Positions 1 to 37,921 of a DNA stretch of 37,921 nt are shown here, piece after piece (positions within the stretch are counted from its first letter, which is position 1; the number at the start of each line of letters is the position of its first letter). The position numbers and the translations under genes are program-made. Origin of the DNA: Macrostomum lignano (Eukaryota). The stretch covers positions 1 to 37,921 of the forward strand of contig NIVC01000115.1 in the NCBI GenBank assembly GCA_002269645.1. Reading direction: 5' to 3'. The notes beneath the pieces are model-generated. The model was not told the origin of the DNA and ran no database searches. It saw only the letters and a list, made by a program, of their open reading frames with translations.

Positions 1-271
1 ATGCAATGGCCGGTCAGAAACCTGACACCATAATACGAGTTGAAAATGCGTAGTTCTCTACATGTAACTCAGCTTTGTCCATGCAGAGCTGCATGCCCTG
101 AGCCAAGTGTTGGAACTTGGACATTTTTTTACTATCAAATTGGCACAGTTAAAGCAGCTATTGCAATTCATTTTCAACCCAAGTGGCAAAATGCCAAATC
201 AAGTTGTAAATTGTTAATTCAGAGCTACCAAAAGGCCAAGACGTGTGCATCATTCATAGTCATTTCAAGTA

Positions 272-1285
272 CGAGGGGTGTTCGGAAAATTCGGACGCTT
301 TTAATCCCAGACCAAAAACAGTAGCAGCTGCAAGCACAACTTTGGTGTCATTTAAAAGCGGCACATCCTTTTCAATGAATTCAGTCGCGTGTATTTTGGT
401 CATTTCTGTCAAAATTTACGTGAGAAAAACCATAGCAATGCCATTATTCGATTATATCACTGCCACTAATCCACTAATCCATATGATCGATTACGGATTA
501 TCGATCGATTATTGATCACCGATTATGGATTATCGATCGATTATTGATCACCGATTATGGATTATCGATCGATTATTGATCACCGATTATGGATTATCGA
601 TCGATTATTTATCACCGATTATGGATTATCGATCGATTATTGATCACCGATTATGTATTATCGATCGATTATTGATCACCGATTATGGATTATCGATCGA
701 TTATTGATCACCGATTATGGAGTATCGATCGATTATTGATCACCCATTATGGAGTATCGATCGATTATTGATCACCGATTATGGAGTATCGATCGATTAT
801 TGATCACCGATTATGGAGTATCGATCGATTATTGATCACCGATTATGGAGTATCGATCGATTATTGATCACCGATTATGGATTATCGATCGATTATTGAT
901 CACCGATTATGGATTATCGATCGATTATTGATCACCGATTATGGAGTATCGATCGATTATTGATCACCGATTATGGAGTATCGATCGATTATTGATCACC
1001 ACCGACTATCTCTGATTATTGACACCATCGTGAGCGTGATGAATGACTAAAATTCATTTTTGAGGACATCGCTTTTTATATATTTTAAACTTTTACAAAC
1101 ATTTACAGACATACATTGCGATGGTTTTTTCACGTAACTTTTGAAAGAAATGACCAAATTACACTCGAATGAATTCATGGGAAAAATATGTGCCGCTTTA
1201 AAATGACACCAAAGTTGTGCTTGCAGCTGCTATACTGTTTTTGCTCTGGGATTAAAAGTGTCAGAACTTTCCCCGACACCCCTCG
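272..1285. mobile_element. Non-autonomous Tc1/mariner-type element (MITE-like) with ~170-bp imperfect terminal inverted repeats
   Basis: Left end TA|CGAGGGGTGTTCGG (TA 270-271); right end CCGACACCCCTCG|TA (TA 1286-1287). Arms ~272-441 and ~1114-1285 are reverse complements (e.g. GCAGCTGCAAGCACAACTTTGGTGTCATTT). No transposase ORF inside. Confidence 0.8.
484..1004. repeat. 32-bp minisatellite (GATTATGGATTATCGATCGATTATTGATCACC), ~16 copies, inside the MITE
   Basis: Directly visible head-to-tail units with a T/G variant (GGATT/GGAGT). Confidence 0.95.
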
Positions 1286-1379
1286 TATAGAAGACTCACT
1301 CGTTTCTGTGCAGTTTCTCTTGTGCCCAGCTGCTCCGCCAAATGCAAGTTGGTTCGGCCTTTTGTATCCATGGTCGCTA

Positions 1380-1416
1380 TTGCGCAACAGTTGCGCAACA
1401 GAAGCGCTCTGATTGG
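1380..1416 (+). promoter_or_regulatory. Candidate promoter elements upstream of KCNMB-like A: two TTGCGCAA palindromes and an inverted CCAAT box
   Basis: TTGCGCAA at 1380-1387 and 1391-1398; ATTGG at 1412-1416. Motif match only. Confidence 0.25.
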
Positions 1417-1732
1417 CTAATCTGCAGATCAACTGAATTTTATGCACTTTTGAGTTGGCTATTGTGCTACTTGACAGGAAAAAAACAGACGACGCAATCT
1501 ACGCCACGCCCGCGTTGCTCATCTTAACTGTGGGTGGGGACAATTCGCGTCACAAAGTCCTAGTTTAGTCTGGTGAGGAGAGAGCAGCTGAAAGTTATGA
1601 GTAGGGTTGGATTAAAGCTGCCACCTGTTGAAATGTATTATGACGATGACATGCAAATATCATTGAAAAGCTACCCTGTAACCATTTCAGGTTTTGCTCT
1701 GCACCCCATTGACTAAAACAGCGCTAACGGAC

Positions 1733-2062
1733 ATGGCTCTTCGCCGCTGTCACCGCCTCTGCAATGTGATCGGCATAGCCAAATACGTTTTTCTTACCTG
1801 TGTATCACTAATCACCTGCGGAGTCATAGTTGGCGGTATCCTAGCTTATTTAATCATTCTGCCGTACTACCGAGAGGCGCGATTCGAGCAGACCAGCTGC
1901 GTGTACCTTGGCGAAGAGATGAAGCGTATTATTGACTGCGAAAGCAAGTGCGCCAAGGATAGAAGCAGCTATCCCTGCTACATGGTCAGGGTCAACATCT
2001 CGGGCGTGCCTGAGCAAGGTGTACTGTTTGAAAATTTTCTCACTTATCTGGAGCAAGATAAG
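1733..2062 (+). CDS. KCNMB: BK channel beta subunit-like protein A, coding exon 1 (TM1 and first half of extracellular loop)
   Basis: MALRRCHRLCNVIG, hydrophobic TM1, then TSC, CESKC and YPCYMVRVN. Donor AAG|GTAACT at 2062/2063, phase 0. Confidence 0.85.
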
Positions 2063-2530
2063 GTAACTTTGTTGAAGAAACTGCACTGTTCAGTTTCTGT
2101 TCCTGAAATTGTGAAACATCTAATCTTTGAAAAAATGATATATTCATCAGAGTTGCCTAACGTGTAGGATCCTCTTTTGTTTCTGTATGAACCTTATTCA
2201 AAATTAAACAAATCTCCGACGAAAAATAAAATACAGGTTAGGTCAGAGAAAAACCTTAAAATCTCTGACCCCCTGTGTAGTGCGTACACTCACGAATGTA
2301 CATCTATTTAACACCAAAGCAAAGCCAATTAACCACCCCCCGGAAATCACTGACGCAGTGACGCTCCATTCTGGGCCAGACCTGAAAACAATTCTTACCC
2401 CCCTGCTGCGCCTCCGCCCCCCTCAATTGAAGAAATGTTTAATGTACATCTAAATATAGGTGGAGAGATACCCACTATTTCTCGGACCGCATGTGTACAC
2501 TCACGAATGTACATCTAGTCAACGCCATAG

Positions 2531-2808
2531 AAGTCACTGGCGCTCCAATCTGGGCCAGGCCTGAAAACAATTCTTACCCCCTGCTGCGCCTCCGCCCCCC
2601 CCCCCACGAAAGTCACTGGCGCTCCAATCTGGGCCAGGCCTGAAAACAATTCTTACCCCTGCTGCGCCTCCCCTCCACGAAAGTCACTGGCGCTCCAATC
2701 TGGGCCAGGCCTGAAAACAATTCTTACCCCTGCTGCGCCTCCCCTCCCACGAAAGTCACTGGCGCTCCAATCTGGGCCAGGCCTGAAAACAATTCTTACC
2801 CCCTGCTG
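2531..2808. repeat. ~71-79-bp intronic tandem repeat, ~4 copies, plus a degenerate copy at ~2345-2420
   Basis: AAGTCACTGGCGCTCCAATCTGGGCCAGGCCTGAAAACAATTCTTACCCC starts at 2531, 2610, 2681 and 2753. Confidence 0.9.
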
Positions 2809-2979
2809 CTGAGAGTGATCCCAACTCTCTAACGGCAGTGTACACTAACAAATGTACATTTAGAAAAGGGGCAAAGGCGAAACCAAACCAATTACCCCAG
2901 CAAACTCTAACCCCCTACGTACACTCATTCTAGTCTAAAACAATTATAACCCCCGGCTGCGCCTCCACCGCCCTTCCAG

Positions 2980-3270
2980 ACAAACTGCAGCTCGGCGCCC
3001 TGCCTACCCGAGGCGGTAGAAAACGTGGAAATGACCCAGCGCTACATTAAAACCCTGCGACGTCGCCGCAATTTCACCTGCTATTTTCGCGGCCCAGACT
3101 CTCGCCAGAAGAACTCGGTGCTGCTCACTAAGATCTACACAAAAGAGCAGGCTAAGCACTGCGCCATCTGGCCAGCATTTGCCGTCTCAATTGGCGCCAT
3201 TGTGCTCATCGGAACTCACTACTGCGCTGGGTGCACCGTGTGGACTCAAGATAAAACTGTTATTGCCTGA
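2980..3270 (+). CDS. KCNMB: BK channel beta subunit-like protein A, coding exon 2 (rest of loop, TM2, C-tail); spliced product 206 aa
   Basis: Acceptor CTTCCAG|ACA, phase 0. TNCSSAPC, NFTCY and SVLLTKIY..HCAIWP match the CSxxPxC, FxCY and VxLxKxY..HxxxWP pattern of KCNMB/CaKB proteins. Confidence 0.85.
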   Translation, partial: TNCSSAPCLPEAVENVEMTQRYIKTLRRRRNFTCYFRGPDSRQKNSVLLTKIYTKEQAKHCAIWPAFAVSIGAIVLIGTHYCAGCTVWTQDKTVIA

Positions 3271-3588
3271 TCGATGCATAGCATCTTGATCAGACTGATC
3301 GACACTCAATCAATGAACAAGAACAGAAAAAACAGAAGCACTAGCTATGCATGATGCTGTTGTCATTTTCTCTATTTTCTCGAAAAATTATTTCATACAT
3401 TTTACATTTTACAGCAAGAAAATTATCGGCTTAAAAGCGCACAAAAATTTGGTTTTCAATAACGAAACGCACCGTCATACTTACATTGATTTAAAGACTT
3501 CTTCTAAGATATTAAACCAATTTGCTTAAATTCTGATAGAATAGCTAAAACATGATCTCTGTTCCTGACAGTAGTATTATGAGCATTT

Positions 3589-5330
3589 GACGATCAGACC
3601 GACGCTCGATGCCACCTCGACCAGCCTGTCGATCTGGCGCTGGGCGCCTTCAACGGACGAGGACAGGAGGGCGAGGTCGTCGGCGTAGCCAAGCACGCTC
3701 AGGCGCTTTTCGCCGTGTCGGCGACCGATGCGTCTGCGCAGCAGGAAGCCGTCATTAGCCGAGGGGAGTGCGGTCCGAAGCACCCAGTCCAGCAGCAGCA
3801 CGAAGAGGAACGGCGCTAGCGTGTCGCCCTGCAGAACTCCTGATGAAGTATCGAACAGGTCAGACAGGCCGTCCGCCGTCACCACAGCAGCTCGAGTATT
3901 GCAATACAGCGCCATGACTGCGTCGATTAGCTGCTGGGGTACCCGGTAGGCTCGAAGGACAAAGGGAAGTGCGGCTCTCAACACCGAGTCAAACGCCTTT
4001 CGAAAGTCAACGAAGACAATGATCAGCGTAGACTGGCGGATGCGCGCCTCCTCGATGACCCGGCAGAGTGCGAGGATCTGTGTCACTGTACCGCGTGTTG
4101 CGGCCGGAATCCGTTCTGCTCGTACCGCAGGTACGGGTCCAGCACCGACTGCAGACGATCGAGCAGCAGCCGGTTGAAGAGCTTCGCGGTGCAGGACATC
4201 AGCGAGATCCCGCGGTGGTCTTCTTTCCGCGTTGTCCCTGCCTTCTTCGGGATCGGCACGATGTGCGCGACGGTCCACTCGGTTAGGCGCAGGAGCGCCA
4301 GCGAGCACGTGGTTCATGACGCCTGTGACCTGGGAGGGCACACAGCGGAGCCGCAGCGCTTCGACCGGGACTTCGTCGGGGCCGAGCGCCTTGCCGCCTG
4401 ATGTTTTCCGAGCGAACAGCACAACGTTCTCCTTGGTGACTGGTCTGGTGCAGAAGTCCTCCTCAGCTGGGAGCGGCGTGTCCAGTGGGAGCGCAAAGCT
4501 GGCGGGCAGCGGCGACGCGGGCGCGTTCACGATGCCGGCGAAGAAGTCGCGCAATTCATTCCTGCGCTCCTCCGGGGTGTCGCCGGCCAGGTTCAGCGCC
4601 ACGCGCTTTTTGCGCCCGTCAGAGTCCGGACGGCCGTCCATACTGCGCGGCTCTTCACGTCGGGGCCGGCTGCAGTGATGGACCTAATGGCGTCGTTGAC
4701 AGCGGCCTGCTGCCGCTCGTCAAGAAGGCGCTCAAATGCGTCTTCAGCGTCGCCTGTGGGCCTCCGGTTTCTGCGGAGTCGCTCGATGTTGAGCCGCGCC
4801 TGCCTGATGATGGGGTCGCTCTGCCAGACAGGCAGCGATTTCTGCGCTGGTCGCATCAGCGGGACCGTCTGCTCTGCAGCGGCTCTAACGGCGGTGCTGA
4901 TGTCGGAATACTCCACCTCGCGCTGGTATCCAAGCGCGCCGACGAAGGCACCCGCGAATTGACGCTTCACGCGGGTGTCCAACAGTGCGCGATAGTAGCG
5001 CCGTGGCCGCTGCTTTGGCGGTCGGTAGAGCTGGTCGCGGAGCCGCAAGTCGCAGATCAGGAGTCGGTGGTCTGACCGGAGAGCCAGCGGAGCCATGGTG
5101 TCGCAGTTGGTGACGCGGCGGCGCTCGCGAGTGCGAACCAGCGCATGATCGAGTTGCGCCAGTCTCCTCGTGGCATTCCGCCCGCGTGCGTTCCGCCGCC
5201 TTCTCTTGCAGCCCGCAAAGGTGACCAGGCGGGCAGGGGGCTTGCGGAACTGGGTGTTCGCGGACACCAGATCCAGCCGGTCAAGCAGGTCCTCCAGCGC
5301 ATCGGTATTGGCGTCCTCAAGCGCAACATG
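3589..5330 (-). pseudogene. Inverted retroelement segment: APE endonuclease C-terminus and RT core, with several frameshifts
   Basis: Endonuclease motifs NTQFRK, QLDHALVR and SDHRLL; RT motifs FVDFRKAFDSV, GVLQGDTLAPFLF and GYADD. The frame changes near 4610, 4280 and 4095. Confidence 0.85.
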
Positions 5331-5332
5331 CA

Positions 5333-5984
5333 CAGGTGCTGACTGTGCCGGCCGACATCCCAGCGGACCTGACGTGCCGCGGCGCAGACTGGCAGACGAC
5401 CAAGCTCGCACGCTGCCAGCGGTTCACCTACCTCGGCGGTCTGGTGCCCCACGTGGAGGAAGACCTCCGGCGGCGCAGGGGATTCGCCTGGGCGGCCTTT
5501 CGTTCGATCCGAGCCGTCCTCCAGTCTGAAGCGCTGCCCGACCGCCAGAGGGCTCGGCTGTGGCAGGCGGTGGTCGAAACCGTCCTGCTCTACAACGCCG
5601 AGACGTGGACGCTGACGGCTACGCTAGAGCGCTAGACGCTAGACGTTACGCTAGAGCGGCAGCTGGACTCGGCGCACTCAGGACTGCTCCGTGCGGCCTT
5701 TCGAGCTGACGAGAGCGTCGGGACCGAGGCCCTGTACGATCGGGCCAAGCTGCAGCGCCCGTCCACCATCCTGCGCCGGTGGCGACTTCAACTGGCGGGC
5801 CACGTGATCCGGGCCGAGGGCTACTGCCCCCAACCTGTTCAGGACGTCCTGCTGCTCACCTTGCAGGGTCCGTTCAGGCGGGGTCTGGCCCGAACCCGTC
5901 GATACGTGGACTGCCTGCTGTGCGACGCTGGGGCGCCCCGACACTGACTTCGTTCGCTCCCAGGCTCTGCGGCGCGCCATCTGA
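5333..5984 (+). pseudogene. Non-inverted 3' retroelement segment: RT thumb and C-terminal region, interrupted by a 27-nt insertion containing a stop
   Basis: VLTVPAD..FTYLGG, RRRRGFAWAAF, VLLYNAETWTLT and RLQLAGHVIR. Confidence 0.8.
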
Positions 5985-6799
5985 CGCGCCCTGCCCTAAC
6001 TGTGACTTTGCATGCGGGGTTGCGTATTTTGTTGTTGTTGTTGTTTTTGAGCATTTATTGCAATAATCAACCTTTTTATAACAAAACGAGAGAAACATGT
6101 AGGCAAATAACTGAGTGTATTTTACACAAAAATAAATTTAAGTGTCTTGACGGCATTAAATTCCATAATAAACCAATATGAATAGAGTGCAAAGGGCTGA
6201 AAATGATCTGAAAATGTTAAGACGCGTAGCTGCCTGAGCAGCCAATTAATATAAATTACCAGTTTTTAATTTTATTTAAGAATCCGAGCATTCATTTCAA
6301 GACAATGCCAATCATATTCAACAATATTTCTACTCTTGTCTATGGTCAAAACAGTCTATGGCACAGGCACGACAAAGCATTGAATTTAAGACATAGAGCA
6401 GTCAAATTCAGACAAGTGCCGCCAATGGAGCTGGAGAGTCCTCCAGACGGATACCATCTACAGAATTGGAGTTCCCTTGGTGCTGCAGAGAATCGCGGAG
6501 TCAGGCGTGGATGTCATCCCGGTTGTCATGAGGGCACCCTGGTTAGCTCACGCACTGCGCTTCCTGACCAGCTGCTTGGCCCATGAAAATATCTGATTGA
6601 GCACACATGTGGCCTGACAGTTTAGTCACAGTCGCTATAAAATATGTGCATCACAAAATGCCAATTCACTTTATCACTTGTTCGACTTCTGCGTCACAAA
6701 TTACGCATTTTTTGTCTAAAGGCTCCGAGTTTTAATGTCTGAACCATACATCTTATATACATATGATCTATGGTCTGAACTCAACTGGTTAATGTCTTA

Positions 6800-6985
6800 A
6801 ATACTCTCCCCATACACGGTTTTAGCCATAGACAATCGTGGAAGTGTGGCTTGAATATGGTTAGTCCTAGCCGTGTCTTATATTCAATGGATCTCCCCAT
6901 ACACGGTAATGGCCATAGACTATCGTGGAAGCGGTGGGTTGAATATGGCCGTGTCTTAAATTGAATTCTTACCCAATACACGGTT
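6800..6985. repeat. Degenerate ~90-bp tandem duplication, about 2.5 copies
   Basis: CCCCATACACGG..CCATAGAC.ATCGTGGAAG..TTGAATATGG..CCGTGTCTTA recurs. Confidence 0.7.
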
Positions 6986-7199
6986 TCGCCCATTGACATT
7001 CTCAGCGGGCGGTCTGTCTGCTGTGCGTTCCAGCTTCGACATATTCAGGCATAGCAACCTAACACGCATTGAATGCATGCAACATGTATGGAATTAAGCT
7101 TTTGTCGTAATACCAAAGATCAGAATTATCTCTATATGACCAAATCCAAAGGTCTAATATAAATGAGCAATCTACTCAACTCGTAGTTCTACTGGCTAT

Positions 7200-7493
7200 T
7201 CAGGCAATAACAGTTTTATCCTTAGTCCAAACGGTGCACCCAGCGCAGTAGTGAGTTCCGATGAGCACGATGGCGCCAATTGAGACAGCAAATGCTGGCC
7301 AGATGGCGCAGTGCTTAGCCTGCTCTTTTGTGTAGATCTTAGTGAGCAGCACCGATCTCTTGGAGTCAGTGTTGTCGTCACCTCGATAATAGCAGGTGAA
7401 GTTTCTTCTACGCCTCAGGGTGCGAATGTAGCGCTGGGTCATCTCTACGTTCTCCGTTGGCTCTGGCAGACAGGGCGAGGAACTGCAGCCCTC
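7200..7493 (-). CDS. KCNMB: BK channel beta subunit-like protein B, coding exon 2; spliced product 212 aa
   Basis: Acceptor CAATCAG|GAG, phase 0. EGCSSSPC, NFTCYY, HCAIWP, TM2; paralogous to 2980-3270. Confidence 0.85.
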   Translation of the reverse strand, partial: EGCSSSPCLPEPTENVEMTQRYIRTLRRRRNFTCYYRGDDNTDSKRSVLLTKIYTKEQAKHCAIWPAFAVSIGAIVLIGTHYCAGCTVWTKDKTVIA

Positions 7494-7949
7494 CTGATTG
7501 GGGCGGAGTTGAGGGGTAGGAAAATTCAAATGACCTGAATGTACATTTAGGGTAGAGGGAGGCCAGAAGTGTACAGTAAGGGTTTGAAATAGCTCATATG
7601 TACAGCGAAAGGCAGAGATCGAGAGACCGATGATGCGCAGTGAAGTTTGGAAAGGGAATGTATGTACATTTGGAAAGAATGATGATGTACAGTGAAGGGC
7701 AGAAGGGAATGTACATAGATTAAGGGCAGGGAGACGCACCGTGATGTGCTTCATTGAAGAGGGTGTTTCTGTTCATTCGGAGGAAGGTTTTTAGAAAGAT
7801 AGTGACCTGAGTATGTACAACAGTTGCTCTTTTACCTTGGGTTGCGATAGGGGCCTCGCGGCCTATTCGCGGCGCCTGCGCCCCCCGTCAGTAGTAAGTA
7901 AGTAAGTATGTACAACAGTTTGGCTGAAATTATTCGTTTGTACACACAC

Positions 7950-8294
7950 CTCGTACACGTCGGAAAACGTCAAGTAGTTCTCAAACAGAGTTCCAGCTGT
8001 TGACAGACCAGACACGTTGACCCGAACAACGTAGCATGGGAATCTGCACTTCTCCTTCTTGCACAAGTAGCCATAGCTTTCCCGTTGGTTGCGCATGCAA
8101 TAGTGCAAATCTTCGCCAAGATATTCGCAGCTGGTCGGTTGAAATTGCGACTCGCGATAGTACGGCAATATGATGAGATAGGCAAGGATGCTGGACACTA
8201 TTAAACCGCAGGCGATCAACGATACGCAGGTGAGGAATACAATCTTTGCCAAGCCGATGACGTTGCAAAGTTTGTGGCATCTGCGTAAAGCCAT
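7950..8294 (-). CDS. KCNMB: BK channel beta subunit-like protein B, coding exon 1
   Basis: MALRRCHKLCNVIG, TM1, FPCYVVRVNVS. Donor GAG|GTGTGT, phase 0, at the same intron position as paralogue A. Confidence 0.85.
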
Positions 8295-8514
8295 GACGAA
8301 GCACTTAAAGAGAATCTTTGTTTAGAGCGCTGTTCTCGTGTGGACTTGCTTTATACTATTTGAATATGCATTGTGCGAACATGGTTGGCTGGCTGGCAAA
8401 TGGAAGCCTTCAGCTGGGCCCAGTCTGCTGCATTGCGGCATTGAGATTTACATTTCTGGCGGGGCGATTCTGAAGCCAGTCTGATATTGGTGGCCATTTT
8501 TGGCTGTATATTTA

Positions 8515-9530
8515 GGGCGAGGCGATTCTTGGGGGGTTGATTTGGGGTGATTCTTGAGGGGTTGATTTGGGGCGATTCTTGAGGGGTGGATTTGGGGCGA
8601 TTCTTGAGGGGTGGATTTGGGGTGATTCTTGAGGGGTTGATTTGGGGCGATTCTTGAGGGGTAGATTTGGGGTGATTCTTGAGGGGTTGATTTGGGGCGA
8701 TTCTTGAGGGGTGGATTTGGGGCGATTCTTGAGGGGTGGATTTGGGGTGATTCTTGAGGGGTTGATTTGGGGCGATTCTTGAGGGGTGGATTTGGGGCGA
8801 TTCTTGAGGGGTGGATTTGGGGCGATTCTTGAGGGGTGGATTTGGGGCGATTCTTGAGGAGTAGATTTGGGGCGATTCTTGAGGGGTGGATTTGGGGCGA
8901 TTCTTGAGGGGTAGATTTGGGGCGATTCTTGAGGGGTGGATTTGGGGCGATTCTTGAGGAGTAGATTTGGGGCGATTCTTGAGGGGTGGATTTGGGGCGA
9001 TTCTTGAGGAGTAGATTTGGGGCGATTCTTGAGGGGTGGATTTGGGGCGATTCTTGAAGGGTTGATTTGGGGCGATTCTTGAGGGGTGGATTTGGGGCGA
9101 TTCTTGAGGGGTTGATTTGGGGGGGGTGATTCTTGAGGGGTAGATTTGGGGGGGGGTGATTCTTGAGGGGTAGATTTGGGGGGGTGATTCTTGAGGGGTT
9201 GATTTGGGGGGGTGATTCTTGAGGGGTTGATTTGGGGGGGGGGTGATTCTTGAGGGGTTGATTTGGGGGGGTGATTCTTGAGGGTTGATTTGGGGCGATT
9301 CTTGAGGGGTAGATTTGGGATTGATTCTTGAGGGTTGATTTGGGGCGATTCTTGAGGGGTTGATTTGGGGCGATTCTTGAGAGGTTGATTTGGGGCGATT
9401 CTTGAGAGGTTGATTTGGGGTGATTCTTGAGGGGTTGATTTGGGGCGATTCTTGAGGGGTTGATTTGGGGCGATTCCTGATGGGTGATTTGGGGCAATTC
9501 GGGATGGGCAGATTTGGGGCGATTCTTAAA
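8515..9530. repeat. 25-bp G-rich minisatellite (TTCTTGAGGGGTGGATTTGGGGCGA), ~40 copies
   Basis: Directly visible; accounts for the spurious 349-aa ORF 8448-9497. Confidence 0.95.
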
Positions 9531-10578
9531 AGGTAAGGGGTAGATTTGGAGTTGATTCTAAGTGGTAGGTTTTAAGCGATTCTCTCCAAGTTTAAAGGAA
9601 GTTTTGATGCTACATGTACATATTAGGACAAAGAACCCACTTTCAGGCGCTTTTCATGAAGTTTCTGATAGCTTGTGATAGCTCATACTTCGTATTTGCC
9701 TTGCGTGATTGGAAATACAAATAGTTCCTCCCTCCAAAGTTCCAACAGTGTCACAATCTGATCTGTCTGAGGAATTTGCTGTCCGCCAATAATCTCCTCC
9801 AGAAATTGCATTGGACGACTCGTCACTTCTCAGTTTCGCTTCCCGAATGCCTAGTAAATCCCCGACCAAGTTGAGTTGGCAATTCCTAATTATCCGCAGG
9901 ATCATGTGGGGCAGAGTTTTCCATTTTCCCCAGCTTATGCGCGTGTTTAGTAAAAGAATAAGAAAACTTACTGTATCAGAATTCAGCACCATAAGGTTCC
10001 CTATATGATAATACATATGTTTGTTGCTGACTCCACACTTGACTGCTCACGATTTAGGTTAGGGCTGGGTTCATGTTGTGTTTTAGTAAAAATTAGGGCT
10101 AGTATAGTCAATTGTTTGCAGTCAAAAGGGATTGGGAGTCAAACGTCACAGACAGTTTTTGACAACTTCACTTTAATTGCAGCAAACAATCTAGTGACTT
10201 TTTAGAGGCATGGATTCGTAGAGTGCAAAACCATCTGCAAGAACAAGTACAGTTTAAGTAACTTTCGATACATATCGGATAATTTTTAGAATATTTAAAT
10301 CTAACAATTTTTTGTGAGTTTAAATGTGCACTTTTTATCTCTTTCGATACATATCGGCTAATCGCTACTACAATAGTGCTTTATTGACATAAAATAATAA
10401 GAAAGGGCATTTAATCCTTTTATCGTAAAATCACGCCGACTTGTTTGGCTATGCAATTTTTATTTTAAATAATCAATTAATATATTAAAGTACAATGTAA
10501 TAGCATAATTGAAATTGGTATAGCCTTATGCTATTCAATGCAGACAAGCACAAACGGGGTGAAATTAAACAAAGGTGA

Positions 10579-10580
<2 letters not shown>

Positions 10581-10615
<35 letters not shown>
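10581..10615. repeat. (GA)n microsatellite
   Basis: Perfect GA run. Confidence 0.95.
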
Positions 10616-10617
<2 letters not shown>

Positions 10618-11830
10618 GTAACTCAGTCACCGAATGACCATCCGAGTCCCCACTCTCCTCGGCATCGCCTTATTTTAGTCGACTAGTCCATTTTTTGTTT
10701 TTACCCTACTAAATTAGTAGGAAAACGCAAACTGTGCTACTGATAGTACGAGTGTCGGTTATTATTGTCAATATTCATTCGAATGGCAGATGTATGAATA
10801 ATTTAGCAGCCAAATAAATTTGGGGTTGCAAGGAGACGGTGCTTATAATTATGAATATTGCATTCGCTTTAATGCAGGTGCTTTATTAAATTTACAATCT
10901 AGTAAAAATAATAGCAAAAACAGTCGATGTTATATAAGATCAAACTCAAACAGAGAGCAGTAAAGCAAAATAAGCAAAGTTAGACTTTAATCTATTCGCT
11001 ATTTAAGCCTTTCTTAAAATAGCAAATCGGCGAAATTAAAGCCAGGTAAAATTTCAACTAAAAATTGGTTATGCGGCAACAAAACACAGTAATATAACAA
11101 ATTTATGAGTGCTTCAACACCGGAAAATAGGTCGAAAATAGAGAATGTATCGTTTTTTATACTAGCAGTAGCATCGTTGGTTTTTTTATCGATGCATAAT
11201 TGGACTTTATTTCCGAAGAATGAATGCAACCAGAAATTAGGAATCACAGTTTAGGATTATTGAAAATCTGAACTTTTTTAATAATAAAAAGTAAACTTAA
11301 ATTTAAACCCTAAAATACAAATACAACAAACAAAAGTCAATAGAGTACAATTTAGAAACACAACACAAAATTATTTGCACTAACGACGCCATGTAAATAT
11401 CGTAGGAGCACTAACTAACAAGTATAATACAACTAAATTTAATATTGTACAGGTTCAGAGCAAAGACTCGACACAGTAAATAAAACGAATAACTTGAGAA
11501 AACGTGCAACAAAGCTGTTATTACTATCATTATTATTAAATCATTAGTAAGTAAGTACAAGAGATTCAATGAAATAAATAACTTTCTAGACGGCATACGA
11601 AAAAAATAGCCAATGACATTCGCTACAGTACAGATAGATATAAACGGTTAAGGAGAATGTCACGCACTGATTTCTACAAGTTTTATGCATAGAAAAGCAA
11701 AGTGTGGAAAGATGATAAACATAAACGAAATAGACGTTTAATATAATGAAGGATATGGAGCAATGCGTAAGTACTAGGAGCTCGCACAAACCCTCTTAAA
11801 ATTTTGCAGCGAGAAACTGGCTTTAGTAAA

Positions 11831-12130
11831 ATGTACACTCGATTTCTAAAAATAGCCACATGCTCCCTCCAGCCCAGTCAAAATCTCTACCCCGTCTAGA
11901 TGTACACCCGATTTCTAAAAATAGCTACATGCTCCCTCCAGCCCAGTCAAAAGCTCTACCCCGTCTAGATGTACACCCGATTTCTAAAAATAGCCACATG
12001 CTCCCTCCAGCCCAGTCAAAATCTCTACCCCGTCTAGATGTACACCCGATTTCTAAAAATAGCTACATGCTCCCTCCAGCCCAGTCAAAAGCTCTATCCC
12101 GTCTAGATGTACCCCGGTTCTAAAAATAGC
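11831..12130. repeat. 69-bp tandem repeat with alternating A/B variants, ~4 copies
   Basis: ATGTACACCCGATTTCTAAAAATAGC(C/T)ACATGCTCCCTCCAGCCCAGTCAAAA(T/G)CTCTACCCCGTCTAG. Confidence 0.9.
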
Positions 12131-12435
12131 CCACATGCTCTCCCAGCCATGACTCTACCCAGCCTTGATGTAGCTCGTATATCCAATGTAAAAACAACCC
12201 ACATGCTCCAGCTCAGCGAAAAATTCTATTGAATACTTTGCCTGGATGTACACCTGATTTTTTAAAAACAGTCTACTTGCTCCAGCGCACAGACAGTTAG
12301 ATACATTACCTCTTCCAGAAATGTACACCTCGTATAAAAATTGCATCAACACAGAAGCGAAATAAATATACATCATGGTCATCTAGCAAACCGATATCCT
12401 GGCACAAGATATACGAAACTAAAAAAGCAGCAAAA

Positions 12436-12712
12436 TCAGGACTCCTCTTGCAGGAAATTGCTCGGCACGAGACCCTCGGCACCATTTCGTTCTAACCGGC
12501 CCATTAGAAAGCCGTCGTCGTCCATTGGTCCCAGTGCGATGATCACGTCGCCAGCGACAAAGCTGAGCTCCATATCGGAGTCAACATTGGGGCTAAGCTC
12601 CTTGGGATCGTAGTCGTATAAAGCTACAAGTCGGCGAAGCGGCGTTGCACCATTTGCTGCTGACGAGGACGGTTGCTGCTGTTGCTGCTGATGGAGTTGC
12701 TGCTGCTGCTGC

Positions 12713-12747
<35 letters not shown>

Positions 12748-12909
12748 TTGTTGCGACAGAAGCAGATCCAGTTGGCTCGGATCGTCAATTTGTCCAACAG
12801 GAACTTCGTTCACCATATTATAGGGGATCAGACCCGTGCGACCGTTGCATTCGCCGTGGTAAAATCCGTCTTCATCTCGGTCGCCCCACACCTTCATCAG
12901 CTGACCTTC
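12436..12909 (-). CDS. RIMBP2: RIM-BP last exon: second half of SH3-2, polyQ, SH3-3, stop
   Basis: Acceptor CCGCAG|GAA. EGQLMKVWGDRDEDGFYHGEC; LVALYDYDP..GLVPSNF. Confidence 0.9.
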
Positions 12910-12964
12910 CTGCGGTGGGGAAAGGAAATGGAAGAAAAAAATTGAGGAAAATCTCACATTGATC

Positions 12965-13162
12965 ACCCCCCTGAGTCACTGCCATTCCCTCCTTGATCCT
13001 CCACTGAGTCACCGCCATTCCCTCCTTGATCCTCCACTGAGTCACCGCCATTCCCTCCTTGATCCTCCACTGAGTCACCGCCATTCCCTCCTTGATCCTC
13101 CACTGAGTCACCGCCATTCCCTCCTTGATCCTCCGCTGAGTCACCGCCATTCCCTCCTTGAT
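12965..13162. repeat. 33-bp intronic tandem repeat, ~6 copies
   Basis: ACTGAGTCACCGCCATTCCCTCCTTGATCCTCC units. Confidence 0.9.
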
Positions 13163-13213
13163 CCCGACACCCACAGCCCTTGAGCACACCCCAGCACAGC
13201 GAATTCAACCAAC

Positions 13214-13902
13214 CTTAAACGGCAACTCCTCTTGAATGGCATCCGGGTTCGGGCTCATTGTGGCGGGATCATAGTCGAATAGGGCAACAAAAATCCTGGA
13301 TATCCCGGATGGAGCAGCTCGCTGTTGCTGCTGCGGTTGCTGCTGCTGTTGCATATGCGGCTGCTGCTGCGGCTGCTCAGGCTCCGGCATTTCAAATGAC
13401 GACTCCTGCTGCTGACTGGGATGCCGCCTTTGCCGGCCTGCTCGATCCCTGCTCCCAGCTTGATGATGATGGTGCTGCTGCTGCTGCTGCTGCTGAGGCG
13501 GCGCCGGCGGAGGCGGAGGCGGCGGCGAGTCAGACCGGTGGCCACTTTGTCGGCGACTTCGCGATCCTCCGCCTCCGCCGCCACCGCCGCCGCCGCCGCC
13601 TGCCGCCGCCGATGACTGCCTGGCCTGATGCCGGCCGTGATGGTACGGCTCGCCTCGCCTGCCACCGTAGTGCCGGTCCCGCTGCTGCTGGTAGCGGTCC
13701 CGGTCCCGATCCCGATCCCGGTCCCGATCCCGGTCCCGATCCCGGTCCCGATCCCGGTCCCGATCCCGATCCCAGCCGGAGCCGCGACCGCCGCGTCTGC
13801 CGCTGTCGTAGGGATGCGTGACGTCATCGCTGATGATCTCGTCCTCCTCGGGCATGTACTCCTCTTCGGCGTCGGAATAGGGCAGGTCCTCGTTGGTGAC
13901 GT
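13214..13902 (-). CDS. RIMBP2: RIM-BP exon: acidic, (RD)n, polyG/P/Q/H linker and first half of SH3-2
   Basis: Acceptor CTCCAG|AC (phase 1); donor AAG|GTTGGT (phase 0). RIFVALFDYDPATMSPNPDAIQEELPFK. Confidence 0.88.
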
Positions 13903-14007
13903 CTGGAGGGTTGGCAGTCAGTTCTATGCTTGAGCGATTTCCGATGCATATCGTTGCAATAAGCTTAGTGAAATAAGACAACTGGCACTCTGATCCTGGC
14001 TTCTGTC

Positions 14008-15150
14008 ATATGACTCCATGTCCCTGTCATATGACTCCATGTCCCTGTCATATGACTCCATGTCCCTGTCATATGACTCCATGTCCCTGTCATTTGACTC
14101 CATGTCCCTGTCATTTGACTCCATGTCCCTGTCATTTGACTCCATGTCCCTGTCATATGACTCCATGTCCCTGTCATATGACTCCATGTCCCTGTCATTT
14201 GACTCCATGTCCCTGTCATTTGACTCCATGTCCTGTCATATGACTTCATATGATCTCCTTAATCCCTGTCACTCTCATCTCACTAATCCCTTACACTCTG
14301 ATCTCCTTAATCCTTGTCACTTTCATCTCACTAATCCCTGTCACTCTCATCTCACTAATCCCTGTCACACTCATCTCACTAATCCCTGTCACACTGATCT
14401 CACTAATCCCTGTCACTCTGATCTCACTAATTCCTGTCACTCTGATCTCCTTAATCCCTGTCACTCTGTTCTCACTAATCCCTGTCACTCTGATCTCACT
14501 AATCCCTGTCACTCTGATCTCCCTAATCCCTGTCACTCTGATCTCACTAATCGCTGTCACACTGATCTCCCTAATCCCTGTCACACTGATCTCCCTAATC
14601 CCTGTCACTCTGATCTCACTAATCCCTGTCACACTGATCTCCCTAATCCCTGTCACTCTGACTCCCTAATCCCTGTCACTCTGATCTCCCTAATCCCTAT
14701 CACTCTGATCTCCCTAATCCCTGCCACTCTGATCTCACTAATCCCTGTCACTCTGATCTCCCTAATCCCTGTCACACTGATCTCCCTAATCCCTGTCACT
14801 CTGATCTCCCTAATCCCTGTCACTCTGATCTCCCTAATCCCTGTCACTCTGACTCCCTAATCCCTGTCACTCTGATCTCCCTAATCCCTGTCACTCTGAC
14901 TCCCTAATCCCTGTCACTCTGACTCCCTAATCCCTGTCACTCTGATCTCCTTAATCCCTGTCACTCTGATCTCACTAATCCCTGTCACTCTGATCTCCCT
15001 AATCCCTGTCACTCTGATCTCCCTAATCCCTGTCACTCTGATCTCACTAATCCCTGTCACTCTGATCTCACTAATCCCTGTCACTCTGATCTCCCTAATC
15101 CCTGTCACTCTGACTCCCTAATCCCTGTCAGTCTGACTCCCTAATCCCTG
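14008..15150. repeat. Compound minisatellite: 21-bp (TGACTCCATGTCCCTGTCATA) array followed by 24-bp (TAATCCCTGTCACTCTGATCTCAC) array
   Basis: 21-mers at ~14008-14237, 24-mers at ~14250-15150; shared core TCCCTGTCA. Confidence 0.95.
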
Positions 15151-15237
15151 TCACTCTGTACCTCTGTCCCTGTACCCGCCCTGTCACTCTGTCCCTGTAC
15201 CCGCCCGAAAGACAAGAGAAAGAAAGCAAGAACTCAC

Positions 15238-15322
15238 GAATTTCAGGTACAGAAACATTCTTTGACAGCCGTTTGTGACCTTGTCTGTAGGCTCTGTAAT
15301 CTTCTGTAGGCGATTTGCCAAC
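15238..15322 (-). CDS. RIMBP2: RIM-BP small exon (VGKSPTEDYRAYRQGHKRLSKNVSVPEI)
   Basis: Strong acceptor TTTTTTATTCCAG| and donor C|GTGAGT. At 85 nt it bridges the phase-0 upstream exon to the phase-1 downstream exon. Confidence 0.8.
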
Positions 15323-15503
15323 CTGGAATAAAAAAAAACAATTTCATATAATATCAAATAAATGAAATGAAATGAAATAACTAAATTAAACAGGACAAGA
15401 AAAGTAAATCACTGAACAACACCAAGTAGAAAAACGAATTATAAGAATAAAAATGACTACAAGCCAACCAACGCCACACTGAAGCCGTCACCATGATAGA
15501 AAA

Positions 15504-15509
15504 TTTATT
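15504..15509 (-). terminator. Intronic polyadenylation signal AATAAA for the alternative terminal exon
   Basis: About 53 nt after the stop at 15562, followed on the minus strand by a GT-rich stretch (GTGTGGCGTTGGTTGG). Confidence 0.6.
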
Positions 15510-15561
15510 TATCAAGTGCCATAAAACAGGTTCCTTGCCACCTCAACACGAAAGCTCCACC

Positions 15562-17859
15562 TCAGCTGGAGCCTTCGCCTCCTCCGGCGAGGTTCTTCGG
15601 GTCCAGCTTCTTGAACATGCTCGCCGTGCCCTCGCCGAACGCTTCAAATCTCTTCTTGGTGTCCCCACCGAAGGCGTCGAACTTTTTCTTAGTATCCTCG
15701 TTGAACGCTGCGAATTTCTTTTTATTTTCCTCGTTGAAGGCTTCGAAATTTTTTCGATTCTCCTCGTTCGCTTCGCGGATCTTTTCGCCCGTCTCATCGG
15801 CGATTTCCTCCACTTTTTCTTGGAATTCGTGGAAGCCTTTCTTTAGCCGGCCTAAGAAGCTCGAGTCCTCGGGATCGTTGGGATCGCCTTCGGCACCTTC
15901 AACACCTTCGGCACCTTCAGCACCTTCGGCACCTTCAGCGCCTTCAGCAGCCGCAGCTTCAGCAGCCGCAGCTTCAGCAGCCGCAGCTTCAGCAGCCGCA
16001 GCTTCAGCAGCCGCAGCTTCAGCAGCCGCAGCTTCAGCAGCCGCAGCTTCAGCAGCCGCAGCTTCAGCAGCCGCAGCTTCAGCGGCCGCAGCTTCAGCAG
16101 CCACAGCTTCAGCAGCCGCAGCTTCAGCGGCCGCAGCTTCAGCAGCCACGGCAGCCTCCTCTTCAGGCGTTGGCAGGGGTTCACCCCTAGGGCCCCGCTG
16201 CCTACCCTCGGCCGCTTCGTCGACTGTCCGACCAAACTCGTCCAACAGTTCCCCGCCGGGTCCTCGGACAACCTGTCCGGTGGATTTGTCTTCGAGCACG
16301 CCGAACTCGTTGACCCGCCAGCCGCACTCGGAGGCCAGCAGATGACCGCTCGCCGGGTCGCGAGGCGCGCCGCACACCGGGCGACACCGAGCGTCGAAGT
16401 AGCGACCCTGGGCGTCTCTCAACGGCGCCCCGGTTGAGGCGTCGACCAGCAGGCCGAATTCGTTCTCGCGTCTTTCTGCCGAGTCAATAACGGCTTGACT
16501 GTCGGCGTCAACAAGCTGCTGCTCGTCGGCCAGACAGACTTTCCGGCAAGCCAGCGGCCGACCTCCGGCGTCGAGCAGCTCACCGTTTGGCCCAAGCACG
16601 GGCTGCCCGGTGTCCGAGCTGGTCAGCACTCCGAGCTCGTTCGGCTCGGCCGGCGACACCAGACTGCCGTCCGGGCGGCGGACTCCGTGCACCGGACGAC
16701 AATCGGAGTCGAAAAACTCGCCGGACGGACCTCGGACTGGCCGGCCGGACTCGTCCAGCAGGACGCCATTGTCGTTGACGCCGCCAGTTGGCAGCGGCGT
16801 GCCAGTCGACGTGTTCAACAGTCGGCCAGTGGACGCATCAAGCCGGGCCCGGCGACAATCGATTGGCCGGCCGGACGGGTCGAGCAGCTGGCCGTCCGGC
16901 CCCGGCTCGCTCAGCACGCCGTAGTAGTTCGGCTGCTGGGCCTCGTCGTCGACCAGCTGGCCGTTCGGCAGCCGCCGGCCGTAAACGACGGCGCCGTCGG
17001 GAGGGCCATAAAATTCTCCGTTTAGTCCGCGAAGCGGCAGCCCGCGCGAGTCGGCCAGCACGTTGAACTCGTTGGCCACGGCGTCGGCCACTTCGTCCGG
17101 CGAGTCAACACGACGACAGGCGATTTCGGCTGCCGTTGCGTCCAATAGTTCGCGTCCGGTCGGCCCGGACAGTGGCCGGTTGTCTGTCCCGGACACTAAC
17201 ACGCCGAAGTAGTTGAGCTTTGGAGGCGGGTCGTCTGGCTTGCACGCCAGCAGACGGCCATCGTCGGGATGTCGGAGGCCGCCGAGAGCGGGCCGGCCGT
17301 CGGCACCAAAGAACTCGCCGCGGCTGCCTCGCAGCGGCACGGAGCCGACAGTCAGGATGCCGTGTGAGTTCGCCGCGGCCTCGGGAAACGCGTCCAACGG
17401 AGCAGCACCGTCCGGGACTGGCCGGCAGGCGATCGGCCGACCGTCCGAGTCGATTAGAGTGCCGTCTGGTCGGGTGAGAGCCAGGCCGGTGTCCAGATTA
17501 GCCAGGACGCCGAACCAGTTGACGGCGGGCGGCGGGTCGCCCAGCAGCTCGCCGTCGGGGCCGCGCGGCCCGTAGACCGGCTGGCCGTTGGAGGAGAAAA
17601 ACTCGCCAGACTGGCCTCGGATCGGGACGCCGTTTTCGTCGATTAGCACGCCGTTAGCGTTGACGCTTGTAGCGTCGCCGAAGGTCGTAGAATTATTAAA
17701 TCCGTTAGACTCCGGTACAAGACGGCCGTCCGGGGTTCGAGTCGCGATTCGACAAAGTATGGGAGCGCCGTCTGGCGGAGATCGGAATTCGCCGCTCGGA
17801 GTTCGCAGCGGCTGACCGGTTGAGGGATCAACCAGGATGCCGAATTCGTTGGTTTGGGC
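15562..17859 (-). CDS. Putative alternative terminal exon of RIM-BP (765 aa): 11 NxxG[VI]L repeats, (EAAAA)n spacer, 11-mer amphipathic tail
   Basis: Open 2298-nt GC-rich frame whose only Met lies near the C-terminus, with an in-frame TAA just upstream. Acceptor CCTTGTGTCAG|GCC is phase 0, matching the donor at 18831; own polyA signal. Confidence 0.75.
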   Translation of the reverse strand, partial: AQTNEFGILVDPSTGQPLRTPSGEFRSPPDGAPILCRIATRTPDGRLVPESNGFNNSTTFGDATSVNANGVLIDENGVPIRGQSGEFFSSNGQPVYGPRGPDGELLGDPPPAVNWFGVLANLDTGLALTRPDGTLIDSDGRPIACRPVPDGAAPLDAFPEAAANSHGILTVGSVPLRGSRGEFFGADGRPALGGLRHPDDGRLLACKPDDPPPKLNYFGVLVSGTDNRPLSGPTGRELLDATAAEIACRRVDSPDEVADAVANEFNVLADSRGLPLRGLNGEFYGPPDGAVVYGRRLPNGQLVDDEAQQPNYYGVLSEPGPDGQLLDPSGRPIDCRRARLDASTGRLLNTSTGTPLPTGGVNDNGVLLDESGRPVRGPSGEFFDSDCRPVHGVRRPDGSLVSPAEPNELGVLTSSDTGQPVLGPNGELLDAGGRPLACRKVCLADEQQLVDADSQAVIDSAERRENEFGLLVDASTGAPLRDAQGRYFDARCRPVCGAPRDPASGHLLASECGWRVNEFGVLEDKSTGQVVRGPGGELLDEFGRTVDEAAEGRQRGPRGEPLPTPEEEAAVAAEAAAAEAAAAEAVAAEAAAAEAAAAEAAAAEAAAAEAAAAEAAAAEAAAAEAAAAEAAAAEAAAAEGAEGAEGAEGAEGVEGAEGDPNDPEDSSFLGRLKKGFHEFQEKVEEIADETGEKIREANEENRKNFEAFNEENKKKFAAFNEDTKKKFDAFGGDTKKRFEAFGEGTASMFKKLDPKNLAGGGEGSS

Positions 17860-17994
17860 CTGACACAAGGGGCGCGCATGCGGTAGTGGTGGTGGTGGTG
17901 GAAGGGTGCTGGTTTAATAGTGCAAGCTGTGCTTTGATTGACAGGCACGGAATAACGATGCTTCGCATATTTTTATGTGCAAAGGAGGATAAAA

Positions 17995-18530
17995 AGTTTA
18001 CAGGGCAGGGATATAGGACAGGGAAACTATGGGTAGGAGTTGGGGTGGGTGTTTTATACACCCAGAGGAGGCTATAGTGTACATTAGGGCAGGAAAACTA
18101 AGGGTAGGAGTTGGGGTGGGTGTTTTATTCACCCAGAGGAGGCTATAGTGTACATTAGGGCAGGAAAACTAAGGGTAGGAGTTGGGGTGGGTGTTTTATT
18201 CACCCAGAGGAGGCTATAGTGTACATTAGGGCAGGCAAACTAAGGGTAGGAGTTTGGGTGGGTGTTTTATTCACCCAGAGGAGGCTATAGTGTACATTAG
18301 GGCAGGCAAACTAAAGGTAGGAGTTGGGGTGGGTGTTTTATACACCCAGAGGAGGCTACAGTGTATATTAGGGCAGGAACAGCGAAGCTAGGAGTTGGGG
18401 TGGGTGTTTAATACACTCAGAGGGAGGCTACAGAGTAAATTGGGGCAGGAAAATTGAGGGTAGAAGTTGGGGTGGGTGTTTTTTACACCCAGAGGAGGCT
18501 ACAGTGTACATTAGGGCAGGAAAACTGAGG
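17995..18530. repeat. 71-bp intronic tandem repeat, ~7-8 copies
   Basis: GTGTACATTAGGGCAGGAAAACTAAGGGTAGGAGTTGGGGTGGGTGTTTTATTCACCCAGAGGAGGCTATA units. Confidence 0.92.
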
Positions 18531-18830
18531 GTAGGAGTTGGCTGGGTGTCTTATAGAACCTGAGGAAGTTTTACCTACATGTAATAAGTAACGATATTGG
18601 CTAAACTCTAAAGAGTTAGCAGGTTAGTATATATACATAAAATGTTACTTATAGAAAACGTTTAAATAGCACAATCTACAACAAAATAAACGAGAGTAAG
18701 TTGATATCTTTTGTAAAGTTAAGACACAATCTATACAACATCAAAAGGCTACCACAGACACGTGAGAAAGGAAAAATCACTACGGATTCTAAGAAAGCTA
18801 AAATTGCTGCCAAATTGGTCTAGGCGTTAC

Positions 18831-19424
18831 CCTCGGATTGCGCGAAGCGGACAACAGGTGCTGCCTGCGCAATCGATGGAATTTCGATGGACTAACGCTG
18901 CGACTTCGAATCATTCGGTGGTCCATCAGGGCTGAGGTGTTCGAGGCGGCGGCGGCGGCGGCAGCTCCTCGCCTACTGGAGCGATGATGCTGGGAATGAG
19001 GCTGGCGCAGGCTGCCATGCTGAGGCCAGTCATCCTGCTGCTGCACCAGCTGCTGATGATGAGGCGGCAGCTGCCAGTCATCAAAGGAGGCCTGCATCTG
19101 CAGCTGCCTGTAACCGCCGCCGCCGCCAACAGGGTTGGCATTGTCGTACATGGAGGCGGGACCTGCAACGCCGTCGTTGGGATGACGAAGCAGGCCGCCC
19201 TGCTGCTGCTGCTGATGGTGATAAGCTTGATTATAACCGGCATGAACACCTGTTGGCGACCCGGTTAGATGAGGCGGCATACCAGCGGTTCTACTGAACC
19301 TGGACGACGGGCCAAGATTCAAAGGCCTACCAGACGTGGAAAGTCTTTGTTGTTGCTGCTGCTGTTGTTGTTGCAGGAGCAGAAGTTGCTGCTGTTGCTG
19401 CTTTCCGAAAGCCAGATGACGCTG
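18831..19424 (-). CDS. RIMBP2: RIM-BP exon: Q/H/S-rich disordered linker after FN3-3 (198 aa)
   Basis: NAGNAG acceptor ACAG|CAG, donor AGG|GTAACG; open 594-nt frame, phase 0 to 0. Confidence 0.75.
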
Positions 19425-19974
19425 CTGTTTTTTTTGTTTAAAACAACGGCATTTGTTTGGCGTTGTAGGATTTGAGGTTTATGGGATTTGGGGATTTAAA
19501 GGGAACAGGGTGGGTGAGAAAAAGAATTATTTTTATCCCTTTTAGAAGCTCTTGTAAAATAAAAAGTAAAAGTAGTTTTAGTTCAAAGGAAGCAACGTCG
19601 CATATCGCCCATAAACCATAGGAGACCTATAGTTGCAAGATTACGAGTATTAGGATTAAGAATCTCTGTGAATTCCAACATGCCGATAAAGTTACGAGTA
19701 ATAAATAATTATGAATTAGCCTAAAAAAGCAAATTTTCTAAAATAAACGATTTTTTATGTATGATGCGCAATTGCGGCACGATGGTTTTAAATAAAATTG
19801 ACTTTCGATACATATCGGTACAACGAGAAAACTCTTTTTTTCGATGGTTAAGTTTTAAAAAATGCAATAATGACTTAGAATCGAGGCAATAGAAATTCTT
19901 TAATTTCGATAGAAATTAAGTCATTTATAAACAATCCTTTCTCCGATACATACCAGGAAGTTTGGCAATTCCTG

Positions 19975-20133
19975 AAAACTGTTCTTTCGATACATATCGG
20001 AAAGTGTGGGAAATTCTTAAAAACTGCTCTTTCGACACATATCGGAAAGTGTGGAAAGTCTTGAAAACTGCTTTTTCGATACATATTGGAAAGTGTGGGA
20101 AATTCTTGAAAACTGCTGTTTCGATACATATCG
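19975..20133. repeat. 45-bp tandem repeat containing the dyad CGATACATATCG, ~3.5 copies
   Basis: TTTCGATACATATCGGAAAGTGTGGGAAATTCTTAAAAACTGCTC units. Confidence 0.85.
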
Positions 20134-20152
20134 GTAGCAAAAATGAACTTAC

Positions 20153-20594
20153 ATCTTCTGGCCTAGGCAAATCGATAGACGAATTAGCGGCAGACAGAGT
20201 CAGCGAGCACGGCGGGTCCGAGTCTAAACTCTCCACAGTCTGACCATTGTGAGTACCGACTGTGCGCACGGTCAGGAAGGCGGTGTGAGGTGGCAGGGAG
20301 TTCTGGGCGAGCAGGCAGTGATCTGAGTACGCGTCCAAGCACTCCGTGACCCGGTGCCTGCCGTCAGCGTACACTGCGTAGCCGGTGACCCGAACACCGT
20401 TGGACACGCCGTCGGAGTTGGCAACGGTGACCGGTAGCCAGGTGACTAGCAGGGAATGGTCCTGAGGCCGGGTCGATTTGAACGTCCAGAGGAGCGTCGG
20501 GCAGGCCGCCGGGCGTGGTTCGAAACTCCAAGGTGGCGGTGAGGAGAGGCACGGAGGTGCCCGTAGTTTTCGGAGGCCTGGCCCGCACGCACAC
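20153..20594 (-). CDS. RIMBP2: RIM-BP exon: end of FN3-2 and FN3-3, with an apparent frameshift near 20465
   Basis: VCVRARP..PDAPLDVQIDP in one frame, then PQDHSLLVTWLPV..VTGYAVYADG..ESLDS in another. Length 442 nt between phase-0 splice sites. Confidence 0.85.
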
Positions 20595-20887
20595 CTGTCA
20601 GAGAGAGAGAGAGAGAGAGAGCGCCTTTGTCGAGTCGTACATTTTAAGTTGCACCTTTTGACAAAAAACGCCTGTAAACTACTTATAGTAGAGTGCATTT
20701 GAACAAAATTACATGTACGTAAATGAGTATAGGGATATTTCAAAATGGTCATATGATGTATGAGATGATGTCTGACACTGCCAATCAGATAAGATGTCAG
20801 GAAGGATGTCAGGATGTTAGATGAGATTGGGTAGAGTCAGGGGAGGTGAAAAAATACAAAGCATATTCATCATTAGAAGCCGCAAAC

Positions 20888-21046
20888 CTTGTAAAGAGTG
20901 TCGGCAGTGAGACCGCTAATGAGCAGCTTGTAGTTGCCAGGCGGGCACTGTTTGTACTCTTTGCCGTTGACCGTCACCACGTGTTGAAGGCTGGAAGCAG
21001 CCGGCAAGAACATGAGCACCGCTGAGCCTGGGGTTACGTTTGATAC
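20888..21046 (-). CDS. RIMBP2: RIM-BP exon: FN3-2
   Basis: CTCCAG|GTA to AAG|GTTTGC, 159 nt. VSNVTPGSAVLMFLP..HVVTVNGKEY..ISGLTADTLYK. Confidence 0.88.
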
Positions 21047-21152
21047 CTGGAGTTTTGTTAAAAATAACAGTGATATTATTAGTTTATAAAAGTTTGTCAT
21101 GGATGAGTGTTAATAAAAGGTTGTCAAGTTCTGTGATCATGGTCTGGTCATG

Positions 21153-21815
21153 GTCTCCAAGGGCTGACGGGGCTGTCAGTCTCCAAGGGCTAACGGGGCT
21201 GTCAGTCTCCAAGGGTTGTCAGTCTCCAAGGGCTGTCAGTCTCCAAGGGCTGTCAGAGTCTCCAAGGGCTGTCAGAGTCTCCAAGGGCTGTCAGAGTCTC
21301 CAAGGGCTGCCAGAGTCTCCAAGGGCTGTCAGAGTCTCCAAGGGCTGCCAGAGTCTCCAAGGGCTGCCAGAGTCTCCAAGGGCTGCAGAGTCTCCAAGGG
21401 CTGCCAGAGTCTCCAAGGGCTGTCAGTCTCCAAGGCTGTCAGTGTCTCCAAGGCTGCTGTCAGTGTCTCCAAGGGCTGCCAGAGTCTCCAAGGGCTGTCA
21501 GTCTCCCAAGGCTGACTGTCAGAGTCTCCCAAGGCTGACGGGCTGTCAGAGTCTCCCAAGGCTGACGGGCTGCCAGAGTCTCCCAAGGCTGACGGGCTGT
21601 CAGAGTCTCCCAAGGCTGACGGGCTGTCAGAGTCTCCCAAGGCTGACGGGCTGTCAGAGTCTCCCAAGGCTGACGGGCTGTCAGAGTCTCCCAAGGCTGA
21701 CGGGCTGTCAGAGTCTCCCAAGGCTGACGGGCTGTCAGAGTCTCCCAAGGCTGACGGGCTGTCAGAGTCTCCCAAGGCTGACGGGGCTGCCAGAGTCTCC
21801 AAGGGCTGTCAGTCA
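21153..21815. repeat. Intronic minisatellite (GTCTCCAAGGGCT core; 27-bp GTCAGAGTCTCCCAAGGCTGACGGGCT units in the distal half)
   Basis: Directly visible. Confidence 0.92.
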
Positions 21816-22030
21816 CCAAGGGGTGTCGGGGTTCCCAAAAAGGTCTGCAGATGTGTGATGGGATCTGTAACAACAGACACGCTATCTCTAGACGAGACGA
21901 ATAGGGATACTTTAAGGTCACTAAAGCCTCGAATGATGATTTCGTAGAATTTTCAAATGTTGCTCTTTATTCTCTATAATTTTTCGATCTAAGCTTTGTA
22001 TATTGGTCATAAAACTTTAAAAAGTCCAAC

Positions 22031-22499
22031 CTGTAGATAAGTAGGCGCTAGGTGCGAGTCGCGATCCTTGCCAGTCAGCAATGTACAGGCCGGGTCTTTG
22101 GATGTCAGACCCCTGGTAGTACTGATCGCACACAGATCCTGTGCCTCTCCTTCGGATTAATACCCTCAATAAGTGCTTTAGTCTTCTCGCCGGCACTAAC
22201 CGAGCACTTGAATTTGCCATCAACGTAGACGTGATAAGCAGATAGAGGGTCGTGCATCAGCACGCTAGTCGGATCGTGAGCCGGGGGTCGCCAGCCAATC
22301 ACAATCGAGCTAGCCAGTTGTCTTTCTAAAGCTAGAAATCTAGGCGGAGAAACAGTATCATCCGAGAGACCCTCGGCTCGAATGATTTCCTCTTCGTAGG
22401 AGTAGGTTCCGCCCGTAGACAGCTGCTCAGCGGCTGGATAGGCCGAGGAGACCGGGTCGTAGCCGGAGAATCCAGTCTCAAATGCGGCAACATCGTCGT
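22031..22499 (-). CDS. RIMBP2: RIM-BP exon: linker and FN3-1, with an apparent 1-nt deletion near 22119
   Basis: SPPRFLALERQLASSIVIGW..KTKALIEG..HRICVRSV, then TRGLTSKDPACTLLTGKD..LAPTYLQ in a shifted frame. Length 469 nt, one short of the required phase. Confidence 0.85.
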
Positions 22500-22559
22500 C
22501 TTGAGGAGGAGTGGTTGTTTTAGTGCGCGAATTTAAGAACTAAAAAAGCCAATAAAATG

Positions 22560-23260
22560 GAGATTGGGGAGATACAGGGAATTGGGTGGGTGTGTGCAGA
22601 AGGGCAAGGAATGGAGACGAAAATGAGGGGGAGACAGGGAATGGGGTGGGTGCGCGCATAGAGTGGCAAGAAATGGAGATGAAAATGAGGGGGTGGGGAG
22701 ACAGGGAATGGGGTGGGTGCGCGCATAGAGTGGCAAGGAATGGCGACGAAAATAATGGGGTGGGGGAGACAGGGAATGGGGTGGGTGCGCGCATAGAGTG
22801 GCAAGGAATGGCGACGAAAATAAGGGGGTGGGGAGACAGGGAATGGGGTGGGTGCGCGCATAGAGTGGCAAGGAATGGCGACGAAAAAAGGGGGTAACAG
22901 GGAATAGGGTTGGTGCACGCATAGAGTGGTAAAGAATGGAGACGAAAATAAGGGAGACAGGGAATGGGGCTGGTGCGCGCATAGTGGCAAGGAATGGCGA
23001 CGAAAATAATAGGGTGGGGGAGACAGGGAATGGTGTGGGTGCGCGCAAAGAGTGGCAAGGAATGGCGACGAAAATAATGGGGTGGGGGAGACAGGGAATG
23101 GGGTTGGTGCGCGCATAGAGTGGTAAAGAATGGAGACGAAAATAAGGGGGTCGGGGAGACAGGAAAGGGGGTGGGTGCGCGCATAGAGTGGCAAGAATTG
23201 GAAGCGAAATTGGGGTGGTAGGGAGACAGAGAGTGGGTGGATGCACGTATAGAGTGGTAA
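22560..23260. repeat. ~63-66-bp G-rich intronic minisatellite, ~11 copies
   Basis: GGGAGACAGGGAATGGGGTGGGTGCGCGCATAGAGTGGCAAGGAATGGCGACGAAAATAA units. Confidence 0.92.
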
Positions 23261-23555
23261 GGAATATAACAAGGACGACTTACGTAGAAGGAAGGGAAAC
23301 CTTGTTTCTTGGAAAATTTTAGAAGGCAGGTTTTCCCGAAAAAATACACTACGGAGATAGGAAGTTTGCATTTTTTCAGCACAAAAATTGTTATTGCTAT
23401 TGATAGGAGGCAGATCCAGTGTTCATCTTTTGATATGTTGTGCCTTTCTTAGTGCTCTATCGATACTCATAGAGCTTTTCGTTCAGAAAATTAGGATTCT
23501 ATGTTAATTTTTTATTCTACGTACATTTCCTGTACCTAAAAATCATAAAAATGCA

Positions 23556-23675
23556 TGACACAACTCGAATCTTTGGTTTTATGAATCTATTTTATCATCT
23601 GTTACAAATATTTGTTACAAAGTCAGCTGAGAATGATAAAATAGACTCATAAAACCAAAGAGCCGAGCTGTGCCA
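23556..23675. repeat. ~120-bp imperfect palindrome or hairpin
   Basis: TCTTTGGTTTTATGAATCTATTTTATCAT pairs with ATGATAAAATAGACTCATAAAACCAAAGA; the centre ACAAATATTTGT is a perfect palindrome. Confidence 0.85.
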
Positions 23676-24681
23676 TTTCAATGGCTTTTAGGCACAAGAC
23701 ACGTGCAAATTAAATTTTTTTACATTTTACATTTTTTACATTTTTACATGTGTAGTGGCGGGCAGTCCAGCTAGGCTGATGGAGGGTATAAACAAGAGAT
23801 AAAACAGAGGAAAGCACTAAAATCAATATTATTTACTCGTATAAAAGCGTTTATCTGATCGTGTTTAGTTTTGAGCAATTAAACTTGCAAAACAGTTAAA
23901 TTAAACCTAGAAATCAAACGTCTAGCATAGCATAAGATGACCTTATCAAGTGTTTAAAGCTGCAATAATATTCCGATTTTACTACTAATGCAGGCTAAGT
24001 AGCCACCTGAGGCATTCCGCTGCTACTTTCTATAAAAAAATTCATATTGACGACGAGAAAAAACTAGGGCCCCTTGGTTCTCCAGTAAGCTGAATAAACA
24101 AAAAATGATAAATATATTTGCATAACTGCTGTAGCAAAAATGCTGATTGGAAAAGCGTAATAAAAAACTAACAAGGTAATAAGTAGCTCATACTTGAAAT
24201 AAACTAAATTATTATTGTCTATAATGCTTACTAGAAAATCGCCTTCCACGGCTTCCGGTGTCTAAATATTCAACAAGAGAGACAAAATTATGACAGAGGA
24301 GAACAATTACCTGATGACAATAGCTAACCCAGTGCTCAATATGAACAGAGTAAAACAAATCAGTCATCCAGTGCTAGAATTAATTATTAATCCCCTAAAC
24401 TCCCCAATTCGGTATCGAATCTGTGCGTCACCATTGACAGGTTTTGCTTGTCAAATGAATTAGGAAAATTAAATTACAGCCCCCGTCCAGCTTATTCAAT
24501 CAAATATCAATAACTGCAACTGGATTGGGAAATCTAGAAATTGAAGATGAATAGAATAAATTAAATTATAAATACATGGCTTGATAGTGTATAAAGCTAG
24601 TAAATGAGTCCTAGCGATAAGAGCACAATGCGCTAGTATGGGTATTTATATACACAACTGTTATTGAATAATTCGACTCAC

Positions 24682-24757
24682 TAGGCAGTGGTTCGACGTA
24701 GTTGGAGGGCACATAGCCTCTCTTGCCGTCCATCATCTCGCCATAGTAATAGCCATC
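24682..24757 (-). CDS. RIMBP2: RIM-BP exon: second half of SH3-1
   Basis: GGCAG|GAT to A|GTGAGT. DGYYYGEMMDGKRGYVPSNYVEPLP. Confidence 0.9.
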
Positions 24758-24894
24758 CTGCCGTGTAAATAGAAAGAGATTATATTTATAAGCATGATTT
24801 TAGAGGTGTGCTAACATTCGTTCCATTTGGATTTGGGGAGCTTATGTAAGCGTTTGGTTGATTTTAGGATAAACATATGAGATCATTTAAGTCC

Positions 24895-25775
24895 TAATTA
24901 CCTCTGGGATCTGGGACTAATTGAGTCTTAATTACCTCTGGGATCTGGGACTATTTGAGTCTTAAGTACCTCTGGGATCTGGGACTTTTGAACTCTTAAT
25001 TACCTCTGGGATCTGGGACTATTTGAGTCTTAAGTACCTCTGGGATCTGGGACTATTTGAGTCTTAAGTACCTCTGGGATCTGGGACTATTTGAGTCTTA
25101 AGTACCTCTGGGATCTGGGACTATTTGAGTCTTAAGTACCTCTGGGATCTGGAACTTTTTGAATCTTAATTACCTCTGGGATCTGGGACTATTTAAGTCT
25201 TGAGTACCTCTGGGATCTGGGACGATTTGAGTCTTAAGTACCTCTGGGATCTGGAATTTGAATCTTAATTACCTCTGGGATCTGGGACTATTTGAGTCTT
25301 AAGTACCTCTGGGATATGGAACTTTTTGAATCTTAATTACCTCTGGGATCTGGGACTATTTGAGTCTTGAGTACCTCTGGGATCTGGGACGATTTGAGTC
25401 TTAAGTACCTCTGGGATCTGAGTCTTGACTCTTTGAGTCTTAAGTACCTCTGGGATCTGGGACTATTTGAGTCTTAATTACCTCTGGGATATGGGACTCT
25501 TTGGGACGTCTTAGTACCTCTGGGATCTGGACTATTTGAGTCTTAAATACCTCTGGGATCTAGAGACTATTTGAGTCTTAATTACCTCTGGGATCTGAGA
25601 CTATTTGAGTCTTAATACCTCTGGGATCTGAGACTATTTGAGTCTTAATTACCTCTGGGATCTGGGACTATTGAGTCTTAATTACCTCTGGGATCTGAGA
25701 CTCTGGGATTTAGAGTCTTAATTACCTCTGGGATCTGAGACTATTTGAGTCTTAATTACCTCTGGGATCTGATAT
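24895..25775. repeat. 34-bp intronic minisatellite (TTAAGTACCTCTGGGATCTGGGACTATTTGAGTC), ~25 copies
   Basis: Directly visible. Confidence 0.95.
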
Positions 25776-26455
25776 GATGAAATCTTAAATGCTTTTAAAA
25801 TCTTAAATAAGTCGTTTGCAGTTTGTCAACTTTGGGATCTGTTAAATAGGATTTTAAACAGCTGACGTCATCCAGCCCATCCCTTATCAATAAATTTTAA
25901 ATTTGTTGGAAGGTTGCAATATTTCAACAAAAAAGAGAAAAACTTTGCGTAAAAAATTCCGATAGCAAAGAGAACAAAACCAAAAGCAGTTTTAATGCGT
26001 TACAAAATTAGCTTCTTTTAGCTTGGCAACAAAATTTAACGACAACATCTAACGCCAAAATTCACTGCAAATTGCCCAGTTATAAATTTTTTCAAAACCT
26101 TGTTATACAAAGCAAACTAAGAATAGAAATCTTGTTTGGTTTTTTACGGAGCGCTAAATTTTTAAGGATAAAAACTAGAAACTTTTTTCTCGATACTACT
26201 GCCGAACGATGACGTCATAGTAGCTAGCAGTTACGCATATTTCGCTAATTTTTACAATGTCAACTAAACTCTACGTCTAGGTCAATTTATACTACTCACA
26301 CACTGTGTGTTTTCGGTAGTAGTTACGTGTGTTTTTTTTCAAGATTTCTTATCTACTAATGCAATAAAAATAACCAACACACACCTCGAAATAGTTGCTA
26401 AATACCAAAAGGTAGCAATAAAAACTACGAAAAGGTTAAATAGAGTCTTGTCAAC

Positions 26456-26590
26456 CTGATCGCAGTCCCCGTGCACAAGGACATAGTCGCCCACGGAGAG
26501 CGTCAGCTCATCCTCGGGTCGGTCGTTAGGAGAGCAAGAGTACGGATCGTAGCTGTACTTGGCCACGAATGCCCGTTTACCTGGATCCGA
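26456..26590 (-). CDS. RIMBP2: RIM-BP exon: first half of SH3-1
   Basis: ACTCAG|TCG to CAG|GTTGAC, 135 nt. SDPGKRAFVAKYSYDPYSCSPNDRPEDELTLSVGDYVLVHGDCDQ. The 5' boundary is less certain (weak pyrimidine tract). Confidence 0.85.
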
Positions 26591-26924
26591 CTGAGTTCGT
26601 TTTTTGGTCCGCAGAAATTGCGTTTTAGTTTTAGTTTAGTTTGATTGAAACAGTACAAGTGGTTTGTAATAATTATGATACCATTTTAAGGATAGTAAGT
26701 AGTCATCTGGTACATTGAAAATAATTTTATCAAAGCTAATAGTACAAGCTATATTAAATAAACGCTGCACAGAATTTACAGCAAGAAATATAATTATTTG
26801 GTTACAGAGACAATCAAGGTATAATAGATATAAGAAATAATAAAAATGCGCACATGCACTCTCACACGAAAAAAGTAGGAAAACACGAGAGAATAGATAC
26901 AAGAAGGAAGAAAGACTAGACACC

Positions 26925-27835
26925 TAGACACTGTGAGGGAGATAGAGAGGAGAGAGACTAGACACTGTGAGGGAGATAGAGAGGAGAGAGACTAGACACT
27001 GTGAGGGAGATAGAGAGGAGAGAGACTAGACACTGAGGGAGATAGAGAGGAGAGACTAGACACTGTGAGGGAGATAGAGAGGAGAGAGACTAGACACTGT
27101 GAGGGAGATAGAGGGGAGAGAGACTAGACACTTTGAGGGGGAGAGAGGAGAGACTAGACACTGTGAGGGAGGAGAGAGGAGAGACTAGACACTGTGAGGG
27201 AGAAGAGAGGAGAGACTAGACACTGTGAGGGGGGAGAAAGAAGAGACTAGACACTGTGAAAGAGATAGAGAGAAGAGATACTAGACACTGTGAGGGGAGA
27301 GGGAGAGAGACTAGACACTGTTGAGGGGAGAGAGGAGAGAGAGACTAGACACTGTGAGGGGGAGAGGAGAGAGACACTGTGAGGGGAGAGAGAGGAGAGA
27401 GAGATTAGACACTGTGAGGGGGGAGAGGAGAGAGACTAGACACTTTGAGGGGGGAGAGGAGAGAGAGACTAGACACTGTGAGGGGGAGAGGAGAGAGACA
27501 CTGTGAGGGGAGAGAGAGAGAGAGAGATTAGACACTGTGAGGGGGGAGAGGAGAGAGACTAGACACTGTGAGGAGGGGAGAGGAGAGAGACACTGTGAGG
27601 GGGAGAGGAGAGAGAGAGACACTGTGAGGGGGGAGAGGAGAGAGACAGACTGTGAGGGGGGAGAGGAGAGAGACTAGACACTGTGAGGGGAGAGAGGAGA
27701 GAGTTTAGACACTGTGAGGGGGGAGAGGAGAGAGACTAGACACTGTGAGGGGAGAGAGGAGAGAGACTAGACACTGTGAGGGGAGAGAGGAGAGAGACTA
27801 GACACTGTGAGGGGAGAGAGGAGAGAGACTAGATA
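26925..27835. repeat. ~30-bp purine-rich minisatellite (AGACTAGACACTGTGAGGGGGAGAGGAGAG)
   Basis: Directly visible. Confidence 0.93.
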
Positions 27836-28861
27836 CAGACAGACTAAGACTCCAGTAGAGTAAGGTAATGAAAGTATACAGGACGCAAGAGATGCAAGCA
27901 GATGCGAGAGCTATGGAGGGGAAATGCAATCCGTAATCCTAATTATCCAGTGTCTCACCAGCCTATTAACACAGCGCTCCAGGCAAGCTGATAGTCATTC
28001 CCAGACTCCTGAGTTGATAAACTCATCCGGAAGCCTCTGGCTACGGGTAGAGGCACTTTTTTCATACAATCGTCTATCCAATAACCCAACCAACTGCGAG
28101 AGATTAAGATTTCCCACCGCTACTCAGCCTGAGAAGTGCTCATTCTAGTGAGCACACTCGAACAAATGGAACTAGCCTATATACATATATGGGAATAGAA
28201 TTACTTGGGCACAGCGAGTAACCTCTTAAAGAGAAAAAAAACAAGACAGAGTTTTTATTGCTAGAAATCTCTCTCTCTCTCTCTCTCTCTCTGGCCCAAG
28301 CTTTGATTGACTGCCAACCCTCCCCACAACCCCCTACCAAACTCTCGCATGAGCTCGCTTCTGTCGGGCATTGCTCAACAAGGGGCTTTATATATCAACA
28401 GGATATCTGGGCAACCCCCGTCCCACTCTCTTCTCCCTTCTCATCCGCCTAGAGCCCTCCCGCACACTACTGCTCTAATCTCTAAATCCAGATTGCTCCT
28501 CCAACGATTGCTTCTCCTAAGCTTATCCCTGATCCTTATTCTCTCCCACCCACCCCGCTGTGCCCGCCTAAACAGGCATCTGCCAGCACTGCGGAATAGC
28601 AGAGGGACACAGGGCCTTCGTCTCAGCCAATTATCTATAACTCAGAGGGGGCGAGGAGGCGAAAGCCAGAATGAAAACTGTGCATGATTTGGAGGATTAG
28701 CTTGGGATGAAGGAAGCTGGAGAGGAACAGGCTGCGATTCTGGGTGGCCGCAGCACGCAAAGATGAAGGGGAAGGCAGAGTGGAAGGGAAAGCGTTCTGT
28801 GCCAGCTCGTATATAATATTTATAGATAATAAAGTCATCGGTAGAGCAAAGCTGCTTAAAT

Positions 28862-28871
28862 AGATAAATAA

Positions 28872-28908
<37 letters not shown>

Positions 28909-29077
28909 CTGACAGATAGATAGATGGATAGATGATAGGTAGATAGATGGATAGATAGATAGACTGACAGATAGATAGATAGATAGACTGACAGATAGAT
29001 AGATGGATAGATAGATAGACTGACAGATAGATAGATAGATAGACTGACAGATAGATAGATGGATAGATGATAGATAG
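28862..29077. repeat. (GATA)n/(GACA) microsatellite
   Basis: Directly visible. Confidence 0.93.
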
Positions 29078-29370
29078 CAGAAAATGCCTAGGCACTCTGA
29101 TCTGAGTAACCAATACCCAGACTAAGAGCAGAGCTAATTGAGCTGATCGCATTAGTGGACACAATTAATAGAAAAAATACAACACGGAACAAACTAAATA
29201 CATTCAGTCTCATAAAGCTTAAATTGACCCACCACAGCAAGTACTGTAATAACTAATGCTAAATGCTAAGACTAAAGAACAGAGCGAGTTACCAATTGCT
29301 ACACACAGAAGAAAAACAAATAAAATCAATTAATAAGTAAACGCTAATTTTATGTATCCCATCGACTCAC

Positions 29371-29618
29371 CTTGGGATAACTTTGCAAAGCCGCTTGCGA
29401 TAAAGAATAGTGAGCACTGTTGCTATGCTGCATGGAGTGATGAGGCTGAGCCCGGGAGGCTGTCGGCCCACCGTATCCCATCGAAGAATGATGTTGAACG
29501 GGCGGCGGAGGCTGGGGCGCCGAATGCAACTGAGGCGAAGTTCTTCTGTGATGGTAATCGGCGCCACCACCACCGGAATGATGGCCGGGATTATGGGTTG
29601 AGCTTGGGAAATAATCCT
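29371..29618 (-). CDS. RIMBP2: RIM-BP exon: H/S/P-rich linker before SH3-1
   Basis: TTTCCGCAG|AG (phase 1) to AAG|GTGAGT (phase 0); open 248-nt frame. Confidence 0.78.
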
Positions 29619-29647
29619 CTGCGGAAAGAGTTTTAAATTCAGGCGTG

Positions 29648-30030
29648 TGTACACTGTGTAGAGGTTGGTGGGGCGTGTGTGTACATTTGGTAGAGGTTGT
29701 AGAGGTTTGTGGGGCGTGTGTGTACATTTGGTAGAGGTTGGAGAGGTTGGTCGGGCGTGTGTGTACAATGTACCTTGGGGTAGAAGTTGTAGAGGTTGGT
29801 GGGGCGTGTGTGTACATTTGGTAGAGGTTGGAGAGGTTGGTCGGGCGTGTGTGTACAATGTACATTGGGGTAGAAGTTGTAGAGGTTGGTGGGGCGTGTG
29901 TGTACATTGGGCAGAGGTTACAGAGGTTGGTGGGGAGTGTGTGTACATTGGGCAGAGGTTACAGAGGTTGGTGGGGAGTGTATGTACATTGGGGTAGAAG
30001 TTGTAGGGTTTGGTAAGGCGTGGATGTACA
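29648..30030. repeat. ~41-bp intronic minisatellite (GTGTGTACATTGGGCAGAGGTTACAGAGGTTGGTGGGGAGT-like)
   Basis: Directly visible, with variant longer units. Confidence 0.9.
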
Positions 30031-30608
30031 TAGGGGGTAGAGGCTGTAGGGATTCGGCTGTCGGTAGCGCGTGTACATTAGTGTTGAGGGCTGGTAGGAA
30101 TATGCAGGTATGTACTTTAACAACCCCCAAACCCCTAGGATGTCATCAGAATAATCAGTGAAGTATAGATAAATTATTTAGGCTTTCTATTATAAAACTG
30201 GGTAACCAAATTTCTAAGTACAAGCCCAAAACCGATACAAGGACTCAATCAGTAATTAAAAGTTCAGGAAAAAATCCACCAAACTAGGGGAACTGAAAAC
30301 CGCGAACAAAAATCAACAAATGACCATTTTCCAGCTAAACACTTCACCTGAAAAAAACACGGGAAAGGGAAGGCGACAAACGGCACTATTGAAAAATCCT
30401 CACGCCACAAAACGATCCATCAACACAACAGGTCCACTGAAGATGAATAAAAACCGACGACACACCTGGACAAACACGAAAATCTGACAGACCGACAGAA
30501 AAGCAAGGCACGCCACTTAAAGTACACGAAGAAATAAATAACGAGTGATCCTCTCGACCAGGAAATTAAAATTTTACTGCCACCTTGTGCGGAGCAAAAT
30601 TTGTTTAC

Positions 30609-30765
30609 CAGAACGAAGCATCAAATCGGAAAACAGGTCGTCTACGAAAGAATAAGTGGCCCAGGGCAGGCCGCTGCCGCCGTTGCGTACGGGCGGCGGC
30701 TGCCCGGCGGGAACTGAGCCTGCGAGCAGGGGGTTGGGGACTGCGCTGTGCCTCCTGCGCTTCAT
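30609..30765 (-). CDS. Candidate alternative first coding exon of a short RIM-BP isoform (MKRRRHSAVPNP..FVDDLFSDLMLRS)
   Basis: ATG with an in-frame TGA 6 codons upstream, GC-rich open frame, donor TCTG|GTAAAC in phase 1 matching the acceptor at 29618. Confidence 0.45.
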
Positions 30766-30811
30766 TTTCTGGCTGTCATTGAGCTGTCATTCAGCCGATC
30801 TGTCTGACAGC

Positions 30812-31089
30812 TTGTCTGACCTGTCAGCCTGTGTGGTCTGTCTGTCTGTCAGCCTGTGTGGTCTGTCTGTCTGTCTGTCAGCCTGTGTGGTCTGTCTGTC
30901 TGTCAGCCTGTGTGATCTGTCTGTCTGTCAGCCTGTGTGGTCTGTCTGTCTGTCAGCCTGTGTGGTCTGTCTGTCTGTCAGCCTGTGTGGTCTGTCTGTC
31001 TGTCAGCCTGTGTGGTCTGTCTGTCTGTCAGCCTGTGTGGTCTGTCTGTCTGTCAGCCTGTGTGGTCTGTCTGTCTGTCAGCCTGTGTG

Positions 31090-31115
<26 letters not shown>
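30812..31115. repeat. 25-bp minisatellite (AGCCTGTGTGGTCTGTCTGTCTGTC)
   Basis: Directly visible. Confidence 0.93.
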
Positions 31116-31121
<6 letters not shown>

Positions 31122-31257
31122 TACTGACTTGGTGCAAAACTGTCCGAGAATTCCCGTTCAAGAAAGTCGCATCAATGCCAATATCGAACACACCAGACAC
31201 AGGGCAGTTGCAGAGCAACTGTGCGAATGAAAACTTCAGACCCAGCAAGCAGCTTAC

Positions 31258-31471
31258 GAGGCTGGAAGCCGTTAGAGCTGGCCATGTAGTCGGGCCCCAC
31301 AACTGTCGGTGTTGAGTTATGCTGCGGCGGCTGCTGCTGCATCGGCGCAACGCCGAGGCCTCGAAGTTCGTCATATTTCTGCTTTTTCTTGGCCGCCTCA
31401 AGCTCCAGCATCAGCTCCTCGTGGCGCAGCGACTGCAGCTCGGCGCGCTTCTCCAATTCGCGCAGTTGCGT
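31258..31471 (-). CDS. RIMBP2: RIM-BP exon: end of the N-terminal coiled coil
   Basis: CTCATCAG|ACG to C|GTAAGC. TQLRELEKRAELQSLRHEELMLELEAAK. Confidence 0.85.
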
Positions 31472-31474
31472 CTG

Positions 31475-31985
31475 ATGAGATTAGATATCATAGAGAGATG
31501 AGATAAGTGTGAGCTTAGATACCATGGAGAGATGGGTAAGTGTGAGATTAGATAGAATGCGGAGATAAGATAGATTAGATATTATGGAGAGATGAGATAA
31601 ATGAGATTAGATATCAAGGAGAGATGAGGTAAGTATGAAATTAGATATCATAGAGAGATGAAGTAAGTACGAGATTAGATATTATGGAAAGATGAGGTAA
31701 GTATGAGATTAGATACGCGCTCATATCATGGAGAGATGAGAGGTCATGGAAATGTGGAATAGTATTAGATTAGATACCATGGAGAGATGAGATAAATATG
31801 AGATTAGATACCATGGAGAGATGAGATAAATTTGAGATTAGATATCATGGAGATATGAGATAAATGTGAGATTAGATATCACATGGAGAGAAGAGGTAAG
31901 TGTGAGATTAGATATCATGGAGATGAGAGGTCAAAAAGAGGTGGGAAAGTAAGAGATTACATACTACGTAGAGATGATATTGTTA
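31475..31985. repeat. Degenerate ~34-bp minisatellite (GAGATTAGATATCATGGAGAGATGAGATAAGTGT)
   Basis: Recurring ATTAGATA(T/C)CATGGAGA core; abuts the exon acceptor. Confidence 0.85.
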
Positions 31986-32756
31986 GATAATATACTCGTA
32001 GAATAGAGGTGGGATAATATGCAACTAGTTGAAGTCGATTACGAGACAAGATCTGTGTTTTAGTAAGAGACTGGATCGACTAATAATGGTATATTAGAGT
32101 GATACTCGGACAGACTGGCCACACTAATAGCATATCCCAAATGCACTATTGACAGCCTCACGGCACACTGACACCGGATACCATGTATGACGGGAAATCC
32201 GTGCCTCAATCCATCTCACTCTCAGCTAGCAGCTGAACTCAAGCGAGCCAATCTTTTCAAACTAAACTCACCTTCAGCGAGTCCACAGTCTCTTCATTGG
32301 CCCTGGCCGCGTAATTATCCGGCCCCTATGGACAGATTGGCGATAATTATTATTAGTAGCATTATATATAGTAATACGAGCCTAGCAATAGTTCGCTAGT
32401 ATTAGAATAATCATGATAATGGTGTTTATCTAAACTATGTACACACACTAATACATAATTAATCAAACAGCAGGCCTGGCCTGCAATTCAAATCAACCCT
32501 TCGACTCTACACAGCAGCCGAAATCATAGCAGCTCTATTGAAACAGAACGGGCAGGGTCGCCACGGCCAGTTGTCACAAGCACAAAGAGAAGGGAGCGAC
32601 CAACGAGTCAATATTAGTTGTGGGGATTCGAGCTGAGGACGGATAAGTTGAGAACCAGGCGATGCCTGCGGAGATAACAGAGATGCAGGCGAGGGAGCTG
32701 CAGGAAGTATGGAGAGAGATCGGGTAGAGTGGGGTGAGAATAACTAAAGAGCTTAG

Positions 32757-33100
<344 letters not shown>

Positions 33101-33964
33101 CAGATGCAGTGAAGCAGTGTATGGAACAAAATAAGGTCATCGTGAACGGGGCAGCGAAATGAGCCGCGAGCAAGCAGAAGCCCCAGTTTACTCAGATGAG
33201 AAGCGGGCACGTGCGCAGATACAGCAGGCAGGCGCCCAGATCAAGTAATGATGATACACAGCGCCCGCAAAAACCTACTCAAGCATCGATAGCTCCGTCT
33301 GACCAATTTTTTTTCTCTCTCTCTCTCGCCCCCCCCCCACCCACACCCATTGCAGCCTCCCGGGACTGAAACTACATCAAGGACATTCGTTGTCGCATTA
33401 TAAATTATGCATAGAGAATCAACATCCAGTGGTGGCGGGGGGGGGGGTTGCTGGGCTAGCAACAGTGGCCGGCAAGGCCTGTCAGCCAGACGGTTTAAAC
33501 AGCCGATAGCTTAAGCCCAGGGAAACGAATGACCAGGAAGCACCGGGCGTAGAGAAAATTGAAAGATAAATCTTCCACCAGCTAGGCGCAATGTCATGTG
33601 AGAACGAGAGGGATCGCGCGGCTCGCAGGGGACACAAGTCGGCATGGGGATCGAGGGAGTAAAGAGGGAAGAAAGCTGTGCAGAAATCGAATATCAGCCT
33701 CTAGCAAAGCGACATCTTGTCTTAGTGTTTCTGTATCTGTCCTTCCGTCTCCGGGAGGATATTTGGAAAAACTACAGTCACAGGAATCTCCAGCTCTGAA
33801 GACTGGCCGACAGATTGCTTGGCTTACAACATTGGAGATGGCATATCTAGCATTGTGATCCGTCAGTTTAGATGTCAATGTACTTTTGAGTCGGAACTAA
33901 AGAGGCCCGCGAGTGAAAGGAGGAAGTTTGAGAGTCAGAACTCGGACTAAAAAGTAAAAAGTAC

Positions 33965-34140
33965 AGAACTAGGAGTGACAGAACTGGGAATCAGAGGAGT
34001 GACAAAACTGGGAACCAGAGGAGTGACAGCCGGACAGAACTGGGAACCAGAGGAGTGACAGCCGGACAGAACTGGGAACCAGAGTGACAGTCGGACAGAA
34101 CTGGGAACCAGAGGGGTGACAGTCGGACAGAACTGGACAA
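33965..34140. repeat. ~32-bp tandem repeat (GACAGAACTGGGAACCAGAGGAGTGACAGCCG), ~5 copies
   Basis: Directly visible. Confidence 0.85.
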
Positions 34141-34584
34141 GAAGAGCATTCATGTAGTTGATGGGGCATGATGGAGAAAGAGGATCTGATTTACAGACCT
34201 GAGCTTCTGAAAGACTCAAGGTGAGGGAGTGAGACAGACGAGAAGGGAAGAGAGCAGCTGAGAGCAGTGTTTACTGCCTGGCCTGAGCTCAGAGACTGCG
34301 CACGCTGCTCAGATGGCCAAAAAGGAAGGCAGCGTGACAGGTGACTCGGGTCAGTGTGGCATTCTAAATAGCAAGGCCAGACATTTTGACTTTCTGAGTT
34401 CCGACAGTCAGATCTAATTGTAAGACAGTTCAGCTTTTCAGAAAATATTATTATCATAAATTTTAAAACTACTTTCTCACAATCAGAAGATAGAAGCTCT
34501 AAAAAACTATGTAGCCGTAGCTGTGGGAAATATATTCGGAAACGGCATGCCCAACAACTAAGGAAATACTTCATCCTTTGCCTC

Positions 34585-34860
34585 TTCCCCTCCTGCCCCT
34601 CCCTGCCTCCCCTCCTGCCCCTCCCTGCCTCTCCCTGCCCTCCCTGCCTCTCCCTGCCCCTCCCTGCCTCTCCCTGCCTCTCCCTGCCCCTCCCTGCCTC
34701 TCCTGCCCTCCCTGCCCCTCCCTGCCTCTCCCTGCCTCTCCCTGCCTCCCCTCCTGCCCCTCCCTGCCTCCCCTCCTGCCCCTTCCTGCCCCTCCCTGCC
34801 TCCCCCTCCTGCCCCTCCCTGCCCCTCCCTGCCTCCCCCTCCTGCCCCTCTCTCCCTACC
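34585..34860. repeat. Pyrimidine-rich simple repeat (CCCCTCCCTGCCTCT-like)
   Basis: Almost entirely C/T on the plus strand. Confidence 0.9.
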
Positions 34861-35677
34861 TTCCTCTCTGCTCTTCCCGCTTTTTCTGTCCCCCATTCGT
34901 CCATGCCTGCTGTATATTGTACATAAATCTCACCCTTCATCTCCTCCTATGCCTCTTCTCACCACTTTCTCCTCTCTTTCCTCAATGATTCCTTTATCCT
35001 CACCACCACCTGTCCTCTTAGCCTTTGTTTGCTCTCCTGTCTCTATCCACACCAGGCGCGACCTCCCGCAGAGCCCAATTAGCATAATGATGAAGGTTGG
35101 CTCTCAGCTGCCGCAGTAGCCGTAAAAAAGCAACTGTCTTTTTAAAAAATTAAAAGAAAAGTTTTTGCTTCCTGGAGTGTGAAAATTTGGGCGATAGTGA
35201 AAAACGTTAAAGCACTTTCCGTTTCCCCAGGGTCTCAGCTCAGGCTAAGTAAAGCAACTTAAACTTATTATATAAAAAGAATCGCACATTCATTTTCGTA
35301 ATGGCGCAGTTCACCATCTCTCACTAACAGACCTTCAGCCAATTTGAACTCAAAGCCGTATGTAAAAAGCATGAGGAGTTCATAATAAATTAGAAAATAG
35401 CCATCACCCAAACTTAACAGCAAAGCAAAGGCTTAAGAAAATCTTTTGGCTATAATAATTATTTCTAACCTCACTTTACTCTTTGCGAACCTGCCAGTCA
35501 TGCCTTAATCGTGATACTGATCGACATAATTACCAAAATTTTAGGGGCTTAGAATCAAAATCTCAAACTGCAAAGAAGATTTTAATTTAGAATTTTTCTC
35601 TTTTCAATATCTAATGAGACAGAAATTTCTTTCTGTTCCTCTAGAAGAAGCGCGTCTTGAGCAGAAACGGCGGCTAC

Positions 35678-35782
35678 CTTCTTCATATAGAATGACTCGC
35701 GAGATTTCTCGTCAATCAGGTGTTTCAAACGCGCGTGCTCGGACTCCAGCTCGCGTTTCTTCTCGAGCGACTCGCGCATGTG
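35678..35782 (-). CDS. RIMBP2: RIM-BP coiled-coil exon (HMRESLEKKRELESEHARLKHLIDEKSRESFYMKK)
   Basis: TATTTTTAG|CAC to AAG|GTAGCC, 105 nt. Resembles the MREAAERRQQLQLEH-type N-terminal helix of RIMBP2 as I recall it. Confidence 0.82.
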
Positions 35783-36281
35783 CTAAAAATAGAAATTTTA
35801 AATGGTGACTCGTTATATATTGGTAGCTAAAAATAGAATTTTAAATGGTGACTCGTTATATATTGGTAGCTAAAAATAGAACGGCGAGTGATTAGTCACC
35901 GCGAAATGATCTAAAGTCAGCAACTGTTTATAATGGACGTCACTAAAGGAAGGAAAGCCATTTTTAGGATAATTTAGCAACTATCACCTTGTCGATGTTC
36001 TAATTTTCATCATATTGAAGAAAATTTTGGCGCTAAAATCTTATATTAGAAATAACTAAGAGATAACAACTTTGGGGACGATTTTAGGGTCATAACTTCG
36101 GGGATAACTTACTTAGGGAATAATTTATGGATCATAACTTTGAGGATAACTTAGGGGTCACGACTTTGGAGCTAGGTTAGGAGTTAAGAGTTAACTCGTT
36201 AAGAGTTTGGGAATAATTTAGGGTTCACAGCTTTGGAATAATGAAGAGGGCTGCAACAAACTAAGCAACCAGCCGACTCAC

Positions 36282-36404
36282 CTTCATAATGAGCTCCATT
36301 TCCGCCATTTGCAAGCGCAGAAAGTCAGCCTCCTGCCGGCTGACAGCCAAGTCTGTACCAACTTCTTGCAGGCTGAGGGTCAGTTCCTGATTGATCTGCT
36401 TCAC
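36282..36404 (-). CDS. RIMBP2: RIM-BP coiled-coil exon (VKQINQELTLSLQEVGTDLAVSRQEADFLRLQMAEMELIMK)
   Basis: GGTCAG|GTG to AAG|GTGAGT, 123 nt, phase 0 to 0. Confidence 0.78.
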
Positions 36405-36547
36405 CTGACCGTTCGCAATAGGTAAGTAAGAAATCGGATAAGGAAAACCAACAATCCTCAAAAGCGCCAATAATTTTAAGCGATTTAAAAAGTAAAACCC
36501 AAATGCCAAAATGAAAATCGGACAAAAAATATTTCGCAGCGAAATAC

Positions 36548-36637
36548 CTGCTCGGCATCCTGCAGCTGAGTCTGCAAATCGGAATTTTTAACGCTTAATT
36601 CAGTGTTGAGCTCTCGCAATTCTGACAAATTGTTCTC
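36548..36637 (-). CDS. RIMBP2: RIM-BP coiled-coil exon (ENNLSELRELNTELSVKNSDLQTQLQDAEQ)
   Basis: ATTTTCAG|GAG to CAG|GTATTT, 90 nt, heptad character. Confidence 0.78.
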
Positions 36638-36789
36638 CTGAAAATTAACGGTTTGTCAGATTGAGAATTGAAACACTCGGGTGTGTAGGCCTAGGCATAG
36701 TAAACGTTCCTCAAAAATTTAAAAGGTTTGGGATAAATAAATGGCAAAGAACCGAAGGTCATTTTAGGATAATTCACGAATAACCAGGT

Positions 36790-37645
36790 TCGGGATAGCT
36801 GAAGGAGATAAAATCCCAGAGAATCTTTTTTGGGGATAACTGAAGGGGATAATATCCCAGGAATCATTTTTAGAGATAACTGAAGGGGATAAAATCTCAG
36901 GAATCTTTTTTGGGGATAACTGAAGGGGATAATATCCCAGGAATCATTTTTAGAGATAACTGAAGGGATAAAATCTCAGGAATCTTTTCTGGGGGTAACT
37001 GAAGGGGATAAAATTCCATGAATTATTTTTGGGATAACTAAAGGGGATAATACCCCATGAATTATTTTTGGGATAACTAAAGGGGATAATATCCCTCAAT
37101 CAGTTTTGGGGATAACTGAAGGGGATAATATCCCATGAATCATTGTTGGGATAACTGACGGGAATAATATCCTATGAATCATGTTTAAGGATAACTGAGG
37201 GGAATAATATCTCAGGAATAACTTTTAGGATAACTGAAGGGGATAATATCCCATAAATCATTTTTGGGATAACTGAAGGGATAATATACCATCAATCAGT
37301 TTTGGGGATAACTGAAGGGATGATATCCATGAATCATTTTTGGGGGTAACTGAAAGGGATAATAATATCTCAGGAATCATTTTTAGGCATAACTTAAGGG
37401 GATAATATCCCATGAATCATTTTTGAGGATAACTGAAGGGGATAATATACCATCAATCAGTTTTGGGGATAACTGAAGGGGATGATATCCCATGAATCAT
37501 TTTTGGGGATAACTGAAGGGGATAATATCTCAGGAATCATTTTTAAGGATAACTGAAGGGGATAATATCCCATGAATCATTTTTGAGGATAACTGAAGGG
37601 GATAATATCCCATGAATCATTTTTGGGGTAACATGCAGGGATAAT
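36790..37645. repeat. ~40-bp intronic minisatellite (GGGATAACTGAAGGGGATAATATCCCATGAATCATTTTT), ~20 copies
   Basis: Directly visible. Confidence 0.93.
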
Positions 37646-37733
37646 TAAAGCGGATTCCTTCAGAAGTCAAGATTATGGAAAAAAATCTTAAAGAAAATGT
37701 ACAAAAAACAGCAAATCAATAGAGAAGACAAAC

Positions 37734-37817
37734 CAAATCAGTCTGGGCGGTGTGCTCTTCTTGAAGCTGAGATTTTAGCTGCTCATTCTCGCCAGACAAA
37801 GCCGCGAGACTGCTTTC
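37734..37817 (-). CDS. RIMBP2: RIM-BP coiled-coil exon (ESSLAALSGENEQLKSQLQEEHTAQTDL), first exon visible in the window
   Basis: Strong acceptor CTTCCCTTCTCTTCTTCAG|GAA, donor TTG|GTTTGT, 84 nt, phase 0 to 0. Confidence 0.72.
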
Positions 37818-37921
37818 CTGAAGAAGAGAAGGGAAGCGAGGGAGCACTGGTTACACAAGGACATTTAATGTCTGCAGAGTGCAGATAGATTAATAAACAG
37901 CATGGGATGATGGGCCGCGCA

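Follow-up and report, generated by a model that had tools for sequence, protein, structure and literature searches.

An intact 765-codon reading frame with terminal-exon anatomy in a RIM-BP intron of Macrostomum lignano: a possible alternative last exon encoding a module without detectable relatives

RIM-BP has a domain plan conserved across animals, in which the two C-terminal SH3 domains connect RIM with calcium channels at release sites. In the window, by which we mean the whole 37,921-nucleotide stretch of Macrostomum lignano DNA analysed here, a 3.5-kb intron of the RIM-BP gene, with its donor at 18831 on one side and its acceptor at 15322 on the other, carries a 765-codon uninterrupted frame on the minus strand, which is also the strand of the host gene. 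The locus raises the question of whether this frame is a real exon and, if so, which transcript carries it: an isoform of RIM-BP with a new C-terminus, as an earlier note on this DNA had suggested, or a gene of its own.

The frame runs from 17859 to 15565 and closes with a TGA at 15564-15562 (minus strand). From the junction cag/GCC at 17859 (a slash marks splice junctions throughout) to the TGA it covers 2298 nt with no frameshift, and from an in-frame TTG it amounts to 768 codons (minus strand, 15562..17868). The 3' splice site of the exon (17860..17889, minus strand) consists of a C/T-rich tract ending in ...GCGCGCCCCTTGTGTCAG and reads CCCCTTGTGTCAG/GCC, with 17859 as the first exon base, in phase 0; its pyrimidine content is 65%, and the other acceptors of the host gene range from 29% to 100%. 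Between the in-frame TAA at 17916-17914, 18 codons upstream of the junction, and the first repeat unit of the encoded protein, the AG of the 17859 acceptor is the only one in phase with phase-0 donors. Beyond the stop codon, an AATAAA at 15509-15504 and a GT-rich downstream element, CAGTGTGGCGTTGGTTGGCTTGTAG, at 15481-15457 together span 15457..15509 on the minus strand. The AATAAA lies 52 nt past the stop and 182 nt ahead of the acceptor at 15322, which bears out the stop and the spacing of about 180 nt given in the earlier note. The minus strand contains 14 AATAAA in 37.9 kb (0.37 per kb), so that one would lie no more than 100 nt from the stop by chance with a probability of about 0.04. The acceptor, ORF, stop, AATAAA and GT-rich element support the assignment of a terminal-exon anatomy to this stretch.

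Several measures speak to the coding nature of the frame. Its 768 codons exceed the maximum of 452 (mean 195) obtained in 2000 shuffles, and the other five frames of the same stretch contain 10 to 36 stops. GC by codon position is 0.74/0.53/0.67, resembling the host exons, and the RSCU of the ORF correlates with that of the RIM-BP exons at r=0.71-0.75. Where two repeat units have the same residue, the codon too is the same in 49% of pairs, and codon usage alone would give 45%; the repeat duplications are thus old and have been maintained at the protein level. Synonymous sites between the units are saturated, and the protein motif is retained. We consider it very probable that this is a true terminal exon, intact and protein-coding, situated in the RIM-BP intron on the sense strand.

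The GC content of the ORF (0.65-0.68) is sharply unlike that of the flanking intron, and a satellite array borders the exon upstream, as might be seen if an assembly mis-join or a contaminant had placed the sequence inside the RIM-BP intron. However, the other exons of the window are equally GC-rich, the codon usage of the ORF is that of the host, the flanks carry ordinary splice and poly(A) signals, and the searches found weak bacterial look-alikes only and no viral ones, and we give this explanation almost no weight. A foreign origin was rejected on the match of codon usage to the host, and no viral or phage relatives were found.

The encoded product comprises a repeat domain, a rod and a tail. 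The repeat domain (aa 1-560; 16180..17859, minus strand) holds 11 units of about 45-60 aa, of two alternating types, which align on the motif N-x-F-G-V-L...G-x-P-L-R-G-x-x-G-E-F/L...D-G-R-P...P-D-G-x-L; the double units are 36-42% identical to one another. For one double unit AF2 predicts short beta-hairpins throughout, at a pLDDT of 80; the AF2 model of the whole 765-aa protein has a pLDDT of 49, a quality too poor for use, and in it a continuous helix spans residues 565-639 and the tail forms helices at 668-729 and 732-749. The (AEAAA)n helical rod (aa ~566-639; 15943..16164, minus strand) is encoded by a 15-nt tandem repeat and followed by (GAE)n at 15887-15949; TRF reports a period of 15 with 13.7 copies and 96% matches at 15942-16147, and a period of 9 at 15887-15949. 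The near identity of the DNA copies indicates that the rod expansion is recent and probably variable in length. The C-terminal tail (aa 666-765; 15565..15864, minus strand) contains five 11-residue repeats, x-K-K-K-F-x-A-F-x-E-x, and its 84-residue core (aa 668-751; 15858-15607) is predicted to form one long amphipathic helix. The five 11-mers are in register, and the hydrophobic moment of the tail, 0.35 at 98.2 degrees (z=4.5), is reached by 0 of 2000 shuffles. Amphipathic 11-mer helices are of a type that binds lipid surfaces, and by analogy lipid binding is predicted here. Unit alignment, AF2 and the 11-mer hydrophobic-moment test hence uphold the repeat domain, the helical rod and, as an amphipathic segment, the putative membrane-binding tail that the earlier note had described.

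An exhaustive phmmer search of 1.84 billion representative proteins with aa 1-560 returned five repeat look-alikes only (P0001-P0005), the best at E=1.8e-9 with 33% identity over the repeats, and no true homolog of the module, in line with the novelty previously claimed for it. These five share with the module a short turn motif, 'G-x-L-(I/L)-D-x-x-G-x-P', repeated many times, but are unrelated proteins with simpler repeats of 6-25 aa, and they do not share its architecture. In Pfam the repeat domain has no match at E<=1 and the tail matches no family past its cut-off; the PDB sequence search of the module gave nothing significant, and Foldseek with the double-unit AF2 model against the PDB gave no fold match (best E=0.42, TM ~0.2). 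The RHS/YD and cell-wall-binding/CROP-like beta-hairpin repeat families accordingly fail as relatives on both Pfam and structural match. A word-indexed search through 5.8 billion proteins found no relative, but the alanine-rich repeat had probably swamped it, and no true relative of the module appeared in PHROGs, JGI metagenome contigs or viral contigs; bacteria yielded weak repeat look-alikes only, and viruses none. Exact-product look-ups for the ORF and one neighbouring ORF returned no record, in collections where the species and its close relatives are absent and the best RIM-BP hits are 45-61% identical.

The tail resembles apolipoprotein A-I/A-IV, perilipins, alpha-synuclein and phasins in its 11-residue periodicity and coherent hydrophobic face, and its lysine-flanked F/A/F face is of the class-A amphipathic 11-mer type. 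Its sequence match to the apolipoprotein, perilipin and synuclein families is nevertheless not significant (E 0.013-0.1): against ApoA-I in the PDB it is weak, at E=0.013-0.1, and no stretch passes alone. The Pfam match to PhaP, at E=0.097, is likewise below significance. As far as these searches of sequence databases reach, the 765-aa protein represents a family of its own, new and without detectable relatives, whichever route expresses it.

The failure to find homologs also bears on the possibility that the stretch is an untranslated relic, either a 5'-truncated retrocopy or a former exon, which is still open and no longer expressed as protein. Such a relic could likewise lack a start codon and any intron across 2.3 kb, as this stretch does; 10 kb away there is the remnant of a non-LTR reverse transcriptase with a similar composition (RSCU r=0.83), and the synonymous saturation among the repeats attests to past selection, not present. 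Yet 765 codons are still open here while conserved exons and the retrotransposon in the same window have gained frame breaks, the boundaries of the exon match the acceptor and the poly(A) signal, neither a poly(A) tail nor a target-site duplication is present, and a parent gene should have relatives in other animals, of which we found none. We therefore regard a relic as unlikely. A transposon or retrocopy origin was rejected, there being no terminal repeats (direct or inverted), no target-site duplication and no poly(A) tail after the AATAAA. The window's reverse transcriptase has its best named relatives in Macrostomum lignano itself, at E ~1e-69; the next named taxon follows at 1e-36. This points weakly to a flatworm origin, and the identities of the RIM-BP hits gave no taxonomic resolution.

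The host gene was identified as RIM-BP by Pfam and tblastn, which give the order SH3-1, three FN3 domains, linker, SH3-2 and SH3-3 on the minus strand. Pfam recovers Ig_RIMBP2 (PF25523) at 4.9e-22 and SH3_2/SH3_9 at 1e-16 to 1e-17; tblastn places SH3-1 at 26617-26456 and 24760-24677, FN3-1 at 22383-22028, FN3-2 at 21058-20885, FN3-3 at 20537-20213 and SH3-2/3 at 13306-13202 and 12918-12445 (all minus strand), the last two domains being found by Pfam as well. We found 252 RIM-BP homologs, the best 45-61% identical. The FN3-3 exon with its Ig_RIMBP2 domain (20153..20594, minus strand) ends at a phase-0 donor, GAAGAT/GTAAGT, and contains a frameshift at ~20458-20474, across which tblastn matches fall in two frames. 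A predicted 594-nt linker exon (18831..19424, minus strand), with acceptor aaaaaacag/CAG and donor CCGAGG/GTAACG, is in phase 0 at both ends and provides the in-frame donor that lies closest upstream of the ORF exon. Being a low-complexity linker, it has no homolog support, and it was called from its open frame, its composition and its phase consistency with the flanking exons. On the full-length path, an 85-nt exon (15238..15322, minus strand; phase-0 acceptor TTTTTTTTTATTCCAG/GTTGGC, donor AAATTC/GTGAGT) is in phase with the SH3-2 exon at 13902-13214 and the last exon at 12909-12436, the phases having been checked by hand. The ORF exon falls between FN3-3 and SH3-2, within the variable linker region. 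Phase 0 is common to the donors at 18831 and 20153 and the acceptors at 19424, 17859 and 15322; the reported agreement between acceptor 17859 and donor 18831 is confirmed by this, and extends to donor 20153.

As assembled, the RIM-BP frame does not run uninterrupted through the conserved domains. Relative to homologs it is broken twice, in FN3-1 at ~22112-22125 and in FN3-3 at ~20458-20474, and these breaks represent either assembly indels or decay of RIM-BP.

The sole Met of the 765-aa product is residue 748, so the claim that the long ORF has no usable ATG stands. Given this, the TAA 18 codons upstream, and the lack of any ATG exon with a consensus donor in 18830-17860, the ORF exon needs an upstream exon. 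A separate ATG-bearing first exon in that interval was considered and rejected: there are 5 candidates only, their donors are all non-consensus, and most lie in satellite copies. The interval from donor 18831 to acceptor 17859 holds AT-rich DNA and a 71-bp satellite (18014-18566, 7.8 copies, strand not assigned) and nothing else, just as the earlier note had it.

An ATG with A at -3 (AAAATATGC; 17956..17968, minus strand) opens a frame that continues through the junction exactly one base off the ORF; it matters only if there is a 1-nt indel in 17860-17913. Were one base missing there, in the assembly or in the allele, the locus would hold an intronless nested gene with its own start at 17968 (MRSIVIPCLSIKAQLALLNQHP...). 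Breaks of this kind do occur in the window, where the conserved RIM-BP exons contain two of a single base, or about 1 indel per 1-2 kb of checkable coding sequence. At that rate, however, the target of only 54 nt gives a chance of ~3-6%, and the 2298-nt ORF is free of frameshifts. The first repeat unit begins three residues past a well-formed acceptor, which would be a coincidence if translation began at this ATG, and the TATA-like ATAAAAAT directly abuts the ATG and so cannot act as its promoter. We find a start concealed in this way quite improbable.

The likeliest reading, consistent with the sequence though unproven, is that the ORF exon is an alternative last exon of RIM-BP that gives an isoform with a new tail; we would put its chances somewhat short of even. 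The RIM-BP pre-mRNA would extend through the intron, and a phase-0 donor at 18831 (or 20153) would be joined to the acceptor at 17859, much as in a gene-trap cassette, with cleavage of the transcript after the AATAAA at 15509-15504. The isoform would retain the N-terminal part, SH3-1 and the FN3 domains and carry the new module in place of SH3-2/SH3-3, and full-length RIM-BP would be made when acceptor 17859 is skipped and 15322 is used. An alternative last exon calls for an in-phase 3' splice site, with its own stop and poly(A) signal ahead of acceptor 15322, and these are what we find. The locus resembles alternative last exons, intronic polyadenylation and gene-trap cassettes in its sense acceptor, in-frame ORF, stop and AATAAA upstream of the full-length acceptor. 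Typical alternative last exons are, in contrast, far smaller than these 765 aa, which exceed most whole proteins, and use of the exon here is predicted.

The SH3 domains of RIM-BP bind RIM and CaV channels and its FN3 domains bind BK channels (PMC6092624), as the earlier note had stated. In the isoform, a repeat surface and a membrane- or vesicle-binding tail would stand in place of the SH3 pair that binds RIM and CaV channels. In its fullest form, the proposal is that a poly(A)-site switch in RIM-BP yields an isoform that keeps SH3-1 and the BK-channel-binding FN3 domains, and in which a lineage-specific module replaces SH3-2/SH3-3 with a 560-aa beta-hairpin surface, a ~10-nm alanine-rich helix and a synuclein/apolipoprotein-like tail, so that an active-zone scaffold that tethers calcium channels would be rewired to bind membranes or vesicles instead. 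We hold this fuller picture tentatively and think that it may well prove wrong.

Considerations from the RIM-BP family weigh against the isoform. The host has the features of the RIM-BP/RBP family (RIMBP1/TSPOAP1, RIMBP2, Drosophila Rbp), namely SH3-1, FN3 domains including the Ig_RIMBP2 type, a variable linker and SH3-2/SH3-3, but a C-terminus like the module occurs in 0 of the 252 RIM-BP homologs, and the host frame is twice interrupted as assembled. Since the RIM-BP frame is shifted twice upstream of the exon, a fusion protein could exist only if the two FN3 interruptions are both errors of assembly. In the literature, a search for isoforms of RIM-BP without the C-terminal SH3 pair gave nothing usable.

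The main rival to the RIM-BP isoform is an independent nested or operon-like gene, in which a spliced leader (SL) is trans-spliced at 17859 and the leader AUG serves as the start of a cytosolic protein of 766 aa, M-AQTNEF..., separate from RIM-BP. An AUG stands at the 3' end of every flatworm spliced leader reported, and more than 40 S. mansoni cDNAs need the leader AUG as initiator (PMC12582326; PMC9851317); the M. lignano leader ends in ...TTGCATG, and trans-splicing affects 20-30% of the genes of Macrostomum, many of these in operons whose spacers are filled with repeats (PMC8629364; PMC10468722). Initiation at a leader AUG requires an ATG-less ORF that begins in phase 0 at the acceptor, and the ORF exon, with a phase-0 start at its acceptor and no initiator of its own, fits exactly. 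In this it is like the flatworm SL-AUG ORFs of Cheng et al. 2006, as these are cited in PMC12582326 and PMC9851317, which are ATG-less and in phase 0 at the 3' splice site; it differs from them in having an upstream cis donor on the same strand.

Conrad et al. 1993, as quoted in PMC8629364, state that where a donor lies upstream of an acceptor in one pre-mRNA, the acceptor undergoes cis-splicing and not trans-splicing, a rule that counts in favour of the RIM-BP isoform. Trans-splicing would need a transcript that starts inside the intron and lacks the 18831 donor, and no promoter evidence points to one; a sense-strand nested gene with a good acceptor would also be open to capture by the host donor. 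At its second position the acceptor TGTCAG departs from the motif [T/C]TNCAG that is enriched among M. lignano trans-acceptors. No SL RNA gene was found in the window by Rfam scan, and the M. lignano spliced-leader 3' end is likewise absent; Rfam and tRNA scans of the window were empty. On the other side, flatworm SL acceptor sites show, on average for 66%, some evidence of cis-splicing too, and annotation often merges neighbouring trans-spliced genes into chimeric models (PMC12582326), a known habit that counts against the isoform. The phase agreement between host donor and exon is itself a one-in-three event by chance, and spliced-leader initiation predicts it equally. We judge an SL-initiated gene somewhat unlikely.

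If the RIM-BP isoform is real, the locus would be a natural experiment in rewiring of an active-zone scaffold, with a large, unrelated and probably membrane-binding module exchanged for the SH3 pair, and an example of an orphan coding sequence attaching to an old gene. If an SL-initiated nested gene is present instead, the locus would be a warning for annotation, as pipelines would miss an ATG-less 765-codon gene or wrongly merge it with its host. Since the host exons contain two frame breaks, gene models at this locus should be relied on only once the assembly has been checked. Two BK beta-subunit-like genes adjoin the RIM-BP locus.

Within the 3.5-kb RIM-BP intron 18830-15323, one minus-strand frame stays open over 17868-15562 (768 codons counted from an in-frame TTG), and from the splice junction cag|GCC at 17859 the exon bearing this frame, here the ORF exon, runs for 765 codons to a TGA at 15564-15562. 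The longest open frame in 2000 same-base shuffles, over six frames, averaged 195 codons and reached 452 at most, and 10-36 stops interrupt each of the five remaining frames of the unshuffled sequence. The sole methionine is residue 748 of 765 and an in-frame TAA stands at 17916-17914, 18 codons upstream of the junction; the start codon must come from elsewhere. The acceptor, GCGCGCCCCTTGTGTCAG|GCC, has a pyrimidine tract of 65%, and those of the other host-gene acceptors span 29-100%. An AATAAA at 15509-15504, one of 14 on the minus strand of the 37.9 kb, lies 52 nt past the stop and is followed by a GT-rich element (15481-15457, minus strand) and, 182 nt beyond the hexamer, by the next acceptor at 15322. 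The earlier note had described this lack of a usable ATG and the placing of stop and AATAAA about 180 nt ahead of that acceptor, and its description of the sequence is accurate.

By GC content per codon position (0.74/0.53/0.67, similar to the host exons), relative synonymous codon usage (r=0.71-0.75 against the RIM-BP exons) and conservation of its repeat units, which are several independent grounds drawn from the sequence, the ORF exon is coding. Amino acids 1-560 of its product, the module, consist of eleven units of 45-60 residues, all held in one frame, in which two types alternate and share the motif N-x-F-G-V-L...G-x-P-L-R-G-x-x-G-E-F/L...D-G-R-P...P-D-G-x-L. TRF did not detect these eleven units in the DNA, their divergence being too great. 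Codon choice at residues shared by two units agrees in 49% of pairs, and codon usage by itself predicts 45%; the duplications are thus old, and selection has kept the protein motif. We consider it very probable that this is a real coding terminal exon, unlikely that it is an unexpressed relic, and highly improbable that it stems from an assembly mis-join.

The module matches nothing in Pfam or in an index of 5.8 billion proteins, and a search for viral relatives found none. Five weak matches, the best at 1.8e-9, came from an exhaustive phmmer search of amino acids 1-560 in a set of 1.84 billion representatives; we rejected them as relatives, as they are unrelated proteins made of short G-x-L-(I/L)-D-x-x-G-x-P turns. 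On these sequence comparisons the module is new, with no assignable family. AF2 modelled the whole module poorly (pLDDT 49), as hairpins followed by two long helices; a double unit, modelled on an alignment of the other four, gave pLDDT 80 with short beta-hairpins throughout, and a Foldseek search with this model turned up no match among solved folds (E=0.42 and TM about 0.2 at best). The repeat domain, rod and putative membrane-binding tail of the earlier note are borne out by the eleven units, an (AEAAA)n helix and amphipathic 11-mers. The rod (residues ~566-639) is encoded by a 15-nt repeat at 15942-16147 with copies 96% identical; it looks like a recent expansion, probably varying in length between individuals. 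Such near-identical copies contrast with the diverged repeat domain of the same ORF. Residues 668-751 form five 11-mers, x-K-K-K-F-x-A-F-x-E-x, with a hydrophobic moment of 0.35 at 98.2 degrees (z=4.5, matched by 0 of 2000 shuffles). In its amphipathic character this tail resembles a class-A lipid-binding helix; its match to ApoA-I (E=0.013) is sub-threshold.

The same-strand host was identified as RIM-BP by Pfam Ig_RIMBP2 (4.9e-22) and SH3 domains. On the minus strand, tblastn with homologs placed SH3-1 at 26617-26456 and 24760-24677, FN3-1 at 22383-22028, FN3-2 at 21058-20885, FN3-3 at 20537-20213, SH3-2 at 13306-13202 and from 12918 onward, and SH3-3 up to 12445. The stretch from FN3-3 to SH3-2 contains three exons on this strand, all in phase with one another: a 594-nt linker exon of low complexity at 19424-18831, which is phase 0 at either end and has the donor CCGAGG|GTAACG, one of 85 nt at 15322-15238, and exon 13902-13214. 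Phase 0 holds at the donors of the linker exon (18831) and FN3-3 exon (20153) and at acceptor 17859, confirming the match of phase noted earlier, and upstream of the ORF exon the intron has, as had also been noted, only AT-rich DNA and a 71-bp satellite (18014-18566). The intron between the 85-nt and SH3-2 exons (14003-15158) is filled by minisatellites (21 bp x 11.8 and 24 bp x 38 copies), with further tandem arrays at 12959-13164 (33 bp), 19944-20134 (45 bp) and elsewhere in the window; such arrays give long spurious ORFs on both strands.

In the RIM-BP pre-mRNA, an acceptor on the sense strand, an ORF in frame and a poly(A) site, all within one intron, would act like a gene-trap cassette, and cis-splicing of a RIM-BP donor to acceptor 17859 would yield the isoform of the earlier note, in which the module replaces SH3-2 and SH3-3. 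According to Conrad et al. (1993), quoted in PMC8629364, cis-splicing is the fate of an acceptor that has a donor upstream of it on the same pre-mRNA, and the RIM-BP donor upstream of 17859 favors this reading. Between 18830 and 17860 no ATG-led open frame reaches a consensus donor in phase 0, and terminal repeats, a target-site duplication and a poly(A) tail are all absent from the flanks of the ORF exon. We tentatively regard the ORF exon as an alternative last exon of RIM-BP. Rather less likely, it belongs to a separate gene, transcribed from inside the intron or processed as in an operon, that takes its AUG from a spliced leader (SL), perhaps with cis use too. This route likewise predicts a phase-0, ATG-less ORF. 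PMC12582326 and PMC9851317 give an AUG at the 3' end of all flatworm SLs reported so far, required by more than 40 S. mansoni cDNAs, and the M. lignano leader ends in TTGCATG (PMC8629364); chimeric fusion of SL-type genes is frequent in annotation, and evidence of cis-splicing as well was seen, on average, at 66% of the SL acceptor sites of flatworms (PMC12582326). Each of these arrangements, whether alternative last exon, nested gene or leader-supplied AUG, is of a known kind; what is new is the 765-aa module. A 101-codon ORF in another frame (17643-17948, minus strand; 79 codons from ATG 17879) overlaps the start of the long ORF; in an unspliced transcript started in the intron it would come first among AUG-led frames, which argues against such an mRNA yielding the module.

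Homolog alignments to RIM-BP switch frame at two minus-strand sites, without a gap in query or genome: in FN3-1 at 22125-22112, around TCAGTACTACCAGG, where the old frame meets a TGA within five codons, and in FN3-3 at 20474-20458, around GACCCGGCCTCAGGACC, where '...LPDAPLDVQIDPA' reads in one frame and 'PQDHSLLVTWLPV...' in another. Both may be either single-base assembly errors or genuine mutations in a gene copy under decay. In the first case, an error rate of about 1 in every 1-2 kb of the coding sequence that can be checked makes the intact 2298-nt ORF unremarkable; in the second, a RIM-BP fusion protein would be impossible from this allele. A hidden start for the module, at an ATG at 17968 that has A at -3, is one base off the ORF frame and stays open through junction 17859, is improbable; an indel would have to fall within 54 nt, a chance of a few per cent if the FN3 frame changes are assembly errors.

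Just downstream of RIM-BP, two paralogous ORFs (1694-2167, plus strand; 7863-8294, minus strand) score against CaKB, the Pfam family of the BK-channel beta subunit; E is 1.6e-6 for one (28.4 bits, above the 25.1 cut-off) and 9e-4, below it, for the other. In mammals, BK channels are bound by the FN3 domains of RIM-BP (PMC6092624); that these genes lie close together here may be chance. At 3577-5411 (minus strand) is the remnant of a non-LTR retrotransposon, GC-rich (0.65-0.68), whose 354-aa RVT_1 ORF is overlapped by a 272-aa ORF in another frame. The best named relatives of its reverse transcriptase (3577-4641) are, by a wide margin, those of Macrostomum lignano, a hint of the flatworm origin that the spliced-leader route calls for; comparison of RIM-BP with its homologs gave no resolution on this point. 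For the reverse transcriptase, identities of up to 63-86% in ENA/JGI metagenome contigs point to DNA of related animals in environmental data sets.

Follow-up and report, generated by a model that had tools for sequence, protein, structure and literature searches.

A repeat-bearing exon in a predicted RIM-binding protein gene of Macrostomum lignano: eleven constrained units and their probable arrangement

The window analysed here, i.e., the whole stretch of 37,921 nucleotides of the Macrostomum lignano contig NIVC01000115.1, is occupied for the most part by a RIM-binding protein gene (RIM-BP / RIMBP2 / TSPOAP1-like). RIM-BP is a synaptic scaffold with a core role in organising the presynaptic active zone. 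Its architecture, with three SH3 and three FN3 domains, is considered to be conserved across animals ranging from worms to mammals, and SH3-II and SH3-III bind Ca2+ channels and RIM. The gene order found in the window (coiled-coil, SH3-I and FN3 exons, then SH3-II and SH3-III) matches that of canonical RIM-BPs like RIMBP2/TSPOAP1 and Drosophila Rbp. The Pfam model Ig_RIMBP2 was detected with 78.4 bits (cut-off 27, E 4.9e-22), and the SH3 domains were found on the strand of the repeats with 62.3 bits for SH3_2 and 59.9 bits for SH3_9 (E 3e-17 and 2e-16). In total, 272 RIM-BP homologues were identified with E-values down to 5e-55, the closest species being Macrostomum lignano with 55-62% identity over the FN3 exons. 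The identity of this host gene had been missed by the initial annotation. The exons around the repeats, all on the minus strand, are as follows.

20201..20470, minus strand: third FN3/Ig domain of RIM-BP (Pfam Ig_RIMBP2); its exon ends GAT/GTAAGT at 20153, phase 0
18831..19424, minus strand: Q-rich RIM-BP exon upstream of the repeats, 594 nt, phase 0 to 0, donor AGG/GTAACG
17860..17862, minus strand: predicted splice acceptor cag, preceded by a C/T-rich tract; first exon base 17859, phase 0
15562..17859, minus strand: whole open exon, 2,298 nt and a multiple of 3, with the repeats, a helical tail and a TGA at 15564-15562
13214..13963, minus strand: RIM-BP exon downstream, with an acidic stretch, a DR run, polyQ and the first half of SH3-II
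12439..12909, minus strand: last canonical exon, with the second half of SH3-II, polyQ, SH3-III and the stop codon

The repeat-bearing ORF (15562..17868, minus strand, 768 aa) is open only from 17913, after an in-frame stop at 17916-17914, and this open stretch contains no ATG upstream of the exon. A single Met was found in the 768 aa, 17 residues before the end of the ORF. The exon thus has no usable start codon and is therefore not a gene of its own. Splice sites were scored with a generic position weight matrix, and all junctions were derived from the sequence. The predicted chain of GAT/GTAAGT (20153), cag/19424 to 18831 AGG/GTAACG and cag/17859 is in phase 0 at every step, so that the repeat exon would be spliced into the RIM-BP mRNA by canonical GT/AG sites and in phase with two upstream exons. 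Because of this phase-0 chain and the missing start codon, the repeat exon is assigned to the RIM-BP gene, where it is predicted to lie between the third FN3 domain and SH3-II. The coding span extends from 17859 at least as far as 16206, beyond which the frame remains open down to 15562.

Within this exon, 11 tandem units were identified on the minus strand from 17850 down to 16189, with a length of 41-63 aa and typically about 48 aa. The initial annotation had listed 11 unit starts, and all of them were recovered in identical order on the minus strand: NEFGIL, NANGVL, NWFGVL, NSHGIL, NYFGVL, NEFNVL, NYYGVL, NDNGVL, NELGVL, NEFGLL and NEFGVL, at aa 7, 70, 117, 167, 219, 266, 314, 365, 410, 469 and 520 of the ORF. 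It had placed the domain at 16215 to 17859; the latter position holds as the first exon base, directly after the cag acceptor, whereas the former falls inside the tail of unit 11 and the ORF goes on to 15562. The units are given below.

17850-17662, minus strand: unit 1, hybrid
17661-17521, minus strand: unit 2, B-type
17520-17371, minus strand: unit 3, A-type
17370-17215, minus strand: unit 4, B-type
17214-17074, minus strand: unit 5, A-type
17073-16930, minus strand: unit 6, B-type
16929-16777, minus strand: unit 7, A-type
16776-16642, minus strand: unit 8, B-type
16641-16465, minus strand: unit 9, A-type
16464-16312, minus strand: unit 10, B-type
16311-16189, minus strand: unit 11, hybrid

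Shuffling the residues 20,000 times gave the motif N..[GN][VIL]L 0.09 times on average and at most three times, compared with 11 observed copies, and the motif G-E-[LF]-[LF]-D-x-x-G-R-P-h was observed nine times against 0.001 in residue shuffles. Leave-one-out profiles of ten units detected the remaining unit with 27.7-59.6 bits, whereas the top score among 2,200 shuffled units was 14.4 bits or less. A search of the six-frame translation of the window with the unit profile returned exactly these 11 copies and no others. UPGMA clustering separated units 3, 5, 7 and 9 from units 1, 2, 4, 6, 8, 10 and 11, and among the 462 possible 6/5 labellings, only 3 achieve a separation of the identities as good as that of odd versus even. 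Strict alternation (B-A-B-A) therefore holds for units 2-10, with a hybrid unit at either end, in agreement with the A/B super-repeat proposed at the outset. The array is organised as five B-A super-repeats of about 96 aa plus the hybrid first unit. Their alignment contains 19 invariant columns with a mean column identity of 51% and shows a regular hydrophobic pattern. The composition of the repeat region is rich in G (13%), P (10%) and D (9%), and G, P, D and S together account for 39% of the residues.

The repeat frame contains no stop in 548 codons, compared with 8-14 stops in each of the five other frames, and the whole ORF frame has none in 768 codons. Its GC3 of 0.74 is close to the 0.77 of the FN3 exon, at an overall exon G + C content of 63-68%. 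Tandem Repeats Finder (TRF) reported nothing from 16148 to 18013, whereas the rest of the window yielded more than 25 satellites. Between the super-repeats, the nucleotide identity at codon positions 1, 2 and 3 is 0.58, 0.61 and 0.45, respectively. As no orthologue of the exon was found, selection was estimated solely from the paralogous units of this one gene; with dS near saturation, dN is 0.45-0.73 and dS 0.82-1.67, and dN < dS applies to 10 of 10 pairs. Different codons are used in 187 of the 380 identical-residue pairs, and the conserved G, P, R and L columns contain mixed synonymous codons. Divergence at the DNA level with retention of the protein motifs, as well as the purifying selection that had been deduced from it, were thus borne out. 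The units go back to old internal duplication, after which protein-level selection maintained them.

The repeats were searched against several collections. Nothing rose above noise when the ORF was scanned with Pfam and NCBIfam; in particular, RHS and YD repeats (PF05593, TIGR01643) did not match at E<=10 in Pfam or NCBIfam, DUF3659 (PF12396) did not match the ORF at E<=10, and neither choline/cell-wall-binding repeats (PF01473, CW_binding_1) nor TrbI were matched in Pfam. A word-indexed search of 5.8 billion proteins with the 548-aa domain and with the 11-unit profile yielded no family (candidate lists of 8,000 and 3,839 proteins scored). The exhaustive phmmer/HMMER search of 1.84 billion representative proteins revealed five weak matches at E<=1e-3, which share only one hairpin motif of about 15 residues, G-h-h-D-x-x-G-R-P-h, and belong to unrelated bacterial or protist repeat proteins. 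No protein sharing the 48-aa unit was found in either collection (exhaustive HMMER on the representatives, unit profile on the 5.8 billion proteins). Nor was any nematode or other metazoan protein matched among the 1.84 billion representatives, which lends no support to the loose link to nematode GPDG repeats that had been drawn. Among PDB sequences, the best phmmer match was a spurious VP1 chain (E 0.004), and the best match of the unit profile had an E-value of 0.11. A scan of JGI metagenomes with the protein gave 96 pattern matches, of which none was confirmed. The literature on RIM-BP isoforms, linkers and DUF3659 contained nothing bearing on the repeat domain.

The initial annotation had been unable to assign a family, and this stands after Pfam, NCBIfam, PDB sequences, Foldseek and the protein collections; a match to an already described domain family, which it had named as a counter-argument, was sought and none was found. 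The same applies to a transposon protein, since no Pfam match of the transposase, reverse transcriptase (RT), integrase or gag type was obtained and no other copy of the unit exists in the window. An RT fragment is located at 3577-4641, about 11 kb away and unrelated to the repeat ORF.

The proteins with the nearest resemblance share single hairpins with the repeats. The best phmmer match, with E 1.6e-9, is P0001, a Sla2/HIP1-like protist protein (ANTH/I_LWEQ) with DUF3659/'GRLID' decapeptide arrays (94 bits against the DUF3659 model), in which h-h-D-x-x-G-R-L-h turns are repeated; these arrays are uniform with a 10-residue period, unlike the repeat domain. The actinobacterial 15-mer repeats GPNGELLGPDGQPLR of P0004, which belong to no Pfam family, have the hairpin R-G-P-x-G-E-L-L-x-x-x-G-[RQ]-P-L in common with the units, and pairwise BLASTP gave 34-40% identity over 105-187 alignment columns. 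However, the period of P0004 is a uniform 15 residues, the N-x-F-G-V-L strand, the PDG-x-LL strand and the A/B alternation are missing, the bacterial context is unrelated, and the profile aligns only at positions ~6-42 of its 49, the bias amounting to 75 bits. In the DotG/IcmE-type (TrbI/VirB10-like) type IVB secretion proteins P0002 and P0003, the central repeats contain the hairpins 'RGPDGKLYDEQGQLI' and 'NGNVLDSEGNQV', which 'RGPSGEFFDSDCRPV' and 'NDNGVLLDESGRPV' of the repeat domain resemble. Only profile positions 14-30 align there with 8 bits per copy, the unit comprises about 82 residues, and a TrbI domain is present that is absent here. Choline-, cell-wall- and glucan-binding repeats like domain V of glucansucrases are of similar design, with tandem aromatic-x-D-x-x-G hairpins in an elongated arrangement, but they are found in extracellular bacterial proteins, whereas RIM-BP is a cytosolic metazoan scaffold.

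For structure prediction with AlphaFold2, the whole domain was modelled as a single sequence, which resulted in an unusable model (pLDDT 42, pTM 0.22). A staggered 4-unit pseudo-alignment was dropped because MAFFT merely stacked identical segments. One B+A super-repeat, modelled with the four others as a shallow alignment of five paralogous rows, reached a pLDDT of 73.9 and a pTM of 0.50, with pLDDT 77-89 over residues 1-70. In this model, isolated strand pairs recur every 6-8 residues and make up about eight tight hairpins, whose turns fall at DxxG, GPxG and PDG, motifs that are spaced exactly between conserved hydrophobic pairs. Using the super-repeat model as query, the comparison by AlphaFold and Foldseek proposed in the initial annotation was carried out against the PDB. 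It matched no described fold: nothing was found at E<=0.001, and the best match was the dextransucrase 5ngy_A (E 0.16, probability 0.11, TM 0.17). Glucansucrases lead the Foldseek list at E 0.16-3.4 and TM 0.13-0.17, so these are not real matches.

The model suggests that each unit consists of three tight beta-hairpins, which would be arranged as an elongated beta-meander ribbon and not as a globule. The first would be formed by N-x-F-G-V-L-x-D-x-x-T-G-x-P-L, the second by R-G-P-x-G-E-[LF]-[LF]-D-x-x-G-R-P-[IV] and the third by [CG]-R-x-x-x-P-D-G-x-L-[LV]. The earlier idea of a beta-hairpin-rich domain thus gains weak support from the model based on the paralogue alignment and none from the whole-domain model, whereas the model does not show a solenoid; it looks like an extended meander, for which Foldseek found no fold match in the PDB.

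Downstream of the last repeat, the ORF continues for 214 codons before it reaches TGA. The helical tail with its own stop codon had been overlooked in the initial annotation. The following features are located here or next to it.

16583, minus strand: candidate internal donor ACG/GTGAGC, phase 1
16204..16205, minus strand: candidate internal 5' splice site AGG/GTAGGC, phase 1
15942..16147, minus strand: (EAAAA)~14, a 15-bp array with 96% DNA identity
15887-15949, minus strand: (EGA)n following the (EAAAA)~14 array
15595..15858, minus strand: eight 11-residue amphipathic repeats (FLGRLKKGFHE ... TASMFKKLDPK)
15504..15509, minus strand: AATAAA polyadenylation-type hexamer, 53 nt past the stop codon

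Due to its 96% DNA identity, the (EAAAA)14 array is regarded as a recent expansion. The 11-mer tail has a hydrophobic moment of 0.48-0.51 at 98-100 degrees, and the G + C content at the three codon positions of the tail (0.52, 0.33 and 0.70) is of the coding type. The 3' part of the ORF is open in two further frames too, so that openness alone is no proof of a coding tail. Since the ORF runs through the (EAAAA)14 array and the 11-mer tail to a stop codon and an AATAAA hexamer, the repeat exon may be an alternative last exon, which is the favoured transcript reading. The resulting isoform would comprise the coiled coil, SH3-I, three FN3 domains, the repeats, an (EAAAA)14 helix and the 11-mer amphipathic tail, which may bind membranes, and it would be without SH3-II and SH3-III. 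In the canonical isoform, the repeat exon would be skipped, the donor at 18831 being spliced to the acceptor at 13963 (phase 0 on either side). The strong phase-0 acceptor (cactaag/) of exon 13214..13963 is compatible with such skipping, and the best of the downstream acceptors (pyrimidine fraction 0.68) is in phase 0 and matches the donor of the Q-rich exon.

Compared with other RIM-BPs, the host gene carries an unusual extra module of about 550 residues at the FN3-3/SH3-II position, which may end an isoform of its own. In eight other RIM-BPs, 149-264 low-complexity residues separate the FN3-3 motif from the SH3-II motif. The repeat motifs are absent from all 125 proteins fetched, and no other RIM-BP with the repeats was found. 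The insertion may be a lineage-specific spacer or multivalent module. Situated between FN3-3 and SH3-II, it would most likely serve the active-zone scaffold as a semi-rigid spacer, a multivalent docking rod, or both. The combined reading, namely a RIM-BP exon with 11 constrained repeats that form a hairpin ribbon and serve as a spacer or docking module in a transcript ending with this exon, is given about an even chance of being correct in all its parts.

Among the alternatives, a RIM-BP coding exon that encodes an intrinsically disordered low-complexity linker, whose aromatic, Arg and Asp 'stickers' would tune scaffold condensates without a defined fold, is somewhat unlikely. The low pLDDT and pTM of the full-length model are consistent with it, as are the share of G, P, D and S, the short low-complexity region found at this place in other RIM-BPs and the Foldseek result. 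It is opposed by the invariant columns and the regular hydrophobic pattern of the super-repeat, the core pLDDT of 77-89 once the paralogue alignment was supplied, dN < dS despite saturated dS, and the exact placement of the DxxG, GPxG and PDG turns between hydrophobic pairs. The composition by itself, together with the normally disordered linker position, is just as compatible with an unfolded region. A constitutive or cassette internal exon, in which donor 16206 or 16584 is joined to the acceptor 13924/13923, so that the rod precedes SH3-II/III and the EAAAA/11-mer tail is intronic, is considered unlikely. The two candidate donors share phase 1, and the phase-1 AG at 13924 would restore the SH3-II frame. 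However, this only phase-1 acceptor downstream is weak (pyrimidine fraction 0.45) and lies 40 nt from a strong phase-0 acceptor upstream of it, phase-1 GT dinucleotides are expected by chance because GGT codons are common in a Gly-rich frame, and the tail retains an open frame, coding GC3 and an 11-residue protein periodicity.

The remaining explanations place the repeats outside the host gene. For a foreign or independent exon (a bacterial repeat gene gained by horizontal transfer, the ORF of a transposon, or a nested gene in its own right), one could cite the G + C content of 63-68% and the bacterial proteins among the best similarities (P0004, DotG/IcmE-like). This origin is very improbable: GC3 is the same as in the adjoining RIM-BP exons, the repeat exon lacks a start codon and is flanked by canonical in-phase splice sites, no transposase, RT or integrase domain was found with Pfam, the similarities are limited to profile positions ~11-45 of 49 with high bias scores, and no protein sharing the 48-aa unit was found in either protein collection. 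A chance open frame in G + C-rich, formerly satellite intron DNA without any gene feature is even harder to credit. Satellites do fill the introns of the RIM-BP gene and stop codons are few in G + C-rich DNA, but the probability of 768 stop-free codons at the given composition was estimated at about 6e-8, stops interrupt five of the six frames over the 548 repeat codons, and the divergence is opposite to that of the satellites (82-97% DNA identity), the repeats lying below TRF detection with their amino acid motifs kept.

A further-reaching version of the favoured last-exon reading is a speculative one and rather improbable. It regards the exon as a new alternative RIM-BP C-terminal module that replaces SH3-II/III by a hairpin rod, a rigid (EAAAA)14 helix and a synuclein-/perilipin-like membrane-binding tail of 8 x 11-mers. 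If this were true, the isoform would serve as a direct tether that keeps synaptic vesicles or membranes at a fixed distance from the scaffold, and the D/N-rich turns might give the rod a Ca2+ response.

If the module is a disordered, species-specific linker expansion, it would be ordinary. A selectively maintained module of about 550 residues in the central linker of RIM-BP would be a rare structural innovation, and a greater one if the isoform ends with an amphipathic helix in place of the two channel-binding SH3 domains. The orphan repeat is well defined by its 48-aa unit, its 96-aa super-repeat and the widespread G-h-h-D-x-x-G-R-P-h hairpin, and it could seed a new family model after a search of flatworm genomes. 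For the RIM-BP family, the repeat module would offer a natural experiment on the spacing and valency of the scaffold.

The interval 16215-17859, which the initial annotation had described as 11 units of two alternating subtypes, is readable as protein on the minus strand only. All 11 unit starts were found in their original order in an ORF of 768 codons (15562..17868, minus strand), at amino acids 7, 70, 117, 167, 219, 266, 314, 365, 410, 469 and 520, thus within the first 560 residues. This ORF belongs to a single minus-strand gene for a RIM-binding protein (RIM-BP), which occupies nearly the whole window. Along this strand, in the direction of transcription, the parts of the gene and of the repeat ORF are:

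~36.6-31.2 kb, minus strand: coiled-coil exons
26342-26635 and 24614-24799, minus strand: SH3-I
22.2-20.1 kb, minus strand: FN3 exons
20201-20470, minus strand, third FN3 domain: Ig_RIMBP2 (Pfam, E 4.9e-22)
17850 down to 16189, minus strand: the 11 repeat units (ORF translation)
16147-15562, minus strand, same ORF past the repeats: (EAAAA)~14, then (EGA)n, then eight 11-residue amphipathic repeats
13214-13300 and 12439-12909, minus strand: SH3-II and SH3-III (E 3e-17 and 2e-16)

A composite FN3+SH3 query retrieved 272 RIM-BP homologues. The FN3 exons share 55-62% identity and long distinctive strings with a Macrostomum lignano protein, with clearly lower identity values for rotifers, insects and other taxa. 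The exon preceding SH3-II (13214-13963, minus strand) encodes an acidic stretch, a (DR)n run of about 15 copies and polyG, polyP, polyQ and polyH tracts; SH3-II and SH3-III are set apart by a polyQ of about 30 residues (12670-12760).

The unit consensus is N-x-F-G-V-L-x-D-x-x-T-G-x-P-L-R-G-P-x-G-E-[LF]-[LF]-D-x-x-G-R-P-[IV]-x-[CG]-R-x-x-x-P-D-G-x-L-[LV], a sequence divisible into three short hairpin motifs. N-x-x-[GN]-[VIL]-L was counted 11 times, whereas 20,000 shuffles gave an expectation of 0.09 and never more than 3; G-E-[LF]-[LF]-D-x-x-G-R-P-h was counted nine times (0.001 expected from shuffles). A profile built from the remaining ten units gave each unit 27.7-59.6 bits, whereas 2,200 shuffled units reached at most 14.4 bits against these leave-one-out profiles. 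A search of all six reading frames of the window with the unit profile returned exactly 11 copies and nothing else.

Clustering separated the units into two groups, {3,5,7,9} and {1,2,4,6,8,10,11}, and the odd/even separation of pairwise identities was equalled by just 3 of the 462 possible labellings. The alternation is therefore strict over units 2-10; the terminal units 1 and 11 are hybrids. B units carry EFF/EFY followed by G-x-R-x-P-D-G, and A units ELL-D followed by A-C-R. The five B+A super-repeats (~96 aa) align with a mean column identity of 51% and 19 invariant columns. A conserved Cys-Arg dipeptide is found once per A-type unit (LCR, ACR, ACR, DCR, ACR), with Gly at this place in B-type units. 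In a cytosolic scaffold, candidate roles of this dipeptide are metal binding, lipidation and redox.

The repeat frame is free of stops over 548 codons (and over all 768), and the remaining five frames contain 8-14 each. The GC content of the repeat exon at codon positions 1, 2 and 3 is 0.73, 0.53 and 0.74, with a close GC3 of 0.77 in the neighbouring FN3 exon. For 16148-18013, Tandem Repeats Finder reported no repeat in the DNA, compared with more than 25 satellites of 82-97% identity elsewhere in the window. Between super-repeats, identity is 0.58, 0.61 and 0.45 at codon positions 1, 2 and 3, and codons differ in 187 of 380 identical-residue pairs. The Nei-Gojobori method gave dN of 0.45-0.73 and dS of 0.82-1.67 for the ten super-repeat pairs, which are paralogous units of one gene, not orthologues, with dS near saturation. 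Judging by this DNA divergence, the codon-position identities, dN and dS and the mixed codons, the duplications are old and the protein motifs were maintained; the initial annotation had read purifying selection on the protein from diverged DNA with preserved motifs. The repeats are a conserved, internally duplicated coding module within the RIM-BP gene.

The repeat domain belongs to no known family, in agreement with the initial assessment. The repeat ORF matched no Pfam or NCBIfam model, and neither the protein nor the unit profile had a match among PDB sequences or in a word-indexed search of 5.8 billion proteins; a JGI metagenome scan gave no match to the repeat protein. No transposon domain was found in the ORF. 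An exhaustive HMMER search of 1.84 billion representatives yielded five proteins at E<=1e-3 (best 1.6e-9): one protist ANTH/I_LWEQ protein bearing GRLID decapeptides (Pfam DUF3659), two TrbI/VirB10-like proteins from bacteria (DotG/IcmE type), one actinobacterial protein composed in part of GPNGELLGPDGQPLR 15-mers, and a fifth that was rejected as spurious. According to the profile alignments, the matches have high bias and cover the central hairpin only (approximately positions 11-45 of the 49 in the profile), and the DUF3659, DotG/IcmE-type and actinobacterial proteins, unlike the RIM-BP repeats, have neither a 48-residue unit nor an A/B alternation. As no nematode protein matched, the likeness to nematode repeats suggested initially is unsupported. 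The repeat motifs occur in 0 of 125 fetched proteins. In eight RIM-BPs spanning both domains, the motif spacing between the third FN3 domain (FN3-3) and SH3-II is 149-264 residues, in contrast to ~1,000 here with the repeat exon included (from coordinates). The module is classed as an orphan repeat; it is built from a hairpin motif of wide occurrence and forms an insertion in a synaptic scaffold that is itself well known.

For the fold, a beta-hairpin solenoid had been proposed, to be checked with AlphaFold and Foldseek. AF2 was uninformative for the whole domain without alignment (pLDDT 42). The super-repeat of units 8 and 9, modelled on a shallow paralogue alignment of the four other super-repeats, reached pLDDT 73.9 and pTM 0.50, with block means of 89-77 for residues 1-70 and 68 for residues 71-80. 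Strand pairing involves one or two residues at intervals of 6-8 positions, and the turns fall on DxxG, GPxG and PDG; the model describes a ribbon of about 8 tight hairpins with a low-confidence tail and a helical end. A hairpin ribbon is predicted, and Foldseek found no significant match for it in the PDB. The top rows, glucansucrases with a hairpin-repeat glucan-binding region (E 0.16-3.4, TM ~0.15), are an analogy only. The hairpin model depends on that alignment of paralogues. A disordered linker is a serious rival to the folded ribbon.

A stand-alone gene for the repeat ORF was ruled out due to the missing ATG, the open frame starting at 17913 right after an in-frame stop, and the single Met, 17 residues before the end of the 768-aa ORF. 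A putative cag acceptor behind a C/T-rich tract makes 17859, the end of the interval annotated initially, the first base of the repeat exon. This start is in phase 0, as are the putative donors of the FN3-3 exon (GAT|GTAAGT at 20153) and of the Q-rich exon 19424-18831 (594 nt; AGG|GTAACG). At the other end, the stop TGA (15564-15562) is followed by AATAAA 53 nt further on; the ~440 nt that follow the canonical stop past SH3-III (12000-12438, minus strand) contain neither AATAAA nor ATTAAA. Downstream, the best acceptor is cactaag| (13964|13963). Its phase 0 is compatible with a direct joining of the Q-rich exon and skipping of the repeat exon. A cassette exon is a possibility, as two candidate internal donors (16206|16205 and 16584|16583) share phase 1 with an acceptor at 13924|13923, although this acceptor is weak. 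We favour an alternative last exon, with a canonical isoform that would skip the repeat exon. The (EAAAA)~14 stretch is encoded by 15-bp repeats that are 96% identical at the DNA level and is therefore a recent expansion. 'LKKGF' and 'MFKKL' of the amphipathic tail resemble the canonical extreme C-terminus KKKKGFFSKGKKLFKKLG, a short likeness that may be chance; KKKKGFFSKGKKLFKKLG follows SH3-III as extreme C-terminus in 12 of the 125 fetched proteins.

Further elements were found on either side of the gene and in its introns:

1694-2167 (plus strand) and 7863-8294 (minus strand): paralogous pair of CaKB (BK-channel beta subunit / TipE-like) ORFs, Pfam E 1.6e-6 and 9e-4
3577-5411, minus strand: retrotransposon reverse transcriptase fragment, GC 65-68% (RVT_1, E 8.9e-15)
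488-1000, 8521-9527, 14003-15158, 18014-18566, 21196-21808: satellite examples
22565-23265, 24885-25771, 26924-27833, 36792-37645: further satellite examples

The more than 25 different tandem satellites have periods of 19-163 bp and 82-97% identity, and several give rise to long spurious ORFs. The CaKB-like pair sits just 3′ of the RIM-BP gene, with the apparently truncated RVT_1 fragment between its members. Recruitment of BK channels by the FN3 domains of RIM-BP has been reported (PMC6092624), which makes this a curious neighbourhood that may be coincidence.

Overall, the initial observation was confirmed, and its interpretation is supported in part only. The hairpin ribbon is predicted to be elongated; placed between the FN3 region and the part that follows, it may be a spacer, a multivalent docking rod or both. 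In the isoform ending with the repeat exon, the rod would be followed by a rigid Ala/Glu helix and an amphipathic 11-mer tail; such tails bind curved membranes in apolipoproteins, synucleins and perilipins. The SH3-II/SH3-III pair of RIM-BP binds Ca2+ channels and RIM, and this isoform would be without it.

Follow-up and report, generated by a model that had tools for sequence, protein, structure and literature searches.

Can a scaffold protein of the presynaptic active zone carry a lipid-binding helix of its own, and if so, how did the helix come to be there? The question is raised by a series of 11-residue repeats encoded on the minus strand of a 37,921-nucleotide stretch of DNA (the window). 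A preliminary description had called the repeats a synuclein/perilipin-like tail on an active-zone protein.

The host gene

The repeats lie within a gene for a RIM-binding protein (RIM-BP), which is encoded on the minus strand with the domain order SH3, three FN3, two SH3. A tblastn comparison of the Macrostomum lignano RIM-BP with the window places SH3-I at 24757-24674 (-), FN3-I, II and III in the same order at 22353-20201 (-), SH3-II at 13300-13208 and from 12909 (-), and SH3-III at 12642-12451 (-). The FN3-III exon (20153..20467, minus strand) is 44% identical to P0001, matches Pfam Ig_RIMBP2 (PF25523) with 78.4 bits against a gathering cut-off of 27 (E 4.9e-22), and ends at the donor GAT/GTAAGT in phase 0. 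SH3-II is divided between a 750-nt, phase 0-0 exon that encodes linker and the first half of the domain (13214..13963, minus strand; 71% identity to P0001 over RIFVALFDYDP...) and the last exon, which encodes the second half and SH3-III (12448..12909, minus strand) and is matched by tblastn and by Pfam SH3_2 (3.3e-17), SH3_9 (2.2e-16) and SH3_1. The assignment to an active-zone protein is borne out by the Ig_RIMBP2 match on the neighboring exon and by the SH3, FN3 and SH3 exons that map in order.

The repeats are found near the end of a 2.3-kb, phase 0 exon between FN3-III and SH3-II. Two features upstream of them are predicted from the sequence alone. One is a Q/S/R-rich linker exon of 594 nt, phase 0-0 (18831..19424, minus strand), with a tandem acceptor cAG/cAG and the donor AGG/GTAACG. 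The other is the probable splice acceptor of the 2.3-kb exon itself, ccccttgtgtcAG/GCC (17860..17861, minus strand), which would start the exon at 17859 in phase 0. The frame of the 2.3-kb exon is coding. It contains no stops in 765 codons, as compared to 10-36 in the other five frames, and its GC3 of 0.69-0.74 matches that of the adjacent FN3-III exon, 0.71. The sole in-frame ATG of this open reading frame is the Met codon in the last 11-mer, GEGTASMFKKL; therefore, the exon must be spliced to upstream exons, and the predicted junctions join it in frame to either the FN3-III or the Q-rich exon.

Immediately after the repeats, the frame encodes 13 C-terminal residues, DPKNLAGGGEGSS, and a TGA stop at 15564-15562 (together 15562..15603, minus strand; pLDDT <50). 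An LDP motif in these residues is kept in the M. lignano orthologue, and the remaining residues are not. An AATAAA hexamer (15504..15509, minus strand), which may serve as the polyadenylation signal, starts 53 nt downstream of the TGA, and the sequence beyond the stop is AT-rich and closed in all frames. Because the exon ends with a TGA and a nearby AATAAA, the repeats here would form the tail of an isoform without SH3-II and SH3-III, and the exon is a putative alternative last exon with a predicted splicing and polyadenylation pattern. The word tail holds for the window, where the stop follows 13 residues past the repeats, but not for the only orthologue, A0A1I8HA44, in which the segment is internal.

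Ahead of the repeats, the exon encodes three other segments. The first is a set of eleven modules of 45-63 residues (16165..17859, minus strand), parsed and aligned into two alternating types with the consensus sequences NxxGVLxDxxGxPxRGxxGEFF..RPV..G.R.PDG.L and NxFGVL..TG..GPxGELLDxxGRPIACR. The modules have an open frame with GC3 0.74 and are predicted by AlphaFold2 to form short beta hairpins (pLDDT 76); no homologue was detected with Pfam, PDB or Foldseek. The second is an acidic (EAAAA)n tract of about 14 units (15942..16164, minus strand; net charge about -17), found by TRF with period 15, 13.7 copies and 96% matches and predicted as a single long helix (pLDDT 86-93), in which a hydrophobic-moment scan found no amphipathic moment. 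The third is a hinge rich in Gly/Ala/Glu and then Pro/Asp, (GAE)n ... GDPNDPE (15868..15941, minus strand), with a TRF array of period 9/18 at 15887-15949 and a predicted coil (pLDDT 55-62). The surrounding introns, like the exon itself, are rich in tandem repeats.

The 11-residue repeats

Minus-strand translation of 15604..15834 reproduces the seven units exactly as previously described: FHEFQEKVEEI, ADETGEKIREA, NEENRKNFEAF, NEENKKKFAAF, NEDTKKKFDAF, GGDTKKRFEAF and GEGTASMFKKL. Plus-strand translation of the same interval gives nothing meaningful. An additional N-terminal unit, DSSFLGRLKKG (15835..15867, minus strand; F4, L8; net charge +2), is in register and is kept as DPGFFGRIKKG in M. 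lignano, such that the helix comprises eight units and 88 residues (15867..15604).

The proposed check by 11/3 wheel and hydrophobic moment supports the amphipathic geometry, as the moment of the 77-residue array peaks at 98.5 degrees (11/3 = 98.18) with muH 0.42-0.43. Over 77-88 residues, the peak is at 98.5-98.75 degrees and muH is 0.41-0.43. Shuffled 77-residue sequences have a mean muH of 0.10 (sd 0.05), and 0 of 20,000 reach the observed value; the array is not a chance pattern. By the same measure, alpha-synuclein scores 0.26 and ApoA-I 0.35, and the mean hydrophobicity of the array, about 0, is below that of both.

Hydrophobic residues had been described at positions 8 and 11 and often at 4. 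The first part stands, with V, I, F, F, F, F, F at position 8 and I, A, F, F, F, F, L at position 11, but position 4 is F, T, N, N, T, T, T and so is hydrophobic in the first unit only. Similarly, the clusters of Lys at positions 5-7 are present, as Lys/Arg, only in units 3-6. On the wheel, the stripe 11-4-8, which runs straight along the helix, consists of Phe at 8 and 11 with Thr/Asn at 4 between them, its edges are Lys/Arg at positions 5 and 7, and the opposite polar face carries acidic residues at 2, 3 and 9 with Lys/Glu at 6. The stripe has 11 Phe along the 88-residue helix. Net charge is -3 over 77 residues and -1 over 88, and the first third of the array carries a strong acidic excess (z = -4 to -6 in windows of 18 residues). 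Bulk descriptors of the helix are muH 0.42, hydrophobic 0.31, aromatic 0.14 and charged 0.44, values inside the span published for helices that bind lipid (PMC5889406 Table 1).

AlphaFold2 predicts one continuous helix over query residues 128-211 (pLDDT 72-87), which begins at the F of DSSFLGRLKKG and is separated by the low-confidence hinge from the (EAAAA)n helix. There is no Pro within the 88 residues, and the last two units (three in M. lignano) start with Gly. Differences among the DNA sequences of units 3-6 fall mostly at third codon positions (6/8 and 8/12), suggesting that the units are ancient and have been maintained by selection on the peptide. The DNA of the (EAAAA)n repeat, in contrast to units 3-6, is 96% identical.

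Conservation in M. lignano

An exhaustive phmmer search found a sole RIM-BP orthologue with the segment, A0A1I8HA44 of M. lignano (E 2e-18, 63% identity), which is a computational gene model. Three other indexed protein searches with the segment returned no matches. In tblastn, the segment gives the top-scoring HSP (1e-25), above those of the FN3 domains, which are 44-49% identical. The only indel between the two segments is exactly 11 residues, such that the register is preserved, and the A0A1I8HA44 segment has its moment peak at 99.0 degrees with muH 0.45-0.47. In 7/7 paired units, position 1 is identical and positions 4, 8 and 11 retain their residue class, while positions 2, 3 and 9 on the polar face are identical in only 3/7. 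Conservation therefore follows the hydrophobic face of the helix. The feature is found in one flatworm lineage only, on the basis of one orthologue, and is best explained as a lineage-specific addition to the linker between FN3-III and SH3-II of a flatworm-type RIM-BP.

Comparison with known 11-mer families

Membership failed for every named family that was tested. With the helix from either the window or M. lignano, none of Synuclein, Perilipin or LEA_4 (PF02987) is among the Pfam matches at E<=10. The likeness to synucleins and perilipins is thus one of geometry, that of an 11/3 amphipathic helix, but not of chemistry: the segment has no KTKEGV, no Synuclein or Perilipin HMM match, a negative net charge and a Phe face. 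A sequence search of the PDB gave ApoA-I, A-IV and E as best matches, with E 0.013 for the single sequence. A profile of the window and M. lignano segments improved this to 8.9e-5, with apolipoproteins as all of the top 11 matches; the ApoA-IV match scores 26 bits (E 8.9e-5), and no one stretch of it is significant by itself. The best Pfam match for the tail is the phasin PhaP_Bmeg (0.0017), and Apolipoprotein is found at 0.0019 and 3e-4. Apolipoprotein PF01442 scores 18.4 bits (window) and 21.0 bits (M. lignano) against a gathering cut-off of 90, and all family matches are likewise far below curated thresholds. Judged by sequence and by bulk descriptors, its closest counterparts are the exchangeable apolipoproteins and domain M of CCT-alpha.

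Exchangeable apolipoproteins (ApoA-I, A-IV and E; PF01442; class A 11/22-mers) share with the helix an 11-residue periodicity with a moment peak at about 98 degrees and a zwitterionic, highly charged polar face that is basic near the interface and acidic at the center. Theirs are the only solved structures found by sequence, and they provide the top or near-top Pfam match. The class A charge layout is seen here as K/R at 7 and 5 flanking 11-4-8 and D/E at 2, 3 and 9, with a deviation at the polar center, where position 6 is Lys. Pro-punctuated tandem 22-mers define the exchangeable apolipoproteins. Such 22-mers, also described in PMC5889406, are absent from the segment, which has only 88 residues and has Phe in place of Leu/Val. 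The apolipoproteins are components of secreted lipoprotein, whereas the helix is embedded in an intracellular scaffold, and the resemblance is most likely convergent.

CCT-alpha domain M has the closest published bulk descriptors, with muH, hydrophobic, aromatic and charged values of 0.48/0.32/0.10/0.49 (PMC5889406 Table 1) as compared to 0.42/0.31/0.14/0.44 here. It also is an 11-mer-based, acid- and base-rich amphitropic helix of a cytosolic protein. However, it is an autoinhibitory regulator of an enzyme and the segment here is appended to a scaffold; the likeness is by composition only, and no CCT chain is among the PDB matches at E<=10.

The N-terminal 3-11 helix of alpha-synuclein resembles the segment in its seven to eight 11-mers, its helix of about 13 nm and its presynaptic setting. 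In both, Lys borders a non-polar face whose center is hydroxylated or polar Thr/Asn, and experiments have traced the weak and selective binding of alpha-synuclein to the central Thr and edge Lys (PMC3135411). The restrained synuclein face of small residues (Val/Ala/Thr) is matched by the segment in part, with T/N at position 4 in 6/7 units and K/R at 5 and 7 in units 3-6, but with bulky Phe at 8 and 11 where synuclein has Val/Ala. Further differences are the absence of KTKEGV and the aromatic (0.02 in synuclein vs 0.14 here) and charged (0.24 vs 0.44) fractions, with a net charge that is positive in synuclein and negative here. Alpha-synuclein is a free 14-kDa protein, whereas the helix here belongs to a protein that exceeds 1,000 residues by a good margin and has a strong intrinsic helix prediction. 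Perilipins (Plin1-5) have an uninterrupted 11-mer register, length variation by exact units and Thr in the non-polar face (PMC5889406), but differ in charged (0.15-0.23), aromatic (0.01 or less) and muH (0.26-0.35) values (PMC5889406 Table 1), as compared to 0.44, 0.14 and 0.42. No PAT domain, four-helix bundle or Perilipin HMM was found here, and the frame ends 13 residues past the repeats.

Less closely comparable systems include the phasins (PhaP_Bmeg, PF09602), which form an amphipathic helical coat on a hydrophobic inclusion, the bacterial polyester granule. They give the best Pfam E-value (0.0017, 18.8 bits, tail residues 18-96), but the gathering score is 28.3, the family is bacterial and there is no contextual link. 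Several bacterial 11-mer arrays (P0003/P0008, 'AFKEFG(Q/K)DT(D/E)K' xN; P0005, 'FAAVKEDTSKQ' xN; P0011; P0004) are built from a unit nearly identical to that seen here, [F/L]xx[F/A]x[D/E][D/E]T[x]K[x], with a moment peak likewise at 98 degrees. Several of them score on Pfam Apolipoprotein, P0004 above the cut-off, and the arrays in P0003, P0008 and P0005 directly follow hydrophobic, membrane-type segments. P0003, which follows a TPR chaperone-like gene and neighbors a type III secretion cluster, and P0005, which adjoins parAB, were checked and are bacterial. The arrays of this type are much longer and have no RIM-BP domains. The likeness is cross-kingdom convergence, not orthology. Finally, the C-terminal amphipathic region of complexin is presynaptic, occurs in invertebrates and vertebrates and binds curved synaptic-vesicle membranes (PMC5442187). 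This functional analogue is short, lacks repeats and hence any 11-mer array, and is unrelated in sequence to the segment.

Proposed function

The preferred reading is that the 88-residue helix may bind lipid surfaces reversibly, to which we assign a probability of about 0.45. The vesicle-binding device proposed in the preliminary description is a sensible suggestion of this kind. The predicted isoform would consist of the N-terminal region, SH3-I, three FN3 domains, the optional Q-rich exon, eleven beta-hairpin modules, the (EAAAA)n rod, the hinge, the amphipathic helix and the stop, and would be without SH3-II and SH3-III, the domains that bind RIM and calcium channels. The Phe stripe would make a shallow, reversible insertion into a phospholipid surface, for example that of a synaptic vesicle or of the presynaptic plasma membrane. 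Contact would be made by the C-terminal half and the N-terminal cap, both of them basic, and the strongly acidic rod would be held off the membrane as a spacer. The scaffold would thereby gain a direct, low-affinity, length-dependent grip on membranes.

The charge of the helix tempers this reading. Binding of alpha-synuclein to anionic vesicle membranes needs electrostatic attraction. Given the acidic first third and the net charge of -1 to -3, such attraction would be absent here or restricted to the C-terminal half. By a HeliQuest-type discriminant, only 2 windows of the segment and 0 windows of the M. lignano orthologue (maximum 1.19) lie above the 'lipid-binding' cut-off, and only the C-terminal half is rated as 'possible' to borderline lipid-binding.

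A broader version of this reading is speculative and, on balance, unlikely. The scaffold would directly grip the membranes of synaptic vesicles or release sites via an apolipoprotein-like 3-11 helix on a rigid acidic stalk. An alternative last exon would supply this membrane anchor in place of the two SH3 domains that bind calcium channels and RIM. Macrostomids would then have an independent, built-in answer to the vesicle-tethering and clustering job that in vertebrates is given to the free protein alpha-synuclein.

Alternative explanations

The strongest rival, though itself rather unlikely, is that the Phe stripe packs on itself without lipid, to oligomerize RIM-BP or strengthen the scaffold; self-association as a coiled coil had been raised as an alternative in the preliminary description. 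The packing could take the form of a straight hendecad bundle or of a helical hairpin with its hinge at the GG/GEG units, or the Phe residues could act as aromatic 'stickers' that promote condensation. Coiled coils, whether right-handed or straight, are also built from eleven-residue repeats, and apolipoproteins that carry no lipid pack their own helices into bundles. Wu et al. 2019 (Mol Cell) reportedly found that RIM and RIM-BP phase-separate. In the segment, acid-base pairs at i/i+3 and i/i+4 are enriched (26 observed, a number reached by 32/5,000 shuffles), and AlphaFold2 predicts the helix without a partner; therefore, the helix may be stable in solution, which would favor self-association or partner binding. 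The aromatic and charged fractions (14% and 44%) also fit, and a net charge between near-neutral and negative makes capture by a membrane through electrostatics less likely. However, there is no heptad signal, with muH of 0.04-0.09 at 102.9 degrees as compared to 0.42 at 98.2. The hendecad core would be sparse, given that of positions a, d, e and h only two are hydrophobic (Phe at 8 and 11) and the others are Thr/Asn (4) and Lys (7), such that 18% of residues would form a strongly hydrophobic core. Disordered stickers have no need of a precise register, but the two segments differ in length by exactly one unit and are conserved according to the faces of the helix. Foldseek returned no bundle-like match.

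It is improbable that the repeated helical F-x-x-F is instead a multivalent docking ligand for the hydrophobic groove of a partner, such as an endocytic or vesicle adaptor or a RIM-BP domain. The segment does have five to six evenly spaced FxxF pairs, class-invariant between the window and A0A1I8HA44, and helical FxxF-type motifs serve as ligands for appendage domains in endocytic proteins. RIM-BP is also a hub protein (PMC7337501). However, no known motif was matched exactly, motif arrays usually tolerate variable spacing and here it is fixed at 11, and all of the database likeness is to lipid-surface proteins and none to adaptor ligands.

There is similarly little chance that the segment has no specific function. 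It would then be an expanded repeat in a disordered linker, or an intronic ORF that is not expressed, which is tolerated without being used, with the stop as the mark of a decaying or 'poison' exon. This would be in keeping with introns and an exon full of tandem repeats, including the nearly uniform (EAAAA)n, with a stop that is premature relative to the SH3-II/III isoform, and with the three indexed protein searches that returned nothing. Against it are an identity to M. lignano above that of the FN3 domains, the unit-exact indel and face-specific conservation, the third-codon-position bias among units, the uninterrupted frame with host-like GC3, and the AATAAA shortly past the stop.

LEA-like hydrophilic protection, an alternative already raised in the preliminary description, or a single-alpha-helix spacer serving as a solvated ruler or desiccation shield is highly improbable: LEA group 3 proteins also use 11-mers, charged residues and i/i+4 salt bridges abound and the neighboring (EAAAA)n resembles a rigid spacer, but LEA_4 is absent from the Pfam matches, a conserved, solvent-exposed stripe of 11 Phe is foreign to such sequences, and a shield makes little sense inside an active-zone scaffold.

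Significance

RIM-BP is a core organizer of neurotransmitter release sites. It is known to act via protein-protein contacts: RIM and calcium channels are partners of the SH3 domains, and the N-terminal region, which has a part in recruiting vesicles, interacts with the scaffold (PMC7337501). The literature searched describes no lipid-binding element of RIM-BP. If lipid-binding, a conserved, register-preserving 3-11 helix in the linker from FN3 to SH3 would join protein directly to lipid within the active-zone scaffold. With its bulky Phe, central Thr/Asn and zwitterionic polar face, unlike synuclein, perilipin or ALPS motifs, the segment would also offer a natural experiment in helix tuning. 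The predicted alternative last exon, by swapping SH3-II and SH3-III for the helix, would suggest isoform switching between channel-coupled and membrane-coupled RIM-BP.

Repeat geometry and predicted helix

Translation of the minus strand of 15834..15604 gives seven consecutive 11-residue units, and the plus strand of the same interval translates without meaningful product. On an 11/3 helical wheel, positions 11, 4 and 8 of the unit are adjacent and form a single straight stripe. Read unit by unit, position 11 is I, A, F, F, F, F, L, position 4 is F, T, N, N, T, T, T and position 8 is V, I, F, F, F, F, F. One flank of the stripe is occupied by position 7 (K, K, N, K, K, R, M) and the other by position 1 with position 5 (Q, G, R, K, K, K, A), and acidic residues predominate at positions 2, 3 and 9. 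Over these 77 residues the hydrophobic moment (muH) peaks sharply at 98.5 degrees (11/3 = 98.18) with a value of 0.42-0.43, which was reached by none of 20,000 shuffles (mean 0.10, sd 0.05). The number of units, their coordinates and the 11/3 geometry put forward in the preliminary description are thereby confirmed, with the strand being minus. The moment falls to 0.04 at the heptad angle, and this periodicity rules out a heptad coiled coil for the repeats.

The sequence DSSFLGRLKKG (15867..15835) is an extra upstream unit in register, so the amphipathic stretch, hereafter the segment, extends to 88 residues. AlphaFold2, run in single-sequence mode, gives an unbroken predicted helix (pLDDT 72-87) that starts at the F of this cap unit and stops at the K preceding the final L. 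A Foldseek search of the PDB with the model of the tail, a 108-residue peptide containing the segment, returned 0 matches. Net charge of the helix is -1 to -3; its first third is strongly acidic and its C-terminal half mildly basic.

Host gene and exon structure

The flanking minus-strand ORFs are exons of a RIM-binding protein (RIM-BP), with a Pfam match to Ig_RIMBP2 at 4.9e-22 and matches of the last exon to SH3 families. The complete series of SH3-I, three FN3 domains, SH3-II and SH3-III was mapped in order by tblastn. The segment lies at the end of a 784-codon open frame (17913..15565, minus strand), which is followed by a TGA at 15564-15562. The coding frame contains 0 stops in 765 codons, compared with 10-36 in the other five frames, and its GC3 of 0.69-0.74 matches that of the adjacent FN3-III exon (0.71). 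Given that the sole in-frame ATG is the Met codon within the last unit, GEGTASMFKKL, the frame must be an exon.

Scripted junction checks on the minus strand place the end of the FN3-III exon at 20153 (donor GAT/GTAAGT), a Q-rich exon at 19424..18831 and the SH3-II exon at 13963..13214; the large exon that carries the segment occupies 17859..15562 (-), with its acceptor AG at 17861-60. All four exons are phase 0-0 throughout in these checks, so the large exon can be joined in frame from either the FN3-III or the Q-rich exon, and both the Q-rich and the large exon can be skipped without loss of frame. A second acceptor for the large exon, at 17910-09, is out of frame. The acceptor of the Q-rich exon (19421-19427, -) is a tandem cAG/cAG of the NAGNAG type, which could yield two products that differ by a single Gln.

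At the 3' end of the large exon, the only donor-like site lies beyond the stop codon. A cassette exon spliced via this site, G/GTGGAG at 15561/15560, was rejected given that it would also need a non-canonical downstream acceptor at 13902, and an internal reading of the segment is therefore not rescued. An AATAAA hexamer is found downstream of the TGA at 15509-15504 (-), beyond which the sequence is AT-rich and closed in every frame. On the simplest reading of the sequence, the large exon is an alternative last exon, whose predicted product would lack SH3-II and SH3-III. The earlier placement of the repeats as a tail on an active-zone protein thus holds, the host by virtue of the RIM-BP domains on the flanking exons and the tail, for this genome, by virtue of the TGA that closes the frame after the repeats.

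From 5' to 3', the large exon encodes eleven modules, an (EAAAA)n tract, a Gly/Glu/Pro hinge and the amphipathic helix. The modules (16165-17859, -) are 45-63 residues long and alternate between two types, A and B; one type has the motif NxxGVLxDxxGxPxRGxxGEFF... and the other NxFGVL..TG..GPxGELLDxxGRPIACR. With an internal-repeat alignment, AlphaFold2 models them as short beta hairpins (pLDDT 76). The modules have no relative in Pfam, phmmer against the PDB gave nothing meaningful, and Foldseek of the model against the PDB gave nothing significant (best E 0.24, TM 0.15), with the non-significant best entries being glucansucrase glucan-binding repeats and the teneurin YD shell. The modules may be an undescribed beta-hairpin repeat. 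The (EAAAA)n tract (15942-16164, -) has about 14 units, encoded by a 15-nt DNA repeat of 13.7 copies with 96% matches, and is predicted by AlphaFold2 to be a single acidic helix of 85 residues with a pLDDT of up to 93. The tract appears to have expanded recently, and its length is probably polymorphic.

Neighbouring sequence

Two paralogous ORFs of 157 and 143 aa lie in opposite orientations just downstream of the RIM-BP gene, at 1694-2167 (+) and 7863-8294 (-). Both match the Pfam family CaKB, the BK-channel beta subunit, one at 1.6e-6 with 28.4 bits (cut-off 25.1) and the other at 9e-4. Beta subunits of BK channels are generally considered vertebrate proteins, and the presence of BK-beta-like ORFs beside a release-site scaffold gene in a flatworm-like genome is curious. 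A fragment of a LINE-type retroelement at 3577-5411 (-) contains a reverse-transcriptase ORF (RVT_1, 8.9e-15) in a GC-rich region (0.65-0.68); an upstream ORF overlapping it has no Pfam match. About 25 minisatellite arrays fill the RIM-BP introns, with periods of 4-163, up to 39 copies and 78-97% matches; examples are at 488-1000, 8521-9527, 14003-15158, 18014-18566, 21196-21808, 22565-23265, 24885-25771, 26924-27833, 32757-33104 and 36792-37645. These arrays give rise, in every frame, to numerous long repeat ORFs that are spurious.

Conservation

The tail was compared exhaustively with 1.84 billion representative proteins by phmmer, which gave 11 matches. The best, P0001 (UniRef A0A1I8HA44, from the flatworm Macrostomum lignano), has an E of 2e-18 at 63% identity and is itself a RIM-BP with Ig_RIMBP2, fn3 and SH3 domains, in which the segment lies between FN3-III and SH3-II. 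When P0001 is aligned to the window by tblastn, the segment is the strongest HSP (1e-25), and the FN3 domains are less conserved at 44-49%. The sole gap is of exactly 11 residues, given that the window has seven units plus the cap and P0001 has six plus the cap. All seven paired units keep the residue class at positions 4, 8 and 11 and share the same residue at position 1, whereas at polar positions 2, 3 and 9 only three of seven are identical; conservation thus tracks the helical faces. Units 3-6 within the window differ mostly at third codon positions. Taken together, the unit-exact gap, the face-specific conservation and the third-position bias argue for purifying selection that keeps an amphipathic helix in register. 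That the repeats are non-functional or the ORF unexpressed is disfavoured by these data and appears improbable.

P0001 is a computational gene model and a single orthologue. In it the segment is internal, with about 200 linker residues and then SH3-II/III downstream of it, whereas in the window the segment is terminal; the P0001 model has no beta-hairpin modules and only a loosely similar acidic Ala/Thr-rich stretch in comparison to (EAAAA)n. The exhaustive search recovered no segment-bearing RIM-BP from any other lineage, and from these sequences the segment therefore appears restricted to a macrostomid-like lineage. An indexed search with the tail returned 21 candidates and no match. It missed P0001, which is present in the indexed collection, is 63% identical and shares 8-residue words with the query; given its detection by the exhaustive search, indexed negatives cannot be read as absence. 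Indexed searches with the whole ORF and the module region likewise found no homologue among the candidates examined, capped at 8,000 in each search, which is not proof of absence.

Resemblance to lipid-surface helices

Sequence searches with the segment found only amphipathic lipid-surface families, always below threshold. The best PDB matches were to ApoA-I, A-IV and E, with a single-sequence E of 0.013, and a profile of the window and P0001 improved this to 8.9e-5, with apolipoproteins as all of the top 11 matches. The best Pfam matches were PhaP_Bmeg (0.0017) and Apolipoprotein (0.0019 and 3e-4), the latter scoring 18-21 bits against a cut-off of 90. Synuclein, Perilipin and LEA_4 had no Pfam match even at E<=10, and the lack of an HMM match, together with the wrong charge and aromatic content, rules out membership of these families.

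By the helix descriptors of Copic et al. 2018 (PMC5889406 Table 1), the segment has a muH of 0.42, a hydrophobic fraction of 0.31, an aromatic fraction of 0.14 and a charged fraction of 0.44. In the same order, CCT-alpha domain M is nearest (0.48, 0.32, 0.10 and 0.49) and ApoA-I next (0.39, 0.40, 0.065 and 0.35), whereas alpha-synuclein (0.30, 0.47, 0.02 and 0.24), Plin3 (0.35, 0.37, 0.01 and 0.23) and Plin4 (0.26, 0.35, 0.002 and 0.15) are far from it (PMC5889406). The likeness to alpha-synuclein is one of geometry only, namely the 3-11 helix with its seven to eight units and a non-polar face bordered by Lys and centred on Thr/Asn. In alpha-synuclein, replacement of the central Thr with Leu or Phe abolishes curvature and charge selectivity (PMC3135411). 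Unlike synuclein, the segment is net negative. The closest analogue of the segment is the apolipoprotein/CCT-alpha class. The interpretation in the preliminary description therefore stands for geometry, host protein and, here, tail, and was wrong in taking synuclein and perilipin as the closest analogue.

The other phmmer matches are to unrelated proteins that contain arrays of their own, built from a closely similar unit (AFKEFGQDTDK or FAAVKEDTSKQ, for example). Four of them (P0002, P0007, P0009 and P0010) are spurious, WD40 or other repeats having aligned with the repeats of the query. Several of the arrays match Pfam Apolipoprotein, one above the cut-off. The two array loci inspected, P0003 beside a type III secretion cluster and P0005 beside parAB, are both bacterial, so homology was rejected in favour of cross-kingdom convergence on a repeat type. 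In the bacterial proteins P0003 (L001 6001-8175) and P0008, a weakly SseC-like N-terminal region precedes a hydrophobic segment, which is followed by at least 20 copies of the 11-mer AFKEFG(Q/K)DT(D/E)K. Since the P0003 gene directly follows a TPR chaperone-like gene, with YscD and needle genes nearby, P0003 is probably a translocator of type III secretion that bears an apolipoprotein-like repeat domain.

Possible function

The best-supported reading, with a probability of roughly 0.45, is that the segment acts as a reversible lipid-surface-binding helix. The shallow Phe stripe, edged by snorkelling Lys, would insert at the lipid surface and be moderated by the central Thr/Asn. Membrane contact would be made via the basic cap and the C-terminal half, and the acidic (EAAAA)n rod would be a membrane-repelled stalk. 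Several findings speak against lipid binding. The segment has no net positive charge, and a HeliQuest-type discriminant (0.944 muH + 0.33 z) exceeds the lipid-binding threshold in just two windows of this sequence and in none of P0001.

Also against lipid binding, intrahelical acid-base pairs are enriched, with the observed count reached by 32 of 5,000 shuffles. Together with the AlphaFold2 helix formed without a partner, this suggests that the helix may be stable in solution, where the stripe could be used for self-association. This is possible but doubtful, given that the periodicity excludes the canonical heptad form and that a hendecad bundle would have hydrophobic residues at only two of four core positions. 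The same two observations would fit docking of a partner through the Phe stripe, which is considered unlikely. A LEA-like or spacer role is disfavoured by the conserved Phe stripe and is very improbable.

Significance

In the literature searched, no lipid-binding helix in RIM-BP is described, and the corresponding FN-III(3)-to-SH3-II linker of Drosophila (~residues 1040-1318) has no assigned structure (PMC7337501). The segment, as judged from sequence and a single orthologue, is conserved and mechanistically suggestive, and appears confined to one lineage. In structure it is of a known kind, the 3-11 amphipathic repeat helix, and as a sequence family it is new, with a new host protein and an unusual chemistry.
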